Positions 1-64,000 of a stretch of 64,000 bases of DNA are shown here, piece by piece. The first letter of the stretch is position 1. Each line of letters begins with the position of its first letter. The DNA is from Clostridiaceae bacterium. Its GTDB lineage: Bacteria > Bacillota > Clostridia > Oscillospirales > QAMX01. Below the pieces are notes generated by a model. The model saw nothing but the letters and a program-made list of their open reading frames with translations. It had not been told where the DNA came from and did no database searches. The position numbers and the translations under genes were made by a program. The stretch spans positions 101,678-165,677 of the forward strand of contig JAHAYX010000001.1 in NCBI GenBank assembly GCA_018384365.1, given 5' to 3'.

Positions 1-980
1 AAATCCGCGCCGCCATGCCCATCCTCCGACCTTGCCAGCATGATAATCACGCCGCCCGGCTTCACCGCGGCTTCCGCCGCAGTCATGCCCTTGACCGCCT
101 GATAAATATTCTGGTCAAGCGGATAACCGCCGTTGGTCGTCACCACAATGTCGGCAGGTCGCGCGGTCACCCGGCACAGGTCGGAGAGAAACGCACAGCC
201 GGCCTCGTGCGCCTGCTCCATATCCCCCGCCACCACGTGAATGGCTTCTTTCTGTTCATTGATCACAGCATTAACGATAAAGGCCAGCCTGGCTGTGCGC
301 GCGGCCCAAACCATGTCCTCGTGAATCGGATTGCCCCGCAGGATGCCCGTTCGTGCGGCGGGAGACGCAATAAACTCCGAGCAATGATTGGCCAGCACGG
401 TCCGGCGGTTTGCCACACCCGGCAGAACGCTTTTGCGCGATCCGGAATATCCCGCAAAAAAGTGCGGTTCAATAAAACCCTCTGCCACCACGAGATCCGC
501 ATCCATCACCAGGCTGTTCAGCAAGCAGGGGCCTCCGCTGGGCAGCGTTCCAACGTTTCGGAACGAGGCCGTGTCACAGTCATGCACAACAATCCGTTCG
601 CGCGCGGCAATTTCCGCGCCGAATTTGGCCGTCAGTTCCGCCTGCGTCGTGCCGCGGTGGCAGCCGGTCGCAATCAGAATGGTGATCTCCGCATCCGGAT
701 TGCCCCGGCGAAGTTCGCGCAGCATGGGCGGCACAAGCACGCGGCTTGGTACAGGGCGCGTATGGTCGCTGGCCAGCAGGACAATCTTCCGTTTCCCACG
801 CGCCAGTTCCTGCAGCGGCGGCGTGCCAATGGGCGCGGCAAGCGCCCGCTCCACCAGTTCGGCAGGCGGTGCCGCCGGTACATAGTCCTGCAGGCCCGAT
901 GTCAGCACGCCCTGCAGCCGGCTGTCCGGCACATCCAGTGAAAAGTTTGTTTGTCCATAAGGAAGCTTCAAATTCATCAT
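1..980 (-). CDS. LarA-like (DUF2088) nickel-dependent racemase family protein, N-terminal part; ORF runs off the left edge
   Basis: Not in the ORF track because there is no stop in the window. The reverse complement from ATG at 980 reads MMNLKLPYGQTNFSLDVPDSRLQGVL...VLLASDHTRPVPS...ATGCHRGTT. GAGGTG lies just upstream. The listed + strand ORF 15..941 is its antisense shadow. Confidence 0.75.
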   Translation of the reverse strand, partial: MMNLKLPYGQTNFSLDVPDSRLQGVLTSGLQDYVPAAPPAELVERALAAPIGTPPLQELARGKRKIVLLASDHTRPVPSRVLVPPMLRELRRGNPDAEITILIATGCHRGTTQAELTAKFGAEIAARERIVVHDCDTASFRNVGTLPSGGPCLLNSLVMDADLVVAEGFIEPHFFAGYSGSRKSVLPGVANRRTVLANHCSEFIASPAARTGILRGNPIHEDMVWAARTARLAFIVNAVINEQKEAIHVVAGDMEQAHEAGCAFLSDLCRVTARPADIVVTTNGGYPLDQNIYQAVKGMTAAEAAVKPGGVIIMLARSEDGHGGAD

Positions 981-1071
981 GACACCTCGGCATAGTCTCT
1001 CAATTGGCCTTATTATATGCGCGCCGGGTATCCGGAATCAAGGGGCGAGGCAAAAAAGGCGGAAGATTTCA

Positions 1072-1103
1072 ATAAAAAAGCATCCTGCGTCCTTGCAGGA
1101 TGC
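1072..1103 (-). terminator. Rho-independent terminator downstream of copA
   Basis: 9-bp stem GCATCCTGC/GCAGGATGC (1080-1088 / 1095-1103) followed on the minus strand by a T-run (A-run 1074-1079 on +). Confidence 0.8.
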
Positions 1104-1111
1104 TTTCCCTG

Positions 1112-3382
1112 TCACCGGCGTTTTCCGCCATTTAACGGCTTTGGCGTGTACCAACGCAGACGCAGCGCGTTCGACACCACGCAGATGGAGCTGAGCGCCA
1201 TGGCTGCGCCCGCCCAGACGGGATTCAGCAGTCCGCCGCCGAGCGCATAAAATACACCGGCCGCTGCCGGGATGCAGACAGTGTTATAGGCAAAGGCCCA
1301 GAAAAGGTTTTCACGGATATTGCGCATGGATGCCCGGCTGAGCTGGATGGCATCGTATACCTGGCCCAATTCGCCGCGCATCAGCACAACATCCGCCGCG
1401 TCCACGGCAATATCCGCCGCGCGGCCCCGTCCCTCACCAGAGACGGCAATGCCGATATCCGCTTCCGTCAGTGCCGGGGCGTCGTTGATGCCGTCGCCCA
1501 CCATGGCGGTGGGGTTCTCCCGGCGCAGACCGGCCACCGTTTCGGCCTTTTTTCCGGGCAAAACGCCCGCAATCACGCGGGATTCCGGAATTCCGCACTG
1601 CTTTGCCGCGGCACGCGCGGCCATCCGGTTATCACCTGTCAGCATATAGGATTGAATTCCCATTTCCGCAAGGCGTGCCACAAGCGCGCGGCTCTCCGGC
1701 CGCAGTGCATCCGCCGCCGCAAACAGCGCAAAGAGTTTTCCCTCCCGGGCGGCATAGACAACGGTTTTCCCCTCCGCATACAGGCGATTTTCATCTGCCG
1801 CAGCCGCAGAAATGTCGATCCCCCGTTCCTCCATCAGAGAACGCGTGCCAGCCAACAGCAAAACTCCGTCCACCTTTGCCTCCACACCGCGGCCGGGCAG
1901 CGCGGTGAACGCCGTCACCTCATGCCGGGCGACGTCCGCCGCCGCATCGCAAATGGCACGCCCGATGGGATGCTCAGAGCGCATTTCGGCGGCCGCGCAC
2001 AGAGACAGGGCCTCCTCGCGCGAAATACCGTACGGGATAACGTCCGTCAGTCCGGGTTTTCCCAGCGTCAGCGTTCCGGTTTTGTCAAACACAACCGTCC
2101 GGATGCCGGATAGACGTTCCAGCGCCTCGCCGCTTTTGAACAGCACGCCAAGTGCGGCACTGCGTCCTGTTCCTGTCATGACAGAGGCAGGTGTGGCAAG
2201 TCCCAGTGCGCAGGGACAGGCAACCACCAGCACGCCGATGGCAACATTGATGCAGAAATCCGCGCTTTCCCCGGCAATTGCCCAAATAATGGCCGCCAGC
2301 ACTGCCAGGCACATCACAACCGGAACAAAAATGCCCGCAACCTTGTCCGCCAGACGCGCCACCGGCGCCTGACGGCTTTGCGCATCCTCCACAAGCTGGA
2401 TAATGCGGGCCAACACGCTCTCTCCGGCCTCGGCGGTCACGCGGGCGCGGATTGCGCCGTCCAGGTTCTGACTGCCACCGATCACCTCGCTGCCTTCGCT
2501 CTTTTCAACGGGCATACTCTCGCCGGGCAGCATGGATTCGTCGATACCGGTGTGACCCTCCAGCACCACGGCGTCCGCCGGAACGGCTTCACCGGGGCGA
2601 ATCTCAATCTCGTCCCCCACACATAGGCGCGACGCCTCGATATCAAAGACTCCGCCGTCGCGCACCACGTGGGCAAGATTCGGACGCAGCGCCTCCAGTG
2701 CGCGTAAAGCATCGCCTGTGCGGCGTTTAGCGCGTTCCTCCAGATAGCGTCCCAGCATTACAAGCGTAATGACAACCGCCGCCGATTCACAATAAAGGCG
2801 GTGGAGATACATCGGATTACCCAGTGCAATCCTGACGGCCGCATACAGGCTTTCCAGCATCGCGGCCGTTGCTCCTATGGCCACCAGTGTGTCCATATTG
2901 GGACTTCCGGAGAACAGCGACCGATAGCCGCGAATGAAAAAGCTGCGTCCGCACCAAAGCACGACAGATGCCAGGACAAGCTGGATCAGGGCGTTGAGAA
3001 TCGGATAGGTTTGCAAGAGTGCCGGCAGCGGCAGCGTGATCATCGGAAGCATATGGCTGATGTTGAGCAGGAAAACCGGAAATGCGCATACCGCAGCCAC
3101 CACCAGACGACGGAACGAAGTCTTCCGTTCCTTTTCCTCCGCTTCAGCGGCAGAGCGCCGGTCTTCCCGCTCCGGCTCCCGCACGCCATACCCGGCTTTT
3201 TCAATGGCGCTTTGGATTGCCGCAAAATCCAACGTGTTTTCGTCATATCTCAGAGTCATTTTCTCTGTCAACAGGTTCACTTCGCAATAGGACACGCCCT
3301 CGAGCCTGTCCATCGTCCGTTTGACGCGCGCAGAACAGGCCGCACAGCTCATACCTGTCACATCATAAATTCGTTCTACCAT
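1112..3382 (-). CDS. copA: Heavy-metal (copper) translocating P1B-type ATPase
   Basis: N-terminal HMA motif GMSCAACSARV, CPC motif ACPCALGLATP, phosphorylation site DKTGTLT and hinge GDGINDAP. 756 aa. Confidence 0.95.
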   Translation of the reverse strand: MVERIYDVTGMSCAACSARVKRTMDRLEGVSYCEVNLLTEKMTLRYDENTLDFAAIQSAIEKAGYGVREPEREDRRSAAEAEEKERKTSFRRLVVAAVCAFPVFLLNISHMLPMITLPLPALLQTYPILNALIQLVLASVVLWCGRSFFIRGYRSLFSGSPNMDTLVAIGATAAMLESLYAAVRIALGNPMYLHRLYCESAAVVITLVMLGRYLEERAKRRTGDALRALEALRPNLAHVVRDGGVFDIEASRLCVGDEIEIRPGEAVPADAVVLEGHTGIDESMLPGESMPVEKSEGSEVIGGSQNLDGAIRARVTAEAGESVLARIIQLVEDAQSRQAPVARLADKVAGIFVPVVMCLAVLAAIIWAIAGESADFCINVAIGVLVVACPCALGLATPASVMTGTGRSAALGVLFKSGEALERLSGIRTVVFDKTGTLTLGKPGLTDVIPYGISREEALSLCAAAEMRSEHPIGRAICDAAADVARHEVTAFTALPGRGVEAKVDGVLLLAGTRSLMEERGIDISAAAADENRLYAEGKTVVYAAREGKLFALFAAADALRPESRALVARLAEMGIQSYMLTGDNRMAARAAAKQCGIPESRVIAGVLPGKKAETVAGLRRENPTAMVGDGINDAPALTEADIGIAVSGEGRGRAADIAVDAADVVLMRGELGQVYDAIQLSRASMRNIRENLFWAFAYNTVCIPAAAGVFYALGGGLLNPVWAGAAMALSSICVVSNALRLRWYTPKPLNGGKRR

Positions 3383-3533
3383 CGTAAATTTCCTCGTTAT
3401 TCTGTAAATCCACCCGGCAGCCGGCCCGGTCCGTCTGCAAGCAAGCCGCCATTCGCACGAGTTTCTGACTTATGTCTATATTCTAACAGAGCAGTTAGTC
3501 CTATGCAACAGACAGATTTCCTAATTCATTGCG

Positions 3534-4532
3534 CTACTTTAATGTATTCATCAGTGCTTTTGCAAACAATTCCGCACCATAGAGTGCCTCTCCAAGCGTA
3601 TTGCCGGAGGCTCCGACCTCCACGATCAACGCGCCCGGCGAAACGTGCTGATTAAAGCGCGAACTGCGCAGATTCACCGGGCGCATCAGGCCCGGATACA
3701 GTGCATCGGCAGCGCTTTGAATGTCCAGCGCAAAGGCAAGGTTTTGCTCCCAGTCATCGTGCGGCAGTCCGCCTTCGTTGGTACCGACGACCAGCATCAC
3801 CTGCGCCGCGCTTTTTCCGTCGATGACGGTGCTCGCGGCAAAACGGCTGCCGTCCTCATAAATCACCGCATCCCGATGGATATCCAGTACCACGCGGATG
3901 GAGGGATATTCCGCCAGGTAAAGCTCGATAATCTCAAGCATCCGGGAATAGGAGCCGCTGTAAGAAGGATAGTCATTGAGCGTTTTGTCATGGATCACGG
4001 AAATACCGGCATCCTTCAAAAGCTGCTCGACGCGGTTTCCCACCGCAACCACATTGAATTGTTCATTCAGCGTGCGGTCGTTGTCGTCCTGCACATAGCT
4101 GTACTCCTCGTCCGGTGTATAGGCTTCGCTTGTATGGGTATGTACGATGAGCACCTGCGGCTCTTCGCTGTCCTTTATGCTGACGCCGCTGGCCTCCAGT
4201 GCATCCAGATCGAGCAGGAAGGAAGTATCGTTGCGAATTTCCGGGGTATACGGCGGTTTGTCGTCCGCCGTATGCGTATCCCGACCGAAAAGATTGGCGG
4301 ATTCGGCGGGAGTGTCCGTTCTTTTCGCTTCCCCGCAATCGCTGCCTACCGGCGCGCTTTCCGCCATGGTGAATACCACTTCCCTTGCAAGCAGCCAGGA
4401 TGCAGCGGCATCCAGCACGCCATGTATGCTGCCGAATTTGCCGTGGGCAGCAATTGCGCCCACGGCAAGCAAGGCCAGGCAGGCTTTCCCAACAAAGGGA
4501 CGTGCCCTTCTGCGTTTTCTCCATCTTCTCAT
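3534..4532 (-). CDS. spoIIP: Stage II sporulation protein P (SpoIIP family)
   Basis: N-terminal membrane anchor, VLIVHTHTSEAYT motif and VLDIHRDA typical of SpoIIP amidase/endopeptidase. GGAGGA SD. Confidence 0.85.
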   Translation of the reverse strand: MRRWRKRRRARPFVGKACLALLAVGAIAAHGKFGSIHGVLDAAASWLLAREVVFTMAESAPVGSDCGEAKRTDTPAESANLFGRDTHTADDKPPYTPEIRNDTSFLLDLDALEASGVSIKDSEEPQVLIVHTHTSEAYTPDEEYSYVQDDNDRTLNEQFNVVAVGNRVEQLLKDAGISVIHDKTLNDYPSYSGSYSRMLEIIELYLAEYPSIRVVLDIHRDAVIYEDGSRFAASTVIDGKSAAQVMLVVGTNEGGLPHDDWEQNLAFALDIQSAADALYPGLMRPVNLRSSRFNQHVSPGALIVEVGASGNTLGEALYGAELFAKALMNTLK

Positions 4533-4591
4533 CTGTGTTCCTCCGCAAAGGTTGCTGTCTCATCTATATGCGAAGGAAACCACTGCTATGC

Positions 4592-5491
4592 TCAGGAAAG
4601 ATACAGATCGATGTCCTCAATGGACAGATTCTCATGCAGCGCCAGATTCAGCGCATAGCCAAGCAGCTTGGAAACGTCGGCCACGCGTGCGTCAATGTCC
4701 TTTGGCGTGACTATCATGCCCGCCGAGGCAGCGCGCAGGCGTTCTTCCTCCACGTCATCCATACCGGCGCCGCGCAGCGTATCCAGCGTCAGGGTGAGCG
4801 AATCCACAACCGTCGGGACGCCAACGGCAAGCACCGGGACGCCAAAGGTATCCCGGTTCACAGGCGCGCTGTCGCCGCCCAAACCGGAGCCGGGCGCCAG
4901 GCCGGTATCCGAGATCTGCACGGTGCGGCACACGCGTGCCATCCGGCGAGATGCCAGCGCATCCACCACGATCATCGCGCTGGGCTGCATATGTTCCGCG
5001 ATGCCGCGCAGAATTTCCACCGTTTCGATGCCTGTGGAACCCAGCACGCCGGGGCTTACCGCGGCGACGGAGCGAAATCCGCCGAAATATTCCGGCATCC
5101 GCGCAATCATGTGGCGCGTTGCCATCGTGCTGCGCACCGTCAGCGGACCCACGGCGTCCGGCGTAATGCGTTCGTTGCCAATGCCCGCCACAAGCACGGC
5201 TGCATCCTTTCCTTCGGGCAGCAGAGGACGCAGTTCGTCCGCCAGCGCGCGGCAGGCGCGCGGGAAGGCGTTTTCCTCGCGGCGGATGAAGCCGTCCAGT
5301 TCCACCGTAACGTAGCTGCCGCAGGGTTTTCCGATCAGCGCGGCGCCGTCATTCGTTGTGATGTCCACTTTTGTCACGACATAGCCCTCGCGGCGGTAGG
5401 TTTTTGACCGGACACCGTCCGGCTCTCCGGCTTCCGGCATACTCTCGCGGTATAGTTCCGCAGCCTCCGCCGCCAGATCTGTGCGAATCAT
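4592..5491 (-). CDS. gpr: Spore germination protease GPR
   Basis: MIRTDLAAEA... N-terminus and GVPTVVD motif typical of GPR. Start moved to M11 of the listed ORF (GGGAGG SD upstream). Confidence 0.85.
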   Translation of the reverse strand: MIRTDLAAEAAELYRESMPEAGEPDGVRSKTYRREGYVVTKVDITTNDGAALIGKPCGSYVTVELDGFIRREENAFPRACRALADELRPLLPEGKDAAVLVAGIGNERITPDAVGPLTVRSTMATRHMIARMPEYFGGFRSVAAVSPGVLGSTGIETVEILRGIAEHMQPSAMIVVDALASRRMARVCRTVQISDTGLAPGSGLGGDSAPVNRDTFGVPVLAVGVPTVVDSLTLTLDTLRGAGMDDVEEERLRAASAGMIVTPKDIDARVADVSKLLGYALNLALHENLSIEDIDLYLS

Positions 5492-5611
5492 AAAAAAACA
5501 ACCTCCCATGGATAAAGTCATCCCATGGAAGGTAGTTTTTGCGTGATTCCGGCCGGAGATACAGGAAATATCTTCTGCGCATCCCGTCCGTCGATTCCCT
5601 TTTTTGTTTTT

Positions 5612-6253
5612 TCAGCGGAACACCTGCAGATCCTCCGTGAAAACCTCGCGGCGCAGATAGCTTGTGTAACTTGCCGTGACGCCGCAATACTTTTCGATTG
5701 CCGCGATCACGTATTCCGGGTTCAGGCTTTCATTTCCCGCGGCAACTTTCACGCGGATGAGGATGCCGTCACCCTGCGGCTCGGCCCGGAAGCCGCGCAG
5801 GAGCGGCAGGATATTCGTTTCACTCTCGCCGCGCTTCGTGCGTTTTGTGATCACCAGGGCGTCGCGCGAAAAAAGTTCTGTCAGCGCTTCCGGCGTCACG
5901 TCCATTTCCGTGTAAATTTCATATGCGGCATAACGGATCAGCCTCGCCGGTGTGTGCGACTCGCTGACGCCTGTTACGCAGATACCGGCCGGCAGCGCAC
6001 GGTTCAGCTTATAGAGGAAATTGTCCGGCAGGCGCGGCGCGTCCAGTTCAAAGTCCAGCAGTTCGCAGACGCTTTCAAACCCCGTCGAAAGCGGCAGGAG
6101 TATCGTGATGGCAGGATGCGGATGAAAGCCCTTGGAAAACCCAAGCGGCACATCCGCGCGCGCAAACGCACGGCGGAACACCTGCATCAGGTCCAAATGC
6201 GAAATATAGCGCGCGGTGCCGCGCTTTTCAAAAAGCAGACGCAGTTCAGACAT
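5612..6253 (-). CDS. Radical SAM-associated protein (DUF2344 / TIGR03936-like)
   Basis: MSELRLLFEKRGTARYISHLDLMQVFRRAF N-terminus. It lies immediately downstream of, and overlaps by 8 nt, its usual B12-binding radical SAM partner. Confidence 0.8.
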   Translation of the reverse strand: MSELRLLFEKRGTARYISHLDLMQVFRRAFARADVPLGFSKGFHPHPAITILLPLSTGFESVCELLDFELDAPRLPDNFLYKLNRALPAGICVTGVSESHTPARLIRYAAYEIYTEMDVTPEALTELFSRDALVITKRTKRGESETNILPLLRGFRAEPQGDGILIRVKVAAGNESLNPEYVIAAIEKYCGVTASYTSYLRREVFTEDLQVFR

Positions 6254-8081
6254 CGCAGATTCCCCCTTCCAGCAGTTCCAGCGCACCGCAGCCCGCGCAG
6301 CCTGCGCGGCAGTCCTCGGACGCAAGGCCGGAGTGTGCGCGCAGATTCTCCATCATAAGATGCTCGCGCGTAACGCCGTTATAAATATGCTCCCACGGCA
6401 GCGCCTCATCAAAGGAACGCGCGCGGTTGGCGTAATACGCCATATCCACGCCGCAGGCTTCAAACGCCTCCTGCCACAAATCCATACGCAGCTGATCGTC
6501 CCAACCGTCAAACCGGCAGCCGCGGCGCCACGCATCATAAATCACCGCACAAAGGCGGCGGTCACCCCGGGCAAACACGCCTTCGAGATGGCTGGTGATG
6601 GGATCATGCCAGTTGAAGTCTACATTTTTGATGCGCATGATGCCCTTCATGTATTCCTGCTTTTCGCGCAGCTGTTCTACGGTGTCCATCGGCTCCCACT
6701 GGAACGGCGTGCCGGGTTTTGGTACGAAACAGGCCACGCTGGCCGTCACGCGCACACCGCGCGCCCGGTTATCGGAGGTTTTGCGCCATACATCCACAAC
6801 GCCGCGGGCGATTTTCGCAATACCGTCCAGATCTTCCAGTGTTTCCGTCGGCAGACCCATCATATAATAGAGTTTTACGCTGTTCCAGCCGTTTGCAAAG
6901 GCCAGACCGCAGGCATTATACAGATCCTCTTCGCGGATATTCTTATTGATGACGTCGCGCAGGCGCTGCGTGCCCGCCTCCGGCGCGAAGGTCAGGCCGG
7001 TGCGGCGCACTTTTTCCAGTCTCTGCGCCAGTTCCACGGAGAACTTGTCTGCGCGCTGGGAGGGCAGTGCCAGGCTGATGTGCCGCTTGGCGCACCAGTC
7101 GATCAGACCGTCGCACAGTTCGTCGAGCTTGCGATAGTCGGTTGTCGAAAGGCTCGTCAGCGAAATTTCATCGTAACCCGTATTTTCCGCCTGGGTGATA
7201 CCCTGACGGATCAGCGTTTCCGGGCTTTTTTCACGGATCGGGCGGAATGTATGCCCTGCCTGACAGAAACGGCAGCCGCGGATGCAGCCGCGCATCACTT
7301 CCAGCATCACGCGGTCATGCACCACTTCCGTGGAAGGGACAACCGGGCAATCCGGATAATATGCCTTGTCAAGGTCTTTCACGATACGCTTTACGATACG
7401 CGCCGGCGCACCGTCCGACGGGGTAATACCGGTAAAGTTGCCGTCCTTGTCATAGTGCGGCGTGTAAAGCGCAGGGACGTAACAGCCGCCAATCTGCGCG
7501 GCAGCCGCCAGGAAGCGGTGCTTGTCCCAATTCTCGCGTTTTGCCGTGCGGTAAAGGTCGAACAGTTCCAGGGAAACCTCCTCGCCCTCTCCGATAACGA
7601 ACACGTCCACAAAATCGGCCAGCGGTTCCGGATTTGCCGTGCAGCAGCCGCCTGCGATGACGAGATGACGGAGTCCCTCGCGCTCCGCGGCGCGCACCGG
7701 AATCCCGGCGAGATCGAGCATATTCAAAACGTTGGTAAAGCTGAGTTCATATTGCAGCGTAAAGGCTATGATGTCAAACGCGTCCAGACCGTCGCCGCTT
7801 TCCAGTGCGTAAAGCGGCAGATGCGCCGCACGCAGTTCCTCCTCCATATCCGGCCACGGCGCAAAACAGCGTTCGCACCAGCAATAGTCGATGGAGTTAT
7901 ACAGGCCGTACAGAATTTTCATGCCCAGATGCGACATGCCAACCTCGTATACATCCGGGAAACAGAACGCCACGCGCAGATCAACCGATGCTTTGTCCTT
8001 GATTACCTGCGCGAATTCGCCGCCCGCATACCGCGCGGGTTTTCGCACGCGCGGCAAAATCTTTTCCAGCTCTTTGAGCAT
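6246..8081 (-). CDS. B12-binding-domain radical SAM protein (TIGR03960-like)
   Basis: N-terminus LEKILPRVRKPARYAGGE, radical SAM cysteine motif CIRGCRFC. 611 aa. Confidence 0.85.
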   Translation of the reverse strand: MLKELEKILPRVRKPARYAGGEFAQVIKDKASVDLRVAFCFPDVYEVGMSHLGMKILYGLYNSIDYCWCERCFAPWPDMEEELRAAHLPLYALESGDGLDAFDIIAFTLQYELSFTNVLNMLDLAGIPVRAAEREGLRHLVIAGGCCTANPEPLADFVDVFVIGEGEEVSLELFDLYRTAKRENWDKHRFLAAAAQIGGCYVPALYTPHYDKDGNFTGITPSDGAPARIVKRIVKDLDKAYYPDCPVVPSTEVVHDRVMLEVMRGCIRGCRFCQAGHTFRPIREKSPETLIRQGITQAENTGYDEISLTSLSTTDYRKLDELCDGLIDWCAKRHISLALPSQRADKFSVELAQRLEKVRRTGLTFAPEAGTQRLRDVINKNIREEDLYNACGLAFANGWNSVKLYYMMGLPTETLEDLDGIAKIARGVVDVWRKTSDNRARGVRVTASVACFVPKPGTPFQWEPMDTVEQLREKQEYMKGIMRIKNVDFNWHDPITSHLEGVFARGDRRLCAVIYDAWRRGCRFDGWDDQLRMDLWQEAFEACGVDMAYYANRARSFDEALPWEHIYNGVTREHLMMENLRAHSGLASEDCRAGCAGCGALELLEGGICDV

Positions 8082-8649
8082 AAGTACCTCCGAGTATCAG
8101 GCTGCCAACAGCCAATATACTGATATTATACCGCGTTTTCAGCAGAATGTACACCCCCAGCGCGGTAATTGCCGTGCCGGTCAGCAGGGATAGCGCGCGC
8201 GTGACGGCAAACGCGCGGTGTTCGTCCGTGATTTGCGCCAGAATCGCATAAAGTGTACGTCCGCCGTCCAGCGGCAGCGCCGGGAGCAGGTGAAACAGGC
8301 CGATCAGCAGGTTCACGCCGGACGCCAGTGTCAGATTGTGCAGCTGCGGCAGATATTTTGCCGCCACCGAAAGCAGAAAAGCCGCCATCAGGTTCGCAGC
8401 CGTGCCGCCTGCGGCGATTGCCGCATCACACGGGTAGCTCAGCATGGCGTCGAAATGCAGGCAAAAGCCAAACGGCGCAAACGTGAAAGCGCGGATGCGG
8501 CTACCGCAGGCATATACGGCGGCCACGTGACCCAGTTCATGCCAAAGCGCCGCTGCCGCAAAGTACGGGAACAGTCCTTCGGTATCCAGCGCGTAGGCCA
8601 GCGCCAGAAGCAGGATCGTCCCCAGTCCGCACAGTCTTTTTCGCACCAT
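7981..8649 (-). CDS. M50 family (site-2 protease-like) membrane metallopeptidase
   Basis: HELGH zinc motif, the second motif NLLIGLFHLLPALPLDGG and multiple TM segments. Start set at MVRKRL (AAAGAGGTGAG SD). The 3' end overlaps the next gene by about 100 nt. Confidence 0.75.
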   Translation of the reverse strand: MVRKRLCGLGTILLLALAYALDTEGLFPYFAAAALWHELGHVAAVYACGSRIRAFTFAPFGFCLHFDAMLSYPCDAAIAAGGTAANLMAAFLLSVAAKYLPQLHNLTLASGVNLLIGLFHLLPALPLDGGRTLYAILAQITDEHRAFAVTRALSLLTGTAITALGVYILLKTRYNISILAVGSLILGGTYAQRAGKDFAARAKTRAVCGRRIRAGNQGQSIG

Positions 8650-8761
8650 TCTCACCTCTTTCGGCTGTTGACCGTTTCCCCGGCCTGTTTTATAATGAAA
8701 GCAGCCTGTGCCGGCACTCCCTTTGCACGCACGGGCAGACAATTACGCAGGAGGCAAACTC

Positions 8762-10123
8762 ATGGAAATCCCGCAGGCCTTTCTCGAAACGATGCGCGGT
8801 CTTCTCGGGGCGGAATATTCCGCCTTTGAAGCCGCTTTTTTACAGCAGCCGCCCGTGCGCGGGCTGCGTGTGAATACACTGAAGCTCCCGGCGGAGGAAT
8901 TCGCCGCCATATCGCCGTATCCGCTCATGCCATCTCCGCTCTGCCGGGATGGATTCATCCTGCACAGCGACGACCGCGTCGGCCTGCACCCCTTCCATCA
9001 CGCAGGGCTTTTTTATATGCAGGAGCCGTCCGCTTCCTCGGTGATCGAAGCGCTGGATCCCTCACCCGGCATGACGGTGCTGGACCTCTGTGCCGCGCCC
9101 GGCGGCAAATCCACGCATCTGGCCGCGCGGCTCGGCGGACAGGGCGTGCTGGTTTCAAACGAATGTGTATCCTCGCGCCTACGGCCGCTGTGCTCCAATC
9201 TGGAGCGGATCGGTGCACGGAACGCGGTCGTTACCTCCGCCATGCCCGATGTCCTTGCCGATGCCTTTGGTCCCTGCTTTGATGCGGTGGTTGTCGATGC
9301 GCCCTGCTCCGGCGAAGGCATGTTCCGGCGCGATGAAGAAGCCGTGCGGCAATGGTCGCCCGAACACGCGGCGGGCTGCGCGGCACGTCAGGCGTTGATT
9401 CTTTCCGATGCAGCACGTATGGTGCGCGCCGGAGGCACGCTGATGTACTCCACCTGCACGCTGAATCTTGACGAAAACGAGCGGATGATCGACCGTTTTC
9501 TGACCGATCACCCCGATTTTGTGCTGGAACCGATTTCCGCCGTTCGGCTCCCCGCCGCTTTCGGTGCGGAAATCGGCGTCCGCGCAGAGCTTTCACGCGC
9601 CGCGCGCCTGATGCCGCACACGGTGCCGGGCGAAGGGCACTTTGTGGCCCGTCTGCACCGCCGCGACGGCGACACGACCCAGCTGCCGCTGATCGCCGGT
9701 ACGCCCTTGAAAGGCGAACAGGACGCGCTGTTCCGCGATTTCTGGCGCGCGCTGTTCCGGGAAGAACCGTGGTACGAGCCGGTGCTCCGTGGGGACACCG
9801 TATGGCTAGCGCCGGGCGGTCTGGAAGGTGCGGTCCGTGCCGGCGTGCCCGCCGGTCATTTCCTGCGCGGCCGGTTCGAGCCGGATCACGCCCTGTTTAC
9901 GGCCATGCCGGCACAGGAGATCGGCAGCCGCGTTTCCCTTTCCGCCGACGATCCGCGCATCGCGGCGTTCCTGCGCGGCGAGCAGATCAGCGCCGCAGCG
10001 GAAAAGGGCTGGTGTGCCGTCTGCGTGTCTGCGGGAGGCCGCGACTATCCCCTCGGATTTGGCAAGGCCTCCGGCGGCGTGGTGAAAAACCACTATCCGA
10101 AGGGTTTGCGGAATTTCAAGTGA
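8762..10123 (+). CDS. RsmB/RsmF (NOL1/NOP2/Sun) family RNA cytosine-C5 methyltransferase
   Basis: SAM-binding LDLCAAPGGKS and catalytic DAPCSGEGMFRR and TCT motifs. Start at MEIPQAF after an AGGAGG SD. Confidence 0.85.
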   Translation: MEIPQAFLETMRGLLGAEYSAFEAAFLQQPPVRGLRVNTLKLPAEEFAAISPYPLMPSPLCRDGFILHSDDRVGLHPFHHAGLFYMQEPSASSVIEALDPSPGMTVLDLCAAPGGKSTHLAARLGGQGVLVSNECVSSRLRPLCSNLERIGARNAVVTSAMPDVLADAFGPCFDAVVVDAPCSGEGMFRRDEEAVRQWSPEHAAGCAARQALILSDAARMVRAGGTLMYSTCTLNLDENERMIDRFLTDHPDFVLEPISAVRLPAAFGAEIGVRAELSRAARLMPHTVPGEGHFVARLHRRDGDTTQLPLIAGTPLKGEQDALFRDFWRALFREEPWYEPVLRGDTVWLAPGGLEGAVRAGVPAGHFLRGRFEPDHALFTAMPAQEIGSRVSLSADDPRIAAFLRGEQISAAAEKGWCAVCVSAGGRDYPLGFGKASGGVVKNHYPKGLRNFK

Positions 10124-10204
10124 ATTTTACGAAAGATGCAGCAACTGTATCCTCTTTCACAGGCAATTTGCTATACAAGGCGCTATTTTCCTTCTCGATT
10201 TTTA

Positions 10205-10233
10205 TAGCATTTTCATATAGTATGTGTTATAAT
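10205..10233 (+). promoter_or_regulatory. Possible extended -10 promoter for the nfeD-floA operon
   Basis: TGtTATAAT at 10225-10233, with a weak -35 TAGCAT 17 nt upstream. About 180 nt leader to nfeD. Confidence 0.35.
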
Positions 10234-10410
10234 ATGGATGAAGGATGAGTAGAGGACTCCTTCCAAAACTCACTTGCCCGAACGGAGGTGGCGCCGATGG
10301 TTTTTGCAGCAGGATCTTCTGATCCGTCAATCCCTGTTCCGGCTGCTGCTGCAGTCCGGGAGTTTCGCACGCACAAACCCGTTTTCCTTTTCAAAAGGAG
10401 TTGAATTCTG

Positions 10411-10926
10411 ATGGATTTTCTTGCTTTATTTGCAGGCATCCCGCTTGCCGCTATCATACTCTTTGGCATCGGCGTTGTATTGCTGATCATTGAACTGTGT
10501 GTGCCCGGTTTTGGCGTGGCAGGCGTCAGCTCGCTGATCGCATTTGCTCTTGCCATTCTATTCGCAGCCGATACCTTTTTAGAAGGGCTGATCTTTACGG
10601 GCATCGTCCTTCTGGTGATCGCCATCGTCGCGGTCGTGTTCTTAGTCCTTCTTTCAAAGGGAAAGCTTTCCGCGAACTTCATCCTGAAAGCCAAAAATTC
10701 CAACGAAGAGGGATTTTCCAGCGCCGCAGCCGACCTTGCTTTTCTGGTCGGGCGTGAGGGTACCGCGCAGACGACCCTTCGTCCCTCCGGCAGAGCCATG
10801 ATCGACGGCAAAGTTTACGATGTCGTTTCAAGCGGAGATTACATTTCCTCCGGCGATCCCATCCGCGTCATCGACGTAAACAGCAACCGAATCGTCGTGG
10901 CGGAACTCGCCATGGCGAACGTATAA
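10411..10926 (+). CDS. NfeD family membrane protein
   Basis: Three N-terminal TM helices plus a C-terminal OB-like soluble domain (GRAMIDGKVYDVVSSGDYI). It lies directly upstream of floA, as in the Bacillus yqeZ-yqfA arrangement. Confidence 0.8.
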   Translation: MDFLALFAGIPLAAIILFGIGVVLLIIELCVPGFGVAGVSSLIAFALAILFAADTFLEGLIFTGIVLLVIAIVAVVFLVLLSKGKLSANFILKAKNSNEEGFSSAAADLAFLVGREGTAQTTLRPSGRAMIDGKVYDVVSSGDYISSGDPIRVIDVNSNRIVVAELAMANV

Positions 10927-10944
10927 ATATTTGGAGGATTGAAT

Positions 10945-11910
10945 ATGGATACAATCGTAATCATTGTGATACTTCTCGCGATTCTCATTTTCCTGTGCCT
11001 CTTTTTCAGCTTTGTTCCGGTCGCGCTGTGGATCAGCGCGCTCGCCGCAAACGTTCACGTCGGCATTCTCACGCTTGTTGGTATGCGCCTGCGCCGCGTG
11101 ATTCCGTCCAGGATTGTGAACCCGCTGATCAAGGCTACCAAGGCCGGCATTGAGCTTCCCATCAACAAGCTGGAAGCGCACTATCTCGCGGGCGGCAATG
11201 TGGACCGTGTGGTCAACGCCCTGATCGCCGCACAGCGCGCAGACATCCCGTTGGAATTCGAGCGTGCAGCAGCAATTGACCTTGCGGGCCGTGACGTGCT
11301 CGAGGCTGTGCAGATGACCGTCAACCCGAAGGTCATCGAGACGCCGGTTGTTGCCGCCGTGGCGAAGGACGGCATTGAAGTAAAAGCAAAAGCAAAGGTC
11401 ACGGTACGTGCCAACATCGACCGTCTTGTGGGCGGCGCCGGTGAGCAGACGATCATCGCGCGCGTCGGCGAAGGCGTTGTCACGACCATCGGTTCCGCCG
11501 AAACGCATAAAGAAGTGCTTGAAAACCCGGACCGTATCTCGCAGAACGTCCTGATGAAAGGACTGGAGTCCGGTACGGCGTTTGAGATTCTTTCCATTGA
11601 TATCGCGGACGTAGACGTGGGCCGCAACATTGGCGCACAGCTTCAGACCGATCAGGCCGAGGCAGATAAGCGCATTGCACAGGCAAAAGCCGAGGAGCGC
11701 CGCGCGATGGCTGTGGCGCGTGAGCAGGAAATGGTCGCTGCCGTGCAGGAAATGCGTGCAAAAGTCGTGGAAGCAGAGGCGGAAGTGCCAAAAGCCATGG
11801 CCGCCGCGCTGCGTGACGGAAAATTGGGCGTGATGGACTATTATAATATGAAAAATGTGATCGCAGATACGCAAATGCGCAATTCCATCGCCGCTCAACC
11901 GAATGAATAA
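10945..11910 (+). CDS. floA: Flotillin-like protein FloA (UPF0365/YqfA)
   Basis: N-terminal TM segment, then [26 protein letters not shown] and an SPFH-like body with an A/E-rich coiled coil. GGAGGA SD before ATG 10945. Confidence 0.9.
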
Positions 11911-11921
11911 GGGTTTTTGTC

Positions 11922-12320
11922 ATGAAACCGAATCATCTTCTTCCGATCAGTGTGTTGTCGGCGATCACGAACACGCAAACTGCCATGAATCAGAGAGTCC
12001 CTATCACCTCGGAAACCTTTGATCCGTTTCAAGGTGAGAAGGCAGAGGCGAAAAAAAGCAGAAAACAGGCAGTATCTGATCCCGTGCCCCCGAAGGGCAC
12101 ACCATCGCAAGTACCTTCGCCTATGGCAGCCAGAGAACCCGCAGATGACGCTTCTCAAGCGGCGCATATGCCGCTCGGCGAACCCGCGAAGGTCTTTCGG
12201 CGCGAGTCTACCGCGGTTCCTCAGCGTTCTGCTTTGGTCACACGGAACCCAGCAGAGCTCCGGCGTGCAGTCATCCTTTCAGAGATCATTGGGCCTCCCC
12301 TTTCCAGGCGCGGCAGATAA
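11922..12320 (+). CDS. Hypothetical proline-rich protein (occupies the yqfB position after floA)
   Basis: ORF only. Weak SD, low-complexity sequence, followed by a strong terminator. Confidence 0.4.
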   Translation: MKPNHLLPISVLSAITNTQTAMNQRVPITSETFDPFQGEKAEAKKSRKQAVSDPVPPKGTPSQVPSPMAAREPADDASQAAHMPLGEPAKVFRRESTAVPQRSALVTRNPAELRRAVILSEIIGPPLSRRGR

Positions 12321-12394
12321 GAGCCATCCGTTCCTCTTCGGATGAGGCCAGCCGGCGTCCGGTTTTGTAAGATATCCCCGACTCAGTAGTGTAA

Positions 12395-12433
12395 CAGCGG
12401 GGCGTTTTGGGAAACGCCCCGCTGTACTTTTTT
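12395..12433 (+). terminator. Rho-independent terminator of the nfeD-floA operon
   Basis: 10-bp GC stem CAGCGGGGCG/CGCCCCGCTG followed by TACTTTTTT. Confidence 0.85.
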
Positions 12434-12624
12434 GCCCAAGCGTCCGGAATGCTCGATCTCAAAGAGCGGTATCTCCCCCGCAAGTAAGAGTCAAATTGGT
12501 CGGCTGTTTGTCCTCGTGCACTCTTAAATCGCGGTTTACCAAGGCGGAAAAAGCAAGAAAAGTGCCCTCCCTCCGGCCGCATTTTCGCTTTCAGAACAGA
12601 GTCTTAACGTTCTCCAATTTTGTA

Positions 12625-12664
12625 TAAATATGCAAAATTCCGCCCCGTGCAAAGCACGGGACGG
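12625..12664 (-). terminator. Terminator downstream of binding-protein paralog 1
   Basis: Stem CCGTCCCGTGC/GCACGGGGCGG (one mismatch), followed on the minus strand by a T-rich tract. Confidence 0.6.
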
Positions 12665-12696
12665 AACTGTAAAATGGCTGTTATCAAAGACAGGAA

Positions 12697-14568
12697 TTAG
12701 TCCTCAATTTCAACAGCGTCACGGCCGATAGCCTCGAGGTAACGGTTGACGCGGGACTGCATCACATTGATGTACTCCTGGAGACCCAGGTTATCATATG
12801 CGAACTGTACCTGCTCGTCGATCGTGTCGGTCGAAATGGTACCGGTGATCATGTTGGTGGTCATCTCGAGGAGGTAGGTCTCCAGCTCAGTCTGATACTG
12901 GGCGACAACTTCAGCCTCTTCCGGAGTAGCCATGGTGGTGTAGGAATAGTAAGCGGTCGGATGATAGAAATCCTTGCCCTGTTCCACGATGTAACGGAGC
13001 ATCTGCTCAGCGCCGGAAATGACATCCTCGCTGACGCCACGCTGCGCGCACCAGGCTTCATGGGTCAGGAAGTCCTGCGCATAAGGCTCGCCAGCATCCA
13101 GTGCAGCCTGAGCGTCATCATAAACGTTGATACGAACGCCCCAGATGTTACCATGGTGGCCGCCGTTGATCGGGAATGCGTTGTTAGCGAGCCAGTAGGT
13201 CTGTGCCGGGCCGTAGCTCTGGAGATCGCCGTCATCAAGAGTATAGTTCGTGATGGAGCCGTCATCATTCCAGTCATAAGCCTTGCCTTCGATACCATGC
13301 TTGAAGATCATGTAGGTATCCTGGCAGCAGAGGAAGTCCATGAAAGTACCAGCAGCCTGGTAGTCACAGTCAACAGCAAAAGAGAAGCCAACGAACGGAG
13401 CCTGGGATTCCTGAATCAGCAGACGCGGCTCAACACCCTCAACAGCCTGAACGATCGGCATCGGATAGTACATGCTGTTCGGGTCGCCAGTGTTCCAGAA
13501 CTGCAGGTTGCCCGGCATCATGCCGATAGCAGCGATATTGTTCGCACCGATAGCGGTTGCGTTGCCCCACGGATGCGTGCCTTCCACGTATACGAGGTTG
13601 TTGGAGTACAGCAGGTTCATGTATTCGCAGAACTCTTTGTAACCTTCGGTCAGGCAGGAAACTTCGATCACGCCGGTTGCAGGATCTTCAATGAAGTCCT
13701 GATACGGCAGACCAAACCACTGACCAACGCCGGAGGTCTGGAACTTGCTGCCCAGCTGGCCAATGTAACGTTCTTCAGCGGAACCGGAGCCGTTCACATC
13801 CTGCTCCTGGAAGGTCTTCAGCATCTCGAAGAACTCATCCGTATTAGTAGGCATGGAGAGGGAGCACTTGTCAAGCCAATCCTGACGGACGCAAACAGAG
13901 TATGCACCGTGGATCTGGCCGTTTGCACGCAGATTGTACTTGGAGTTGGAGTAATCGAAGGAAGAAGCAGTGGTGTTGGGCAGCGGTACATAATACCAGT
14001 TGCCGTCAGCAACCGTTGCAAATGCCTTCAGGTACAGGAGCTGACCTTCCGTGTTGTAGTAACCCTTGGAGGAACCATCGGAGTACTCCAGGATGTCATC
14101 AACTGAAGCCAGACGGCCGGCCGCGATCAGCTGGTTCAGCGTCGTGTCATCGAGGATTTCACGAGTATTGAACATATCCGGCAGGGTGTTTGCTGCGATG
14201 TAACCACTCAGGGTGGTCAGATACGCATCAGAGAAAATGATGGACCACTTATAGTCGAGGTTGTAGTCGTTGGTGACGACATCCATAAGAGCCTCGTAAG
14301 TGGCGAAGTGCTGATCTCTGGCCTCTTCAGCAGTTGCATAGACGTTGCCGCCCTGGCTGCCGAGCCATTCGATCGTGCGCTTTTCGGTTTCTGCGGGGTT
14401 GTCTTTTCCGTCATCGCCGGTATCAGCAGTGTTGCCCTGATCGGCGGTGTCGGAGGTGTTGCCCTTGTCATCACTGGGCTGCTTCGTGTCATTCTGCGCG
14501 CAAGCGCTGAACAGCGTAACCAGCATGAGAACAGCGATGAGCAGGCAAACCAAACGCTTTGTGTTCAT
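12697..14568 (-). CDS. Large extracellular solute-binding lipoprotein (carbohydrate ABC type), paralog 1
   Basis: Signal peptide with lipobox LFSAC, a D/G/T/K-rich linker and a roughly 560-aa binding-protein body. Start set at MNTKRL (AAGGAGG SD). Confidence 0.8.
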   Translation of the reverse strand: MNTKRLVCLLIAVLMLVTLFSACAQNDTKQPSDDKGNTSDTADQGNTADTGDDGKDNPAETEKRTIEWLGSQGGNVYATAEEARDQHFATYEALMDVVTNDYNLDYKWSIIFSDAYLTTLSGYIAANTLPDMFNTREILDDTTLNQLIAAGRLASVDDILEYSDGSSKGYYNTEGQLLYLKAFATVADGNWYYVPLPNTTASSFDYSNSKYNLRANGQIHGAYSVCVRQDWLDKCSLSMPTNTDEFFEMLKTFQEQDVNGSGSAEERYIGQLGSKFQTSGVGQWFGLPYQDFIEDPATGVIEVSCLTEGYKEFCEYMNLLYSNNLVYVEGTHPWGNATAIGANNIAAIGMMPGNLQFWNTGDPNSMYYPMPIVQAVEGVEPRLLIQESQAPFVGFSFAVDCDYQAAGTFMDFLCCQDTYMIFKHGIEGKAYDWNDDGSITNYTLDDGDLQSYGPAQTYWLANNAFPINGGHHGNIWGVRINVYDDAQAALDAGEPYAQDFLTHEAWCAQRGVSEDVISGAEQMLRYIVEQGKDFYHPTAYYSYTTMATPEEAEVVAQYQTELETYLLEMTTNMITGTISTDTIDEQVQFAYDNLGLQEYINVMQSRVNRYLEAIGRDAVEIED

Positions 14569-14596
14569 AGTTTTGCCTCCTTGACAAAAATGTTTT

Positions 14597-14629
14597 TGCA
14601 CATAAACCACAAAAAGTGGTTTATGTGCA
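14597..14629 (-). promoter_or_regulatory. Perfect 14-bp-arm palindrome in the 5' UTR of paralog 1
   Basis: TGCACATAAACCAC-aaaaa-GTGGTTTATGTGCA, between the predicted promoter and the SD. Confidence 0.6.
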
Positions 14630-14650
14630 TTTACTGAAGACTGCCCACAT

Positions 14651-14679
14651 AGTGTATACGAAACTTAACAAAAAGTCAA
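14651..14679 (-). promoter_or_regulatory. Sigma-A-type promoter of paralog 1
   Basis: On the minus strand, TTGACT (14679-14674), 17 nt, TACACT (14656-14651). Confidence 0.5.
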
Positions 14680-14844
14680 CAAGCAGTTTTTGAACAAATT
14701 TTACCTTGCTGAAATTTTCAAAGCTTCTTATTTTTACAGCTACTTATTTGAACTTTTTGTCATAGAAGGAGTTAAGGTTCTTTTCACCGCCATTTTTCAT
14801 CGTTTTTCAGCTTGATTTCAGGTCATATTCTGCTAAAAATGCAC

Positions 14845-14886
14845 AACAACAATATAAGCGCCCCATATGTTTCGCATATGGGGCGC
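14845..14886 (-). terminator. Terminator downstream of paralog 2
   Basis: 12-bp stem GCGCCCCATATG/CATATGGGGCGC (14858-14886), followed on the minus strand by a T-rich tract. Confidence 0.75.
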
Positions 14887-14923
14887 TTCGCAATTGAATT
14901 TTCGATTCGTCTTTGAAACTCAA

Positions 14924-16792
14924 TTATTTGATTTCAACAGGATCGCGGCCGATAGCCTCGAGGTAACGGTTGACGCGGGACTGCATCACATTGATGTACT
15001 CCTGGAAGCCCAGGTTATCAAATGCGAACTGTACCTGCTCGTCGATCGTGTCGGTCGAAACGGTACCGGTGATCATGTTGGTGGTCATCTCGAGGAGGTA
15101 GGTCTCCAGCTCGGTCTGATACTGGGCGACAACAGCTGCCTCGTCCGGAGTAGCCATGGTGGTGTAGGAATAGTAAGCGGTCGGATGATAGAAGTCCTTG
15201 CCCTGTTCCTTGATGTAGAGAAGCATCTGCTCAGCGCCGGAAATGACATCCTCGCTGACACCGCGCTGCTCGCACCAACCCTCGTGGGTCAGGAAGTCCT
15301 GCGCATAGGGCTCGCCGGCTGCAAGAGCGGTATCAACATCATCATAAACGTTCTTACGAACGCCCCAGATGTTACCATGGTGACCGCCGTTGATCGGGAA
15401 GGCGTTATTGGACAGCCAGTAGGTCTGTGCCGGGCCGTAGCTCTGCAGATCGCCATCGCCGAGCGTGTAGTTGGTGATGGAACCATCGTCGTTCCAGTCA
15501 TATGCCTTGCCTTCGATACCATGCTTGAAGATCATGTAGGTATCCTGGCAGCAGAGGAAGTCCATGAAAGTACCAGCAGCCTGGTAGTCGCAGTCAACAG
15601 CAAAAGAGAATCCAACGAACGGAGCCTGGGATTCCTGAACCAGCAGACGCGGCTCAATACCCTCAACAGCCTGAACGATCGGCATCGGATAGTACATGCT
15701 GTTCGGATCGCCGGTGTTCCAGAACTGCAGGTTGCCCGGCATCATGCCGATAGCAGCGATGTTGTTCGCACCGATCGCAGTAGCGTTGCCCCACGGATGC
15801 GTACCCTCAACATAAACGAGGTTATCCGTGTACAGCAGGTTCATGTATTCGCAGAACTCTTTGTAACCGTCAGTCAGGCAGGAAACTTCGATCACACCAG
15901 TAGCCGGATCTTCAATGAAGTCCTGATACGGCAGACCAAACCACTGGCCAACACCGGAGGTCTGGAACTTGCTGCCCAGCTGGCCAATGTAGCGCTCTTC
16001 AGCAGAACCGGAACCGTTCACATCCTGCTCCTGGAAAGTTTTGAGCATCTCATAGAACTCGGTGGTGTTGGTCGGCATGGCGAGGGAGCACTTGTCAAGC
16101 CAATCCTGACGGACGCAAACAGAGTATGCACCGTGGATCTGGCCATTTGCACGCATGCTGTACTTGGAGTTGGAGAAGTCGAAGGAAGAAGAGGTGGTGT
16201 TGGGCAGCGGTACATAGTACCAGTTGCCATCAGCAACCGTTGCAAATGCCTTCAGGTACAGGAGCTGGCCTTCCGTGTTGTAGTAACCCTTGGAGGAACC
16301 ATCGGAGTACTCCAGGATATCATCAACGGAAGCCAGACGGCCGGCCTCGATCAGCTGGTTCAGCGTCGTGTCATCGAGGAGTTCACGGGTATTGAACATA
16401 TCCGGCAGGGTGTTTGCTGCGATGTAACCACTCAGGGTGGTCAGATACGCATCGGAGAAAATGATGGACCACTTATAGTCGAGGTTGAAGTCGTTGGTGA
16501 CGACATCCATAAGAGCCTCGTAAGTGGCAAAGTGCTGATCTCTGGCTTCTTCAGCAGTTGCATAGACGTTGCCGCCCTGGCTGCCGAGCCATTCGATCGT
16601 GCGCTTCTCGGTTTCTGCGGGGTTGTCTTTTCCGTCATCGCCGGTATCTTCGGTATTACCCTTATCGGCGGTGTCGGAGGTGTTGCCCTTGTCATCACTG
16701 GGCTGCTTCGTGTCATTCTGCGCGCACGCGCTGAACAGCGTAACCAGCATGAGAACAGCGATGAGCAGGCAAACCAAACGCTTTGTGTTCAT
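14924..16792 (-). CDS. Large extracellular solute-binding lipoprotein, paralog 2
   Basis: It shares the signal peptide and lipobox of paralog 1 and is about 93-94% identical to it by eye across the whole length. Confidence 0.8.
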   Translation of the reverse strand: MNTKRLVCLLIAVLMLVTLFSACAQNDTKQPSDDKGNTSDTADKGNTEDTGDDGKDNPAETEKRTIEWLGSQGGNVYATAEEARDQHFATYEALMDVVTNDFNLDYKWSIIFSDAYLTTLSGYIAANTLPDMFNTRELLDDTTLNQLIEAGRLASVDDILEYSDGSSKGYYNTEGQLLYLKAFATVADGNWYYVPLPNTTSSSFDFSNSKYSMRANGQIHGAYSVCVRQDWLDKCSLAMPTNTTEFYEMLKTFQEQDVNGSGSAEERYIGQLGSKFQTSGVGQWFGLPYQDFIEDPATGVIEVSCLTDGYKEFCEYMNLLYTDNLVYVEGTHPWGNATAIGANNIAAIGMMPGNLQFWNTGDPNSMYYPMPIVQAVEGIEPRLLVQESQAPFVGFSFAVDCDYQAAGTFMDFLCCQDTYMIFKHGIEGKAYDWNDDGSITNYTLGDGDLQSYGPAQTYWLSNNAFPINGGHHGNIWGVRKNVYDDVDTALAAGEPYAQDFLTHEGWCEQRGVSEDVISGAEQMLLYIKEQGKDFYHPTAYYSYTTMATPDEAAVVAQYQTELETYLLEMTTNMITGTVSTDTIDEQVQFAFDNLGFQEYINVMQSRVNRYLEAIGRDPVEIK

Positions 16793-16813
16793 AGTTTTGC
16801 CTCCTTAATTTTT

Positions 16814-16846
16814 TTGTTCACAATAATTCTAATATAGTGTGAACAA
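16814..16846 (-). promoter_or_regulatory. Inverted repeat in the 5' UTR of paralog 2
   Basis: TTGTTCACA-N15-TGTGAACAA. The same arms recur upstream of paralog 3. Confidence 0.55.
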
Positions 16847-16865
16847 TCTGTAAGTAACGTTATTC

Positions 16866-16894
16866 AGTATAGCGGGTTTGTCGTAGAAAGTCAA
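16866..16894 (-). promoter_or_regulatory. Sigma-A-type promoter of paralog 2
   Basis: On the minus strand, TTGACT, 17 nt, TATACT. Confidence 0.65.
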
Positions 16895-16901
16895 CGAAAA
16901 T

Positions 16902-16918
16902 TTCAAACTTTCATAACA
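16902..16918 (-). promoter_or_regulatory. Conserved 17-nt box 7 nt upstream of the -35 (paralog 2)
   Basis: Sense TGTTATGAAAGTTTGAA. It is identical in sequence and spacing to 19094-19110. Confidence 0.55.
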
Positions 16919-17030
16919 TCTTGCACGCATGTTCCAATTTTTTCTTGGAATATAGATTTTTTCGGAAATTATGTTCATGGAATGACAGTTCTGGGCGTAT
17001 TCCCATATACAGATATCATTTCATTCATAC

Positions 17031-17064
17031 GAGAAAAAGCCCCGTATGTTTTCACATACGGGGC
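17031..17064 (-). terminator. Terminator downstream of paralog 3
   Basis: 11-bp stem GCCCCGTATGT/ACATACGGGGC flanked by A- and T-runs. Confidence 0.75.
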
Positions 17065-17103
17065 TTTCTTAGTCGCACGAAGCGACGATTCGTTAAGAAT
17101 CAA

Positions 17104-18981
17104 TTATTTGATCTCAACAACCGGACGGCCCAAGGTCTCGAGGAAGCGGTTAACACGAGCCTGCATGACATTGATGTACTCCTGGAGGCCCAGGTTGTCA
17201 TATGCGGACTGTACCTGCTCGTCGATCGAGTCGATGGAGATGGAGCCGGTGATCAGGCCGGTGGTCAGCTCACGGAGGAAGGTCTTAAGGTCGGTATCGT
17301 ACATTGCGATGACCTCAGCCTCTTCGTTGGTGGCCATGGTGGTGTAGGAATAGTAAGCAGTCGGACGGTAGTTGTTCGGATTTTCCACGAGGTAATGCAG
17401 CATCACTTCGGAGCCGGCGATCATGGTGTCGGTCACAGGCTTGTTGGCAGCTGCCTGAAGCTCACGCCAGGATTCGATGGTCTGATTGTCCTGCGCATAA
17501 GGCTCGCCGGCATCCAGTGCATCCTGAGCATTGTCATAAACGTTCTTGATCGGAGCCCAGAGGTTGCCGTGGTGGGCGCCGTTGATCGGGAACAGGGAGT
17601 TGTTCAGCCAATAGGTACCGGCCGCGCCGGCGCTGTGGAGCTCGTCCTCGCTTGGCAGAACATACTGGATGAAGTTGCCGTTCTCATCATAGTCCCAAGC
17701 CTTGCCTTCAATACCATATTTGAAGGTCATGAAGGTATCCTGGCAGCAGAGGAAATCCATGAAGCTACCGGCTGCCTGGTAGTCGCACTTGGAGGAGAAG
17801 GAGAAGCCGGTGAAGAATGCCTTGGATTCCTGAATCAGCAGACGCGGCTCAACGCCTTCCACGCCCTGAACAATAGGCATCGGCATATAGTAGCCATTCG
17901 GATCGGTGCAGTTCCAGAACTGCAGGTTGCCCGGCATCATGCCGATAGCGGATACAACGTCAGCAGCGATCGTGGTGCCGTTGCCCCACGGATGCGTGCC
18001 TTCCACATAAACCAGATTGTTGTTGTAAATCTTGTTCATGTAGGTGCAGAACTCTGCATAACCGTCAGTCAGAGCGGAAACTTCGATTTCACCGGTGGAC
18101 GGATCTTCAATGAAGTCGGTGTACGGCAGGCCGAACCACTGGCCGATACCGGAGGTCTGGAAGTCACTGCCGAGGAGGCCGATGTAACGCTCATCAGCGG
18201 AGCCGTTGCCGTTCGCATCTTCATCCTGGAACTTCTTGATGACCTCAAAGAACTCATCCGTGGTGGTCGGCATTGCAAGGCCGAGCTTGTCGAGCCAGTC
18301 CTGACGGACGCAGACTGCGTATGCACCGTGGATCTGACCATCCGCACGGGTGTTGTACTTATCTGTGGAGAAGTCGAGGGAGGAACCGGTGGTGTTGGGC
18401 AGCGGTACATAATACCAATTGCCGTCATCAACCGTTGCGTATGCCTTCAGGTACAGAAGAGCATCCGGATCATTGTAGTAGCCCTTGGAGGAACCGTCGG
18501 AGTACTCCAGGACATCATCCAGGGAAGCCAGACTGCCGCCGGCGATCAGCTGCAGGATCTGCTGATCGGAGAGGATCTCACGGGTATTGAACATATCCGG
18601 GAGATTGCCGCCTGCGATCATACCGTTCAGGGTGTTCAGGTAAGCTTCCTGGTAGACGCAGTTGTAAACGTAGTCAACATTGTACGTATTGGTGACGAGA
18701 TCCATCAGGTGCTGGAAAGTTTCAAAGCCTTCGATTTCGTCGTTCGTGTAGTTTGCATTGTAACTACCGAGCCACTCAAGAGGAGCCTTTTCAACTTCAG
18801 CAGGGCCATCGTCGGTCGTGCCCTTGTCGTCAGAGCCCTTATCATTGGAGCCCTTGTCGTCAGAGGTCGAGGTGCTGCCCTTGTCATCCGCAGGCTTCTT
18901 ATCGCTCTGTGCGCACGCGCTGAACAGCGTGACCAGCATAAGAACCGCAATGAGCAGGCAAAGCAAACGTTTTGTGTTCAT
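17104..18981 (-). CDS. Large extracellular solute-binding lipoprotein, paralog 3 (diverged)
   Basis: Same lipobox (LFSAC) and overall architecture, roughly 70% identical to paralogs 1 and 2 by eye. Start set at MNTKRLL (AAGGAGG SD). Confidence 0.8.
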   Translation of the reverse strand: MNTKRLLCLLIAVLMLVTLFSACAQSDKKPADDKGSTSTSDDKGSNDKGSDDKGTTDDGPAEVEKAPLEWLGSYNANYTNDEIEGFETFQHLMDLVTNTYNVDYVYNCVYQEAYLNTLNGMIAGGNLPDMFNTREILSDQQILQLIAGGSLASLDDVLEYSDGSSKGYYNDPDALLYLKAYATVDDGNWYYVPLPNTTGSSLDFSTDKYNTRADGQIHGAYAVCVRQDWLDKLGLAMPTTTDEFFEVIKKFQDEDANGNGSADERYIGLLGSDFQTSGIGQWFGLPYTDFIEDPSTGEIEVSALTDGYAEFCTYMNKIYNNNLVYVEGTHPWGNGTTIAADVVSAIGMMPGNLQFWNCTDPNGYYMPMPIVQGVEGVEPRLLIQESKAFFTGFSFSSKCDYQAAGSFMDFLCCQDTFMTFKYGIEGKAWDYDENGNFIQYVLPSEDELHSAGAAGTYWLNNSLFPINGAHHGNLWAPIKNVYDNAQDALDAGEPYAQDNQTIESWRELQAAANKPVTDTMIAGSEVMLHYLVENPNNYRPTAYYSYTTMATNEEAEVIAMYDTDLKTFLRELTTGLITGSISIDSIDEQVQSAYDNLGLQEYINVMQARVNRFLETLGRPVVEIK

Positions 18982-19005
18982 GCTATTTCCTCCTTGTTTT
19001 TTGTT

Positions 19006-19037
19006 TTGTTCACAAGATATAAAAATATTGTGAACAA
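19006..19037 (-). promoter_or_regulatory. Inverted repeat in the 5' UTR of paralog 3
   Basis: TTGTTCACAA-N12-TTGTGAACAA. Confidence 0.55.
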
Positions 19038-19057
19038 TAATCGAATAACGTAAATTC

Positions 19058-19086
19058 ATTATACCGGCCTTTACATGAAATGTCAA
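19058..19086 (-). promoter_or_regulatory. Consensus sigma-A promoter of paralog 3
   Basis: On the minus strand, TTGACA, 17 nt, TATAAT. Both hexamers are perfect. Confidence 0.75.
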
Positions 19087-19093
19087 CACAAAC

Positions 19094-19110
19094 TTCAAAC
19101 TTTCATAACA
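19094..19110 (-). promoter_or_regulatory. Conserved 17-nt box 7 nt upstream of the -35 (paralog 3)
   Basis: Sense TGTTATGAAAGTTTGAA, identical to the box upstream of paralog 2. Confidence 0.55.
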
Positions 19111-19220
19111 CTTTGAATGCCTATTCTCATTTAGTTCATTTTTAGCTCCTGTTTCAGGAAAATATATTCAATCTTCTAATGGTTCGATTGCCCGCTCCAT
19201 GCGCAATTTCTCAGGCATAT

Positions 19221-19260
19221 ATAAAAACACCCCCCGATGTGACAAAGCACATCGGGGGGT
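19221..19260 (-). terminator. Terminator downstream of the SDR gene
   Basis: 13-bp stem ACCCCCCGATGTG/CACATCGGGGGGT followed by a T-run on the minus strand. Confidence 0.8.
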
Positions 19261-19325
19261 AACTGGCAATTCAACGCCCTTGCAGCCATTCTGACTTCAT
19301 AGAAAAGAAGCAGAAGGGCGTTCCG

Positions 19326-20225
19326 TTAATGTTGATATTCGCCGTATTTTTTCGTCATGTAATCGTTAAATTCGTTCCGCTGACGCAGCCATTCTTCCTC
19401 TGAGACATAGCTCTTTGCGATATCCTGCACATCATAGGCGTCAAACAAATCCGGAAGATGCTCCGCACCGCCGACAATGGAAAGGCCGCCATCCACGCAG
19501 ATGACCTGACCTGTAATGTAGGATGCCTTTTCAGAGGCCAGGAACGAAACCACATTGCCCATATCCTCCGCATAGCCGTTGCGGCGCAGCGGGATAAACT
19601 TCGGTGAATCGCGGTAGAAGGGATTCAGCGCTTCATCTTCCGCCTTCGGGCTGCGCACATTCGTCACGCCCGGCGAATAGCCGTTCACGCGGATTCCATA
19701 GCGTCCCAGGTCAATGGCAAAAGATTGAATCGTGCGGTTCAGGGCCGCCTTCAGTCCGCCGTACACGCCGTCGCTGGAGTGCGGCGCAAAGCTGCGGATG
19801 GAGGTATTGAAAAGAATCGTGCCCTGCACGCCGTTTTCCACCATATATTTCGCCGCTTCCGACGCGCCCAGAACCATGCCGCGGTAATCCAGATAGTACA
19901 TACTGTCCATGATTTCGGCAGTGATCTCACGCGGCGTCTGGATACGCGTGATGCCTGCGTTGTTGACGTCCACATCAAGACGCCCCAGTTTTTCGACCGT
20001 TTCGCGCACCAGACGGCGCGGCACTTCCGCATCAGAGGTATCTCCGTGCAGCAGGCAGGTGCGCACACCCATGGCTTCAATTTCTTCCTGAACGCCCCGT
20101 GCGCGTTCCGGCGAGCGGTTGTAATGCAGCGCGATATCGTAACCGTCACGTGCCAATGCCTTCGCAACCGCTGCGCCGATCCCTGATGAGGAGCCTGTTA
20201 CAAGCGCGACTTTTCCATTTCTCAT
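19326..20225 (-). CDS. Short-chain dehydrogenase/reductase (SDR) family oxidoreductase with a ~45-aa C-terminal extension
   Basis: Rossmann motif VTGSSSGIGAA, NNAG and the catalytic YGGLKAA (YxxxK). Start set at MRNGKVALV. Confidence 0.85.
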   Translation of the reverse strand: MRNGKVALVTGSSSGIGAAVAKALARDGYDIALHYNRSPERARGVQEEIEAMGVRTCLLHGDTSDAEVPRRLVRETVEKLGRLDVDVNNAGITRIQTPREITAEIMDSMYYLDYRGMVLGASEAAKYMVENGVQGTILFNTSIRSFAPHSSDGVYGGLKAALNRTIQSFAIDLGRYGIRVNGYSPGVTNVRSPKAEDEALNPFYRDSPKFIPLRRNGYAEDMGNVVSFLASEKASYITGQVICVDGGLSIVGGAEHLPDLFDAYDVQDIAKSYVSEEEWLRQRNEFNDYMTKKYGEYQH

Positions 20226-20422
20226 AATTTCACCCTTCTCTCTGCCGGCCCCCGAATCAATCCGCCGGAATCCGGCAGGCGACACTTCCCCGTTGCCGCC
20301 CCGCCAGGCATTTTTCGAGGGGGCGCGGCGCGCCCTGCGGGACAGTTTCATTATAGTACGGTGTGTGGGGGAAAACAACAAATGCGCCGTGATTTATCCG
20401 TCTTCCAGCGCAATACAGTGAG

Positions 20423-20465
20423 ATTTTCAAACATTCCGGTCACTGTTCGAAAATCGTTTGAAAAT
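20423..20465. promoter_or_regulatory. Cluster of GTT(T/C)GAAAAT motifs in the SDR/AraC divergent intergenic region
   Basis: ATTTTCAAAC (20423-20432) is inverted relative to tandem GTTCGAAAAT (20445-20454) and GTTTGAAAAT (20456-20465). Confidence 0.45.
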
Positions 20466-20536
20466 ATCCGATCCTGTCTCCCCCGCAGCGGCGGCCTCTG
20501 ACGTAAAAACGCATGGCAAAACCGGAGCACACCATA

Positions 20537-20565
20537 TTGTTTCCGGCGCAAAAATTTGCTATAAT
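20537..20565 (+). promoter_or_regulatory. Promoter of the AraC-family regulator gene
   Basis: TTGTTT, 17 nt, TGcTATAAT (extended -10), about 20 nt upstream of the SD AAAGGTGG. Confidence 0.55.
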
Positions 20566-20585
20566 ACAGAAAAGGTGGTGATTCA

Positions 20586-21521
20586 ATGTTTAAAAGTGCA
20601 TACAAAGACCGATATCTTTTGTACGCCGACAATTACGTGGAAAGCGCACAGGAGGACACTTCATTATTGAACATCAACGAGGCTCACGAGCTTGTTTACT
20701 GCAAATCCGGACGGCTTTCCGCGAATGTGGAGGGTGTTTCCTATATCATCGGCCCCGGCGATATTCTGATCACGCGTGATGCGGAAGTGCACAAGGTTGA
20801 GCCGACCGAATTTCCGGCCGAATTTCACCACATGGAGTTCAGTCCGTTTTATTACACGATCTTTGATCCGGATTTCCGCATCTACCGTCCCTTTACGGAA
20901 CGGGAGCTTGGCATGGGCTGCGTCATCCCGAAAGGGAAAATTGACAGTACGTTTCTGGAGTCCTGCTTTGCAAATATTGCGGCCGTTCCCGACACCTATA
21001 TGCGCAGGATTGCGGTATTTGGTGCGCTGACCATGATATTGAGCGAGATCAACCGCGTTTATGAATACAACAATACAAGCACCTGCGATAACCGTTCCGA
21101 GATTCTGCGCAATATTATCACCTATGTCAACGACCATCTGGATGAGGACCTGAATCCGGACAGCATTGCGGCCAATCTGTACATTTCCCGCTCGCAGCTT
21201 GACCGGATTTTCAAGCAGCATCTGGGCTTCACCCTCTGGAAATACATCACGTTCAAGCGTTTGATCCGGGCCAGGCATCTGCTGCACGCCGGCATTGCAA
21301 ACAACGAAGTGGCGCGCCAGTGCGGTTTTGGGGACTATTCCACGTTTTACAAGGTCTATACCAAGATTTACGATACGCCGCCGCGCGCCGCGCAGCCAAA
21401 CGACACGACCGACCCGCTTTTAAAGCAGTTTTACAAGTTCGATGAAATGTGCAGCACCATTGAGTCGCCCAGCGAGCAAACCCGTGTGCTGGAAAGCGTG
21501 AAAAAGCTGAAGCTGGATTGA
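20586..21521 (+). CDS. AraC family transcriptional regulator (cupin sensor + HTH)
   Basis: N-terminal cupin-like domain. C-terminal double HTH (IAANLYISRSQLDRIFKQ... and VARQCGFGDYSTFYKVY). Confidence 0.9.
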   Translation: MFKSAYKDRYLLYADNYVESAQEDTSLLNINEAHELVYCKSGRLSANVEGVSYIIGPGDILITRDAEVHKVEPTEFPAEFHHMEFSPFYYTIFDPDFRIYRPFTERELGMGCVIPKGKIDSTFLESCFANIAAVPDTYMRRIAVFGALTMILSEINRVYEYNNTSTCDNRSEILRNIITYVNDHLDEDLNPDSIAANLYISRSQLDRIFKQHLGFTLWKYITFKRLIRARHLLHAGIANNEVARQCGFGDYSTFYKVYTKIYDTPPRAAQPNDTTDPLLKQFYKFDEMCSTIESPSEQTRVLESVKKLKLD

Positions 21522-21531
21522 GGACGGCAGC

Positions 21532-22530
21532 ATGAACTGTCACGTTTTGCAGGCCGTTTTGACGGCCTTTTCCCTCGGTACGCTCTACGGATCTCCTATG
21601 CCGCTCTCCGGCGGCCTGATGCATACCACATACCGCGTGGAAACAGACCGGGGCGTCTGGGTACTGAAGCGACTGAACCCCGAAGTGGCCGGGCGGCCCG
21701 GCGCACTCGGCAATATACGCCGTGCGGAGCAGGTGGCGCGTGCGCTGGCGCAGTTTGTTCCATCCGTTACCGCCCTTACGCGGGAGGATGACCCGATTTT
21801 CTGCCAGAACGGGCAGTACTTTCTGCTCTTTCCCTGGCAGGAGGGTGTTTCTGTCTTTCCGCCGGAGCTGACACCGGCGCACTGCGCCGCCATCGGCGCT
21901 ATACTCGGCCGGATACACAGCGCAAGGCTCACGCTCCCCGGTTTCCCGCTTCCCGAATATAGGGAAGGCCCTGACTGGAATGCGCTGGGGGAAGCCGCCC
22001 GTCGATTCCGGCAGCCCTGGGCGGACGCATTTCTCGCCGCGCTCCCGCAATGCGCGCGGCTATACGAGAAAGCGCGGCGTGCCTGCGTCAGAATGCGTGC
22101 AGGATGCGTTCTCAGCCACGGAGATCTCGACCCCAAGAATGTACTCTGGGCAAACGAAAAACCCGTCCTGATCGATTGGGAGGCCGCAGGGCCCATTCAC
22201 CCGGCGCTGGACGCCTTCACGCTGCTGCGTGACTGGACAGGCGATGGGCAGGGTGGGATTCTGCTGCCGCAGTTCCGGGCCATGCTTGACGCATACCGCG
22301 CGGCCTGTCCCGCAGCCGGGCTGCCGTGGGAGGAAGCGGCGCTGGCTGCCGCAGAGAGCATACTCGCCTGGCTTGCCTACAACGTGCGACGGGCGTGTGC
22401 CATAGACACGGCGGATCCCGCTGTACAAGCCGCAGGCGCAGAACAGGTCACGGAAACGCTTCGGACGCTGGCTTCCTATGAGTCGTGCGCGCAGCGGATG
22501 CTGTGTCTGCTGAATGCCCCCGGTTTCTGA
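21532..22530 (+). CDS. Phosphotransferase (APH/choline-kinase-like) family protein
   Basis: Brenner-type catalytic motif SHGDLDPKNVLW followed by LIDWE. 332 aa. Confidence 0.75.
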   Translation: MNCHVLQAVLTAFSLGTLYGSPMPLSGGLMHTTYRVETDRGVWVLKRLNPEVAGRPGALGNIRRAEQVARALAQFVPSVTALTREDDPIFCQNGQYFLLFPWQEGVSVFPPELTPAHCAAIGAILGRIHSARLTLPGFPLPEYREGPDWNALGEAARRFRQPWADAFLAALPQCARLYEKARRACVRMRAGCVLSHGDLDPKNVLWANEKPVLIDWEAAGPIHPALDAFTLLRDWTGDGQGGILLPQFRAMLDAYRAACPAAGLPWEEAALAAAESILAWLAYNVRRACAIDTADPAVQAAGAEQVTETLRTLASYESCAQRMLCLLNAPGF

Positions 22531-22646
22531 AAAACAACAAGTCCGGATACCGGCCTTTCAAGGCCCGTGTCCGGACGTCTTTTTGTGTCAGTCGCGCCGC
22601 TTCCCGCATAAAATGGGGCATCTTGAGAAAAAGGATGACGCGCCTT

Positions 22647-23165
22647 ATGAAACTCATTGAATTTCCCTATAACCGCGAACTGGCCGTGGCCTATGCGCAC
22701 CGCTGGGCCTATGGACGCAATCCCGAATTTTTTGATTTCCAGGGCATAGGAGGCGACTGCACCAATTTTGCCTCCCAGTGCATCTATGCCGGCGCCGGCG
22801 TGATGAATTATACCCCGATATATGGTTGGTACTACATCACCGCAAACGACCGCACCGCCTCCTGGACGGGCGTACAGTACTTATACAATTTCCTGACGGG
22901 CAACCTGAATGCCGGGCCCTTCGGAACGGACACGGACATTTCACAAATGCAGCCCGGCGACATTTGCCAGCTTGCGCTGAACCGGCCGGAGTTTCACCAC
23001 ACCCCGGTGATTGTCTCCGTCGGAGAAACCCCGACGCTCGACAACATTCTGGTCGCTGCCCACTCCCGGGACGCAGACTATCGCCCGCTCTCCAGCTATG
23101 CATTCCGGGCAATCCGCTTCATTCATATCGAAGCGGTGCGCACCTTTGTCCCCGACAGCGAATAA
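22647..23165 (+). CDS. Putative amidase-domain protein (papain-like Cys fold)
   Basis: GGDCTNFASQCIYAGAG motif with a later HH pair, typical of the Firmicute 'putative amidase domain'. The start is ambiguous between 22635 and 22647. Confidence 0.6.
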   Translation: MKLIEFPYNRELAVAYAHRWAYGRNPEFFDFQGIGGDCTNFASQCIYAGAGVMNYTPIYGWYYITANDRTASWTGVQYLYNFLTGNLNAGPFGTDTDISQMQPGDICQLALNRPEFHHTPVIVSVGETPTLDNILVAAHSRDADYRPLSSYAFRAIRFIHIEAVRTFVPDSE

Positions 23166-23184
23166 ACCGCCGCGCGCGGCAAAT

Positions 23185-23217
23185 AAAAAAGGCAGGATGG
23201 TTTTCCTGCCTTTTTTC
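23185..23217. terminator. Bidirectional terminator between convergent genes
   Basis: Stem GGCAGGA/TCCTGCC flanked by an A-run and a T-run. Confidence 0.8.
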
Positions 23218-23221
23218 TGTT

Positions 23222-24226
23222 TTAATACCGTTCCCGGATTCTGTTTGCCACGCGTTTTCCCTGTACTTTGAGACGGCGCACGGCCTGTACGGCCACGATT
23301 CCCGCAAACACCAGCGGCACAACGGCGGAAACCGCCGCAAACACCAGCATCAGCGCCATCATATCTTCCGTATAGCGCGCGGCGTTCTCCCAATACGGGT
23401 ATAAAATGCCGAATACATTCATGGAGCGGCTTCCGAAATGCCAAATGATGCCCGTGATGCTGCCAAGGCTGTACCGGGCGCTGTTTTCCACAATCTCGCC
23501 GCCCGCTTTCATGCTCTGCGTTACCGTATTTTTGGCAAAACCGGAAATTGGATCCGCCAGAATGATTTCATAGCAATTGATCACTGCGTCCGACGGCGTG
23601 TTCTTCCGGTCGCTGTGCAGATAGATGCTCGGACCGCCGGCTCCGGCCGCAAGACTGGCCGCATCGCTTTCGGAATCCACGACGCCGGCCACGACATAGG
23701 GCACGTTGTCGATCGTCACCGTCATGCCGGCCACATCCACAGCGCCAAAGACCGCCCATGCCAGCTCCCGTGTGAGCACCACGCGGTCGCGCGCCAGATC
23801 GTCCCCGGCGATATAGCTGCCGGAAACCAGCTTCAGCGGATGAAAGGTGAAATACTGGCCGCCGATTTCATAGGCAGTCGCCTCGATGGAGCCTTTGTTT
23901 CCGTATACCGTCAGCTTCGACCGGGAGCTGTACGTATCCACATACATCCGAATGTCGCCCTCCACGTCCAGGGAAGCATCGACCAGCGCGGATTCCACGG
24001 CGGAACGGAATTGAGCAATGTCGTTCAGGCTCAGTTCCGCGCCGACCGGCCGGAAACAGGAGATCTGCGCAAAACGCACGCCGCTTTCCCCCTGCCAGCG
24101 TTTTGCGGCTGCCTGGGATTCCAGGAGGTTGGCATAGTGGCTGTATCCCGCCACCGACGCGATAAATGCGGCGATCAGCAGCGCATTCAAAGCCAATATG
24201 AGGATTGTGCTGCGTTTCCTGCGCAT
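23222..24226 (-). CDS. MacB-like periplasmic-core-domain protein with only two TM helices (no FtsX 4-TM bundle)
   Basis: N-terminal TM, an extracytoplasmic domain of ~270 aa (LKLVSGSYIAGDDLARDRVVLTRELAWAVFG...VTIDNVPYVVAGVVD) and a single C-terminal TM. Confidence 0.55.
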   Translation of the reverse strand: MRRKRSTILILALNALLIAAFIASVAGYSHYANLLESQAAAKRWQGESGVRFAQISCFRPVGAELSLNDIAQFRSAVESALVDASLDVEGDIRMYVDTYSSRSKLTVYGNKGSIEATAYEIGGQYFTFHPLKLVSGSYIAGDDLARDRVVLTRELAWAVFGAVDVAGMTVTIDNVPYVVAGVVDSESDAASLAAGAGGPSIYLHSDRKNTPSDAVINCYEIILADPISGFAKNTVTQSMKAGGEIVENSARYSLGSITGIIWHFGSRSMNVFGILYPYWENAARYTEDMMALMLVFAAVSAVVPLVFAGIVAVQAVRRLKVQGKRVANRIRERY

Positions 24227-24248
24227 ACTGTTTCCCTTTCCATCCAAA

Positions 24249-26144
24249 TCAGTTTTCCACAAGACGCACCAGCTGGCCGGGCGTCAGCGGCGCCGACGAG
24301 GTCGTAATCACATAGTCATAGCTGACCAAGCTGCCCGATACCGCCGTATTGGTATCATCGGAGGCAAGCACCTGTACGTCCACACGCGTCGCCACATAGC
24401 GGTTGCCCAGCGGGCTGTTCTTCGTCTGTACCGTCAGCACAAAATAGCCGTTTGCATCGGAGCGCACCGCGCTGTTGGGCACAATCAGCTCATAGTTCGC
24501 GCTCTTCTGGCTGATGGCCAGATTCAGCTGGTCACCGGCGGATACGTCGCCTTCCACCACAAAGTTCAAGAGCTTGCTCTGACCGGCGCCGGCGGGATCA
24601 TTGGTGATCGCTGCAAGCGTTGCCTTGATGTCAGAGCCCCAGTAATAACCGGTCACGTCCGCGCTGTCGCCAATCTTCACCTTCTGGGCCTGTTCATTCG
24701 TGACGGAGAAGCTGAGCATATAGCCGCGGTCGTTTTCCTCAATCGTCATCAGGGAGACGTCGTAATCCGTCGTGGAACCGGCGGAAATATTGATTGCCGT
24801 TACGGTGCCGGCAACGGGGGCATTGATGGTATCGCCGCCCTCGCCTTCTTCATATTTGTCGATTTTCTCCTGAAGCTCGTCGATCTGCTTTTTGGCCTTT
24901 TCCACATCCAGGTCAAACTTGGTTTTTTCCACCGTTGTGGAGTGCTGCGATTCCTGAACGGAGATCAGCTTATCTTCCAGAGCATCCTCGGCAGCCTTCA
25001 CGGCGTCGTCGAGCATTTTATAGTTCTCTTTTTTTGTTTTCAGCGTTTCCAGCAGGGCATTGGCTTCCTCGAGTGCCTTGTCGGCGTTCTTCTTTTCCTT
25101 CTCCGCCGCCTTCTTCTGCTCCTCCAGCGTTTCCAGCTGGGCCTTCAGGCTGGAAGCCTGTGCGGATTCCATGGACGATGCGCCCAGCTCCGCAAGGCGG
25201 TTGTAATAGGCTGTCTGTGCATCGTTATAGGCAATCTGTGCCGCTTCCAACGCCACTTTGGCGTCCGTTATTTTTTCATAAGCCTCGGAGTATGTTATAC
25301 CATCTAGCCCTGCACCCGGATTCATCCGCGCATAACCGGCCATACGGGCCTCCAGGCTGTACTCCGGATGATACTCAATTTCCCATGTTGCGGCAATCTC
25401 ACTCAGTTTTTCATAGGCGCGGCCGTAAATCAGGTTGGCTGTCTGCAATTCCGTTTTTTTGCTGTTCAGCTCCCGTGCGGCGGCATCCAGCGCTTTCTGC
25501 TCGGCGGAAAGGTCTGCATTCACCGTGCCGCCGCTCAGGCCGGCAAGCTGTTCGTTCAGCTCGGCAATTTTTTCGTCCAGATCCTCAATCTGGTTCGCCG
25601 CTGTCTCCGCGGCAATTTCCTTATCCGTCACATCGCTCTCCGCGGAGGCAATCTGCGCATCCGTTACATAGGACAGGTCGCGCTCTTCAATCGCTTCTTC
25701 CACCTTTTCCTTGAGCCGTTCGATTTCCCGGCTGTCGGAGGAGGTGTTGATATACGGCGAGCTTAAAAGCAGCAGACGGTAGTTATACTTTGCGTCGTCC
25801 AGCTGATCCCGCAGTTCCTGCAGACCTGTGCTCTCGCCCTCTTCCAGGATGAACAGCACATCGCCCACCTCCACCGTATCGCCCTTTCGCACGGCCACGG
25901 TTTTGATCACGCGGTTTTCCTTCACCTTCACCTCATAGGCGGAGTTTGCGGTCACAGTACCGGAGCCGCGTATCTTCGCCGAAATGGTTCCCGAGGACAC
26001 ATACTGCGTGGCGACCTCCGGCAGGGAACGGTTCATGATGGTATTCGAGAAGAAGGTCAAAACGAGCATGATGGCAAGGAATATAATGGCTGCATTTTTG
26101 ATCCAGCCTCTTCTTTTTCCTCTGAGTGCTTCTTTGGTATCCAT
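24249..26144 (-). CDS. HlyD/membrane-fusion-protein family adaptor with an unusually long coiled coil
   Basis: N-terminal TM and a lipoyl-like hairpin (VRKGDTVEVGDVLFILE ... INAPVAGTVTAINI) split by ~330 aa of heptad-rich sequence. C-terminal beta-barrel region. Confidence 0.75.
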   Translation of the reverse strand: MDTKEALRGKRRGWIKNAAIIFLAIMLVLTFFSNTIMNRSLPEVATQYVSSGTISAKIRGSGTVTANSAYEVKVKENRVIKTVAVRKGDTVEVGDVLFILEEGESTGLQELRDQLDDAKYNYRLLLLSSPYINTSSDSREIERLKEKVEEAIEERDLSYVTDAQIASAESDVTDKEIAAETAANQIEDLDEKIAELNEQLAGLSGGTVNADLSAEQKALDAAARELNSKKTELQTANLIYGRAYEKLSEIAATWEIEYHPEYSLEARMAGYARMNPGAGLDGITYSEAYEKITDAKVALEAAQIAYNDAQTAYYNRLAELGASSMESAQASSLKAQLETLEEQKKAAEKEKKNADKALEEANALLETLKTKKENYKMLDDAVKAAEDALEDKLISVQESQHSTTVEKTKFDLDVEKAKKQIDELQEKIDKYEEGEGGDTINAPVAGTVTAINISAGSTTDYDVSLMTIEENDRGYMLSFSVTNEQAQKVKIGDSADVTGYYWGSDIKATLAAITNDPAGAGQSKLLNFVVEGDVSAGDQLNLAISQKSANYELIVPNSAVRSDANGYFVLTVQTKNSPLGNRYVATRVDVQVLASDDTNTAVSGSLVSYDYVITTSSAPLTPGQLVRLVEN

Positions 26145-26154
26145 ATGATCCCCC

Positions 26155-27039
26155 TTACCCCTTTACGGAGCCAGAATATGTGATGCCCTCGACCAGGTAA
26201 TCCTCTCCGTGCAGGAACAGCAGGAGCGTCGGCACCATATAAATCGTCGCGACGGCAAAAGCCAGTCCGACTTCACCTGAATTGATTTGCGAAAGGAACA
26301 CGGAAAGCGGCTGTTTTTCCGCGTCGGACAGCAGAACGATCGGCTGTTCCACCATGTTCCAATAGTCGATGAACACGAGTATCACGATGGAGTAAAGCGC
26401 GCTGCGGCACATGGGCAGGCAGATGCGCGTAAAGATCTTCCAGTCTCCCGCGCCGTCCAGCTTGGCGGCCTCGATCAGCGAAACCGGGATGCGCCGCATA
26501 AATTTTGTGAGCAAAAACACCGAAAACGGTGCGAAAATGCCCGGCAGAATGATGGCCCAGCGGGTATTCAGCAAATGCGTCCACTCTGCCACCAGATAGT
26601 TCGGCACCAGCGTCACCTGATAGGGCATCAGCATGAGGATGATGTAAAAGAAAAACAGGGCTTCCTTCATTTTTCCCCGGTAGCAGGTGAAGCTGTATGC
26701 GGCAAATGCCGCCACCGCCACCTGGAAAATCACGATCGGCACCACCAGAATCACACTGTTCCAGAATTTCAGCAGATAATCCGGGCTTTTCAGCAGCGCT
26801 GTGGCATACTGGGAAAAGCTGACTTGATCCGGGATGAATTTCAGGTTCACCTGATCCGAAATATAGGTCGTGGTATTGGAAAGGGACGAAAACACCACGC
26901 CATAGTTCGCGGCGATTTCCGTGCCGGACATGAAGGAATTCGTGATGGTCAGCACGGTCGGCATCAAAAACACTATAGCAAACAGCAGCGCCGTCAGAAA
27001 AAGCAGCCCGCGCCCCAGCGCATACATGGCCTTTCTCAT
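26155..27039 (-). CDS. Carbohydrate ABC transporter permease (MalG/CUT1 type)
   Basis: Six TM segments and the EAA loop IEAAKLDGAGDWKIFTRICLP. Confidence 0.9.
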   Translation of the reverse strand: MRKAMYALGRGLLFLTALLFAIVFLMPTVLTITNSFMSGTEIAANYGVVFSSLSNTTTYISDQVNLKFIPDQVSFSQYATALLKSPDYLLKFWNSVILVVPIVIFQVAVAAFAAYSFTCYRGKMKEALFFFYIILMLMPYQVTLVPNYLVAEWTHLLNTRWAIILPGIFAPFSVFLLTKFMRRIPVSLIEAAKLDGAGDWKIFTRICLPMCRSALYSIVILVFIDYWNMVEQPIVLLSDAEKQPLSVFLSQINSGEVGLAFAVATIYMVPTLLLFLHGEDYLVEGITYSGSVKG

Positions 27040-27923
27040 CCTTCCACATCCTTTCCGAAGAAGTTCTCCGCCACGAAAAGGATGGCGATCAGCACCACCA
27101 TAACGGCCGCCATCAGCACGGCCGCCGCCGATAGCTTTTGATAGTCAATATTCACGAACGCATTGTTCATGAAGTGCTGCAGCATATAAAGAGATTCGTA
27201 GGGATAGGCGCCTGTCAGCAGATAGACCTCGCGGAACACCTTGAAGGAGTTGATCAGCGACAGAATCGTGACAAACAGCACCGTCGGCGAGAGATAGCGC
27301 AGCTTGATATTGAAAAAGCAGTATACCGGGCCGGCGCCCTCCACGCGGGCAACCTCCAAAAGGCCTTTTGGCATATTGTTCAGTGCCGCCATAAACAGAA
27401 TCATGTTATAGCCGAGGTTTTTCCACAGAAACAGGACAATGATCGGTATCTGGCCGTAATCGGATTTGAACCAGTCGATTTTGTCATACCCGAATATCGA
27501 CAGGAAATTGTTCAGCACGCCGTTATAATGGAAAATGACCTGCCAGATCAGGACAATGGAGGCAACCGGCACCATCATGGGGCTCAGGAAGAAGGTCCTG
27601 AGCTGGCTTTTGGCCGGGATTTTGCACTCCAGCATGAGCGCCAGCAGAATTGCCAGTATGACCGCGAGCGGTACAGCGACCGCCGAAAACTTCAGCGTGT
27701 TGGCGGCCGCCATACGGAAGGACGAGTTGTTTAAAACATTGACAAAATTCTCAAAGCCGACAAATTCCCTGACCAGCGGGCTTTTGATGAGCGAATAATA
27801 GACCACCACGCCGAAGGGCAATATGTAAAATATGGCCGCGCCGAGAAAGCTGGGCGCCAGAAACGCCGCGCCGCTCAGTCTGCCGCGCATCTTGCGGCGG
27901 AGTTTTGCGTGATTGATCTTCAT
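27036..27923 (-). CDS. Carbohydrate ABC transporter permease (MalF/CUT1 type)
   Basis: Six TM segments and the EAA loop LEVARVEGAGPVYCFFNIKL. 4-nt overlap with the next permease gene. Confidence 0.9.
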   Translation of the reverse strand: MKINHAKLRRKMRGRLSGAAFLAPSFLGAAIFYILPFGVVVYYSLIKSPLVREFVGFENFVNVLNNSSFRMAAANTLKFSAVAVPLAVILAILLALMLECKIPAKSQLRTFFLSPMMVPVASIVLIWQVIFHYNGVLNNFLSIFGYDKIDWFKSDYGQIPIIVLFLWKNLGYNMILFMAALNNMPKGLLEVARVEGAGPVYCFFNIKLRYLSPTVLFVTILSLINSFKVFREVYLLTGAYPYESLYMLQHFMNNAFVNIDYQKLSAAAVLMAAVMVVLIAILFVAENFFGKDVEG

Positions 27924-27941
27924 GCTTTATCCTGCCTTAAT

Positions 27942-30410
27942 TTATCTCTGTTCGTTGACGTAAATACTTGCGCGGCTCTGGATGATGGCCGCGACATCCT
28001 GTGCGGTCTTCTGGCCTTCAAAGAAAGCCTGTGCCTCTTCGGCGATGATGTCGTAAATATCCTGATCAAACGCGCTTGCACCGCTGGCGTTGTTGATCAG
28101 TTCCACAATCTGATCCACATCCTCCTGCGTGGCGGCATACATTTCCACTTCTATGCCGTCATCAATCCACCAGGAGCCGTGGGAGACTTCCACTTCGTTG
28201 CCGTTTTCATCGGTGCCCATCTGCTTTTCCATGGCCTGCGCAACCATCTGGTCAAATGCCTTCTGGTTGGTCGGGAAACGCCAGCCATAATGGTCTTCCG
28301 TCTGGTATTCCTCCGTGAAGAGGTAACGGACGAAGGACCAGGCCGCATCCTTGTTGGCGCAGGTAGAAGAAATGGCAAGGCCGTCGGAGAACTGGGCAAT
28401 GCTGCCGCTGCCGGAGGAGGTCGGGAAGCCTACGAACGTGATGTCGCCGCCGAATACCTGTTTGTACACCCGGAATTCGTCAAAGTCGGCAACCGTCGTG
28501 TTGGCCAGCATGACTTTGCCTTCCATGATCTGCTTATACAGGCTGACATATTCGTAATTGTCGTCGTAGTTGATCTCGGCCGGGAAGGTTTTTACAAACT
28601 CCAGAAGCTGTATAAACTCCTCGTTATTGAAATCGCACTTGCCCGTTTCCCAATCTACATAATTGCTTTGGTTCATCGAGCAGATATAAAAGAGCAGATT
28701 GTCGCGCGTTGTATCGCAGAAGGCCATGGCGCCCTCCGGCATTTTGGCAAGAGCCGCCTTCAGATCGCTGACTGTCCAGCCCATTTTATCGCCGACGATT
28801 TTCTCTGCGCCGATCACTGTTTCAATATAGAAGCTGGAGGCTGCCTGGTAAATACCGCCGTTGACTTCCAGCGCACGCAGCGCGCCGGGCACAATGGCAT
28901 CCGTGCCCAGTTCGGGATCCGACTCGATATACGGCTTCAGATCCTCAAGCAGGCCGCGGGCAATATAGCGGTTGATGGGCAGACCGGAGGTTGCAAGGAT
29001 ATCCGGCACCTTACCCGAAATGATCTCCGTCGTCAGCTTGGTCTGTCCGGCGGTGTAGTCGTCCTCCGTGTTGAATGTGGAATAATCCACCACGTTAATG
29101 CGGTAGCGGTCGCTTGCCTTGTTGAACTCAATGATCTTTGCGCGCACGTCATAGTTCAGCCACATACAGGCAAAGGTCAAGATTTCCTTCTCCGGAATGG
29201 TGGAGGGATCCGCCTTGGTCAGCGTGACAACCTCGACATTGGTGCGATCGTTCTTCCAGCTGGTGCTGATGCCGATAATACGGCCGTCATCCAGCGGGAT
29301 AATGCTTTGCAGCTCGTCTGAATTGATGTCGCTGTTGATCCAGTTGACCAGCTGTGTGGCCGTTTCGGTTTCTATCTGATAACCATAGAGCGAATAGCCG
29401 TCGTTATAGTAATAATCGTAGTCCCCGCCGCCGTTGATCAGGTAATAAATATTACCGGGAACCGGGAGATCGTCACCGAAGGCCTTCGCAGCCGTATCAA
29501 TTCTGCTCAGGACATAGCTCCCCGCGCCTTCGCTGTAATACATGGCGGCAACCGTGCCGTCTTTCAGTCTGACAAGCTGGTTAATCGATCCGTTTTCCAG
29601 GGGAACGGTGCACAGCATTGCGCCCGTTTCATCTACCACATAGACGCCGTTTTCCTCGCCGCCCGTGATATACAGCATCCCGCTGGCGTCCACCAGGAAA
29701 TTGTTGACATAGAAATACTGCTGTTCTCCGTAGATCTGGGAAAGGTCCACCGTGACCAGGGTTGCGCCCGTTTCATCCAGTTTGCGGATCAAATACTGGT
29801 TTCCGTCGTCAAAGTAGGTTCCGTTTTCGTCATAGTGCCAGGCATACATCTCTTCATAGACCCAGATGTTCCCGCTGCCGTCCACACACAAGCTGTTGAT
29901 GTAGCTGCTGCCCTGGGAACCCTCCGGAATCGAGGTCTGTTCGAAATTCTCCAGTCGTTTGAAGTCCGAGCCATCCGGATTGGCACTGCAAAGTGCCGGT
30001 TCGGTCTGGTCGTACTCGTACTTTTCGACATACTCGCCGTTTGCGATCTTTTCCTCGTCCGTGATAAGGTTCCAGTCCTCGTCATAATACTCCGTCACCT
30101 TGCCGGTTACCATCCACGCAATCATGTAGAGCCTTCCGTTTGCGTAGGTCAGCTGATCCAGGTTCTGGATTTCCTCGTCCGTCGTCAGCTTCTGATAAGC
30201 CGCCGTGTAAACAAAGTCCTTATACGAATCATCGGACGCGGCGTTTCCCTTATTGTCTTTGTTGCCGCTGTTGTCCTTGTTCCCGGACTCCGACGCATTT
30301 GTGCCGTTTTCGGCAGAATTGTTTTCCGTTTTGCTGCAGGCAGCCAGCGGCAAAACAAGCAGCAGCACCGCAAGCAGCAGTGCAGTCATTCTGAGTAATT
30401 TTCTCTTCAT
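27942..30410 (-). CDS. Lipoprotein: N-terminal beta-propeller-like domain fused to a family-1 extracellular solute-binding domain
   Basis: Lipobox LAAC. About 390 aa with recurring blade-like strands (DGSGNIWVY, ASGMLYITG, DGTVAAMYY, DDGRIIGIS), then a typical binding-protein body. Start at MKRKLL after a duplicated AAGGAGACTAC. Confidence 0.75.
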   Translation of the reverse strand: MKRKLLRMTALLLAVLLLVLPLAACSKTENNSAENGTNASESGNKDNSGNKDNKGNAASDDSYKDFVYTAAYQKLTTDEEIQNLDQLTYANGRLYMIAWMVTGKVTEYYDEDWNLITDEEKIANGEYVEKYEYDQTEPALCSANPDGSDFKRLENFEQTSIPEGSQGSSYINSLCVDGSGNIWVYEEMYAWHYDENGTYFDDGNQYLIRKLDETGATLVTVDLSQIYGEQQYFYVNNFLVDASGMLYITGGEENGVYVVDETGAMLCTVPLENGSINQLVRLKDGTVAAMYYSEGAGSYVLSRIDTAAKAFGDDLPVPGNIYYLINGGGDYDYYYNDGYSLYGYQIETETATQLVNWINSDINSDELQSIIPLDDGRIIGISTSWKNDRTNVEVVTLTKADPSTIPEKEILTFACMWLNYDVRAKIIEFNKASDRYRINVVDYSTFNTEDDYTAGQTKLTTEIISGKVPDILATSGLPINRYIARGLLEDLKPYIESDPELGTDAIVPGALRALEVNGGIYQAASSFYIETVIGAEKIVGDKMGWTVSDLKAALAKMPEGAMAFCDTTRDNLLFYICSMNQSNYVDWETGKCDFNNEEFIQLLEFVKTFPAEINYDDNYEYVSLYKQIMEGKVMLANTTVADFDEFRVYKQVFGGDITFVGFPTSSGSGSIAQFSDGLAISSTCANKDAAWSFVRYLFTEEYQTEDHYGWRFPTNQKAFDQMVAQAMEKQMGTDENGNEVEVSHGSWWIDDGIEVEMYAATQEDVDQIVELINNASGASAFDQDIYDIIAEEAQAFFEGQKTAQDVAAIIQSRASIYVNEQR

Positions 30411-30735
30411 AGTAGTCTCCTTGTAGTCTCCTTGCTGAAATTTTTCAAACTGGGCCGAACGGCCTTTTGTCAATCACAATATTAGACGCAAGCCATACCA
30501 AAAAGTTTCAGGCATCCAAAAAAGAAATCAGTTTGCAGATGGGCCTCTTTCATTATATCACAGGCAAGCCGAAAAGCCATATTGCCCCCGGTTATTTTTT
30601 TCTTAAATTTTTCTAACAGAGCACCTGCTCTTCCGCAATATCCTTGATTTACGCAGGTTTCCGTTATTTTCATGAATTTCTTTCAAAAAAGCAGACAAAT
30701 ACTAATGGCAAACAGGGAAAAAGGAGTTGTTTTTG

Positions 30736-33063
30736 ATGAAAGCTGTCATACTGGCCGGCGGCGAAGGTGCCAGGCTGCGGCCGCTGAGCTGCGGCACGCC
30801 AAAACCCATGACAAGGCTGTTTGACCGACCCATCATGGAACACACGCTCAACCTTCTGCGTAAAAACGGCATTACGGACATTGCCGTGACGCTTTGCTAT
30901 ATGCCGCATGTCTTTGAGGAATACTTCGGCGACGGAAGCCGCTGGGGCGTCAGCCTTCGTTATTATTATGAAACGACCCCTCTGGGTACGGCCGGCGGCA
31001 CGGCGGCCTGCCGCGATTTTCTGGACGGTGATTTTTTGGTCATCTCCGGTGACGCAGTCTGCGATTTCGATTTCGCGCCGCTTTTTGCATTTCACCGGCA
31101 GAGCCACGCCGAGGTGACGGTGGTGCTTTCCCGCCAAAGCAACCCGCTGGGCTATGGCCTGGTGCTGACCGGACAGGGCGGCAGGGTTTCACGCTTTATC
31201 GAAAAGCCCTCGTGGGACAGTGTTTTTACGGATACGGCCAATACCGGCATCTATATTCTCTCCCCCGCCGTTCTGCAGCAGGTGCCGCCGGGCAAAAAAG
31301 TCGATTTTGCGCACGACCTGTTTCCCCGCCTGCTGGCGGAGGGACGTGCCGTCTGTGCCGTGGCTGCTGACGGCTACTGGTGCGACGTCGGCAATTCCGG
31401 CGCCTATCTCACCTGCGTCCGGGACGCCCTGGCGGGGCGGGTCCGGCTGGAACTGCCTCCCGCGGAACGCGGGATCCGCGCGCTTTCCCCCATTCCCGCC
31501 GATGCGGTTGTCTCTCCGCCGGTTTATATCGGTGAAAACGTCACAATCGGGGAAGGCGCGCACATCGGGCCCTATACCGTGCTGGGGGAAGGCACGCGGG
31601 TCGGACGGGACGCCCGCGTGACCGGAAGCGCTGCAAACGGCGCCGTAATCGGCGCGAATGCACGCCTGCGCGACAGCATTGTCTGCCGCGGTGCGGAGAT
31701 CGGCGTGGGCGCCGTTTTGCAGGATGGCTGCGTCGTGGGCGAAAAAGCCGTCATCGGCGCGGGCGCACGCCTGCATGCCGGCGTTCTGGTCTGGCCGGAA
31801 AAGGCCTGTGCCGCGGATGCGGACGTCCGCTTCAACATCACATCCCGCTCCCCGTGCGAGCCGCCGGCATTTTGGGACGGTTCCGCCGTCTCCGGCGAGC
31901 CGGACGGGATGCTCACGCCGGAGTTCTGCACCTCGCTCGGCATTGCCGCGGCAATGACCTGTGGTCAGGCAGCCCGGATCGGCATCGGCTGTGAAAATGT
32001 CCCCGCTTGCGGGATGCTGGCCTCCGCGCTGGAATGTGGCATCCGTGCAGGGGGCGCGCGCGCCGTCCGCTGCGGCGGCAGCTTTGCGGCGGCAGCCGCC
32101 TTCGCGTCGCGGTATGCGTCGTTCGCGCTGTGTTTCTTCGTGTATTGCAGCGGGGAACAGATCACCGTGCGCCTGTTTGACGCGGACGGTCTGCCCCCGG
32201 AGCGGGAACACATCCGAAAGATCGAGCTGACCCTGCGCCAGGGGGATTTTTCCCGCGCGCCGTTTGGAAAAACAGGCCGCGTGATGAAGCTGAGCGGCCT
32301 GATGGACGTCTACTGCCGCAGCGCCACCTCCCACGGAGATGCACGCGGCAGAAGTTATGCCGTGCGTGCCTCCGCCGCTTCGCCCGCGTTATGCAACACA
32401 CTGTGGCTGATGGGTGCGCGCATTGCGCCGCGCGGCGAGGGCCGCGCCGTGTTTGAGCCCTCCGATGACGGGCTTTCCCTGCGGATCACGGATGAGACCG
32501 GACATCTGCTCGACGACGGGCAGACCATGGCCTGCGCGGCCTATGCGGCGCTGGAGTCCGGCGGCGAGCTGGCCGTTCCGTTTGAGGCGCCGGCAGTTTT
32601 TGATACGATGGCCGAAGGCTTCGGCAAACGGGTTTACCGCGTTGGGCGCGACGGCATACCTGCCCGACAGCTCTGGGCGGCGCAGACCTTCCTGCGTGAC
32701 GGCGTCCACCGCGCCGCGTACCTCGCAGCTTACACTGCCGCGCGCGGCATGACCATCGCCGGACTTGCTGAAAAGGTGCCGCATTTCCACACCGAAGCCC
32801 GCGAAATCCCCCTTGCCTCTGACCGGGCACGCTTCATGCGCGTCCTCTCGGACAGCTTTGACCGCAGCTGCCCCGAATACGGGCACGGTATGCGCGTACA
32901 CATCGACGGCGGCTGGATCACGATTGCGCCGTCCGCGCGCAGCTGCGCCATCCGGATCTGTGCGGAAAGCAGCGCGGCCGAGCTGGCGCACGAACTGTGC
33001 GAGGGCGTGTGCGAACGTGTGCGGCAGCTTGACAGCGATATAAAACGCCGAAAAACCGTCTGA
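30736..33063 (+). CDS. Sugar-phosphate nucleotidyltransferase fused to LbH and phosphohexomutase-like domains
   Basis: N-terminus MKAVILAGGEGARLRPLSCGTPKPM (NTP-transferase G-loop), hexapeptide-repeat region and a C-terminal alpha-D-phosphohexomutase-like region. Confidence 0.75.
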   Translation: MKAVILAGGEGARLRPLSCGTPKPMTRLFDRPIMEHTLNLLRKNGITDIAVTLCYMPHVFEEYFGDGSRWGVSLRYYYETTPLGTAGGTAACRDFLDGDFLVISGDAVCDFDFAPLFAFHRQSHAEVTVVLSRQSNPLGYGLVLTGQGGRVSRFIEKPSWDSVFTDTANTGIYILSPAVLQQVPPGKKVDFAHDLFPRLLAEGRAVCAVAADGYWCDVGNSGAYLTCVRDALAGRVRLELPPAERGIRALSPIPADAVVSPPVYIGENVTIGEGAHIGPYTVLGEGTRVGRDARVTGSAANGAVIGANARLRDSIVCRGAEIGVGAVLQDGCVVGEKAVIGAGARLHAGVLVWPEKACAADADVRFNITSRSPCEPPAFWDGSAVSGEPDGMLTPEFCTSLGIAAAMTCGQAARIGIGCENVPACGMLASALECGIRAGGARAVRCGGSFAAAAAFASRYASFALCFFVYCSGEQITVRLFDADGLPPEREHIRKIELTLRQGDFSRAPFGKTGRVMKLSGLMDVYCRSATSHGDARGRSYAVRASAASPALCNTLWLMGARIAPRGEGRAVFEPSDDGLSLRITDETGHLLDDGQTMACAAYAALESGGELAVPFEAPAVFDTMAEGFGKRVYRVGRDGIPARQLWAAQTFLRDGVHRAAYLAAYTAARGMTIAGLAEKVPHFHTEAREIPLASDRARFMRVLSDSFDRSCPEYGHGMRVHIDGGWITIAPSARSCAIRICAESSAAELAHELCEGVCERVRQLDSDIKRRKTV

Positions 33064-33140
33064 CCGGTTTCTTCTCTTGTGGGGATTTTCCATGAATTTT
33101 CAATGGTGTTTAAAAAAAGCGTGTATTTTCCCTTCCGATG

Positions 33141-33149
33141 TGTTATAAT
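33141..33149 (+). promoter_or_regulatory. Possible extended -10 promoter upstream of rnj
   Basis: TGtTATAAT preceded by an A-rich tract, with no good -35. It would give a ~225-nt GC-rich leader. Confidence 0.4.
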
Positions 33150-33380
33150 ACCTTTCGATGACAGGGACATGTGAAGCGCCGGGCGCGCCTCTCACATGAC
33201 GACGGATGATGATTCCGGGCGCAGCGTGCCGCTTGCTTGGGCGGTACCGGCTGCGTCCTACATAGGCTGCTTGCGGAAAAGGAAACCGCAGGCTTACTTT
33301 TGTTGTGCCGCAATTCGCCCTGCGGCCGGTTTTGTCATACACGAGTGATTTGATTTTTTACAGCATTTGAAAGGACAATT

Positions 33381-35117
33381 ATGGCAGAAAAGAATAAAAC
33401 CGAAAAAATCCAGAAGGAAAAGGTTAAGAAAACCGAGAAAACAAAGACAGAAAAGACAAAAAACGAAAAATTGAAGATCATCCCGCTCGGCGGGCTGAAT
33501 GAAATCGGAAAAAACATGACGGCCATCGAGTATGGCAGCGATATTATCGTGATTGACTGCGGCGTCGCGTTCCCGGACGAGGAAATGCTGGGCGTGGACC
33601 TGGTCATCCCGGATACGACGTATCTGGAGAAGAATGAAAAGAAAGTGCGCGCCATTTTCCTGACGCACGGTCACGAGGATCACATTGGCGCACTGCCCTA
33701 CGTACTGAAAAAGCTCAACGTGCCGGTTTACGGCACGACGCTGACGCTCGGTCTGGTGGAAACCAAGCTGGCCGAGCACAAACTTTTGCAGAGCACGCAG
33801 CTCCACCGCGTCGCGCTTGGCGATACCGTGCGCATGGGCTGCTTCATCGTGGAATTTATCCGCACGAACCACTCTCTGGCAGACTCCGCGGCGCTTGCCA
33901 TCAATACGCCGCTGGGCGCGCTGATTTTCACAAGCGACTTCAAGATTGACCCCACGCCGGTCGCGGGCGAGATCACGGATCTGACCCGCTTCGGCGAATA
34001 CGGCAACAACGGCGTCCTGCTGCTGATGCAGGATTCCACCAATGTCGAGCGCCCCGGTTATACGGTCAGCGAGAAAAAGGTCGGCGAGACCTTTGACTCC
34101 ATCATGAAAAACTCCGACAAGCGCATTATTATCGCAACTTTTGCATCAAACGTCCACCGTGTCCAGCAGATTCTCGACATTGCGGCAAAATACAAGCGCA
34201 AAGTGGCCGTTTCCGGCCGCAGCATGGAAAATGTCATCGCCGTTGCAAGCAAGCTGGGCTATTTGAACGTTCCCGAAAACACCCTGATCGAGCTTTCTGC
34301 TCTGAGCCGCCATCCCAAGCACAAAACTGTCATCATTACAACGGGCAGCCAGGGTGAACCCATGTCGGCGCTTTACCGCATGGCATTTTCCGGGCATAAA
34401 CAGGTGGAGGTGGGCCCCGGCGACCAGGTCGTCATTGCGGCATCCCCCATCCCGGGCAACGAGAATTCCGTTTACCGCATGATCAACGAGCTCTTTAAAA
34501 AAGGCGCGGAGGTTGTTTATGACCGTCTGGCGGACATTCACGCCTCCGGTCACGCCTGCCAGGAGGAGCTCAAAATCATCCTTGCTCTCACCCGGCCGAA
34601 ATACTTCATGCCTGTCCATGGCGAGCACCGCCATCTGGTCAAGCACAGCGAGCTGGCGCAGACCATGGGCATCGACCCGAAAAACATCTTCATCAGCGAC
34701 ATCGGCAAGGTGTTGGAGATTTCCGCCAAGGGCGCACGCTTCTCCGGTACGGTACCTTCCGGCAAGATCCTGATCGACGGGCTCTCCGTCGGCGACGTCG
34801 GCAGCGTGGTGCTGCGTGACCGCAAGCATCTGGCGCAGGACGGCCTGATCGCCGTGATTATCACGCTCGACGGTACAACCGGCCAGCTGATGACCAGTCC
34901 CGAAATCGTCACGCGCGGCTTTGTGTATGTCAAGGAATCCGAAGACATGATGAGCGACCTGAAAAATGCCGCCCGCACGGCGCTGGAGCGCTGTGCAGGC
35001 GAGGATGTCCACGACTGGGCGAGTCTGAAGTCCTCCGTCAAAAAGGATGTTTCCAATCTCATCTATTCCAAGACCAAGCGCAGTCCGATGATCCTGCCCA
35101 TCATCACAGAAGTCTAA
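33381..35117 (+). CDS. rnj: Ribonuclease J with a ~30-aa K/E-rich N-terminal extension
   Basis: Metallo-beta-lactamase motif LTHGHEDHIGALP, beta-CASP region and a C-terminal domain. Core N-terminus KIIPLGGLNEIGKNMT. Confidence 0.95.
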   Translation: MAEKNKTEKIQKEKVKKTEKTKTEKTKNEKLKIIPLGGLNEIGKNMTAIEYGSDIIVIDCGVAFPDEEMLGVDLVIPDTTYLEKNEKKVRAIFLTHGHEDHIGALPYVLKKLNVPVYGTTLTLGLVETKLAEHKLLQSTQLHRVALGDTVRMGCFIVEFIRTNHSLADSAALAINTPLGALIFTSDFKIDPTPVAGEITDLTRFGEYGNNGVLLLMQDSTNVERPGYTVSEKKVGETFDSIMKNSDKRIIIATFASNVHRVQQILDIAAKYKRKVAVSGRSMENVIAVASKLGYLNVPENTLIELSALSRHPKHKTVIITTGSQGEPMSALYRMAFSGHKQVEVGPGDQVVIAASPIPGNENSVYRMINELFKKGAEVVYDRLADIHASGHACQEELKIILALTRPKYFMPVHGEHRHLVKHSELAQTMGIDPKNIFISDIGKVLEISAKGARFSGTVPSGKILIDGLSVGDVGSVVLRDRKHLAQDGLIAVIITLDGTTGQLMTSPEIVTRGFVYVKESEDMMSDLKNAARTALERCAGEDVHDWASLKSSVKKDVSNLIYSKTKRSPMILPIITEV

Positions 35118-35125
35118 ACAGCCAA

Positions 35126-35163
35126 AAGCTGCATACCCATTTGGGGTATGCAGCTTTTTTTCT
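35126..35163. terminator. Bidirectional terminator between rnj and dpaB
   Basis: Stem GCTGCATACCC/GGGTATGCAGC flanked by an A-run and a T-run. Confidence 0.85.
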
Positions 35164-35193
35164 TTTCGCCTCCGCTTTGCGCCACAGCGGAGA

Positions 35194-35769
35194 TCAGCCG
35201 ATAATCGGTTCGATCTGACGGCCTTCGAGCGCTTCCGCCACCGTTTCCGGAATCAATTCCATCCGTGCCACAATCGAACGCGGTTTTTTCACGGGATCAT
35301 CCTGCGTCATGGGCACAAAGTAATAGCCGCGCCGGTTTAAAAGCGCGCCGATATTGGCCGCATTGGCGGCCAGCGCGTCGTTTGAGGACACCGCGATCAC
35401 GACGGGCCGTTCATTGCGCAGATGCGCCTTGGCTGCCAGCGTGACGGCGCTGTCCGCGATGCCGGACGCAAGCTTGCCGAGCGTATTTCCCGTGCAGGGC
35501 GCGATGACCAGCACATCCAGCAGCTTTTTCGGGCCGATCGGTTCCGCATCATGGATTGTTTTGATGACGGGACGGCCGCACGCACGAACCAGACGTGCCT
35601 CGAAATCCTCCGCGCGGCCAAACCGGGTGTCCGTGGCGGCGGAAACTTCACTCATAATCGGATAAACATCCATGCCTGCGACGGTCATCCCCTCCAATAC
35701 GCCGATCACCCGCTCAAACGTGCAAAATGAACCGCACAGGGCAAACCCGATGCGTGGATTTCTTATCAT
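35194..35769 (-). CDS. dpaB: Dipicolinate synthase subunit B
   Basis: Flavoprotein-like N-terminus IGFALCGSFCTF. ATGA overlap with dpaA. Start set at MIRNPRIGF. Confidence 0.85.
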   Translation of the reverse strand: MIRNPRIGFALCGSFCTFERVIGVLEGMTVAGMDVYPIMSEVSAATDTRFGRAEDFEARLVRACGRPVIKTIHDAEPIGPKKLLDVLVIAPCTGNTLGKLASGIADSAVTLAAKAHLRNERPVVIAVSSNDALAANAANIGALLNRRGYYFVPMTQDDPVKKPRSIVARMELIPETVAEALEGRQIEPIIG

Positions 35770-36587
35770 GTACACTCCTCCATAATCTGATAAAGGCTGT
35801 CGCGCACATATCCCGCCGCGGCGCGCGGCGCCGTTTTGGCGGGCAGCGACAACGCCCATTCCACCCGGCGTCCCAATTCCCGTGCCGCAGCGAAATCCAC
35901 ACCGCCGGGCTTTGATGCGAGATCCACCACCAGCGCCGTCGGTTGGAGCTTCCGCAGGGCCTCCGCGCCCAGTACCGGGGCCGGAACGGTATTGAACACC
36001 AGATCAAACTGCGTGATTTCCGCCGTAATCCCGGCTGTCTGCACGGCGGTATAGCCGTCTGCGCGGATCCAGGCAAGATCCGCCGTGCGTCTTGCGCTCA
36101 CCGTCACCCGCGCGCCGAGCAGCGCCAGCTTCCGCGCCAGCAGCTTACCGATTCTGCCGTACCCGATTACCAGGCAGGACGCGCTCTGCAGCGTGCCCTG
36201 TGTTTCCAGAATCGCCAGGCCGATGGCGCCCTCCGCGGTGGCCAACGCATTTGCGATGGCAAACTCCTCCCGTTTTGTATAGTCGAAAAGCGCCACACCG
36301 CGCATTTCCGCCATGCCGTAAAGCTCCGCCGGAATCCGTCCGCCCGCCGCCACGCTTCCGTGCCGCATATGCAAAAAAAGCCCGGATGCGGAAAGTCCCT
36401 CCGCAACCGTTCCGTCCTCCCGGCAGGCCGGCAGCGGAAACACCGTCAAATCCGCCTCCCCGATCCTCGAAAGGCCGCTTGTGTCCTCAATCAGGAAGCT
36501 GTCCTGTCCGTCCGCCGCCAGCAGTTCGGCCAGCAGCTCCTGTCTTTTGTCCCCGCCGACAACGGCGATTTTGAACCTGTCTTTCAT
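35766..36587 (-). CDS. dpaA: Dipicolinate synthase subunit A
   Basis: Dehydrogenase-like protein with the NAD-binding loop VIGYGRIGK. Paired with dpaB. Confidence 0.85.
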   Translation of the reverse strand: MKDRFKIAVVGGDKRQELLAELLAADGQDSFLIEDTSGLSRIGEADLTVFPLPACREDGTVAEGLSASGLFLHMRHGSVAAGGRIPAELYGMAEMRGVALFDYTKREEFAIANALATAEGAIGLAILETQGTLQSASCLVIGYGRIGKLLARKLALLGARVTVSARRTADLAWIRADGYTAVQTAGITAEITQFDLVFNTVPAPVLGAEALRKLQPTALVVDLASKPGGVDFAAARELGRRVEWALSLPAKTAPRAAAGYVRDSLYQIMEECT

Positions 36588-36685
36588 TCCGTTTCTCCCT
36601 CCCGATACCGTACCACATGATATTCACGTTTTGCGTTTTGGGTGCAGGAAAGCAGCGGCCTTTTCCGCCGGAATGTGCCGACAGG

Positions 36686-36714
36686 AAAAAAGCGGCCTGG
36701 ATGGCCGCTTTTTT
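36686..36714. other. Orphan terminator-like hairpin in a divergent intergenic region
   Basis: AAAAA-AGCGGCC-tggat-GGCCGCT-TTTTT, with no convergent gene on either side. Confidence 0.5.
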
Positions 36715-36717
36715 CAA

Positions 36718-36816
36718 GCACAACTTTGCGTTGAGTTGTAATTTTCGGTTGCGCAACTTTGCGTTGATGTCAATTTTGCGCGACTCAACTGCGTGTTAAT
36801 TGACAAAATTGCCGTT
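36718..36816. repeat. Three imperfect ~33-bp tandem repeats (candidate operator/iteron array)
   Basis: CAACTTTGCGTTGA is perfect at 36721-36734 and 36754-36767, with a degenerate CAACTGCGTGTTAA at 36786-36799. Also the inverted repeat TGTCAATT (36769-36776) / AATTGACA (36799-36806). Confidence 0.7.
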
Positions 36817-37098
36817 TTTCAGTACAATTTAGCCGTAATCAAAAAACGTGTCCCCAAAACGCGCGATCCATTCTGTTGAGGTACAAGAGTATGCGCAAAT
36901 ACCCGGAAGCCGGTGCAGAAAACCGGCAGAACAAGGAAACTGCTTGGAACAATCCGAAAAACACCGGCTGCGGTTCTTCCCGGAACCTGTCCCGCTGGGA
37001 ACTTATCACAAATTCACCGCCGGAGGCAGGTCTGCTGCTGTGGCGAGAAACAAAACGCTATCATCACACTTATTAAATATCTGAAGGAGGCATACAGT

Positions 37099-38610
37099 AT
37101 GTACGATTTATCTGGTCTTGGTCTTCGCATCCGTCAGCTTCGGATGCAGAAGGGCTTTACGCAAGATTCCTTTGCGAAGGAACTGGGCGTTTCCGCACAG
37201 GCGGTATCCAAATGGGAGACAGGCGCCGGCTGCCCGGACATTGCCATGCTTCCCCTGATTGCGAATATCCTGGAAACATCCATCGACTCTCTGTTCACCG
37301 ATGCTGATCCGGAGCCGGCTGCGGCAATCCGCGAGGAAAAACCGGCAGAGCCGGTTCCCGGCGAACTGGTTCCTGTCTATACGGAGGAGCCGGAGCAAGA
37401 ACAGCCCGGAGAACTGCGTGTCGTATTCGCCAGTGCAAATCTGGAGTGTCTTTCCGACATGACGCCGGAGTCGATCGACGGTCTGACCGTCCGGTTCCCG
37501 GACGGCAGCAGCGCCGACCTGAAAACCCGCACCATCGTCAATTACGGAAACTTCACAATCAAAATCCGCGAAGCTGAGCGACGCAATGTGCAGGATAAAG
37601 CGGCATTTCCGTCCAACCTCGGCGACGAAATCTTTAGAGAGGTGGACGATGTCCTGAAAAATTCCGGCATTTATGCGATGGGCGATCTCGGCGAAGCCCT
37701 TACCGAACGCATCAACCGGGCGGTGGATAAAGGCCGCGTCTATGTCGTCCCCGAAGAAGAATCGAAAAAACCCGGGGAGCTTTCCTGGAACGGTGCGGAC
37801 ATTGATTCGCTCGACATCTCCGTTTCCGGCAGCGTGAACGTCAACGTGCACGAAGGCACGCCAGGCAAGTGGAGCATCGTTGCGCGCGGGCGGCGCGAAT
37901 TTTTAAACAGCCTGCGCTGCATCGAGGACGGAAACCTTCTGAAAATCGAAACGCTCCCCTACCAATCCACACGCAGCTGGCTGCTCGGCGGTGCGAAAAA
38001 CACCATTGATATCTGCACCGGCTTTGCGCAGGGCGTTGACCTCGACGCAAAAATCAAAGGCTCCGGCAATCTCATCTGCGAGCCGGCCTTCCAGTCCAGC
38101 AGCGTATCCGTCAGCGGCTCCGGCGATGTGGAACTGGGTGACGCCGGCAATCTGACCAGTAAAATCAGCGGGTCCGGCGACATCACGTTTGTTTCCGCCC
38201 GGAATGCCAACGTCACGGTTTCCGGCTCCGGCGATATCCACGCGGGCCGTATCGAGGGCATCAGCGAGGTAAAAATCAGCGGGTCCGGCGATGCGGATCT
38301 CTCCATTGTCACGGGCAAGCTCACCTGCAACGTCGGCGGCTCGGGCGACATCAACATCGGTGAAATGGATCTGGAGAACCTCAGCGTACGCATTTCCGGT
38401 TCCGGCGACGCCGCAGTTGCCGCCGGTAAAACCGACCGGCTGGAAGTCAAGCTCGGCGGTTCCAGCGATTTCGATGCACCCTGCATCACGGTAGGCGAGC
38501 TTGTAGCCGAATTGAACGGCCCGTCCGACGCAGTGATCGGCCGCCTGCTCGGCAAATCCGTGGAGCGTATCAGCCGTATGTCCACGCTGCGCATCCTGCA
38601 GCGCGGCTGA
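37099..38610 (+). CDS. XRE-family HTH protein fused to a DUF2807/GIN-type beta-helix domain
   Basis: N-terminal HTH (LRMQKGFTQDSFAKELGVSAQAVSKWETG), an acidic/proline linker and a C-terminus with at least 7 SGSGD(I/V) rung repeats. No TM seen. Start at MYDLSG after a GAAGGAGG SD. Confidence 0.75.
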   Translation: MYDLSGLGLRIRQLRMQKGFTQDSFAKELGVSAQAVSKWETGAGCPDIAMLPLIANILETSIDSLFTDADPEPAAAIREEKPAEPVPGELVPVYTEEPEQEQPGELRVVFASANLECLSDMTPESIDGLTVRFPDGSSADLKTRTIVNYGNFTIKIREAERRNVQDKAAFPSNLGDEIFREVDDVLKNSGIYAMGDLGEALTERINRAVDKGRVYVVPEEESKKPGELSWNGADIDSLDISVSGSVNVNVHEGTPGKWSIVARGRREFLNSLRCIEDGNLLKIETLPYQSTRSWLLGGAKNTIDICTGFAQGVDLDAKIKGSGNLICEPAFQSSSVSVSGSGDVELGDAGNLTSKISGSGDITFVSARNANVTVSGSGDIHAGRIEGISEVKISGSGDADLSIVTGKLTCNVGGSGDINIGEMDLENLSVRISGSGDAAVAAGKTDRLEVKLGGSSDFDAPCITVGELVAELNGPSDAVIGRLLGKSVERISRMSTLRILQRG

Positions 38611-38739
38611 GTATTCCAAAAAGAGAAGGTTCCGGCACAATCCAAGCCAACGGACAGCCACAGCAGAATGCATTGCTGTGGTTGTTCTTGTATTTTCTGA
38701 CTCGTGATCGTATAAGGCCATGCGGCGCTGCAAAGCAGG

Positions 38740-38774
38740 ACACCCCGGGCATGCAGATGCCCGGGGTGTTTTTG
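38740..38774 (+). terminator. Rho-independent terminator after the HTH-GIN gene
   Basis: 13-bp stem ACACCCCGGGCAT/ATGCCCGGGGTGT followed by TTTTT. Confidence 0.8.
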
Positions 38775-38829
38775 CCTATTCCGCTGTTTTTTCGGACGCC
38801 GCTCGCAAAGCGCGGGCCCTTTTTTTGTT

Positions 38830-39759
38830 TTATTCTGCCACAAGGCCGGGATTTGGGGTATAGGGCGTATCAAAATTTTCATAAAACGACGACGTTGTCA
38901 CTTCGCCGTTAATCAAAAACTGCACGCGGTCAATATAGGAAAGCTCGCACAGCGAATTGACAAACGAATAGAGTTTCAGGCTGAAGCCTTCGCCGTTTTT
39001 GATGGAGAGATTCAGAAAATCCTCATTGAAATTCAGATAGCAGACGCGATTATGGATGGAAAGTCCCAGAAACTCCGTCCTGTCGGAAACGACATGGTTG
39101 ATAGTCCCGTTACTCTGCCGTCCCTCCATCAGAATGGCCACGATGCTTGCAGCCGGCTGCTCCGCATCGGAGAGCGTGCAGGTAAATTCGTCGGCAGCCA
39201 GCGTTCCCGTCTCCCGGTCGGGAAAGTAGATGCGAAAAACATAGTCGCGCAGCCGCATATAGTCCGTACTGCTGACTACATCCTCCGGCTTCAACACGGA
39301 ACGGTCGCCCTCGCCCTCCACCAATATTATCACGCCGCTAATGGGGATGTCGTTCACGCTGTTTAAGGCAAAAAGTGTGAAAGCTGTGCAATAATCCGCA
39401 ATTGTCCGGGAAATCCCCGTCAGTTCGTCATAGCTCCGGTTGAAATCCACGGTAAGAATGCCGCGTTTCGATATACTCACCGAGCGGACTGTCGTTTTTT
39501 TCGGGAAGGCGCTCACCATCGTTTCATCCTCCGGGTCCGTCATGGCAAGCTGCAGAACCAGGCTGCACAGGCGCTCATCGTCAGAGGCCGCGACCTTGCG
39601 CGTCGCATAGCAAAACACCTCTCCCTCCGTGCTGTCTGCGCAGAGGTAAGCAATGCGCACTTCTCTCAGGTCCTCCCGCTGTGCGCAGCCGGATATCCAC
39701 AACAGCAAAAAGGCCGCACAGAGGGCCACTGCGGCAAGCTGCCGCCGATCATGCATCAT
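38830..39759 (-). CDS. GerMN-domain lipoprotein (GerM-like)
   Basis: Lipobox ISGC and two GerMN-like halves (for example LTVDFNRSY..., CYLNFNEDF...). 10 nt downstream of the kinase gene. Confidence 0.7.
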   Translation of the reverse strand: MMHDRRQLAAVALCAAFLLLWISGCAQREDLREVRIAYLCADSTEGEVFCYATRKVAASDDERLCSLVLQLAMTDPEDETMVSAFPKKTTVRSVSISKRGILTVDFNRSYDELTGISRTIADYCTAFTLFALNSVNDIPISGVIILVEGEGDRSVLKPEDVVSSTDYMRLRDYVFRIYFPDRETGTLAADEFTCTLSDAEQPAASIVAILMEGRQSNGTINHVVSDRTEFLGLSIHNRVCYLNFNEDFLNLSIKNGEGFSLKLYSFVNSLCELSYIDRVQFLINGEVTTSSFYENFDTPYTPNPGLVAE

Positions 39760-39768
39760 GAATCCTCC

Positions 39769-41178
39769 TTAGAAAAGCTGGTAATCCTCAGGTTTCAGGG
39801 CCGGGATCGTAAACGTGAAGCGTGTGCCGCCGGATTCCCGGTTTTCGGCCCACACGTGCCCGCCATATTCCTCCACCGTCTTCTGCACGATGGAAAGGCC
39901 CAGACCGGTGCCTCCCGTTTCCCGAGAGCGTGCCTTATCCACCCGGTAAAAGCGCTCAAAAATATGCTCCAGATCGCTTTCCGGAATACCGATGCCGGTA
40001 TCGTCCACAATACAATAAACCAGGCCGTCGCGCACATAGGTCAGCGCGCGGACCGAGCCGCCCGGATGGTTATATTTCAGCGCATTCTCCATCAGATTGA
40101 AAACGATCTGATAAATGCCGTCCTCCTCGGCCATCACCAGGCAGTCATCCGCCGTTTCACAGGAAATGGTATTGCGGTAATGCTCGGCAAGCGGTTTCAG
40201 CATACGCGCCGCGCGCTGCACAACATAGGAGACATTCACCGGCGTGAATTCCTGATGAATCTGCACGTCCAGCCTGGTCAGACTTAAAAGCCGGTCCGTG
40301 ATACGCGTCAGGCGCACGATTTCTTCGCTGATATCGTTTAAAAAGTCGCGTACATCGTCCATGCTCATGCCGCGGTTCTGCAAAATGGAGTCCGTCAGCA
40401 GTTTGATGGAGGCAAGCGGTGTTTTGAGTTCGTGCGAAGCGTTTGAAACAAATTGGCGGCGCAGGTTTTCCGTTTCCTCCAGGCGTCCGGACAGTTCGTT
40501 GAACTCGTCCGCGATCAGGCTGATCTCGTCGCGTCCCCGGGATGGGGCACGGTGGCTGTAATTTCCCTTTCGGACTTCGCCGATCGCCACAATCAGGTTC
40601 CGGATGCGGCGGCGCAGCGCAGACGAAAAGAACAGGCTGACCGCCAGCGTGAACACGGAGAGAATGATGGTCATATAGCGCAGATAACGCTGCATGGATA
40701 ACAGCAGCGCACCCTGCTGCTCGTCGTATTCATAAAAATAAACCGCACCGAATATTTCGCCGCGGTAGGTAATCGGAACGGCGGCGCTGGACTCAAACGC
40801 GCCGTCGATATAGGAACACAGGAAAAAGTCATGATTGGAGAGCGCAGAAAGCAATCCGGGCATGATCAGAGAGCGCCCCACCAGGCTCGAATCCTTCGAG
40901 CTGTCGAAGAGCACTTTCCCCACGGTGTCCGTGACAAACACACGGCCTTCCCCGTAAATATCCAGCAGGGACATTACCGCCGTCACGCGTTCGCTGTCCA
41001 GCGACTGCAAACCCGACAGGCTGGACGAAACGATATTGGCAGTGCGCAGCATATCCCCGCGTTTTGTCTTTACCATCAAATCCTGTGCGGTCAGAAGCGG
41101 ATAGGTGTTGATCAGCACCACGATTACCACAAGCATGCCGGCAAAAAGCGCCATCAGCTTGAAGCTCAGGCTGTGCAC
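39769..41178 (-). CDS. Sensor histidine kinase (2 TM, HAMP, HisKA, HATPase_c)
   Basis: H-box SHELKTPL, N-box ALKYN and G-boxes DDTGIGIP and GGTGLGLSI. The start codon (GTG at 41178) is uncertain. Confidence 0.9.
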   Translation of the reverse strand: MHSLSFKLMALFAGMLVVIVVLINTYPLLTAQDLMVKTKRGDMLRTANIVSSSLSGLQSLDSERVTAVMSLLDIYGEGRVFVTDTVGKVLFDSSKDSSLVGRSLIMPGLLSALSNHDFFLCSYIDGAFESSAAVPITYRGEIFGAVYFYEYDEQQGALLLSMQRYLRYMTIILSVFTLAVSLFFSSALRRRIRNLIVAIGEVRKGNYSHRAPSRGRDEISLIADEFNELSGRLEETENLRRQFVSNASHELKTPLASIKLLTDSILQNRGMSMDDVRDFLNDISEEIVRLTRITDRLLSLTRLDVQIHQEFTPVNVSYVVQRAARMLKPLAEHYRNTISCETADDCLVMAEEDGIYQIVFNLMENALKYNHPGGSVRALTYVRDGLVYCIVDDTGIGIPESDLEHIFERFYRVDKARSRETGGTGLGLSIVQKTVEEYGGHVWAENRESGGTRFTFTIPALKPEDYQLF

Positions 41179-41203
41179 AAACTCCGCCGGAGACGACCGC
41201 CCG

Positions 41204-41884
41204 TCACTGTTTGAAATAATAGCCTACGCCCCATTTCGTGAGTATATATTCCGGCTGCGCGGAATTGGCTTCAATTTTCTCCCGCAGATGCCGGATATGC
41301 ACGTCCACCGTGCGGATATCGCCGGGCGAGTCATAGCCCCACACCGTGCTGAGCAGGTTATCCCGGGAGTAAACGCGTCCCGGATTGCGCATGAAAAGCT
41401 CCAGCAGATCGAATTCCTTGACCGTCAGGATCACCGGGTTGCCTTCCACGAATACACTGCGTTCCAGCGCGTCCAGCTCAATGCCGCCCCGGGCAATGCG
41501 GTGCGCATTGTCATGCCGGTCCGCGCTTCCCGCGCGGCGCAGTATGGCCCGGATGCGAGCCTTCAGCTCCATAATATTGAAGGGCTTTGTGATGTAATCG
41601 TCCGCGCCGTATTCAAAGCCGATCAATTTGTCATTATCGCCGGTTTTGGCCGTCAGCATAATCACCGGCACATTGGAAAACTCCCGGATACGGCGGCAGG
41701 CCTCCAGTCCGTCGATTTTCGGCAGCATCAGATCCAGCAGAATCACGTCATACGTGTTTCCCTCCACCAGACGAACAGCCTCTTCTCCGTCGAAGGCGGC
41801 GTCCACTTCGTAACCATCGTTTTCCAGATTGAATTTAATGCCCTTTACAAGCAGTTTTTCATCGTCTACTACGAGTATTTTCAT
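41204..41884 (-). CDS. OmpR/PhoB-family response regulator
   Basis: Receiver domain (ILVVDDE, DVILLDLMLP, K in TAK) plus a winged-helix C-terminus (LTVKEFDLLELFM ... GVGYYF). Confidence 0.95.
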   Translation of the reverse strand: MKILVVDDEKLLVKGIKFNLENDGYEVDAAFDGEEAVRLVEGNTYDVILLDLMLPKIDGLEACRRIREFSNVPVIMLTAKTGDNDKLIGFEYGADDYITKPFNIMELKARIRAILRRAGSADRHDNAHRIARGGIELDALERSVFVEGNPVILTVKEFDLLELFMRNPGRVYSRDNLLSTVWGYDSPGDIRTVDVHIRHLREKIEANSAQPEYILTKWGVGYYFKQ

Positions 41885-42247
41885 CTAAATGCTCCTTTCG
41901 GCGTCACCCCGCGCAGTATTCCGTCAAAATTATTTGACAAGCACCGCAGAATTGAGTAAAATGAGAGACACGAAACAGGGGAAAAAGCTTTTTCCCTATG
42001 CGGTTATGCCTGTCTTTGGCTGCAAAAACATCGGTTTTCAAAGCGTTTCCGCGCAAGAGGAAAGCCGGATAGCCCTTGCGTCTGCGAAAGCGGACGTCCG
42101 GCAGGCCCGAAGGGTATCGCGGACGGCCTTCCGGTTTCCAAAGCGGCAATGCTTTTTCTTTTTCATGTTATCAAATTCAGTATATCATAAATCCGAACAC
42201 TTTCAAAGGGATTTGTCAGAAATTCTACCAAGGCGGAAGGAGCGCGC

Positions 42248-43579
42248 ATGAAAAAACGCAGATTCCCGGCAGCCGTGCTGCTGCTTGCCATACTCTGTTC
42301 CCTGTCCTTCAGCTTCCGTGCGGCCGCCGCCCGGGAGGGTGAACCGAAAATCCGGTCAAACGCCGCCATTCTCTACGAAGTCACAAGCGGCGAACTGGTT
42401 TACGAAAAAAACGGCAAACAAAAGGCCTATCCGGCCAGTACCACAAAGATTATGACGGCGCTTTTAGCGCTGGAAAACTGTGAGATGGACGAGCCTGTCA
42501 CCGTCACGCGCGCCGCGCTGAACACCGTTTCCCCGGGATCCAGCATTGCCGGCCTGCAAAACGGCGAAGTGCTCTCCATGTATGAAATGCTGGAATGTCT
42601 GCTGGTCGCCTCCGGCAATGACGCCGCCAGCGTCATTGCGGCGCATATCGGCGGCACGGTGGCACAGTTCGTTGAAATGATGAATGAGCGCTCCCGGGAG
42701 CTTGGCTGCACCAGCACGCATTACACAAACCCCTCCGGCCTGCACGACGAAGAGCATTACACCACCGCAGAGGATCTTTTGAAAGTTACCGTCGAAGCCA
42801 TGAAGCATCCCGAATTTGTAGAAATCGTCGGCAGTGCCCAGGTGACGATCCCGGAAACGAACAAAGTCGACCATCCGCGTTACTTCAACAACACGAACCA
42901 GCTGATTTCGCAGGCCGTGACCAGCGTAAATCTGTACAGCAAGGCAACCGGAATCAAAACCGGCCATACCACGCCGGCGGGCTACTGCCTCGTTTCTTCT
43001 GCGGAAAACGGGGACCTTTCCTACATAGCCATCGTTCTGGGCGGATATATCGACGAAAACACCGGCCGCAATTACAGCTATGTGGATTCCATCAATCTGT
43101 TCCTCTGGGGCTTTTCCGATTTCAAATACCGTACCATCGTCAGCACCTCCGACCTGGTGAAGGAGCTGGAGGTCGATCTGGCAAAGGAAAAGGACTTCGT
43201 CATCCTTCGCGCGGCGGAGGATGTGACGGCATTTTTGCACGAGGACGATGACATTGATGCCATTTTCACCAAAACCATCTCCGTGCAGGAGAACATCACC
43301 GCGCCGGTGGAGCGCGGCGACATTTTGGGCACCATGACCATCCTGCGCGGCAGCGAAGTCTATGCGCGCGTGGATCTCGTTGCCACCAACACGGTCGAAC
43401 GCTCCGAGGGACTTTACTATTTTGAACAGCTCGGTGCATTTTTTGAAAAACCCCTTGTCCGGGCTTTCGTGGCCCTGCTGCTGGCAGCACTGATCGTGTA
43501 TATCATTTTCGTCATCTTCTATAATAAGCGCCGCCGGAACATCAACCGGCGCAAGCGCCAGCGCGGTCTGGATGACTAA
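42248..43579 (+). CDS. D-alanyl-D-alanine carboxypeptidase (PBP5/S11 family)
   Basis: Signal peptide, SxxK motif ASTTKIMT, SGN motif, KTG motif (IKTGHT) and a C-terminal membrane anchor. Confidence 0.9.
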   Translation: MKKRRFPAAVLLLAILCSLSFSFRAAAAREGEPKIRSNAAILYEVTSGELVYEKNGKQKAYPASTTKIMTALLALENCEMDEPVTVTRAALNTVSPGSSIAGLQNGEVLSMYEMLECLLVASGNDAASVIAAHIGGTVAQFVEMMNERSRELGCTSTHYTNPSGLHDEEHYTTAEDLLKVTVEAMKHPEFVEIVGSAQVTIPETNKVDHPRYFNNTNQLISQAVTSVNLYSKATGIKTGHTTPAGYCLVSSAENGDLSYIAIVLGGYIDENTGRNYSYVDSINLFLWGFSDFKYRTIVSTSDLVKELEVDLAKEKDFVILRAAEDVTAFLHEDDDIDAIFTKTISVQENITAPVERGDILGTMTILRGSEVYARVDLVATNTVERSEGLYYFEQLGAFFEKPLVRAFVALLLAALIVYIIFVIFYNKRRRNINRRKRQRGLDD

Positions 43580-43650
43580 GGCGCTCCCGCCGGAATTTCC
43601 TCCGAAATTCCGCCTGCGCGCAGGCAATTCTGATAATTTAAAAAAAGTTC

Positions 43651-43679
43651 TTGCATATTGCGCATTTCCATGCTATAAT
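43651..43679 (+). promoter_or_regulatory. Sigma-A promoter of secG
   Basis: TTGCAT, 17 nt, TGcTATAAT. Confidence 0.6.
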
Positions 43680-43718
43680 ATGCAGTACTTATGTGAAACA
43701 GGGTGGGTGTACTGATAA

Positions 43719-43958
43719 ATGGAAACTTTAAATCTGATAATCAGCATCGTGCAGGTCGTTCTGGCCATCGCAGTCATTTTCCTTGTCCTCCTGCAGCAGG
43801 GCAAGCGTGCCGGTCTGTCCGGAGCCATTTCCGGCGGCGCAGAAACCTTCTTCGGCAAGAATAAGGCCAGCTCCATGGATGCGCTTCTCAGCCGTCTGAC
43901 CATCATTCTGTCCATACTGCTTGGCATTTCCACGCTGGCACTGAACCTCGTGCATTGA
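43719..43958 (+). CDS. secG: Preprotein translocase subunit SecG
   Basis: 79 aa, two TM helices and the [17 protein letters not shown] motif. Confidence 0.9.
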
Positions 43959-43980
43959 CAGCTTTTTTAGCCTGCATAGC

Positions 43981-44022
43981 AAACTCCGTTTGCCGGAAAT
44001 CCCCGGTAAACGGAGTTTTTTC
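43981..44022 (+). terminator. secG terminator
   Basis: 16-bp stem AAACTCCGTTTGCCGG/CCGGTAAACGGAGTTT followed by a T-run. Confidence 0.85.
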
Positions 44023-44032
44023 TCTGATTTTC

Positions 44033-44070
44033 GGCCAAAAACGGCGGCAAACAGAACTGTTTGCCGCCGT
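44033..44070 (-). terminator. Terminator closing the phage-like gene block
   Basis: 14-bp palindrome ACGGCGGCAAACAG/CTGTTTGCCGCCGT followed by TTTTTGG on the minus strand. Confidence 0.8.
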
Positions 44071-44100
44071 TTCCCGTTTTCAGCTGGCAGACACGGCCCT

Positions 44101-44247
44101 TCAGGCCTTCTGCCACGAGCCGTCGCGATAGATATCGCCAATGCCGTACGCATCCGGGATCTCAACAAAGCCCATCTCCGCAGCAAAAGTCTCTCCCGCC
44201 ACAACGATGTTCACGCACACCTCATCTTGGATCACGGCATATCTCAT
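44101..44247 (-). CDS. Small hypothetical protein (48 aa), last gene of the block
   Basis: Below the ORF-track size cutoff. Reads MRYAVIQDEVCVNIVVAGETFAAEMGFVEIPDAYGIGDIYRDGSWQKA, with a GGAGG SD 15 nt after the fibre stop. No TM, so not a holin. Confidence 0.5.
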   Translation of the reverse strand: MRYAVIQDEVCVNIVVAGETFAAEMGFVEIPDAYGIGDIYRDGSWQKA

Positions 44248-44262
44248 ATGCAGCCTCCTTCC

Positions 44263-45561
44263 TTAGTCCTGCGGCAGGGCAAGCGGTGCGAACCACTCGA
44301 TCAGGGCATAGCCGTTGCCGCCATTGCCGCCGGCGTTGATAAAACTGTACTTGGCGTTGGATTTCGGCGTTGTCCGGTTGATATACGGCGCGCAGCCGCC
44401 TCCACCGCCGCAGCCATAGCCCTTTGCGCTGCCGCCCGGGGAAGCCTGTCCCGCGATATGACGGCTGAGGGAAAATTCGCCGCCGTTACCGCCGCCCATT
44501 CGTCCGGGCCCTGCTTCTATCACCAGATCCCCGCCCGACTCCGTAATCTCGTTGTCCGAAATCTTCACTGAATTGCGCAAACCAGGCAGATATCCCGCTC
44601 CGGAAGCGCCGCCCAGCAGCGTTGACTGGGAGCTGCTCAGGGTCAACGGTACATAGCAGGCAAAGGCACAGCCGCTGATGCGCTGGCTGGTTTTCAGCAG
44701 TTCCTCCGCGCCGAAGGACAGGGAAGATTCACCGCCCGCCGATGCAAATCCATCGCACGAGGAAAAGGTCGGCATCGTACTGGGGCCGCTTCCGGCGGAA
44801 TTCAGCACATATGCATTGCCGGTGCGTCCCATGCCGCCGGCCCCGATTACAAACGTATAACTTTCCTCCTGATACAGTGCAAACCGCTTTGACACTGCAA
44901 CAGACGCATCGCCGCCGGCGCCGCAGAAAAAGGTCCTTGGATAATTGGAGTTGGAATTCAGCGTGGTGTCGTACACGGCAAAGCCGCTGCCGCCGCCTCC
45001 TCCGCCTCCGAGTAAGGTGACGGTGTAAATTCCGTCATACGGCGGCGACCAGTTGCAGGATTCCGTAATCAGATACGACTCGTGAAAATCCCCCAGCCCG
45101 TCGCCCAGTTTCTCCGCCGTGACCGCTCCGTCGGCCAGCTTCTCCTGCGACACACAGCCGGGCGCCAGTTTTTCCGCCGTCACCGCCTCTGCGGCCAGTT
45201 TTGGGCCTGTCACAGCGCCGTCTTTCAGTTTTGCGGCAGAGAGGGTATTGTCCGGAATCGCGCCAACCGCCGTCTGATCAATCAGATTTTTCAGCGATGC
45301 AAGCTGCCGGGCAACGGTCTGCCCCTCAACTCCCGCAATTGCGGCAGCGCCGATACGCTGCGCGCCTGCCGTTCCCGCTTCCACGGAATTCAGCTGCTTT
45401 TGCAGCGCGTTGAGGTGATCCCGCAGCTGATCGGAAACGCCCTGGATTTGGCCGCGGATCGCCTCCTCGTTTTCCGGCTCCGTCGGGGAATACGCATGAT
45501 CGCGCAGACCCTCCGCAGGCGAAAAGGCAAAATCCTCAAATTTTATCAGTTCATTGGGCAT
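44263..45561 (-). CDS. Tail-fibre-like protein with decapeptide repeats and a glycine-rich C-terminal domain
   Basis: Start at MPNELIKFEDF (AAGGAGG SD). KLxxGAVTAE repeats at aa 111-155, then a GGGGGGGSG run and a Gly/Ser/Asn-rich C-terminus typical of phage receptor-binding fibres. Confidence 0.65.
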   Translation of the reverse strand: MPNELIKFEDFAFSPAEGLRDHAYSPTEPENEEAIRGQIQGVSDQLRDHLNALQKQLNSVEAGTAGAQRIGAAAIAGVEGQTVARQLASLKNLIDQTAVGAIPDNTLSAAKLKDGAVTGPKLAAEAVTAEKLAPGCVSQEKLADGAVTAEKLGDGLGDFHESYLITESCNWSPPYDGIYTVTLLGGGGGGGSGFAVYDTTLNSNSNYPRTFFCGAGGDASVAVSKRFALYQEESYTFVIGAGGMGRTGNAYVLNSAGSGPSTMPTFSSCDGFASAGGESSLSFGAEELLKTSQRISGCAFACYVPLTLSSSQSTLLGGASGAGYLPGLRNSVKISDNEITESGGDLVIEAGPGRMGGGNGGEFSLSRHIAGQASPGGSAKGYGCGGGGGCAPYINRTTPKSNAKYSFINAGGNGGNGYALIEWFAPLALPQD

Positions 45562-45575
45562 TGCTCCGCCCTCCT

Positions 45576-47435
45576 TTACTTTAATTGATGTGCAAGCCTG
45601 TACTGCACCACAACGTCCGCAAGAGAAAGGTCGCACGAAACGTCCCGGTTCTCCAATTCCATGGAGAAAAACAGCACACGCCTTCTCTGCGGCCGTCTGG
45701 TAAATGTCCGGAAGTACCCCGGCACATCCCATGTGAAGCTGTCCCAGCGGAACAGCCTCCAGCTGAAACTGGACACCCGGATGTTCACCGGTTCCTTCAG
45801 GGAGACATCGCTTTTCTTCTCGTCAAAGAGATAGCGGACAGCCGTATTGCCGGGAACTTCCCCGCGGCAGACAAACCAGATACGTTCCAGACGTTTATAC
45901 CAATTCGGCCGCCCAAAATCCAGGGCCGCGCTGCGCCAGTGGGCGGCTATCGGCTCGCCGAAATCACTGAACTGGCGCACAAACTGCACCACGGCGCCTG
46001 TTTTTTTGCCCGCCGTTCCCCGTCTTGCATAATAGAGTCTGTTTTGATAGGTCAAAAACGCAGCAACCGGGATGTTGTCAAAGAAATACCAGGCAAGACT
46101 GCGCAGCGCATCGTCATCCGCCGTACCGTGCAGAGGGCGCGCTGCGTTATCCCACAGATATACGTGACTTCCCACGCTCAGCCAGTAGCGTCCTTCAAAA
46201 CAGCACGCCGACGCACCGGCCAGATCAGCCTGCGGCTCTGTAAGCAGCTTCGGATTGATATTCCGGCTGACAGGCACCACATTCCGTTCATTTTCACGGC
46301 CTGTCGATGTGATCAGGCAGATGCCGTGCCCGGTGTTTGCGAACACAATGCGGTTATCGATGTTGCAGATCGTGCCCGGCATATCACAGCCCATCACAGG
46401 GCTAAGGATGTTCACCGTGAATTTCACCGTTCCGGCAGCATAGCTGCTGTCAAGCGTTGCAATCTCGTGTGCCTTAAACACTGCTAAAAGATCATACTGC
46501 CTGCCAAAGCCCGTAATCGGTTCGTCGCTGCCAACGGTAAGCCTGTTTTCCGCAGGAAAATACGTGGGCTGATATGGCTGGGAATAGTACAGCAGATTGC
46601 TGCCGTTTCCGCCAAGCATCACCCGGCTCTCGCCCGCGTGTACCATTGCATAGCGGCAGGAAAGAATGTCCCCTCCCGCCGCTGGTTCCGTTCCCGTCAG
46701 CGTAAGCACCACATTGTCAAAGCCTGCGGCCGGGGCCGCCGCAAAAGTAACCGTGCGGTTTGCGCGGTTTACGGTAAAACCGTCATTTTCCGGCATCTCC
46801 ACGCCGTTCACCTCTGCCAGAACGCTGTCCTCCGCCACGGTACAGCCATCCGGCAGCGTATAAACCGTGCCGCTTCCATCACCGGAAAAGGCGATGCGGT
46901 AACGGGCGGTCAGCGCATTGCGGCTGCCGCAGGTCACGCCCTCCACGCTGCCGGACGGAGAACGCCCTCTTACAAGAATGGGGGCATAGGGCTCTACCGG
47001 TGCAAAATCCCCGCCGTTTGAAACCAGATAATCCGCGCCGTTTAAAAAATACACCGCGTCGCCATAGCGAAAGAACGTGCCTGCGGGTGCGGTTCCGTCG
47101 ATTTCCTGCAGACTTCCGGCTTTCACAAAGCTCCCGTTTTCCAGATTCATTCTGAAAAGCCCCGTCCCGGCCTGCAGGACGGCATAGCCGGCGCCATCCA
47201 GAATTGCCGCCTGAATTTCCGATTCCTGATCCAGCGCACCCACCATGCGCTGGCCCCAGCGTTTGGTCAGCGTTCCCTCATAAAACCAGACGTTCCGGCA
47301 ATCCGGCGATTGCGTGGTGTCCAGCGTATGCGGCAAATCCGCGGCATTCAGTCCGCCGTCCATGCAGCCGTTTTTGCCGCTCAGCCGCAGCTCACAAATT
47401 TCCCGCTCCGGGAATTTGGGGGAAAAACGCAGCAT
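45576..47435 (-). CDS. Large phage-like structural protein of unknown function (619 aa; candidate tail hub/nozzle)
   Basis: Position between the capsid module and the fibre. Beta-rich sequence with no recognisable motif. Start at MLRFSPKF after an AAAGGGGTGAAG SD. Confidence 0.45.
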   Translation of the reverse strand: MLRFSPKFPEREICELRLSGKNGCMDGGLNAADLPHTLDTTQSPDCRNVWFYEGTLTKRWGQRMVGALDQESEIQAAILDGAGYAVLQAGTGLFRMNLENGSFVKAGSLQEIDGTAPAGTFFRYGDAVYFLNGADYLVSNGGDFAPVEPYAPILVRGRSPSGSVEGVTCGSRNALTARYRIAFSGDGSGTVYTLPDGCTVAEDSVLAEVNGVEMPENDGFTVNRANRTVTFAAAPAAGFDNVVLTLTGTEPAAGGDILSCRYAMVHAGESRVMLGGNGSNLLYYSQPYQPTYFPAENRLTVGSDEPITGFGRQYDLLAVFKAHEIATLDSSYAAGTVKFTVNILSPVMGCDMPGTICNIDNRIVFANTGHGICLITSTGRENERNVVPVSRNINPKLLTEPQADLAGASACCFEGRYWLSVGSHVYLWDNAARPLHGTADDDALRSLAWYFFDNIPVAAFLTYQNRLYYARRGTAGKKTGAVVQFVRQFSDFGEPIAAHWRSAALDFGRPNWYKRLERIWFVCRGEVPGNTAVRYLFDEKKSDVSLKEPVNIRVSSFSWRLFRWDSFTWDVPGYFRTFTRRPQRRRVLFFSMELENRDVSCDLSLADVVVQYRLAHQLK

Positions 47436-47439
47436 ATCT

Positions 47440-48348
47440 TCACCCCTTTTTCGTCCCAAAGAGCGTGTTTTTGATCGTAAAACCGTTTCCGCCGTCCAGT
47501 GCCGAAACCCGATCCCCGTAAAGGTTCAAAAGGAGTCGGGAGAGGTTCGGATCCTCATCCATCAGGAGCATCGCGGCAACAAAATACGGAATCGTTTCCG
47601 CCGCAGCCTCCGGCACGTCCAGACTGACGGCTTCGCCGGTGTTTTCCCCGATCGAGCGGGGATACACCGTATACAGAAGCTCCGCTGCACCGTCAAAATC
47701 CCAGGGGAAGCCGATTTTTCCCTCCTCCACCGTATAAAAAGCCGCGCCGCCGCGCATCGGGAAACGGTGGGACGGCGTTACGGACCGCACGCCGCCGAAA
47801 TCCGCCGGCAGCGCATGAAAGCGGCGCATATCCAGCACAGGGGTCTCCTCATGGCGGGGAAACTCCCGGTAAAGTCCGGCTTCCGCAATGTAAGCGTCGG
47901 ACGCCGAAAGCGTCAGTCGTATGGGCACATCCGACGGCGGCAGGCTTTCCAGCTGACCGCACACAGTTTCCAGATGTCCGCTCCCCGCGCAGGAAACGGT
48001 CAGAAGCTCCTGCCACTCGCCGCCGTTTCCCTGCTCCAGCACAGCCGTCAGTTCCCCGTCGCACAAAAGGGAAAAGGCGGCGGCGCCGCAGGCAGAAAGC
48101 TCTGCCTTGCCCGCAAGACGCCGCATCCCGCGCAGCGCATCAAGCGGACGCAGCGTATGCTGCGTATAGGTCACACGACGCAGCAGCGGACAGCGCCCGG
48201 CCAGTTCCTTCTGCGCAGTATCCACAGCGCTTTTGGCGCGGGACATATAATCCGCCTGCACGGGATCCCCGGATGCGACGCGCTCGCCGGATACGCTGTA
48301 ATAATTGATCAGTTTTTTTGTTTTCTCCAGGCACTCGCCCAATGTCAT
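47440..48348 (-). CDS. Phage-like structural protein of unknown function (302 aa; candidate head-tail adaptor)
   Basis: Position directly after the capsid gene, with an AGGAGG SD. No recognisable motif. Confidence 0.4.
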   Translation of the reverse strand: MTLGECLEKTKKLINYYSVSGERVASGDPVQADYMSRAKSAVDTAQKELAGRCPLLRRVTYTQHTLRPLDALRGMRRLAGKAELSACGAAAFSLLCDGELTAVLEQGNGGEWQELLTVSCAGSGHLETVCGQLESLPPSDVPIRLTLSASDAYIAEAGLYREFPRHEETPVLDMRRFHALPADFGGVRSVTPSHRFPMRGGAAFYTVEEGKIGFPWDFDGAAELLYTVYPRSIGENTGEAVSLDVPEAAAETIPYFVAAMLLMDEDPNLSRLLLNLYGDRVSALDGGNGFTIKNTLFGTKKG

Positions 48349-48405
48349 AACGCACCTCCTGAAAAGATTTCCCCGTCCGGAAAACCGGACGGGGAGGGAT
48401 CCCCG

Positions 48406-49371
48406 TTACGCGGGATTCGAGAAAATAATCGGCCTTGCATCCGTCCAGCCAACGCCGAAGTCCACATAAGGCACCACGCGCGCAATCAGCGGATTGTCCA
48501 GCGCGGCGCGGATCACGGTCGGGCGGCTGATATAGATCACCTTCGCGCACTCGCGCAGCAGGCTTGCGTCTGCAACAGCCCACTGCTTGGCAGTGAATCC
48601 CACGTCGCCGCCGCCGATGACCATATACTGCATCCCGCAGACGGGATTTGCGGCATTGTTGGCGCTGTCGGGGTTCAGCTGCGGCGACATTTTAGCCTGC
48701 GGACCGCAGATTTCGCGTGCCTTGCCCTCCAGTTCCGGAGAAACGAGCAGGATACCGTTTGAGAAGTAATCGGTCAGGAAGGGCAGGCCGTCCGGGGTTA
48801 CAAAGCGGTTGGCCATGATGTTGGCCTTTGTAATTGCAGCCACGGAGAGTTCGTCCGTGATCAGGTTGGAATAGGTGCCTGCCTCCGCATCGGCGATGGC
48901 CACGCCGTCCTCGTCGTGGTCGGAGGCGATGGGATGATCCGCCGCAGCCCAGGGCTTGCCGTCGCCGCCTAAAACGCTCTTGTCAAAGGCGCTGCCGAAC
49001 ATACGCAGCACGCCCATATACACGCTCATTGCCGCGGAATAGGCTGCGCGGCGGCCGGCGCTTCTTGCCTCGCCGGATTTGTCAATCTTTGCGTACTTAT
49101 AGTCGATGTCAATCGCACCCGCCTTCTGGACAGGACGGATCACCGTCACAAAGCCGCGGCGCTGGTCCATGTTGTGCAGCTCGCCCGTATACTCCGGCAG
49201 TTCGCCGTAGCCGCCCATACCTTCCACGCGATACTCCGCAGAATGGGAATCCACCTCGGAAACAATTTTGCGCAGTGCGCCAAGACGGTTGCGGTATTCA
49301 AAATCAAAAACCTTGTCGATCAGGGGATACAGATCGTTTTTCCACGCATTGTTGATATTGGTAACAGCCAT
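48406..49371 (-). CDS. Putative major capsid protein
   Basis: 321 aa, located after the portal and scaffold genes. N-terminal region MAVTNINNAW...SAEYRVEGMGGYGELPEYTGE recalls capsid families. AGGAGG SD. Confidence 0.6.
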   Translation of the reverse strand: MAVTNINNAWKNDLYPLIDKVFDFEYRNRLGALRKIVSEVDSHSAEYRVEGMGGYGELPEYTGELHNMDQRRGFVTVIRPVQKAGAIDIDYKYAKIDKSGEARSAGRRAAYSAAMSVYMGVLRMFGSAFDKSVLGGDGKPWAAADHPIASDHDEDGVAIADAEAGTYSNLITDELSVAAITKANIMANRFVTPDGLPFLTDYFSNGILLVSPELEGKAREICGPQAKMSPQLNPDSANNAANPVCGMQYMVIGGGDVGFTAKQWAVADASLLRECAKVIYISRPTVIRAALDNPLIARVVPYVDFGVGWTDARPIIFSNPA

Positions 49372-49396
49372 AATAAAACCTCCTGTACTTTTGCCG

Positions 49397-49825
49397 TCAG
49401 CCCTTCAGGGCGGCGGCATATTCCTTTGCAGTCATTGCGTATTCGGGATGTTCGCGGTTCCACTCCACCAGGAACGCATTCTGCGCATCCGTCAGACCCG
49501 CCGCGGACGCACTGGTGCGTGCGCGGCCGCTTCCCGTCGCACGGTTGGTTCGAATGCGGAGTTTTTCGGTGATTTTCTCTTCAAGAGCCGCGCAAAGTGC
49601 CAGATAATCACCGTAAATTGCAGTGAGATCCAGCGTTTTACCGCGCGCAAACAGTGCAAACTGCGCATCCTTGCATAGTTCCTCCGGATCCAGGTCCGGA
49701 TATTCCTCACGCAGTTCCTCCAGGCCCGCGGCAAGTTCCTCCTGCGGTGTCTCCGGGAAAAGCGCCATCAGTTTTTCCAGCACGCTCTGCTGCGTTTCCG
49801 TCTTTCCGGTATTCATTTCTTCCAT
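49397..49825 (-). CDS. Putative scaffolding protein
   Basis: 142 aa, acidic and helical, between the portal and capsid genes. Start at MEEMNTG after an AAAGGAG SD. Confidence 0.5.
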   Translation of the reverse strand: MEEMNTGKTETQQSVLEKLMALFPETPQEELAAGLEELREEYPDLDPEELCKDAQFALFARGKTLDLTAIYGDYLALCAALEEKITEKLRIRTNRATGSGRARTSASAAGLTDAQNAFLVEWNREHPEYAMTAKEYAAALKG

Positions 49826-49839
49826 AGCAGTCTCCTTTT

Positions 49840-51474
49840 TCACAGTTCTCCGCCGTCTGCATGGCACCCGGCGGCCTCATCCGCCTGCTGTGCCTCCTCT
49901 TCGGCAAAGATTTTCTCAAAATGTTCCTCAATCTCACCCGCTCGCTCCAGACCCAGCAGACGCAGCACATCCATCACCAGCGGATAATTCTCGCGCGTCA
50001 CCTGATGTCCCAGAAGCGAATCAATTGCGCTGAGCGTAAACGAATTACTGCGCCGCATGCCGTCGCCCGTGCTGACATAGGCGTCCACGACCGGGAAATA
50101 GCCGCGCTCGTCCAAAAACGCATTGGCGTTAAAGGTAAACACCTTCGGTTCCCCGTCGTTTTTTGCACCCAGGAAAATCACGCGGTCCTCGTCATAAAAT
50201 TCCAGCGCCGTCCAGTCGATCAGCGTATACAGCCTCGCAAACGCATTGATGCGTTCGCTCTTTTTCGGCACACTGCGGGCATCGCTGCGCTCAATCAGCT
50301 GTGACAGCGCCGCCGCGGAGGTCAGACTGGTCTGCACAATGCCGCGGTCGATGTCCAGCGTGCCCAGTGTCTCGGAAATCATCTCGCGCAGCTTCGCGGT
50401 CATCTCCAAATGCGCCGAGTTCCCGCCAAATCCGCCCAGACGGGCCACCTTTCCCATCGCGCCTGGCTTCAAACGCCACAGCGCGCCGGGACGGTTCTCC
50501 GGTTCCTCCGAGAAAGCGTCGTGCTCGGCCAGGATAATATCGCTCCCTAAAAATGCGCTCGAAAGCTGCGCCACGCTCAGCTCACGATCCACCGCATCCA
50601 CCAGCGTGAGGATCGGTTCAATGTCCCCGGTTCCCCAGAACTGATCCGGATTGGAGACACGATACTGAATCACAAACGGATAGCTGGCATTGTGCGGCGC
50701 GGTCCTGCGCCAGTATTTTTCAATGTGCCGCAGTTCACAGCCGCCTGCCTGAATACTGCAGCAGATATCCCCCTCGCCGTCGCGGTACCAGTGCTCCGTC
50801 ACGGTAATCACGTCATCCTGCGCGGTATAGGTTTCCGGTGCGGGTGTGCTGTATGGGTCAAACGTACGCGCCAGCTGCTCCGGCTCCACACCAAGGCGCT
50901 TCAGCTCCGCGCCGTACTGCCGCTCAAAGGCGCGCCGGTGCACCGGATACACAAATTGCAGATATTCGCACTCGTCCAGCCGCTTTGCGGAGGGGTCCGG
51001 GTATAAAAAGCGCGGATCCACCGGCACAACGCGGATGTCCCCGCCGCCTGCATCGTCCCAATAGACCTTCCAGGCGGAACTGCCCGTAATCAGGCAGCGG
51101 CGGTCATTCGACGCCATTTCATCCGCCACCCGGCTGTGCGCCAGAATATACCGCACCACATCCTCGCGCTGCCTGGCGCGGGCGCTGTCGAGATCATCGT
51201 CACGGCCGCGGAACTCAAATTCCGGCAGTTCGGAGGTGATCTGGCTCTCCACCTGTAAGTAGGGGTCGGGCGACATCGCGGCAATCCACGGAATTCCCGC
51301 ATCCCGGCAGCTCTCTGCAATCTCCAGCTGCGTGCGGTGACGCCCGGCGTAATATTCATAGCAAAGCTGCCAGCGTTCATCGGCCTCGGCGCGGTAACTT
51401 TTCGCATACTCGAATAAGAACCGTGCAGTTCTGACCCGCGCCTCCGGCGTTTGATAATCGTATATACAGTTCAT
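49840..51474 (-). CDS. Phage portal protein
   Basis: 544 aa directly after TerL, with an acidic C-terminal tail. Start at MNCIYDYQ after an AAGGAG SD. Confidence 0.7.
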   Translation of the reverse strand: MNCIYDYQTPEARVRTARFLFEYAKSYRAEADERWQLCYEYYAGRHRTQLEIAESCRDAGIPWIAAMSPDPYLQVESQITSELPEFEFRGRDDDLDSARARQREDVVRYILAHSRVADEMASNDRRCLITGSSAWKVYWDDAGGGDIRVVPVDPRFLYPDPSAKRLDECEYLQFVYPVHRRAFERQYGAELKRLGVEPEQLARTFDPYSTPAPETYTAQDDVITVTEHWYRDGEGDICCSIQAGGCELRHIEKYWRRTAPHNASYPFVIQYRVSNPDQFWGTGDIEPILTLVDAVDRELSVAQLSSAFLGSDIILAEHDAFSEEPENRPGALWRLKPGAMGKVARLGGFGGNSAHLEMTAKLREMISETLGTLDIDRGIVQTSLTSAAALSQLIERSDARSVPKKSERINAFARLYTLIDWTALEFYDEDRVIFLGAKNDGEPKVFTFNANAFLDERGYFPVVDAYVSTGDGMRRSNSFTLSAIDSLLGHQVTRENYPLVMDVLRLLGLERAGEIEEHFEKIFAEEEAQQADEAAGCHADGGEL

Positions 51475-51493
51475 TTCTTTCTCCTTCTCAGCT

Positions 51494-52834
51494 TCACAGG
51501 ACTGCTGCGCGCGGCCTTCGGCCGAAGCGGCCAGACAGACGCGGATCGCGCAGTTCCTCGCGTGCCGGCACAGGCCTTCCGGCCGCGAAATAGCGCAGTG
51601 CGTCCGGCGCATGGGTCAATTCATGCGGCGTTACGGCGGCGTCATTCGGATTTTTGGGATCCCGGGCCAGGGATGGCAGCGTACGGATCAAATTTTCGCA
51701 GCTGCGAAACACCGTAAGCGCGGCGCGCATCCGTTCCTGCTCATCCCGCCAGGGTCTCAGCCATTCGTGCAGGTCGTACCACCCGGCAACGCGGTCATTT
51801 TCCGCACGTGTCAGCGGCACGCCGTTTTCGGCAAAAATCGCCGCCGCAGATTTTCCCGTATCCTGCCGCCGGTTCCATAAGTCCGGCGGTGCAAAATACT
51901 GATAAATTTCCTCATCGTCCGCCGTCCGGCTGCGAATCCGCTTTGCCGCCTCCGAAACAATGAGTCCGCTCTCATAAATTTCCTTATAAACCCATGCACA
52001 GCCCTGCGTATCCATGGCAACGAAATAGGCCGCCAGCATATCGAGTCCATAGTCAAGCGTCACATAGCGCCGCCAGTGCGGCGGGATCGGGAAATTCTCG
52101 CAGGTATGCACGCTTTCGCGCCACTCCGGAAAGTACTGCCCGCCCGTCACGCCCCATTCGCCGAGCCCATACACCCGATAGCCTTCCGGGTCCAGTTCAC
52201 GTCGGCGCTCCATTCTGGCATGGAAACCGGGATCTATGAAGCGGTTGTCAAGGTAAGTCGAATGATTTGTCAGCACGTCCGGGCTTTTCCGGTCAAAAAA
52301 GCGCGCTTTCATCCAGTGATTCGCGCTGACAGGGTTAAAGGTCAGCTTGATCTGATAAAACAGCCCTTCCGGCAGACGCCCGCGCAGTCGGTCGTCGATG
52401 ATTTCAAAATCACCGGCTTCCAGCTCCGTGGCCTCCTCAATCCAGACGTCCGTCAGCTTTCCGGAGGGAAATGTTATGGACTTCAGCCGCTCGCGCTGCC
52501 GGTCGTCCGACACGCCGCGGAACAGCACGGCGTTCCCGTTGATCCGGCACCGCATGGAAAGCGGCGCCAGCGTGGAATCCCAGAGATCGGCCACACCGAG
52601 ACGGTTCACCGCCGCCGAAAGCTCCGCGAAGGTGCTCGCCCGGTTCGACTCCTCGGTTTTGCGCACGCACAGAAGGTTGCGTCCCGGCTCTGTCATCAGC
52701 CGCAGGACGTACATCTGCGCGGTATCCATGGATTTTCCCGAACCTGCCGAACCGCGCAGGGCCACATAGCGGCATTGGGACTCATGCACGGGACGAAACA
52801 CCGGATTTGCCTCCAGCGTCACGCGCCGTATCAT
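51494..52834 (-). CDS. Terminase large subunit (PBSX/XtmB-like)
   Basis: Walker A LRGSAGSGKS, Walker B-like DVWIEEATE and a C-terminal nuclease region (VTLDYGLDM...). Confidence 0.85.
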   Translation of the reverse strand: MIRRVTLEANPVFRPVHESQCRYVALRGSAGSGKSMDTAQMYVLRLMTEPGRNLLCVRKTEESNRASTFAELSAAVNRLGVADLWDSTLAPLSMRCRINGNAVLFRGVSDDRQRERLKSITFPSGKLTDVWIEEATELEAGDFEIIDDRLRGRLPEGLFYQIKLTFNPVSANHWMKARFFDRKSPDVLTNHSTYLDNRFIDPGFHARMERRRELDPEGYRVYGLGEWGVTGGQYFPEWRESVHTCENFPIPPHWRRYVTLDYGLDMLAAYFVAMDTQGCAWVYKEIYESGLIVSEAAKRIRSRTADDEEIYQYFAPPDLWNRRQDTGKSAAAIFAENGVPLTRAENDRVAGWYDLHEWLRPWRDEQERMRAALTVFRSCENLIRTLPSLARDPKNPNDAAVTPHELTHAPDALRYFAAGRPVPAREELRDPRLSGRFGRRPRAAVL

Positions 52835-53109
52835 GCCGTTCCCCCGTCCCCGTAATCGATCCGCACTTCAATCGCCGTCACTGCATCGTCCGCCGCCTGC
52901 GGTACGGCCTTCGCCAGCAGTTCCGACGCTTTCAGGCGGTCTTTCATGTCCGCGCCATCGTCCTCCACAATCCCGCTCCAGAAGGCGGTCACCAGCCGCC
53001 GCGGATCGCGGCTGCGCCGCCTTTTGCCGGGCGGCTTTTTCTCACTCAAGGGGCATCTCTCCTTTCCTCCCAAAACCCTGGCGGCGCGTCCGCCGCCTGC
53101 ATTCGCCAT
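52831..53109 (-). CDS. Terminase small subunit-like fragment (C-terminal region only, 72-92 aa)
   Basis: Carries MKDRLKASELLAKA, resembling the conserved C-terminal motif of Firmicute phage TerS proteins. ATGA overlap with TerL. ATG 53109 lacks an SD, while an in-frame TTG at about 53049 follows GGGAGGAAAGGAGAG. Confidence 0.5.
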   Translation of the reverse strand: MANAGGGRAARVLGGKERCPLSEKKPPGKRRRSRDPRRLVTAFWSGIVEDDGADMKDRLKASELLAKAVPQAADDAVTAIEVRIDYGDGGTA

Positions 53110-53135
53110 ACGCTTGACTGGTCTTAGCATACCAA

Positions 53136-53166
53136 CAAAAAAAGAGAAAGTCGTCCCGACTTTCTC
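53136..53166 (-). terminator. Terminator-like hairpin 27 nt upstream of the first gene of the phage-like block
   Basis: Stem GAGAAAGTCG/CGACTTTCTC followed by TTTTTTTG on the minus strand. Confidence 0.7.
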
Positions 53167-53240
53167 CCACGTTTTTCCCAGACACCCGCACCGCCCCGAC
53201 GGAAAATCCTCCCACCCCGTCCTTACGGGCAAACAGTTAC

Positions 53241-53280
53241 AAAAAAAGCGTGCAAAGGCTTCAAAAACGCCCTTGCACGC
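53241..53280 (-). terminator. Terminator of the upstream hypothetical gene
   Basis: 12-bp stem GCGTGCAAGGGC/GCCTTTGCACGC followed by TTTTTTT on the minus strand. Confidence 0.8.
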
Positions 53281-53289
53281 CATGAATAT

Positions 53290-53898
53290 TCACGGTTTTC
53301 CTGCCGCACTGCGCCAGAAATCCACATAGTTTCTGATGGGATCATCACTCCAGACATGTACCTCGACATATCTTTCCGGGCCAAATTTGCCGTCATCGTT
53401 CCAGTTCTGCGGCAAGCCGTATTTGTCGATGATTTTCAGAATTTCATCAAATGTATAGAGCTTTCTGCGGTATTCCTTCCAATCGTCTGCTCTTGGCCGC
53501 GGACTGAAGGTCGGATGCGAATCCCCATACGTAAAGGAAACAGTTTTCAGGTCAAATTCCTCCGCCGGAATCCGGAGATACGCACAGTTTTCAAACCAGG
53601 TACTCAGCCAAGGGCTGTGTTCCACAACCATATAATGCGGAGACTTGCGCTGTACAACGCCGCCTTTTTTCAAAAACTCCGTCCGAAGGATTTCTTCGTA
53701 GTACAGGCGGTCCTCCATATAGGTATCGTGCCGTTTTGCACATTGCACCCCGGGTTTTTCCCGTTTGATCTTTTGCAGAAGTGCTTTCGCCTCGTGAAGC
53801 GGCAGATCGCACAGGTTTACAAACGGTCCTACCGTGCTGTCGAAATAATGATAGAAAACCAAGCGCCATCTCACATCCTTTCCGCACAAACGGCGCAC
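53290..53898 (-). CDS. Hypothetical protein (about 200 aa)
   Basis: ORF with protein-like composition and no motif recognised. Start codon uncertain (GTG at 53898). Confidence 0.5.
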   Translation of the reverse strand: MRRLCGKDVRWRLVFYHYFDSTVGPFVNLCDLPLHEAKALLQKIKREKPGVQCAKRHDTYMEDRLYYEEILRTEFLKKGGVVQRKSPHYMVVEHSPWLSTWFENCAYLRIPAEEFDLKTVSFTYGDSHPTFSPRPRADDWKEYRRKLYTFDEILKIIDKYGLPQNWNDDGKFGPERYVEVHVWSDDPIRNYVDFWRSAAGKP

Positions 53899-53935
53899 GG
53901 CATTCCGTCGGCCGCTTTACATCCTGGCGGACAGT

Positions 53936-55249
53936 TCAGCGGTAATCCCCCAAAAAGTCCTCATTTGCCGCAAACATATCGTCCACCATGTTCTGAATTT
54001 CCGACAAACTCAGCACCGATGAAGTCAGCGGGTCAAATGCCACCGCATGATAAATCTTGCGGCGGCTTCTTGCAAAGAAGCCCTCCACAGCCAGTTCCTC
54101 GCAGCCTGCGGAAACATTGTTTAAGATGGCAAGCTGGGGCGGCAGCGGTCCCACGTGAATCGGACGCAGCCCCGCGCGGGATGCCTCCACCGGCACCTCC
54201 ACACAGGCGCCCGCCGGCAGATTGTCAATCAGGCCGAAGTTGCGCACATTTCCGTTGAACTCAAAAATCGTGCCGTCACCGAACACTGCGTTAAAGATCG
54301 ACGAGGCATACTCTTTCCCGCGTTCCAGCGGGATTTCCTCCTGCGCCAGCCATTCGCGGATCGAATCCTGCCAGGTATGCTCACGATCCAGATACTCGTT
54401 CAGAATATAGGCATACCGGCCCGGGTTCCAGCCCGTTCCGTGCGTGCAGTACTTTTCAATCAGATCCTCGCGCTTGCGGAACCACGCCACATACTCGGAA
54501 TTGTGCCCGGATGACTCCGTGACATAGTAGTCCAGTGCCAGGAACATCTCGTTGCGCACCTGTTCCTCGTTATAAATCTCCGGATTTTCCAAAGCCTTGC
54601 GGATCAGCGGATAGGCATCCTCGCCGCGCACTTTGTATTCCAGATAATGCGCCTGATGGTTGATGCCCGCGCAGAGATAGGTCACATCCTTCATATCGGC
54701 GCCGATCCAGCGTGCCAGCATTTCGGCCGTACCCTGCACGCTGTGGCAAAGGCCCGTCACATTGGCCGTACTGGCCCCCTGCATGGCGCGGCAGAGCATC
54801 GCCATGGGGTTCGTATAGTTTAAAACGATCGCATTCGGGCAAACTTTTTCCACGTCACGGATGATATCCATCATCACAGGCGCCGTACGCAGGAAGCGGA
54901 AGATACCCGCAGGCCCGCGCGTATCTCCCACATTGATATCCACACCATAGCGTTTCGGTATTTCAATGTCCGAGCGCCACACCTGCACGCCGGCCGCCAG
55001 AATCGTAATCAACACGCCGTCCGCGCCCTCCAGCGCTTCCAAACGGCTCGTCGTTGCGGACAATGTTGCCGGATAGCCGCCCGCACGGATAATTTTTTCA
55101 CAGGCCGCGCGGCTGTAATCCAGACGGACGGGGTCAATGTCCATCAATGCAATATGCGCATCCCGGAATGCCGGGAACGACAGAATATCCCGCACCAGAT
55201 TCCGCGTAAAGCCAAAGCTTCCCGCTCCGATAAACGCGATTTTCTTCAT
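53936..55249 (-). CDS. Glycoside hydrolase family 4 alpha-glucosidase/alpha-galactosidase
   Basis: NAD-binding N-terminus [14 protein letters not shown] and the GH4 motifs NYTNPM and CHSVQG. Confidence 0.9.
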
Positions 55250-55320
55250 ATCTTCACCTCATCTGCCGAATTGGCCGGTCGGATGCAGACCGCTGCCGCA
55301 CGCCGGCGTATTTTCCTGCA

Positions 55321-55905
55321 TCAGGAGAGTTCGCTTCTCGAAAAAGTGATCTGGATTGCCATGCCCGCGTCGCAGTCCGCCTCGCGGAAATCGGAAAGCA
55401 GACCCATGCGCAGTGTATTTCCCCTCGTGCCCAGCTTCACATACAGCGTCACCGGAATTTCCGGTTCTATTTTCGTTTTTTCGCTCAGCCACGAGCTGCC
55501 AACCATCATGCCGTCCGGGAAACGCTCCTCCAGTTCCATTGTGCTCCCGGAATATCCGTTTTCTCCGATCTCCAGAAGGCTGCACTCCCCGTCCTGTATC
55601 CGGATGCCGACGCGGTTTCCGGTCATCTCATTCACACTGCCCGCCGAAGCGCCGCCGCTGACCCATTTCCCGTCCTGATACAGCAGAACATCAATCCGCA
55701 CAGAGCGGATGATATCGTCGTCCACCGCATAGTCAAAAAACACCGTTTCGTCGCCGATTGCCTTCAGAATCTCCCTGGTTTCCTCGGACAATTCCGCCGG
55801 TTCGATAAAGCTCGCCTGCTCCACTTCTCCGCCGCCGCACGCCGGCAGCAGACACAGCAGCAGTGCCGCCAGCAGCAGCGCGGCAATTCGTTTGATTTCG
55901 TTCAT
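55321..55905 (-). CDS. Hypothetical lipoprotein
   Basis: Start set at MNEIKRIAALLLAALLLCLLPACGG (lipobox LPAC). No domain recognised. Confidence 0.6.
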   Translation of the reverse strand: MNEIKRIAALLLAALLLCLLPACGGGEVEQASFIEPAELSEETREILKAIGDETVFFDYAVDDDIIRSVRIDVLLYQDGKWVSGGASAGSVNEMTGNRVGIRIQDGECSLLEIGENGYSGSTMELEERFPDGMMVGSSWLSEKTKIEPEIPVTLYVKLGTRGNTLRMGLLSDFREADCDAGMAIQITFSRSELS

Positions 55906-56086
55906 TTTCTTCTCCCGTTTTCTGAAAACAACTGTTTTGGACTTATTATAGCATCCCGCATACCGAAAAGCAAGATTTTCCATCTGTGCAGCGATCCGTT
56001 TCCGAACCATATCTTGATTCACCTTCCGCCCGGTGGTATAATTTAAGAAAATATGTTGACAAAATACGCTTCCAAGAGGAGTTTTT

Positions 56087-58741
56087 ATGAAAATATTAGC
56101 GATTGACGGCAACAGCATCATCAGCCGTGCGTTTTACGGCATCCGTCCGCTCACCACAACGGAAGGCATCCCCACAAACGCCATTTACGGCTTTCTTTCC
56201 ACCTATCTCAAAACGTGCGAGGAGGAATCCCCGGATGCCGTCGCCGTGTGCTGGGATCTGAAATCGCCCACCTACCGGCATATGGAATACGCGGCGTACA
56301 AAGCCGGACGCCGCCCCACGCCGCAGGAACTGCTTACGCAGATTCCGCTGATGAAGGAAGTCCTGCAGGCCATGGGCGTGATGTGCTGTGAGCTGGAGGG
56401 CTATGAGGCAGACGACCTGCTGGGCACCATCAGCCGGATCTGCGAGGACTGCCCGGACTGCTCCTGCGTCATCCTGACCGGTGACCGCGACAGTTTTCAG
56501 CTGGCCGGCCCCTCCACGCGCATCAAGCTTGTCACAACAAAGGCCGGGCACCCCGTCACCACGGACTACACGCCCGAAACCATTCAGGAAACCTTCGGCG
56601 TCACGCCCGCGCTCATGATCGATGTCAAGGCGCTCATGGGCGACGCCTCCGATAACATTCCCGGCGTTGCCGGCGTCGGTGAGAAAACCGCGCTGACTCT
56701 GGTTCAGAAGTATGGCGGCATCCGGAACATCTATGACAAGCTCCCCGAGCTGGATATCCGCGACAGCCTGCGCAAAAAACTTGCGGACGGGGAGGAAAGT
56801 GCCTGGATGAGCCGCCGTCTTGCGGAAATTGACCGCACTGCGCCGCTTGCTTTCACGCCGCAGGCCGCGATCGACCTTCCGGCGGACGAAGCAAAGCTCT
56901 TTGAACTCCTGCGCCGTCTGGAACTGCGCAGTTTTATCACACGTATGCGCCTTTCTCCCGCCGCCGTCCCCTCCGCGCCGCGCGAACCGGAGCCTGCCGC
57001 CGTGCCTGCACGGTTTGCTGCCGATTCCGCCGCGCTTTCCGCGCTGACGGAAAAGCTCCGCGCCGCAGAGGATGTCATCCCGCTCATCTGTCAGGAAAAT
57101 CTCGACTGGGTCGCGCTCTCCTGCGGAGAAGATGCCTGGGTTGTGCGCCGCGATGATTTCCCGGCGCCGGACTATGCCGCGTTTCTCGCACTTTTGATGT
57201 CCGATGGCATTTCTAAAACCGGCCATGATATCAAACACATACTGGTGCGGCTTTTTGAGCAAAAAATCCCTTTCGGCGGCTTCTCTTTTGACAGTGCGGT
57301 TGCGGCCTATCTCTGCAATCCCGCGACCGGAAAATACGAACTTCCCCGTATCGCCGCCGCCTATCTGGATACCGAGCTTCCGCCTGCCGCCTATGAAGAA
57401 GAAACCGCTTTCTCACCGCTTTCCGACAACGCTGCGGCGCTTACGGCCATCGCCGCGCATCTTGCGGCGATAGCCCGGCTGCGGAAGGTTCTTACGGCAA
57501 AGCTGGAAGAGCAGGGCATGACCAAACTCATGTTTGATATGGAGCTGCCACTCACGGAAGTGCTGGCCTATATGCAGGCTATCGGCTTCCGCATCGACAA
57601 AAAACGCCTGGTAGACTACGGCGAGGAACTTGCCGCACGCATCGCCTGGCTGGAAAACGCCATATACGAAGCCGCGGGCGAGCAATTCAACATCAATTCG
57701 CCGAAACAGCTCGGCGAAGTCCTCTTTGAAAAACTGGGACTGCCCTCCGGCAAGAAAACCAAATCCGGCTATTCCACGGATATCGACGCGCTCCGCCGCA
57801 TCGAGCCGCTTCATCCCATCGGCGGACTGCTGATCGAATACCGTCAGCTGGCAAAGCTCAAGTCCACCTATGCGGACGGCCTTGCAAAGGTCATTTCCCC
57901 GGCGGACGGACGCATCCACTCCAGCTTCAATCAGCTCGTCACCGCCACCGGACGCATCAGCTCCACGGAGCCGAACCTGCAAAATATCCCCGTCCGTCAG
58001 GAACGCGGCGCGGAGCTGCGCCGGATGTTTGTCGCGGAGGAGGGATGGCTGCTCGTTGACGCAGACTATTCCCAGATCGAACTGCGCATTCTTGCGCACA
58101 TTTCAAACGACCCCGGCATGAAAGCCGCGTTTGCCGCCGGCGGCGACATTCACCGCATGACGGCGGCCTCCGTCGAGGGCGTGCCGCCGGAGGAAGTCAC
58201 GCCGCAGATGCGCTCCCGCGCCAAAGCGGTCAACTTTGGTCTTGTCTACGGCATGTCAGACTTCACGCTGGCCACTAATATCGGCATCAGCCGCGCGGCC
58301 GCGCGCGAATATATCAACAACTATTTTACCATGTTCCCCGGCGTGCGCCGCTATATGGAGGAAATCAAGGCCCGCGCAAAGGAAGAGGGCAGTGTTTCGA
58401 CGCTTTTCGGACGCCGCCGCCCTCTGCCGGAAATCAAATCCTCGAATTTTAACGTCCGCGCCTTCGGCGAACGCGTTGCGCTCAACACACCGATTCAGGG
58501 CACCGCCGCCGACATCATCAAGCTTGCCATGGTGGCGGTTTACCGCCGCCTGCGCCGTGAAAATCTGCGCGCCCGCCTGATTTTACAGGTGCACGATGAA
58601 CTGATCGTGGAGGCGCCGCGCGAGGAAGCGGAGTATGTCCGCCGGCTTCTCACGGAGGAAATGCAGAACGCCATGCACCTCGACGTCACGCTCGTTGCGG
58701 ACGCAGCAGTCGGCGAGGACTGGTACAGTGCGAAAGGATAA
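56087..58741 (+). CDS. polA: DNA polymerase I
   Basis: 5'-3' exonuclease N-terminus (LAIDGNSI, GDRDSFQL), central domain and polymerase motifs A (DYSQIELR), B (RSRAKAVNFGLVYG) and C (QVHDEL). Confidence 0.97.
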   Translation: MKILAIDGNSIISRAFYGIRPLTTTEGIPTNAIYGFLSTYLKTCEEESPDAVAVCWDLKSPTYRHMEYAAYKAGRRPTPQELLTQIPLMKEVLQAMGVMCCELEGYEADDLLGTISRICEDCPDCSCVILTGDRDSFQLAGPSTRIKLVTTKAGHPVTTDYTPETIQETFGVTPALMIDVKALMGDASDNIPGVAGVGEKTALTLVQKYGGIRNIYDKLPELDIRDSLRKKLADGEESAWMSRRLAEIDRTAPLAFTPQAAIDLPADEAKLFELLRRLELRSFITRMRLSPAAVPSAPREPEPAAVPARFAADSAALSALTEKLRAAEDVIPLICQENLDWVALSCGEDAWVVRRDDFPAPDYAAFLALLMSDGISKTGHDIKHILVRLFEQKIPFGGFSFDSAVAAYLCNPATGKYELPRIAAAYLDTELPPAAYEEETAFSPLSDNAAALTAIAAHLAAIARLRKVLTAKLEEQGMTKLMFDMELPLTEVLAYMQAIGFRIDKKRLVDYGEELAARIAWLENAIYEAAGEQFNINSPKQLGEVLFEKLGLPSGKKTKSGYSTDIDALRRIEPLHPIGGLLIEYRQLAKLKSTYADGLAKVISPADGRIHSSFNQLVTATGRISSTEPNLQNIPVRQERGAELRRMFVAEEGWLLVDADYSQIELRILAHISNDPGMKAAFAAGGDIHRMTAASVEGVPPEEVTPQMRSRAKAVNFGLVYGMSDFTLATNIGISRAAAREYINNYFTMFPGVRRYMEEIKARAKEEGSVSTLFGRRRPLPEIKSSNFNVRAFGERVALNTPIQGTAADIIKLAMVAVYRRLRRENLRARLILQVHDELIVEAPREEAEYVRRLLTEEMQNAMHLDVTLVADAAVGEDWYSAKG

Positions 58742-58744
58742 CGC

Positions 58745-59170
58745 ATGAAAGTACTCTTTGTATGCACAGGAAACACCTGCCGCAGCCCCATGGCGGAAGG
58801 CATCTATAACGCAAAGGCCGAGCCGCTCGGCCTGGAGCCCGCCGAAAGCGCCGGCATTTTTGCCGTGCCCGGCGATCCCGTCACGCCAAACGCCGTCACG
58901 GCGGCTGCCGAGTACGGCGCAGACATTTCTGCCCACACCGCACGCCTTGTCACAGCGGAACTGCTTGCCGCCTGCGACCGGATCTACTGCATGACGCCGT
59001 CGCACCGGGCCGCCCTCGCCGCGCGTTTTCCGGACTGCGCGGCAAAATGCCGCCTGCTCAGTGAGCAGGGTATCCCGGACCCCTACGGCGGCGATCCGGA
59101 CTGTTACCGCCGCACAGCCGCCGCAATCGCCGCCGCGCTCGACGCCGTGCTGCGGGAGGCGCAGGCATGA
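58745..59170 (+). CDS. Low-molecular-weight protein tyrosine/arginine phosphatase
   Basis: P-loop CTGNTCRSPMAE and a C-terminal DP motif (IPDPYG). Confidence 0.9.
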   Translation: MKVLFVCTGNTCRSPMAEGIYNAKAEPLGLEPAESAGIFAVPGDPVTPNAVTAAAEYGADISAHTARLVTAELLAACDRIYCMTPSHRAALAARFPDCAAKCRLLSEQGIPDPYGGDPDCYRRTAAAIAAALDAVLREAQA

Positions 59171-59637
59171 ACCGGTCCGACCGCTTTGAATGGGTGGAAT
59201 TAACTGCCCGGTGGCTTTCCGAAATGGAACGCTTGGAACAGACCTGCTTCACCGCACCCTGGAGCCGTGCCGGTTTAGAAAGCGATCTTCTCAGCCCCAC
59301 ATCGCGCTGGTACGGTGCGGCAGACCGGCAAACCGGACGCCTTGCCGCATTTCTCGGCGTCCACATCTGTCTGGACGAAGCGGAAATTGTCAATGTGGCC
59401 ACACATCCCGACTACCGCAGACTGGGCCTTGCAGAAGAGCTGCTGCGCGAATTTCTCCGCCTGCACCCCGCCCTTTCTCAAATTTTCCTGGAGGTGCGGG
59501 AGTCCAATACCGCAGCGCGGATGCTTTATGCCAAATTGGGCTTCTCCGCCTATGCCGTTCGCCGGAATTACTATGAAAAACCAACCGAAGACGCAGTTTT
59601 AATGCGTCTGCAAATCAATCGGAGGGAACTATGCTGA
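59167..59637 (+). CDS. rimI: Ribosomal-protein-alanine N-acetyltransferase (GNAT)
   Basis: GNAT motif A (RRLGLAEELL) and its position immediately upstream of tsaD with overlapping junctions. Confidence 0.8.
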   Translation: MNRSDRFEWVELTARWLSEMERLEQTCFTAPWSRAGLESDLLSPTSRWYGAADRQTGRLAAFLGVHICLDEAEIVNVATHPDYRRLGLAEELLREFLRLHPALSQIFLEVRESNTAARMLYAKLGFSAYAVRRNYYEKPTEDAVLMRLQINRRELC

Positions 59638-60650
59638 CTCTTGGAATTGAAAGCTCCTGCGACGAAACCGCCGCGTCCATCAGCCGTGACGGACGCGAAA
59701 TTCTCTCAAATGTCGTGCTCTCGCAGGTCGATATGCACGCCATTTATGGCGGCGTCGTCCCCGAAATCGCCTCCCGTAGCCACGTTGAGGGCATACACAG
59801 CGTTGTCAGCCGCGCGCTGGCCGACGCCGGCGTCACGATTGCCGATCTGGACGCCATCGCCGTCACTTATGCGCCGGGCCTCATCGGCGCGCTTCTCGTC
59901 GGCGTGAACTTTGCAAAAGGACTCGCCTTTGCCTCCGGCAAACCGCTGGTTCCGGTGCACCACATCCGCGGCCACATTTCGGCAAACTACATTGCCTTTC
60001 CGGAACTCCGGCCGCCCTTTACCTGTCTGGTCGTCTCCGGCGGCCACAGCCTGATCGCCGACGTGCGCACGTATACGGATATGGCCATTCTGGGTTCCAC
60101 CCGCGACGATGCCGCCGGCGAGGCGTTTGATAAAGCCGCCCGCGTGCTGGGGCTTACCTATCCCGGCGGCGTGCAGATCGACCGCCTTGCCGCAGACGGC
60201 GACCCGCACGCCTATGCACTCCCGCGCGCCAAGGTGGAGGGCGCTCCCTGGGACTTTTCCTTCTCCGGACTGAAAACTGCGGTTCTCAACACGGCCAACC
60301 GCGCCGCGCAAAAGGGCGAGGCGCTGGACCGCGCCGGACTTTCCGCCTCGTTCTGCCGCGCCGTAGCGGACGAACTCGCCCCCCGCGCCATCGACGCCGC
60401 GCTGCACTGCGGCCACGGCATCCTGACCGCCGCAGGCGGTGTCGCCGCGAATTCCTTCCTCCGCCGCGCCCTGGAGGAAGGCTGTGCAAAACACGGTCTG
60501 AAGCTGTACATTCCGCCGGTTTCCCTCTGCGGCGATAACGGTGCCATGATCGCCTGCCAGGGCTATTATGAGTATCAGGCAGGCATCCGCGCCGGCGCAA
60601 ATCTCAATGCGTTCCCGACTATGGGCATTGATGAACCCCCGCGTATCTGA
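59631..60650 (+). CDS. tsaD: tRNA N6-adenosine threonylcarbamoyltransferase
   Basis: N-terminus LGIESSCDETAA, metal site VHHIRGH and GGVAAN. Confidence 0.95.
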   Translation: MLTLGIESSCDETAASISRDGREILSNVVLSQVDMHAIYGGVVPEIASRSHVEGIHSVVSRALADAGVTIADLDAIAVTYAPGLIGALLVGVNFAKGLAFASGKPLVPVHHIRGHISANYIAFPELRPPFTCLVVSGGHSLIADVRTYTDMAILGSTRDDAAGEAFDKAARVLGLTYPGGVQIDRLAADGDPHAYALPRAKVEGAPWDFSFSGLKTAVLNTANRAAQKGEALDRAGLSASFCRAVADELAPRAIDAALHCGHGILTAAGGVAANSFLRRALEEGCAKHGLKLYIPPVSLCGDNGAMIACQGYYEYQAGIRAGANLNAFPTMGIDEPPRI

Positions 60651-60780
60651 GTTTTTGCGTACCCCCCTGCCGCTCCCTCCGATTCTTTCCGGAAATCGAT
60701 ATTACATATACTGGTTGTAATCATTTTGTAATATAATTCGTCTACGAAAGGATTATGTAACCCATTTTCACGCCTTAACC

Positions 60781-60884
60781 TGTGGAAACTCCGGATCACT
60801 TTTCGCTTTCAGCCGCAAAACCCGCTGTTTTTCCCCTGTTTTTTCCCACAGCCCTGTGGAAAAGCCTGTGGAAAGTGTGGATAA
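60781..60884. promoter_or_regulatory. DnaA-box cluster
   Basis: One perfect box: TGTGGATAA at 60876-60884 (reverse complement TTATCCACA). An 8/9 box at 60855-60863. 7/9 boxes at 60781-60789 and 60867-60875, and one oppositely oriented at 60842-60850. Confidence 0.6.
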
Positions 60885-60984
60885 CTTTTCGTTGAACCGG
60901 TTTCGCGCGGCGATTACGTCAACCGCATTCCGGGATAGATCCAATCCGCGCACCCTGTTTCCCGCAGAAAACTCCAACAGATAC

Positions 60985-61023
60985 AAAAACCCCTGCCGGA
61001 CCTCAGTCCGGCAGGGGTTTTTC
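60985..61023. terminator. Bidirectional terminator (ppiase gene / tsaD side)
   Basis: 13-bp stem ACCCCTGCCGGAC/GTCCGGCAGGGGT flanked by an A-run and a T-run. Confidence 0.85.
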
Positions 61024-61029
61024 ACTGCC

Positions 61030-61614
61030 TTAATCCAAAATCTTAATGGTTGTAATAACCGGCTGATCCTCCACAGGAGCGCGGCCGTTTATACCCTTTT
61101 CCGCGGCGTCAGCCATCATGGCATCCACAACGTCCATTCCCTCTGTCACATGGCCGAAGGCCGCATACAGCCCGTTCAGCGCCGTCGCATCCTCCACGCA
61201 GATAAAGAACTGACTGGACGCGCTGTCATAGGCGCCTTCAAAGCCGTCACCGCGCGCCATGGAAATCACGCCGCGCCGGTGCGAGATGGAGTTGCGGTGG
61301 CCGTTTGCTGCAAATTCGCCTTCGATGGTCTCGCTGGAACCGCCGGTACCATCACCGTTCGGATCGCCGCCCTGTATGACAAAGTCCTGCGCCAGACGGT
61401 GGAAGGTCAGTCCGTCATAAAAGCCTTCTTTGGCAAGCTTCATGAAGTTGCGCACCGTTTTCGGCGCGGTTTTCCCGTCCAACTCCACAAAAATGGAACC
61501 ATACCCCTCGACTACAATTTCTGCATGATGAATTCCCGCGCTGCAGGCTGAAAACAGTACCGCGCACAACGCCAGACACAGGAAAAGCGCCGCCGCTCTT
61601 CTCAGACTTTTCAT
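61030..61614 (-). CDS. Cyclophilin-type peptidyl-prolyl cis-trans isomerase, lipoprotein
   Basis: Lipobox LFSAC, and the cyclophilin motifs FHRLAQDFVIQGGDP and SQFFI. Confidence 0.9.
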   Translation of the reverse strand: MKSLRRAAALFLCLALCAVLFSACSAGIHHAEIVVEGYGSIFVELDGKTAPKTVRNFMKLAKEGFYDGLTFHRLAQDFVIQGGDPNGDGTGGSSETIEGEFAANGHRNSISHRRGVISMARGDGFEGAYDSASSQFFICVEDATALNGLYAAFGHVTEGMDVVDAMMADAAEKGINGRAPVEDQPVITTIKILD

Positions 61615-61760
61615 GGTTTGTCTCTCCTTTGCACAACTTTCAGTATCCGGTTTCGCTTATGATGATAGCATTTTTTTCTCCGGACGGCAAGCAGGCACAC
61701 GGAAATCATAGTTTTTTTACAATTCTATGCCGCCGTGCGCCGAGCTTTTTCAAAAAAGGA

Positions 61761-61789
61761 TTGCATTTTCCGCAGGAGTATGGTATCAT
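61761..61789 (+). promoter_or_regulatory. Promoter of the SLH-YceG-amidase gene
   Basis: TTGCAT, 17 nt, TGgTATCAT (extended -10), 44 nt upstream of the ATG. Confidence 0.5.
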
Positions 61790-61832
61790 GATTGTAACCA
61801 CTTTGTAATCTTATTGACAGCAGGTGTAACTT

Positions 61833-64000
61833 ATGAAAATCAAACGCTCACTTTCTGTCGTACTGATACTGGCGTTTTTCTTTGCATTTCTGCCCCACGC
61901 GGGAGCCTATTCCGACACGGAGGGTCATCCTGCGCAGCAGGCGATCGAACGTTTCAGTGAATACGGCATCATTCTGGGATACGACGGCCTTTTCCGTCCG
62001 GATGATTCCATCACACGTGCCGAAATGGCCATCATCATCGACCGCATGGTATCCTACACACAGACTGCGCAAAACACGTATCAGGATCTGGACGACGGCT
62101 GGCACACCGAAGCCGTTTTAAAGCTCTGCGCCGCCGGTATTCTGCAGGGGTACGACGGCTGTGTCCGCCCCTTTGACAACATCACCCGCGCCGAAGCCGT
62201 TGTCATGCTGGCCCGTACCTTCGGGGTATCCGAGTATGCGGAAGGCATCCGTATTTTCGACGATGCGGCGTCCATACCGGACTGGGCCGCCGGCCTGACC
62301 GGCGCCATGGCCTATGCCGGAGCACTGCCTTTCGGCAGGAATTTCGAATATGCCCGTGAGATCACGCGCGCCGAGGTCGTGCAGATCCTTGATGCATTGC
62401 TGGCCGACATTTGCGATGTCCCCGGCCTTTACACCCGGAATGTCCACGGCAATCTTCTGGTCACTGCGCCGGACGTTGTTCTGACAGACATCACGGTAAG
62501 CGGCAACATATATGTTGCGGGACAGGCACAGAATTTCACGTTTTCCGATGCAGCTGTGCTGGGCGAGGTGTACACGTTGGCCAATCCCGACATCAAGGCA
62601 GACGATGACAGCTTCGCGGGCAGTCTTTTGCCCTCTGACACAGCGCCCACGGCGGATATTGCGTCCGAGCTGGATCTTTCCCACACCGGCAGCGAAACGG
62701 TGAGCGTCATCGTACGTGCCGGGCGCAGTCTGGCGCAGATTTTCGATCTTCTCGAGGAAAAGGGCGTCTGTTCCGCCGCCGCCCTCTTTGCGGCGTGTGA
62801 AACCATCGACTTTTCCCGGTATTACCCGTTCCTTGCAGATTCCTGCCAGGCAGAAAACCGCATTTTTGCCCTGGAGGGCTATATTGCGCCGGATTCCTAT
62901 ACGTTCTATACGGGCTCTTCCCCGGCCCTGGTGCTGAAAACCATGCTGGATCCCTCGGCAGAAGCCTATTCGGACTACGCCGAACGTGCTGCCGGGCTTG
63001 GCCGGACGCTGGATGAGATCATCACCATTGCCTCTATTATTGAAAAGGAAGTCGGCGGCTGTACGGAGCAGGACCGCGCCACCGTAGCCTCGATCATCTA
63101 TAACCGCCTTGACAGCGGCACCAAACTGCAGATGAATGTCACAGAGAACTATCTGGAGACATACGTGCTTCCCTATACGAACGCCGGTCTGGCAGACTAC
63201 GAACCCTATTATAACACCTATATGTGCAGCGGTCTGCCTGCAGGCGCCATTTGTTCGCCGCGTGCCGACTGCATCGAGGCTGCGCTTTCCCCCTATGACA
63301 CCGATTACATCTTCTTCCGTTCCGACCGTTACGGCAATATTTATTATGCCGTGACCTATGAAGAGCACGTCCAAAACGGCACGCTTGCCGCCGCTGCCAC
63401 GGAGTATCTCGGCTACCTCGGGAACGTTTCTCTCCCCGAAGCAGAGGACGAGTATGTGCCGGTTGACGGCAGATACAGCGGTGTGACCATCCTGCTGGAT
63501 CCCGGCCACGGCGGACGTGACACCGGCGCATACACCGGCGATGTTTCCGAGAAGGATCTTAATCTTGCCGTCGCCCTGAAGCTGCGTGGTCTTCTGCGCG
63601 CCGAAGGCGTCAACGTCCTGCTGACGCGCGACGGTGACACCACGCTTACGCCGTATGACCGCGTTGATCTCGCAAATGACTTCTCTCCCGATCTTTTCCT
63701 CAGTATTCACTGCAATTCTTATGAGGATGACCACACGGTAAACGGCATTGAAACGTATTATTACCCCGGCGATGCAGCCAGCGCGGAATGGGCAAACTAT
63801 CTCCAAAACGCAATGATTGCTGCAAGTGCTGCTGCGGACCGCGGTGTCAGGTCGAACGAACTGATTGTCCTGCATTACACGCAAATGCCCTCCGTCATGG
63901 TGGAATTGGGCTTTCTGACAAACGATATGGAGTCCAACCTGCTCCAGAGCGAAATGTACCAGTCGCTTTTGGCCCAGGCACTGGCGGACGCCACCTTGGC
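61833..64000 (+). CDS. Cell-wall protein: signal peptide + SLH repeats + YceG/MltG-like domain + N-acetylmuramoyl-L-alanine amidase (Amidase_3); runs off the right edge
   Basis: Not in the ORF track because there is no stop in the window. Reads MKIKRSLSVVLILAFFFAF..., SLH-like ITRAE repeats, YceG-like IASIIEKEVGG...IIYNRL...LQMNVT and the amidase motif LLDPGHGGRDTGA...SIHCNS. The listed minus ORF 62118..63884 is its antisense shadow. Confidence 0.8.
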   Translation, partial: MKIKRSLSVVLILAFFFAFLPHAGAYSDTEGHPAQQAIERFSEYGIILGYDGLFRPDDSITRAEMAIIIDRMVSYTQTAQNTYQDLDDGWHTEAVLKLCAAGILQGYDGCVRPFDNITRAEAVVMLARTFGVSEYAEGIRIFDDAASIPDWAAGLTGAMAYAGALPFGRNFEYAREITRAEVVQILDALLADICDVPGLYTRNVHGNLLVTAPDVVLTDITVSGNIYVAGQAQNFTFSDAAVLGEVYTLANPDIKADDDSFAGSLLPSDTAPTADIASELDLSHTGSETVSVIVRAGRSLAQIFDLLEEKGVCSAAALFAACETIDFSRYYPFLADSCQAENRIFALEGYIAPDSYTFYTGSSPALVLKTMLDPSAEAYSDYAERAAGLGRTLDEIITIASIIEKEVGGCTEQDRATVASIIYNRLDSGTKLQMNVTENYLETYVLPYTNAGLADYEPYYNTYMCSGLPAGAICSPRADCIEAALSPYDTDYIFFRSDRYGNIYYAVTYEEHVQNGTLAAAATEYLGYLGNVSLPEAEDEYVPVDGRYSGVTILLDPGHGGRDTGAYTGDVSEKDLNLAVALKLRGLLRAEGVNVLLTRDGDTTLTPYDRVDLANDFSPDLFLSIHCNSYEDDHTVNGIETYYYPGDAASAEWANYLQNAMIAASAAADRGVRSNELIVLHYTQMPSVMVELGFLTNDMESNLLQSEMYQSLLAQALADATL

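Follow-up and report, generated by a model that had tools for sequence, protein, structure and literature searches.

MacAB-TolC, YknWXYZ of Bacillus and Spr0693-0694-0695 of S. pneumoniae share a membrane-fusion protein (MFP) that is anchored by a transmembrane (TM) helix and built from lipoyl, alpha-hairpin, beta-barrel and membrane-proximal domains. In these MacAB-like pumps the MFP gene lies beside a gene for a protein carrying the MacB-type periplasmic core domain (PCD) on long stalk helices, and according to a study of Gram-positive MacAB-like pumps the monoderm MFP is reportedly thought to form a wall-penetrating tube. CUT1 importers (MalEFGK2, UgpABCE and the MsmK/MsmX-energised Firmicute systems) have two BPD_transp_1 permeases with EAA loops, a solute-binding lipoprotein (SBP) of the oligosaccharide class and a MalK-type ATPase with OB_MalK and TOBE_2 domains. 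It is established that CUT1 systems in Firmicutes can share an MsmK/MsmX-type ATPase encoded at an unlinked site, and Firmicute CUT1 operons commonly have no linked ATPase gene. An extracytoplasmic PCD/ECD-type domain together with a long coiled-coil partner reaching into the wall is also found in FtsEX (with EnvC, PcsB or CwlO) and LolCDE, two further type VII ABC systems of the mechanotransmission kind, which have a full four-helix FtsX-type domain, an FtsE/LolD ATPase and coiled-coil partners with hydrolase domains. In the Mce/MlaD/LetB systems an ABC importer is prolonged outside the cytoplasm by an oligomeric protein that forms a tunnel or bridge.

Here we analyze a five-gene cassette in which an MFP and a MacB-type PCD protein are encoded together with a CUT1 importer. 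No CUT1 system with an MFP or a MacB PCD protein was found in the literature searched, and we know of none; to our knowledge, envelope proteins of the MFP plus MacB-PCD kind are otherwise known only from drug-efflux pumps. The cassette would share the tunnel concept with the Mce/MlaD/LetB systems, but these have unrelated folds (MCE versus MFP/PCD), MlaE/YrbE permeases, lipid substrates and diderm or mycolate hosts.

The five-gene operon and its products

In the window, i.e. the whole 64-kb stretch of DNA that was analysed, five minus-strand open reading frames were confirmed where the first-pass annotation had placed them, in the order SBP, permease 1, permease 2, MFP and PCD protein (Table 1). 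The junctions are one 4-nt overlap between the two permease genes and gaps of 18, 10 and 22 nt, in agreement with the overlap of 4 nt and gaps of 10-22 nt read earlier. The SBP gene starts with an ATG at 30410 and has an AAGGAG ribosome-binding site, and the PCD gene starts with an ATG at 24226 and has the ribosome-binding site GGAAAGGGA. The candidate promoter box lies approximately 140 nt 5' of the SBP start codon without a good -35 element, and since the consensus promoter scan requires both hexamers it did not report this box. The terminator hairpin begins 6 nt past the PCD stop codon, is the only convincing one and is common to the operon end and a convergent Amidase_6 gene. Scanning of the window sequence gave no terminator-like sites in the intergenic junctions, and a promoter or terminator separating the permease genes from the MFP and PCD genes was looked for without any being found. 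The tight junctions, the single terminator, the ribosome-binding sites and a two-way association that is without exception across hundreds of genomes (see below) support the earlier proposal that the five genes are one co-transcribed unit, with the MFP and PCD genes coupled to the importer.

Table 1 Features of the MFP/PCD-bearing CUT1 cassette in the window.
Feature	Position	Strand	Evidence
Candidate operon promoter, extended -10-like box TGaTATAAT	30552..30560	-	Read directly from sequence; weak evidence
SBP lipoprotein, 822 aa	27942..30410	-	Pfam SBP_bac_1, AlphaFold2 model, Foldseek, PDB sequence match
CUT1 permease 1, MalF/UgpA-like, 295 aa	27036..27923	-	Pfam BPD_transp_1; NCBIfam
CUT1 permease 2, MalG/UgpE-like, 294 aa	26155..27039	-	Pfam BPD_transp_1; NCBIfam
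MFP, 631 aa	24249..26144	-	Pfam Biotin_lipoyl_2, HlyD_3; NCBIfam; PDB profile search
PCD-only protein, 334 aa	23222..24226	-	Pfam MacB_PCD, AlphaFold2 model, Foldseek, PDB profile search, alignment
Bidirectional intrinsic terminator hairpin	23185..23216	.	13-bp stem, A and T runs on either side

The lipobox (LAAC), the Pfam domain SBP_bac_1 and a PDB sequence match to CbpC (7x0o, E 3e-15) identify the first product as an extracytoplasmic SBP lipoprotein of the sugar/oligosaccharide class. SBP_bac_1 is confined to residues 451-703, and in the AlphaFold2 model (pLDDT 85) residues 19-62 form a disordered tether of approximately 40 aa, residues ~67-400 a domain of their own that is all-beta and propeller-like, and residues ~409-822 an SBP fold of the oligosaccharide type. 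The best Foldseek matches were CbpC 7x0o, MalE, Lmo0181 and a sophoro-oligosaccharide binding protein, and all 50 top matches listed were ABC-transporter SBPs, mostly oligosaccharide-binding. The propeller-like N-terminal half, which matches PQQ/NHL/Reg_prop propeller repeats in profile searches, is an addition to the first-pass description of this protein.

Both permeases carry BPD_transp_1 and an intact EAA coupling loop (EVARVEGAG in permease 1, IEAAKLDGAG in permease 2), as expected from the earlier assignment of two CUT1, i.e. type I importer, permeases. Their best NCBIfam matches were UgpA, GlcT and MalF for permease 1 and GlcU, UgpE and MalG for permease 2, all below the equivalog cutoffs. 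Compared with known CUT1 importers, the cassette has the extra propeller-like domain in its SBP and unusually conserved permeases, with 62-78% identity across the family against 35-49% for the SBP.

Like the MacAB-type MFPs, the MFP is anchored by an N-terminal TM helix (~15-37) and has a lipoyl domain that the coiled-coil hairpin interrupts, together with a beta-barrel and, at the C-terminus, a membrane-proximal domain of the YknX type. Pfam places Biotin_lipoyl_2 at 79-101 and HlyD_3 at 439-531, so that the lipoyl halves are ~340 aa apart, close to the ~330 aa of coiled coil previously noted. NCBIfam matches to RND_mfp and type_I_hlyD were both below cutoff, profile searches of the PDB matched MacA, HlyD and LipC, and the precomputed Pfam domains of MFP homologues include BSH_YknX and YknX_C. 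The insert measures 290-398 aa in all 28 aligned members and nearly equals the whole MacA chain of 371 aa. A hairpin of this size would be roughly 13-25 nm long, and conserved Gly-rich breaks within it could give a shorter folded bundle. When conservation was calculated per region as the mean frequency of the commonest residue in each alignment column, the TM segment was the best-conserved region (0.88), and the hairpin tip the least conserved (~0.3), with large indels. In contrast to the MacAB-like pumps the tip is hypervariable and has no conserved motif for binding an outer-membrane factor, and an outer-membrane factor gene was seen in none of the loci.

In the PCD protein the MacB-type core domain lies between TM1 and TM2, and the chain ends 20-30 residues past TM2 in a short basic tail. 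MacB_PCD (77-204) is its sole Pfam domain, and the AlphaFold2 model (pLDDT 88) has only two long helices, 2-32 and 278-333, one on either side of the PCD. The top Foldseek matches were the MacB periplasmic domain (3ftj), MacB (5nik_J), Spr0695 (5xu1) and YknZ (5f9q), and the 50 matches listed are to extracytoplasmic domains of MacB, YknZ, LolC/E, HrtB, YbbP and BceB with probabilities of 0.97-1.0. The protein thus has the PCD/ECD fold (Porter plus Sabre-like) on two stalk helices, as in FtsEX and LolCDE. Neither an FtsX domain nor a nucleotide-binding domain was present in Pfam or in the model, which agrees with the first-pass view of a MacB-type core between just two TM helices. The model has no four-helix membrane domain (TM1-PCD-TM2-TM3-TM4), and the protein has no ATPase of its own coupled through a cytoplasmic coupling helix. 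In this it differs from the MacAB-like pumps, since TM3 and TM4 of FtsX, the coupling helix and the MacB/LolD-type nucleotide-binding domain are all missing and the translocator is instead a type I importer with SBP and, in relatives, a MalK-type ATPase. It differs from FtsEX and LolCDE in having no hydrolase domain and, in relatives with a linked ATPase gene, a motor of the importer type.

An invariant juxtamembrane motif, YPYWENAARxTED, occupies residues 277-288 of the PCD protein, whose TM helices and tail on the cytoplasmic side show low conservation. The PCD-only family comprises at least 669 clusters at 50% identity (E<=1e-30). Its members are nearly all 320-460 aa long with PF12704 only, the best 150 are almost all of one short length class, and FtsX (PF02687) occurred in 0 of the 120 members listed with precomputed Pfam domains. 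The PCD-only protein is therefore a large, conserved, full-length family under selection and not a truncated copy.

Conservation of the cassette and its ATPase

The PCD-only family is present in 280 species genomes, and the cassette was also found on hundreds of metagenome contigs. It is widespread in Oscillospiraceae of human or animal gut and fermenter origin, and the hosts, labelled Oscillospiraceae/Clostridia, are considered monoderm. Counts anchored on the PCD gene were taken from GTDB species genomes and those anchored on permease 2 from metagenome loci. Starting from the PCD gene, the MFP gene lay directly upstream in 67/67 cases and both permease genes upstream in 55/55; in the reverse test from permease 2, the MFP gene followed in 63/63 and the PCD gene in 48/48. 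Co-occurrence of the five genes, which the first-pass annotation had suggested as a check, is thus conserved, and distant MFP homologues used as starting point led to the same cassette. An SBP of the cassette family was present upstream on the same strand in 45 of 50 loci, and a profile search of the remaining five found it elsewhere in one locus (L051) and as a partial match in another (L062), giving 47/50; within 10 kb, none was found in the other three. The genes keep the order SBP, permease, permease, MFP, PCD without variation, the MFP/PCD pair was never seen without the permeases, and the two-way association of 100% holds over proteins diverged to ~40% identity. An MFP/PCD pair adjoining a MacB ATPase/permease elsewhere was looked for and never seen.

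It is clear from the gene junctions that translational coupling is found throughout the cassette family, with median gaps of -4 nt between the permease genes (a -4 junction in 66/68 loci), +1 nt between the MFP and PCD genes and +3 nt between the PCD gene and the ATPase gene that follows it in some relatives. The latter encodes a MalK/MsmK-type ATPase with ABC_tran, OB_MalK and TOBE_2 domains and visible Walker A, signature and Walker B motifs, and lies directly 3' of the PCD gene in 14/57 genome loci, or about a quarter of the species, as well as in the loci L001, L002/3 and L087. The ATPase-bearing relatives show 40-47% identity. An importer ATPase gene in this position, with a median gap of 3 nt, means that the efflux-type genes are embedded inside an importer operon. 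A MacB/LolD/YknY-type nucleotide-binding domain was found neither in the window operon nor in any cassette, the only cassette ATPase being MalK-type.

A MalK-type ABC ATPase is not encoded within the window, and one followed the cassette in 0/36 close metagenome relatives. The first-pass statement that the operon has no ATPase therefore holds for the window and its lineage, but not for the family. We take the absence as a state of the lineage; the simplest explanation is that the genome encodes a MalK-type ATPase at another site.

Favoured reading and its alternatives

The reading we favour, with middling confidence, is a CUT1 (type I; TC 3.A.1.1) binding-protein-dependent ABC importer to which the MFP and the PCD protein add an obligate accessory module that probably projects into the wall. 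One clostridial lineage would have added two obligate extra subunits, the MFP and the PCD protein, to an importer whose ligand is probably oligosaccharide-like, and in the window's lineage an unlinked MalK-type gene would supply the ATPase. By analogy with MacA6-MacB2 and Spr0693-0695 the MFP may oligomerise on a dimer of the PCD protein, since the latter retains exactly the TM1-PCD-TM2 core on which the MFP sits and which makes up the dimer axis in MacB. The highly conserved TM helix of the MFP would bind the equally conserved permease pair, and the coiled-coil hairpin would cross the cell wall and present its hypervariable tip at the cell surface. In this arrangement the module could act as a wall-spanning importer extension, guiding the ligand or the long-tethered, propeller-bearing SBP between surface and permease, and presumably not as an efflux duct. 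The wall-spanning scaffold or glycan-capture complex proposed by the first-pass annotation can thus plausibly be inferred. A more specific version, where the type I translocator is physically built into a wall-spanning MFP/PCD stalk or tube and surface-captured ligand is channelled to the membrane, is possible but doubtful. Several points count against the favoured reading: the poorly conserved TM helices and tail of the PCD protein make the coupling to a motor uncertain, a conduit is not obviously needed because peptidoglycan is generally considered porous to oligosaccharides, and the length given for the hairpin is a sequence-based estimate. The lack of catabolic neighbours and the three of 50 loci without a cassette-family SBP within 10 kb were likewise counted against it.

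MFPs and MacB PCDs are textbook export markers, and in NCBI annotation the cassette MFPs carry the label HlyD family efflux transporter periplasmic adaptor subunit, the PCD proteins that of an ABC transporter permease. Their occurrence here as obligate, co-inherited parts of an importer operon contradicts this annotation. If true, the version with the built-in stalk or tube would give the first MFP-dependent ABC importer. Monoderms would then have their own form of "selfish" glycan uptake, and the accepted view of MFPs as parts of exporters alone would be reversed. The cassette raises the questions of how ligands pass from surface to membrane in thick-walled bacteria and whether a PCD/MFP pair can function without a motor of its own. 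The cassette probably matters for the ecology of Oscillospiraceae, which are abundant yet poorly cultured.

The gene neighbourhoods bear on a different reading. Scanning of ~50 loci showed no glycoside hydrolase or sugar-catabolic genes accompanying the cassette that would hint at its ligand; the commonest neighbour was an OmpR-type two-component system (18 loci), and in L042 LytR_cpsA_psr follows the cassette. FtsX/ABC_tran pairs near the cassettes in L085 and L086 form separate BceAB-like units, convergently oriented and with a two-component system to themselves. Neighbours that are envelope- or stress-flavoured and not catabolic would suit a mechanotransmission machine, in which the MalK-type ATPase and the type I permeases are mainly a motor. 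Their conformational cycle would be relayed by the TM helix of the MFP and by the PCD protein to work done outside the membrane, such as gating or the extraction or release of a glycan or lipid-linked molecule held at the wall or surface, in the manner of MacB, LolCDE and FtsEX, and net import would be secondary or absent. In its favour, the PCD fold is characteristic of type VII mechanotransmission ABC systems, conservation is unusually high in the permeases and in the TM helix of the MFP, and a few cassettes are without a nearby SBP. However, the PCD protein has none of the elements that relay movement of the nucleotide-binding domain in MacB (TM3, TM4 and the coupling helix), its tail is not conserved, a sugar-type SBP is kept in nearly all loci, and the ATPase has the C-terminal regulatory domains of MalK, as is typical for sugar importers. 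We consider this reading unlikely.

The SBP itself would fit a more limited role, in which the MFP and PCD protein form only a static platform that holds or concentrates the propeller-bearing SBP, and possibly orphan SBPs, by the permeases, with neither conduit nor wall-spanning. Besides the extra domain and long disordered tether of the SBP, several cassettes have tandem SBP paralogues, one open reading frame joins a PCD protein in frame to an SBP, and the window encodes three orphan AlgQ-type SBP lipoproteins 4-10 kb from the cassette, whose permeases are the sole CUT1 permeases in the window. A docking platform would, however, leave the long coiled-coil insert and its hypervariable tip unexplained, and the MFP/PCD pair is invariant even in cassettes without a nearby SBP, making this role quite improbable.

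It could also be argued that the MFP and PCD protein are a separate envelope complex, e.g. wall- or stress-related, that shares a transcript with the importer but has no part in its function. The poor conservation of the PCD TM helices means that this protein gives no strong signal of an intramembrane partnership, and no catabolic genes tie the cassette to sugar use. Such independence is nevertheless very unlikely given the placement of the two genes between the permease and importer ATPase genes, with 4-nt overlaps or 1-3 nt gaps in many species, and given the complete two-way association, in which the pair never occurs without permeases. The remaining alternative from the first-pass annotation, an unrelated, degenerate remnant of a MacAB/YknXYZ-type exporter that has lost its ATPase and FtsX helices, has only the domain resemblance in its favour and was rejected, as it is refuted by the conservation of the PCD-only family with its many divergent clusters, common length class, invariant motifs and confident fold, by the missing FtsX domain in the members listed and by the MacB-type ATPase being encoded in no cassette. 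As a TM1-PCD-TM2 protein, the PCD protein is a natural "minimal" MacB fragment for structural work.

The operon and its conservation across genomes

The cassette comprises genes for a solute-binding lipoprotein (SBP), two permeases (P1 and P2), a membrane-fusion protein (MFP) and a protein in which a MacB-type periplasmic core domain lies between two TM helices (PCD protein). The first-pass annotation of these five genes proved accurate. Neighbouring genes are separated by gaps of 18, 10 and 22 nt or, at one junction, overlap by 4 nt, and none of the weak terminator-like matches from a terminator scan falls into these junctions. Scanning the whole window against Rfam at gathering thresholds and for tRNAs returned nothing, and hence no riboswitch or leader ahead of the operon. 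Both permeases retain their EAA loops (EVARVEGAG and EAAKLDGAG), and the SBP_bac_1 match in the SBP is confined to residues 451-703.

Table. Features of the operon and its surroundings in the window.
Feature	Position	Strand	Remarks
SBP ORF	first gene of 30410-23222	minus	822 aa, starts MKRKLLRMTALLLAVLLLVLPLAAC; lipobox; AAGGAG ribosome-binding site
P1 and P2 ORFs		minus	two proteins, ~295 aa each; BPD_transp_1 in each (Pfam)
MFP ORF		minus	631 aa; Biotin_lipoyl_2 79-101 and HlyD_3 439-531 (Pfam)
PCD ORF	ATG at 24226	minus	334 aa; GGAAAGGGA ribosome-binding site; MacB_PCD 77-204 the sole Pfam domain
Terminator hairpin	23185-23216		13 bp, flanked by A and T runs; 6 nt past last stop codon
Extended -10 box TGaTATAAT	30560-30552		upstream of first gene; weak candidate, uncalled by consensus scan
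Nucleotidyltransferase	30727-33063	plus	778 aa, hexapeptide-repeat and phosphomutase-like domains; divergent to operon
Amidase_6 gene	22485-23165	plus	convergent
APH-family kinase gene	21532-22530	plus	convergent
AraC-type regulator gene	20586-21521	plus	convergent
Three AlgQ-like lipoproteins	12697-19098	minus	tandem paralogues, ~620-660 aa
Sporulation genes	3534-5521 and 38830-39759		SpoIIP, Gpr germination protease, Germane-domain protein
Two-component system	39769-41884

The order SBP, permease, permease, MFP, PCD was identical in three looked-up homologues at 44-72% identity. When each GTDB species was represented by one genome, 280 genomes contained a PCD relative, nearly all of them labelled Oscillospiraceae, Clostridia or Clostridiales. 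We fetched 80 PCD loci and searched them by tblastn with the window's proteins, counting only where the locus sequence sufficed. The MFP gene was directly upstream of the PCD gene in 67 of 67 loci, both permease genes were upstream in 55 of 55, and the SBP gene in 45 of 50. When the five exceptions were searched with a profile, an SBP was located on the other strand in one locus (L051) and a partial SBP in another (L062); three of the 50 showed no SBP within 10 kb of the cassette. Distant MFP homologues (about 40% identity) taken as the start led to the same cassette in three further loci (L085, L086 and L087). When the search was started from P2, with 80 loci fetched from metagenome contigs at 70-79% P2 identity, the MFP gene followed P2 in 63 of 63, and the PCD gene followed in 46 of 48 within the automatically applied interval, while inspection showed it in the other two as well. 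Co-occurrence of the five-gene arrangement, which the first-pass annotation had suggested checking, is therefore conserved whether the PCD, MFP or P2 gene is the start.

The spacing is tight throughout the family, with median gaps of -4 nt (P1 to P2), +30 nt (P2 to MFP), +1 nt (MFP to PCD) and +3 nt (PCD to ATPase), and the MFP-PCD junction is a 4-nt overlap in nineteen cases. In loci where the MFP, the PCD protein and the SBP are 24-49% identical, the permeases reach 62-78%. Collectively, these data show an importer cassette that is conserved and includes two accessory subunits of efflux type.

The ATPase of the cassette

An ABC ATPase gene directly follows the PCD gene in L001, L002/L003 and L087, and in 14 of the 57 species loci with sufficient downstream sequence. 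Its product carries ABC_tran, OB_MalK and TOBE_2 domains, with canonical Walker A, signature and Walker B motifs visible in the L001 and L002 sequences, and is of the MalK/MsmK/UgpC type, which energises CUT1 importers, and not of the MacB/LolD type. Since a MalK-type gene comes after the PCD gene, the MFP and PCD genes are internal to the importer operon, with the permease genes before them and the ATPase gene behind.

A tblastn search with the L001 and L002 cassette ATPases found no MalK-type ATPase in the window, and the cassette ATPase is also absent from the closest relative, L004, and from all 36 close metagenome relatives (0/36), so its absence is a clade-level state. The earlier observation that the system has no ATPase thus stands for the window and its close relatives, but not for the family, given the species loci that do carry a MalK-type gene. 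Firmicutes CUT1 operons have an established reliance on an unlinked, shared MsmK/MsmX-type ATPase, and such an unlinked enzyme would presumably power the window's importer.

The two efflux-type subunits and their possible role

The best-conserved part of the MFP is its N-terminal TM segment, where the commonest residue of a column has a mean frequency of 0.88 over residues 21-40 and many positions between R12 and V44 do not vary. Conservation falls to about 0.3 in the central part of the coiled coil (about 240-340), where large insertions and deletions occur. The two lipoyl halves are separated by 290-398 aa in 28 of 28 aligned members; compared with MacA, this insert alone nearly equals the entire 371-aa chain. 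Its coiled-coil character is backed by spurious matches to SMC, Rad50, EzrA and tropomyosin, and in the alignment Gly-rich breaks are conserved in both arms at equal distances from the midpoint. An antiparallel, segmented hairpin would fit this pattern, and at 0.15 nm per helical residue its predicted length is 13-25 nm. The TM helix is predicted to contact the permease pair. One locus, L117, has two tandem MFP genes ahead of the PCD gene (4091-6175).

The AlphaFold2 model of the PCD protein (pLDDT 88, built on a 26-sequence alignment) has a single N-terminal TM helix, a mixed alpha/beta domain and a single long C-terminal helix (278-333). Its Foldseek matches are the MacB periplasmic domain (3ftj), full-length MacB (5nik_J, 5lil, 5gko), Spr0695 (5xu1) and YknZ (5f9q), with LolC/E, HrtB, YbbP and BceB next; MacB and YknZ were also recovered with the PCD sequence profile. 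A word-indexed search gave 309 homologues, and among the 120 listed the length is 323-444 aa and PF12704 is the only Pfam domain recorded on any. With clustering at 50% identity, an exhaustive profile search gave 669 clusters at E<=1e-30, rising to 1710 at E<=1e-3; nearly all of the best 150 clusters have lengths of 320-460 aa. In the alignment 35 positions are invariant, and a juxtamembrane motif directly before TM2, YPYWENAARxTED, is among them; the TM helices themselves are poorly conserved (0.43-0.48 on the measure used for the MFP). PCD-only proteins form a genuine family and are not truncated copies. A homologous 1089-aa ORF, P0341, runs in frame from a PCD-only protein into a propeller-plus-SBP lipoprotein. 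We considered it as a Rosetta-stone PCD-SBP fusion and rejected this, because the SBP part retains its own Met start and lipobox: rather than a clean fusion of domains, P0341 is either a read-through or a variant gene order in which PCD precedes SBP.

Public annotations call the MFP an efflux adaptor and the PCD protein an ABC permease, and a full-text literature search found no description of a cassette of this kind. Set against a MacAB-type pump, the parts come from known families, but their combination falls outside that class; set against CUT1 importers, the cassette adds two subunits unknown in CUT1. There is an appreciable but less than even chance that it stands for a new class of import machines that span the wall. 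In the mechanism that we favour, an MFP oligomer would sit on a PCD dimer, be linked to the permeases via the MFP TM helix and project across the wall with its variable tip exposed at the surface, and the module would serve ligand or SBP traffic. That its output is instead mechanotransmission is improbable, and that MFP and PCD form purely a scaffold for the SBP is somewhat less probable again. An independent passenger module is unlikely in view of the gene order and the two-way 100% linkage. The exporter remnant offered as an alternative in the first-pass annotation is excluded by the conservation.

Binding proteins and gene neighbourhood

The AlphaFold2 model of the SBP (pLDDT 85) consists of a signal/lipobox helix, a disordered stretch (19-62), about 26 beta strands within residues 67-400 and an SBP fold from about residue 409. 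The 50 top-ranking Foldseek matches listed belong to SBPs of ABC transporters, in most cases oligosaccharide-binding ones, and include CbpC, MalE, Lmo0181/cycloalternan and the sophoro-oligosaccharide, maltotriose and arabino-oligosaccharide binding proteins. CbpC is the best sequence match too, at 19% identity, which is too low for naming the ligand. The profile of the N-terminal domain matches PQQ-type, NHL and designed propeller proteins, and Pfam Reg_prop repeats occur there in 11 of 30 members. Several cassettes carry tandem pairs of SBP paralogues (L001 1190-6131; also L020, L037, L072 and L078). In L004, a relative at 72% identity, gene calling splits the SBP into two overlapping genes (3808-6262; a 386-aa propeller part and a 449-aa SBP part), which suggests a frameshift or assembly error in that MAG.

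The window's three AlgQ-like lipoproteins, 94% and 65% identical, sit in a lower-GC stretch (0.51-0.54) and match AlgQ1/AlgQ2-type oligosaccharide-binding proteins in the PDB, with no Pfam match. No permease adjoins them, and because P1 and P2 are the window's only CUT1 permease pair, the lipoproteins may serve this pair as additional orphan binding proteins.

Among 95 upstream neighbour proteins the only recurrent families were Response_reg plus Trans_reg_C and HisKA plus HAMP (18 loci each), the others being housekeeping genes, and 122 downstream neighbours had no strong recurrence. A glycan-utilisation locus was rejected, as these proteins include no glycoside hydrolases and none of a catabolic kind that recurs. 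A dedicated OmpR-type response regulator and HAMP/HisKA kinase, co-directional or divergent, adjoin the cassette upstream in 18 of about 50 scanned loci (L025, L032, L033, L039, L045, L046, L051, L054, L062, L066, L070, L075, L076, L082 and others). The kinases are mutually orthologous (34-86% identity). A BceS-like intramembrane sensor was rejected on account of the extracytoplasmic loop of about 115 aa, and the window's own two-component system was rejected as an orthologue, its kinase being 20-25% identical.

The nucleotidyltransferase, Amidase_6 and AraC neighbours are retained in L004, and Amidase_6, APH and AraC in L088, whose 3-kb flank stops short of the nucleotidyltransferase side; beside more distant cassettes the window's flanking genes are not retained. 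LytR_cpsA_psr (wall-polymer ligase) genes adjoin the cassette in L042 (11143-12630), which has no SBP within 10 kb, and in L002 (18287-21125). The sporulation genes in the window indicate an endospore-forming Firmicute. In one subclade the cassette is followed, one gene downstream, by a convergent unit resembling BceAB, with an 840-aa FtsX permease, a 224-aa ATPase, a kinase and a regulator (L085 13453-18357, L086 13471-18413). This unit constitutes a system of its own and does not provide the parts that the cassette lacks.

Follow-up and report, generated by a model that had tools for sequence, protein, structure and literature searches.

The window analysed here, the whole 64-kb stretch of DNA, carries on its minus strand a capsid gene cluster of nine genes, which extends over ∼9 kb from a short ORF, mini-terS, to a 48-aa ORF (Table 1). 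Its neighbours are GH4 and polA at one end and secG plus a PBP5-type carboxypeptidase gene at the other. The large terminase was identified by matches to Pfam Terminase_3 (5.6e-44), PHROG 3717 (9.3e-73) and TIGR01547 (5.9e-40), and its Walker A (GSAGSGKS, residues 28-35) and Walker B (DVWIEE, residues 129-134) motifs were read from the translation. Integrase, replication, lysogeny and lysis genes are absent from the cluster, none of its nine genes encodes a tail tube or sheath, and neither lysis genes nor a second operon were found in the 64-kb window. An identical gene order was observed in four further loci (L001, L002, L093 and L099).

The capsid protein of the window had no match in NCBIfam. 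A capsid protein with 60% identity is encoded in locus L097, yet the TerS of this locus, which bears an HTH, and its TerL both differ from those of the window, indicating that capsid and terminase modules are mosaic. A homologue of the capsid protein also exists in Dehalobacter (P0201). The 9.6-kb record MT836592.1 (L096, 'Bacteriophage sp.') was considered as a packaged copy of the cluster and rejected, as it encodes a full-length 168-aa HTH TerS and represents a different element.

Table 1. Features of the mini-terS locus (window positions).
Feature	Position	Strand	Evidence
mini-terS CDS, 72 aa	52831..53049	-	ORF, orthologue starts, dN/dS, Terminase_2-core homology, AF2
Shine-Dalgarno-like GGGAGGAAAGGAGAG	53057..53071	-	read from sequence; TTG start 7 nt downstream
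ATGA overlap of mini-terS stop and terL start	52831..52834	-	translational-coupling signature; terL start codon 52834..52832
GC-rich hairpin GGCGGCG-GACG-CGCCGCC, predicted 5' leader	53080..53097	-	directly upstream of ribosome-binding site
TGGTATGCT, extended -10-like motif	53126..53134	-	invariant in 6/6 aligned orthologous loci
Perfect inverted repeat GAGAAAGTCG-GGA-CGACTTTCTC plus T-run, terminator-like	53132..53168	-	sequence; conserved
terL, 446 aa, PBSX/Terminase_3-type large terminase	51494..52834	-	Pfam, PHROG, NCBIfam matches
Seven cluster genes downstream of terL	44101..51474	-	PHROG and Pfam matches
P22-like portal	49840..51474	-	
Scaffold-like protein, 142 aa	49397..49825	-	
Major capsid protein, 321 aa	48406..49371	-	
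302-aa protein	47440..48348	-	
Virion structural protein, 619 aa	45576..47435	-	
Gly-rich tail-fibre-like protein, 432 aa	44263..45561	-	
48-aa ORF	44101..44247	-	

Start of mini-terS and its coupling to terL

The reading frame of mini-terS begins with a TTG (53049..53047) and ends with a TGA (52833..52831) that overlaps the terL ATG. This ATGA overlap had already been described in an earlier note, made from the letters of the window alone, and the same 4-nt overlap was called in L004, L005, L093-L095 and L099. The note had also favoured a 72-aa product starting at the TTG behind a strong Shine-Dalgarno sequence, and comparison with orthologues bore this out. The closest orthologues have an ATG at the position of the TTG, their proteins opening with MSEKKP or MSEKTP, and the GGAAAGGAGAG core of the Shine-Dalgarno sequence is kept in the closest orthologous loci. 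In the orthologues of L001 and L006, in-frame stop codons are located shortly upstream of the start. The common start codon and these stops exclude two longer readings, namely the 92-aa version (ATG 53109), which was rejected as the conserved product, and a mechanical ORF of 150 aa (ATG 53283), which moreover crosses the terminator-like hairpin and T-run.

Several putative regulatory signals are located further upstream. The extended -10-like motif is a candidate promoter element. The inverted repeat resembles a terminator and could alternatively serve as an operator that overlaps the -35 position; it is kept even in L002, which has no 202-aa ORF upstream. The GC-rich leader hairpin is conserved in the four closest loci.

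Relationship of mini-TerS to Terminase_2 small terminases

Direct searches with the window protein were unproductive. Scans of the 72-, 92- and 150-aa versions against Pfam, PHROG and NCBIfam yielded no match at E ≤ 10, mini-TerS remaining below every Pfam threshold including the curated one of Terminase_2 (PF03592), and a profile of the close family produced only a chance match to a protease in the PDB. Close homologues numbered twelve, with lengths of 60-99 aa, and a search of 1.84 billion proteins with the mini-TerS family profile retrieved 80 at E ≤ 1e-3. When the window ORF and these 80 matches were scanned, 41 of the 81 sequences were recognised as Terminase_2, with the match at residues ∼70-120. 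Alignment of the family profile with 31 full-length Terminase_2 relatives by hhalign gave a probability of 98.9% (E 2.8e-17), pairing window residues 17-49 with full-length residues 65-97, that is, about 33 columns comprising the central helical hairpin only. The profile of the full-length relatives in turn matches the SF6 small terminase 3ZQP (E 8e-28), as well as the HTH-only fragments 2CMP and 4ZC3 and the core 3ZQM of SF6. For the mini-TerS profile itself, the best PDB match was likewise 3ZQP (E 0.027). Thus, the profile search suggested at the outset failed for the 72- and 92-aa proteins in Pfam, but reached full-length Terminase_2 proteins through the family profile. Since direct matches to Pfam, PHROG and NCBIfam are lacking, the assignment as a small terminase depends on transitive profile homology that spans about 35-55 residues.

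Further support for this origin comes from Dorea: among TerLs that are paired with a full-length TerS, the closest belongs to a prophage of this genus. In BLASTP, mini-TerS is 47% identical to residues 109-144 of the TerS of this prophage, including a C-terminal IDYG, and both proteins have the C-terminal end ..RIDYGDGG in common. The central oligomerisation core with its FW...KDRLKAxELLGK motif is present in mini-TerS. By contrast, the N-terminal HTH is missing. The HMM of full-length TerS aligns to mini-TerS over positions 73-109 of 142 only, and an HMM of the HTH region found no match in the six frames of the 64-kb window (best E 3.7), so that within the window there is no sign of the full-length terS which would have spoken against the first reading. 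No relic or detached HTH was found in loci L090, L091, L092 and L065 either. These data support a derivation of the window protein from a Terminase_2-type small terminase without the N-terminal HTH, in agreement with the earlier note on both the small-terminase origin and the absent domain.

Mini-TerS opens with a basic tail (residues 1-15; net +7 across the first 22 residues), followed by two helices (residues 16-29 and 35-48, MKDRLKASELLAKA) that form a hairpin in the AF2 model, a linker, a predicted strand VTAIEVRIDY and a short Gly/acidic tail. The stretch MKDRLKASELL is identical in all 13 aligned family members, while the strongly basic tail is restricted to the cluster family of the window and not common to all short forms. 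The basic tract and the motif DMKDRLKASELLAKA (residues 34-48) pointed out previously are therefore both present, but the motif sits in the central oligomerisation hairpin and not in the extreme C-terminal part. The AF2 monomer was poor with an alignment of nine sequences (pLDDT 61) and improved with 28 sequences (pLDDT 74, about 94 for the hairpin over residues 21-40); confidence was limited to the hairpin, and the predicted strand was not modelled. A Foldseek search of the PDB with the model had no match at E ≤ 0.001, a two-helix hairpin being too generic a shape. According to the predictions and the profile alignments, both the two-helix hairpin of the ring-shaped oligomerisation core and its subsequent beta-strand are retained in mini-TerS.

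Vertical inheritance and distribution of HTH-less forms

Between syntenic orthologues, mini-terS has a dN/dS of about 0.11 (0.09-0.18) at a dS of 0.7-1.1 or more. For terL the ratio is 0.05-0.07, and all cluster genes lie within 0.015-0.19 at a dS of about 1, similar to the flanking polA and GH4. In orthologous loci the cluster is always found beside polA and GH4, and both position and gene order are kept across genomes with polA identities down to 64%. In L008, identities to the window proteins are 64% for PolA, 80% for GH4, 77% for TerL and 82% for the major capsid protein. The capsid protein is thus more conserved than PolA in this pair (82% versus 64%), as it is elsewhere (96% versus 83-88%). 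These results show that the cluster is inherited vertically at a fixed chromosomal site and that its divergence keeps step with that of host genes. Mini-terS is an intact gene under purifying selection and one of a class of naturally short forms that recurs; the label 'remnant' given to it before is misleading.

HTH-less forms are rare on viral contigs. The HTH region is kept in 76 of the 80 relatives from viral contigs, and one short form, in L065, comes from a 25-kb viral contig, where it lies right at the contig end. Neither the 72-aa protein nor the capsid protein had a tblastn match among 50,697 phage records. The nearest phage TerLs, with 43-48% identity, are those of Dorea phage DO134P1 and the C. 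difficile phages phiMMP01 and phiC2, alongside which small-terminase genes are annotated. In other lineages, HTH-less forms lie beside terL amid housekeeping genes (L090 and L091); in L091, terS and terL alone remain. In yet another lineage (L098), mini-TerS adjoins a truncated TerL of 317 aa, showing that some mini-TerS copies do decay. HTH-less forms arose at least twice, beside different TerL lineages. Together with the near absence from viral contigs, these repeated origins suggest that loss of the HTH was selected when a phage head module was domesticated.

Proposed role of mini-TerS and comparison with known systems

The homology, the missing HTH, the TTG start, the coupling to terL, the purifying selection and the vertical, syntenic inheritance are best explained if mini-TerS functions as a naturally short small terminase of the gene-transfer-agent (GTA) type in a GTA-like cluster, a reading that we consider probable. 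The nine genes comprise structural and packaging functions and lack those for replication, integration and lysogeny, and they are inherited vertically under purifying selection at a fixed site, as expected for a GTA. We infer that mini-TerS forms rings, binds TerL, contacts DNA non-specifically and permits random packaging. In such a scheme, mini-terS is translated from its TTG and translationally coupled to terL, and the mini-TerS ring would probably recruit and regulate TerL. Lacking the HTH, it would touch DNA solely by non-specific charge contacts of the arginine/lysine-rich tail. Packaging would then begin without a pac site, and a headful mechanism would load small podovirus-like capsids with arbitrary stretches of host DNA. 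It is this proposed pac-independent packaging of host DNA that would make the vertically inherited nine-gene cluster a GTA-like element.

We consider it highly improbable that the locus is a decaying prophage remnant, that is, a cryptic fragment without a current role, whose terS was truncated by deletion and is non-functional or near loss. The cluster does represent only the late part of a phage (head and short tail) and has no replication, lysogeny or lysis genes, and the truncated TerL of L098 as well as the isolated terS and terL of L091 would fit decay. Such a fate is at odds, however, with the low dN/dS of mini-terS and every other cluster gene, with a capsid protein conserved beyond PolA, with a position and gene order that stay constant down to the lowest PolA identity, and with the conserved start codon, ribosome-binding site and terL overlap. 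Specificity might also have been retained, if mini-TerS formed the ring and bound TerL as one half of a split TerS while a separate HTH protein or the basic tail reads pac, so that a phage, satellite or capsid-forming island would package its own or another defined DNA. The search for an HTH covered 64 kb of the genome, an HTH gene upstream of the short form in L065 could be cut off by the contig edge, and SF6 and SPP1 TerS with N-terminal deletions keep some DNA binding (cited in PMC6854486). We nevertheless regard such retained specificity as unlikely: no HTH-region match was obtained in the frames of the window or in the four other loci searched, relatives on viral contigs carry the HTH fused rather than in a split arrangement, and the cluster is without an integrase or replication module and, unlike a mobile satellite, has a single chromosomal position and host-gene divergence rates.

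Mini-TerS could finally be a TerL-associated factor, for example a regulator or chaperone, with local likeness to TerS, or the capsids could serve a purpose other than gene transfer; in either case the missing HTH would be uninformative on specificity. The ORF is recognised by no curated family model, its confident alignment is short (the 33 or so hhalign columns), and with no linked lysis genes the release of particles is unexplained. However, the likeness covers the most conserved core motif of TerS (FW..M.D....MKDRLKASELLGK) and extends to the C-terminal end of a genuine full-length TerS, and the gene occupies the canonical terS position in translational coupling to terL. The strong constraint on the ATPase motifs of TerL moreover implies real DNA translocation. 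Taken together, these points render this third explanation improbable, and a functional GTA-type small terminase remains the reading we prefer.

GTAs are hard to find because they resemble defective prophages. To our knowledge, no sequence model exists for GTA-type small terminases, and annotation pipelines skip such proteins. The present case contributes a protein family, its members about 70 residues long, whose descent from the Terminase_2 oligomerisation core could be followed with profile comparisons; here it is encoded in a compact capsid cluster that is passed on vertically beside polA in an uncultured group of gut Clostridia. The mini-TerS profile could flag GTA-like elements in Clostridia genomes and help to explain the abundant random packaging of host DNA lately measured in gut viromes. 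We tentatively extend this to a broader idea, which we hold to be possible though rather doubtful: that the Terminase_2-derived, HTH-less mini-TerS is a convergent, searchable signature of widespread, unannotated, vertically inherited podovirus-like GTA elements across Clostridia, distinct from FpGTA and with the polA-linked cluster as one family. Packaging of short host DNA fragments in a GTA-like manner, so far unassigned, has been seen in gut Oscillospiraceae, Christensenellaceae and related taxa, and such elements could be the responsible gene clusters.

Among known systems, the large terminase of the window falls into the family of PBSX (TIGR01547; Bacillus subtilis, XtmA/XtmB). PBSX forms a contractile-tailed particle from a large gene set and has a full-size small terminase. 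The window cluster, in contrast, comprises nine genes, among them one for a P22-like portal, and encodes neither a tail tube nor a sheath. Like the element proposed here, PBSX is a chromosomal phage-like element of a Gram-positive bacterium that packages host DNA (PMC12946183). With G1P of SF6 and SPP1 (3ZQP, 3ZQM and 2CMP), mini-TerS shares the homologous hairpin core, ..KDR(L/I)KA.ELLGK.., and a subsequent strand-forming segment. G1P differs by its N-terminal HTH, which recognises pac; the first residue of the window protein corresponds roughly to the beginning of the G1P core construct used for crystallisation. The TerS of PaP3 begins with an HTH, which is followed by a helical hairpin, a barrel strand and an acidic tail (PMC7672466).

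FpGTA I of Faecalibacterium prausnitzii produces ∼40-nm particles with 8.4-8.9 kb fragments of host DNA and encodes a DBD-less TerS, TerL, portal, scaffold, capsid and short-tail proteins in about 10 kb (Nat Commun 2026, PMC12946183). Like the window cluster, it is a ∼10-kb chromosomal operon of a gut Clostridia member without replication genes, its TerS was missed by annotation programs, and the gene order and sizes of the window cluster agree with the architecture described (PMC12946183). The proteins of FpGTA I are named N4-gp56 family capsid, Terminase-like family TerL and Prp-like protein; the NCBIfam 'N4-gp56' and Prp models had no match in the window cluster or L090, a comparison that was made with FpGTA by annotation names only. 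The window cluster has no Prp-like gene. Its capsid protein without an NCBIfam match and its TerL of the PBSX/Terminase_3 type suggest that window cluster and FpGTA, set apart by these names, are probably separate lineages.

A further parallel is gp1 (rcc01682) of RcGTA, the first GTA small terminase, which has no DNA-binding domain (Sherlock, Leong & Fogg 2019, PMC6854486). RcGTA is an alphaproteobacterial, siphovirus-like GTA, and its gp1 belongs to another TerS lineage, modelled by the authors on the T4-like 44RR TerS. By experiment, gp1 is essential, binds TerL and has weak non-specific DNA binding (PMC6854486), whereas the window protein is known from sequence. The link to GTAs drawn in the earlier note thus has published support. 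Its statement that loss of specificity underlies host-DNA packaging in the Rhodobacter GTA corresponds to a published hypothesis, which weak, non-specific DNA binding in vitro supports, and not to a demonstrated mechanism. The absence of a DNA-binding domain was proposed as the defining trait of GTA-type small terminases (PMC6854486), and the window protein likewise places the oligomerisation domain first and has no DNA-binding domain. Like gp1, mini-TerS is small, opens with an oligomerisation coiled-coil and has its gene immediately ahead of terL. For gp1 it was proposed that regulation of TerL is kept while sequence specificity is lost, and we propose that the same may apply to mini-TerS.

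Start codon, family and domain map of the mini-TerS

Three start codons are available to the mini-terS, ATG 53283 (150 aa), ATG 53109 (92 aa) and TTG 53049 (72 aa). Close homologues were recovered from a collection of 5.8 billion proteins (n = 12), and gene callers mostly assign homologues a length of 68-74 aa and the N-terminus MSEKKP or MSEKTP. In the closest orthologous loci the TTG codon of the window is an ATG. The loci L001 and L006 have in-frame stop codons directly upstream of the mini-terS start codon. The 150-aa reading was rejected, as a hairpin and T-run resembling a terminator (53168..53132) lie within it. Based on these observations the 72-aa version is the correct one, and the TTG start preferred in the earlier note was borne out. 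Features are listed in the table.

Features of the window and of short-form loci compared with it
Feature	Position	Strand	Length	Remarks
Nine-gene cluster	44101..53049	minus	~9 kb	mini-terS at its head
mini-terS	stop TGA 52833..52831	minus	72 aa	first gene; stop overlaps terL ATG as ATGA
Ribosome-binding site GGGAGGAAAGGAGAG	end 7 nt upstream of TTG 53049	minus		of mini-terS
Perfect 10-bp inverted repeat + T-run, GAGAAAGTCG-GGA-CGACTTTCTC	within 53080..53168	minus		
Extended -10-like TGGTATGCT	within 53080..53168	minus		invariant in orthologous loci
Leader GC hairpin GGCGGCG-GACG-CGCCGCC	within 53080..53168	minus		
terL	ATG 52834..52832	minus	446 aa	Pfam Terminase_3 5.6e-44; PHROG 3717 9.3e-73; NCBIfam TIGR01547 'PBSX family' 5.9e-40
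P22-like portal		minus	544 aa	
Scaffold-like protein		minus	142 aa	
Major capsid protein		minus	321 aa	
Protein of unassigned family		minus	302 aa	
Virion structural protein		minus	619 aa	
Gly-rich tail-fibre-like protein	44263..45561	minus	432 aa	
Small ORF		minus	48 aa	
L090 mini-TerS			77 aa	downstream of recA, first in 10-gene cluster
L091 mini-TerS	L091 10001..11660 (with terL)		81 aa	terS + terL alone, between DUF1256 (YyaC-like) gene and B12-binding-domain gene, then alanine racemase
L092 mini-TerS			93 aa	first in podovirus-like module with P22-type portal
L098 mini-TerS	L098 3174..4359 (with terL)		89 aa	beside truncated 317-aa TerL; then cell-wall hydrolase genes (Peptidase_M15_3, LysM/M23)

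The 72-, 92- and 150-aa versions had no match in Pfam, PHROG or NCBIfam even at E <= 10. When the nine closest family members were combined into a profile, a search of 1.84 billion representative proteins returned 80 sequences at E <= 1e-3. Pfam Terminase_2 (PF03592) was present in 41 of the 81 sequences scanned (these 80 and the window ORF). In the Terminase_2 proteins the mini-TerS-like stretch lies at approximately residues 70-120, downstream of an N-terminal 'LTxKQxxFVxxYxGNATxAAxxAGYS' HTH region. Profile-profile comparison of the family with 31 full-length proteins (probability 98.9%, E 2.8e-17) aligned residues 17-49 of the window protein with residues 65-97 of full-length TerS, which supports the derivation from a small terminase claimed earlier. 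When the full-length TerS profile was searched against the PDB, it matched the phage SF6 small terminase (3ZQP, E 8e-28), the isolated HTH domain (4ZC3, E 1.4e-14; 2CMP, E 1.2e-12) and the crystallised oligomerisation core (3ZQM, E 6.8e-6) of this protein, and the small terminases of NV1 (7JOQ, E 1.2e-4) and PaP3 (6W7T, E 0.036). The top PDB match of a broader mini-TerS profile was also 3ZQP (E 0.027). The full-length TerS of Dorea sp. D27 (149 aa) shows 47% identity to window residues 36-67 and has the C-terminal end ...KDRLKAAELLGK...ISIDYGGDDTE; its gene shares an ATGA overlap with that of a TerL 45% identical to the window TerL.

PaP3 TerS starts with an HTH, continues with a hairpin of two helices and with a beta-strand from which the nonameric barrel is built, and ends in an acidic tail; hairpin and strand form the oligomerisation core (PMC7672466). 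The mini-TerS corresponds to elements two and three. Its AF2 model has helices at 16-29 and 35-48 (pLDDT about 94), followed by VTAIEVRIDY, and the N-terminal tail, with nine Arg or Lys among 18 residues, brings the first 22 residues to a net charge of +7. The motif DMKDRLKASELLAKA (residues 34-48) is of TerS origin as recognised before, but it sits in the oligomerisation core and not at the extreme C-terminus where it had been placed. In the six frames of the 64-kb window a full-length TerS HMM matched only mini-terS (E 4e-14), at positions 73-109 of 142, and an HMM of the TerS N-terminal region had no match (best E 3.7). Thus, the window holds no upstream HTH relic, no separate HTH gene and no second terS. 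This agrees with the earlier note, which had proposed the absence of the N-terminal HTH and had named a full-length terS of matching specificity elsewhere in the genome as a refuting find; within the 64 kb there is none.

The same note had called the gene a remnant. Comparison of the window with four syntenic orthologues gave a dN of 0.08-0.16 and a dN/dS of 0.09-0.18, at a dS of 0.7-1.1 for the closer orthologues, and both the ribosome-binding site and the terL overlap are kept among the orthologous loci. These values and the two kept features indicate that mini-terS is an expressed, constrained gene, a selected short form and not a decaying fragment. The intergenic region upstream of it (53080..53168, minus strand) is strongly conserved as well. 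Since its inverted repeat is retained even at loci without an upstream gene to terminate, it may control the cluster as an operator or an attenuator.

Gene content and inheritance of the cluster

Host genes flank the cluster: a GH4 glycosidase gene and polA lie at one end, secG and the gene of a PBP5-type carboxypeptidase at the opposite end. The cluster itself includes no integrase, repressor, replication gene, tail tube, sheath, holin or endolysin. The 432-aa protein combines N-terminal xxKLxxGAVTxEKL repeats, matching phage tail-fibre PHROGs, with a glycine-rich C-terminal domain (Pfam Gly_rich_2). Its gene evolves fastest in the cluster (dN/dS 0.15-0.19), a rate that would be expected if the protein binds a receptor. 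The capsid protein is matched by 776 proteins at E <= 1e-5 and has many relatives in Clostridia (identity 64% in Dehalobacter sp. TeCB1, 55% in Clostridium lundense), and tblastn against 50,697 deposited phage genomes gave no match to it.

In every related genome recovered the cluster adjoins polA and GH4 (the window, L001, L002, L006-L008, L093-L095 and L099). Ca. Allobutyricicoccus pentlandensis and several Clostridia/Eubacteriales MAGs are among the carriers. The far flank can vary, FeoA taking the place of SecG. L008 is the most distant of the syntenic genomes, with identities of 64% for polA, 80% for GH4, 77% for TerL, 65% for the portal and 82% for the capsid protein; in closer genomes the capsid protein was more conserved than polA (96% versus 83-88%). 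The dS of the cluster genes was similar to that of polA and GH4, and dN/dS ranged from 0.015 to 0.19 over all genes, with the lowest values for the capsid gene (0.015-0.024). None of the fixed-site loci has genes for lysis, integration or replication linked to it. The fixed site, the host-like divergence and the purifying dN/dS are the marks of a domesticated element passed on vertically, and not of a mobile or decaying prophage.

Some loci carry an extra gene of 216-222 aa between the scaffold-like and capsid genes (L001 13692..14360, L093 13683..14333, L006 and L008), which is absent from the window, L002 and L007. A 202-aa ORF between GH4 and the cluster (53290..53898, minus strand) has no family match in Pfam, PHROG or NCBIfam. 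A counterpart of 81% identity occurs in L001 and none in L002, L007 and L093; the ORF hence lies outside the conserved cluster. Translations of 35194..39759, read by eye, resemble dipicolinate synthase subunits A and B and a GerM-like lipoprotein, so that the host would be an endospore-forming member of the Clostridia.

Short and long small terminases in other loci

On viral contigs, the HTH region was found in 76 of the 80 loci encoding core-motif relatives. Exceptions were a 6-kb contig with another copy of the window cluster family (L010; TerL 70%, capsid 80%), a short form at a contig edge (L065) and long proteins with other N-termini (L026, L066). Protein collections contain many HTH-less forms of 52-93 aa, none with a Pfam match and almost none with a name. 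Near the terS-terL pair of L091 there are no further phage-like genes; this pair either is a final vestige or supplies the terminase for structural genes at another site. L098, from a different lineage, is a relative in decay.

The TerLs of L090, L091 and L092 form one group (mutual identity 55-62%) and share only 37-42% identity, in the ATPase half, with the window TerL. The latter is closer to a Dorea TerL with a full-length TerS partner (45-46% over about 390 aa). The L090 mini-TerS aligns end-to-end with the full-length TerS P0040 (51% over 73 aa) and more weakly with the window mini-TerS (49% over 37 aa), whose C-terminus is common to the Dorea full-length TerS. From the separate TerL groups and the affinities to different full-length TerS it follows that the HTH was lost at least two times. 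Such repeated loss suggests that selection favours the short form in chromosomal clusters of this kind.

Two further contigs were recovered. An unannotated human faecal 'Bacteriophage sp.' (L096, MT836592.1) is close in size to the window cluster (9,588 bp) and encodes a full-length 168-aa HTH TerS overlapping a TerL whose C-terminal half resembles the window TerL (39% over 97% of the query). A larger phage-like contig (L097, 1436..3999 and 10001..10960) encodes a capsid protein 60% identical to that of the window. Its HTH small terminase (154 aa) is unrelated and its TerL (586 aa) belongs to another family, a mismatch which shows that capsid and terminase modules are exchanged in a mosaic fashion.

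Predicted packaging and relation to known GTAs

At the sequence level, mini-TerS has the oligomerisation core of a TerS but no HTH, its gene is translationally coupled to that of an intact, constrained TerL, and both belong to a head/short-tail gene set inherited like a host locus. The protein would form a ring that recruits and regulates TerL. Lacking the HTH, it would touch DNA through its basic tail only, and packaging would consequently begin without a pac site, continue by headful and load arbitrary host DNA. By analogy with RcGTA and FpGTA, we infer non-specific packaging by the cluster, in line with the transducing-particle role proposed in the earlier note.

Although homologous to Terminase_2, the mini-TerS lacks the HTH and falls below the family threshold, and on these two defining points it is not filed as a plain member. 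In architecture and context the protein fits the GTA-type small terminases at the sequence level. The authors of the RcGTA study hypothesised that loss of the DNA-binding domain defines such proteins (PMC6854486). The concept of an HTH-less GTA small terminase is thus already known from RcGTA and FpGTA and is found here in an unannotated sequence family, which adds evidence that HTH loss recurs upon domestication of phage head modules and offers a sequence handle for locating GTA-like elements in Clostridia. FpGTA I, with particles of ~40 nm and host DNA fragments of 8.4-8.9 kb (PMC12946183), has the same architecture as the window cluster. Its proteins bear the NCBI names N4-gp56 family capsid, Prp-like protein and 'Terminase-like family' TerL, whereas in the window cluster, in a comparison of annotations only, the capsid has no NCBIfam match, TerL is of the PBSX type and a Prp-like gene is absent. 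The FpGTA operon is present in Faecalibacterium and was not found in Gemmiger or Subdoligranulum (PMC12946183). This distribution and the differing annotations suggest that the window cluster is probably a lineage separate from FpGTA I.
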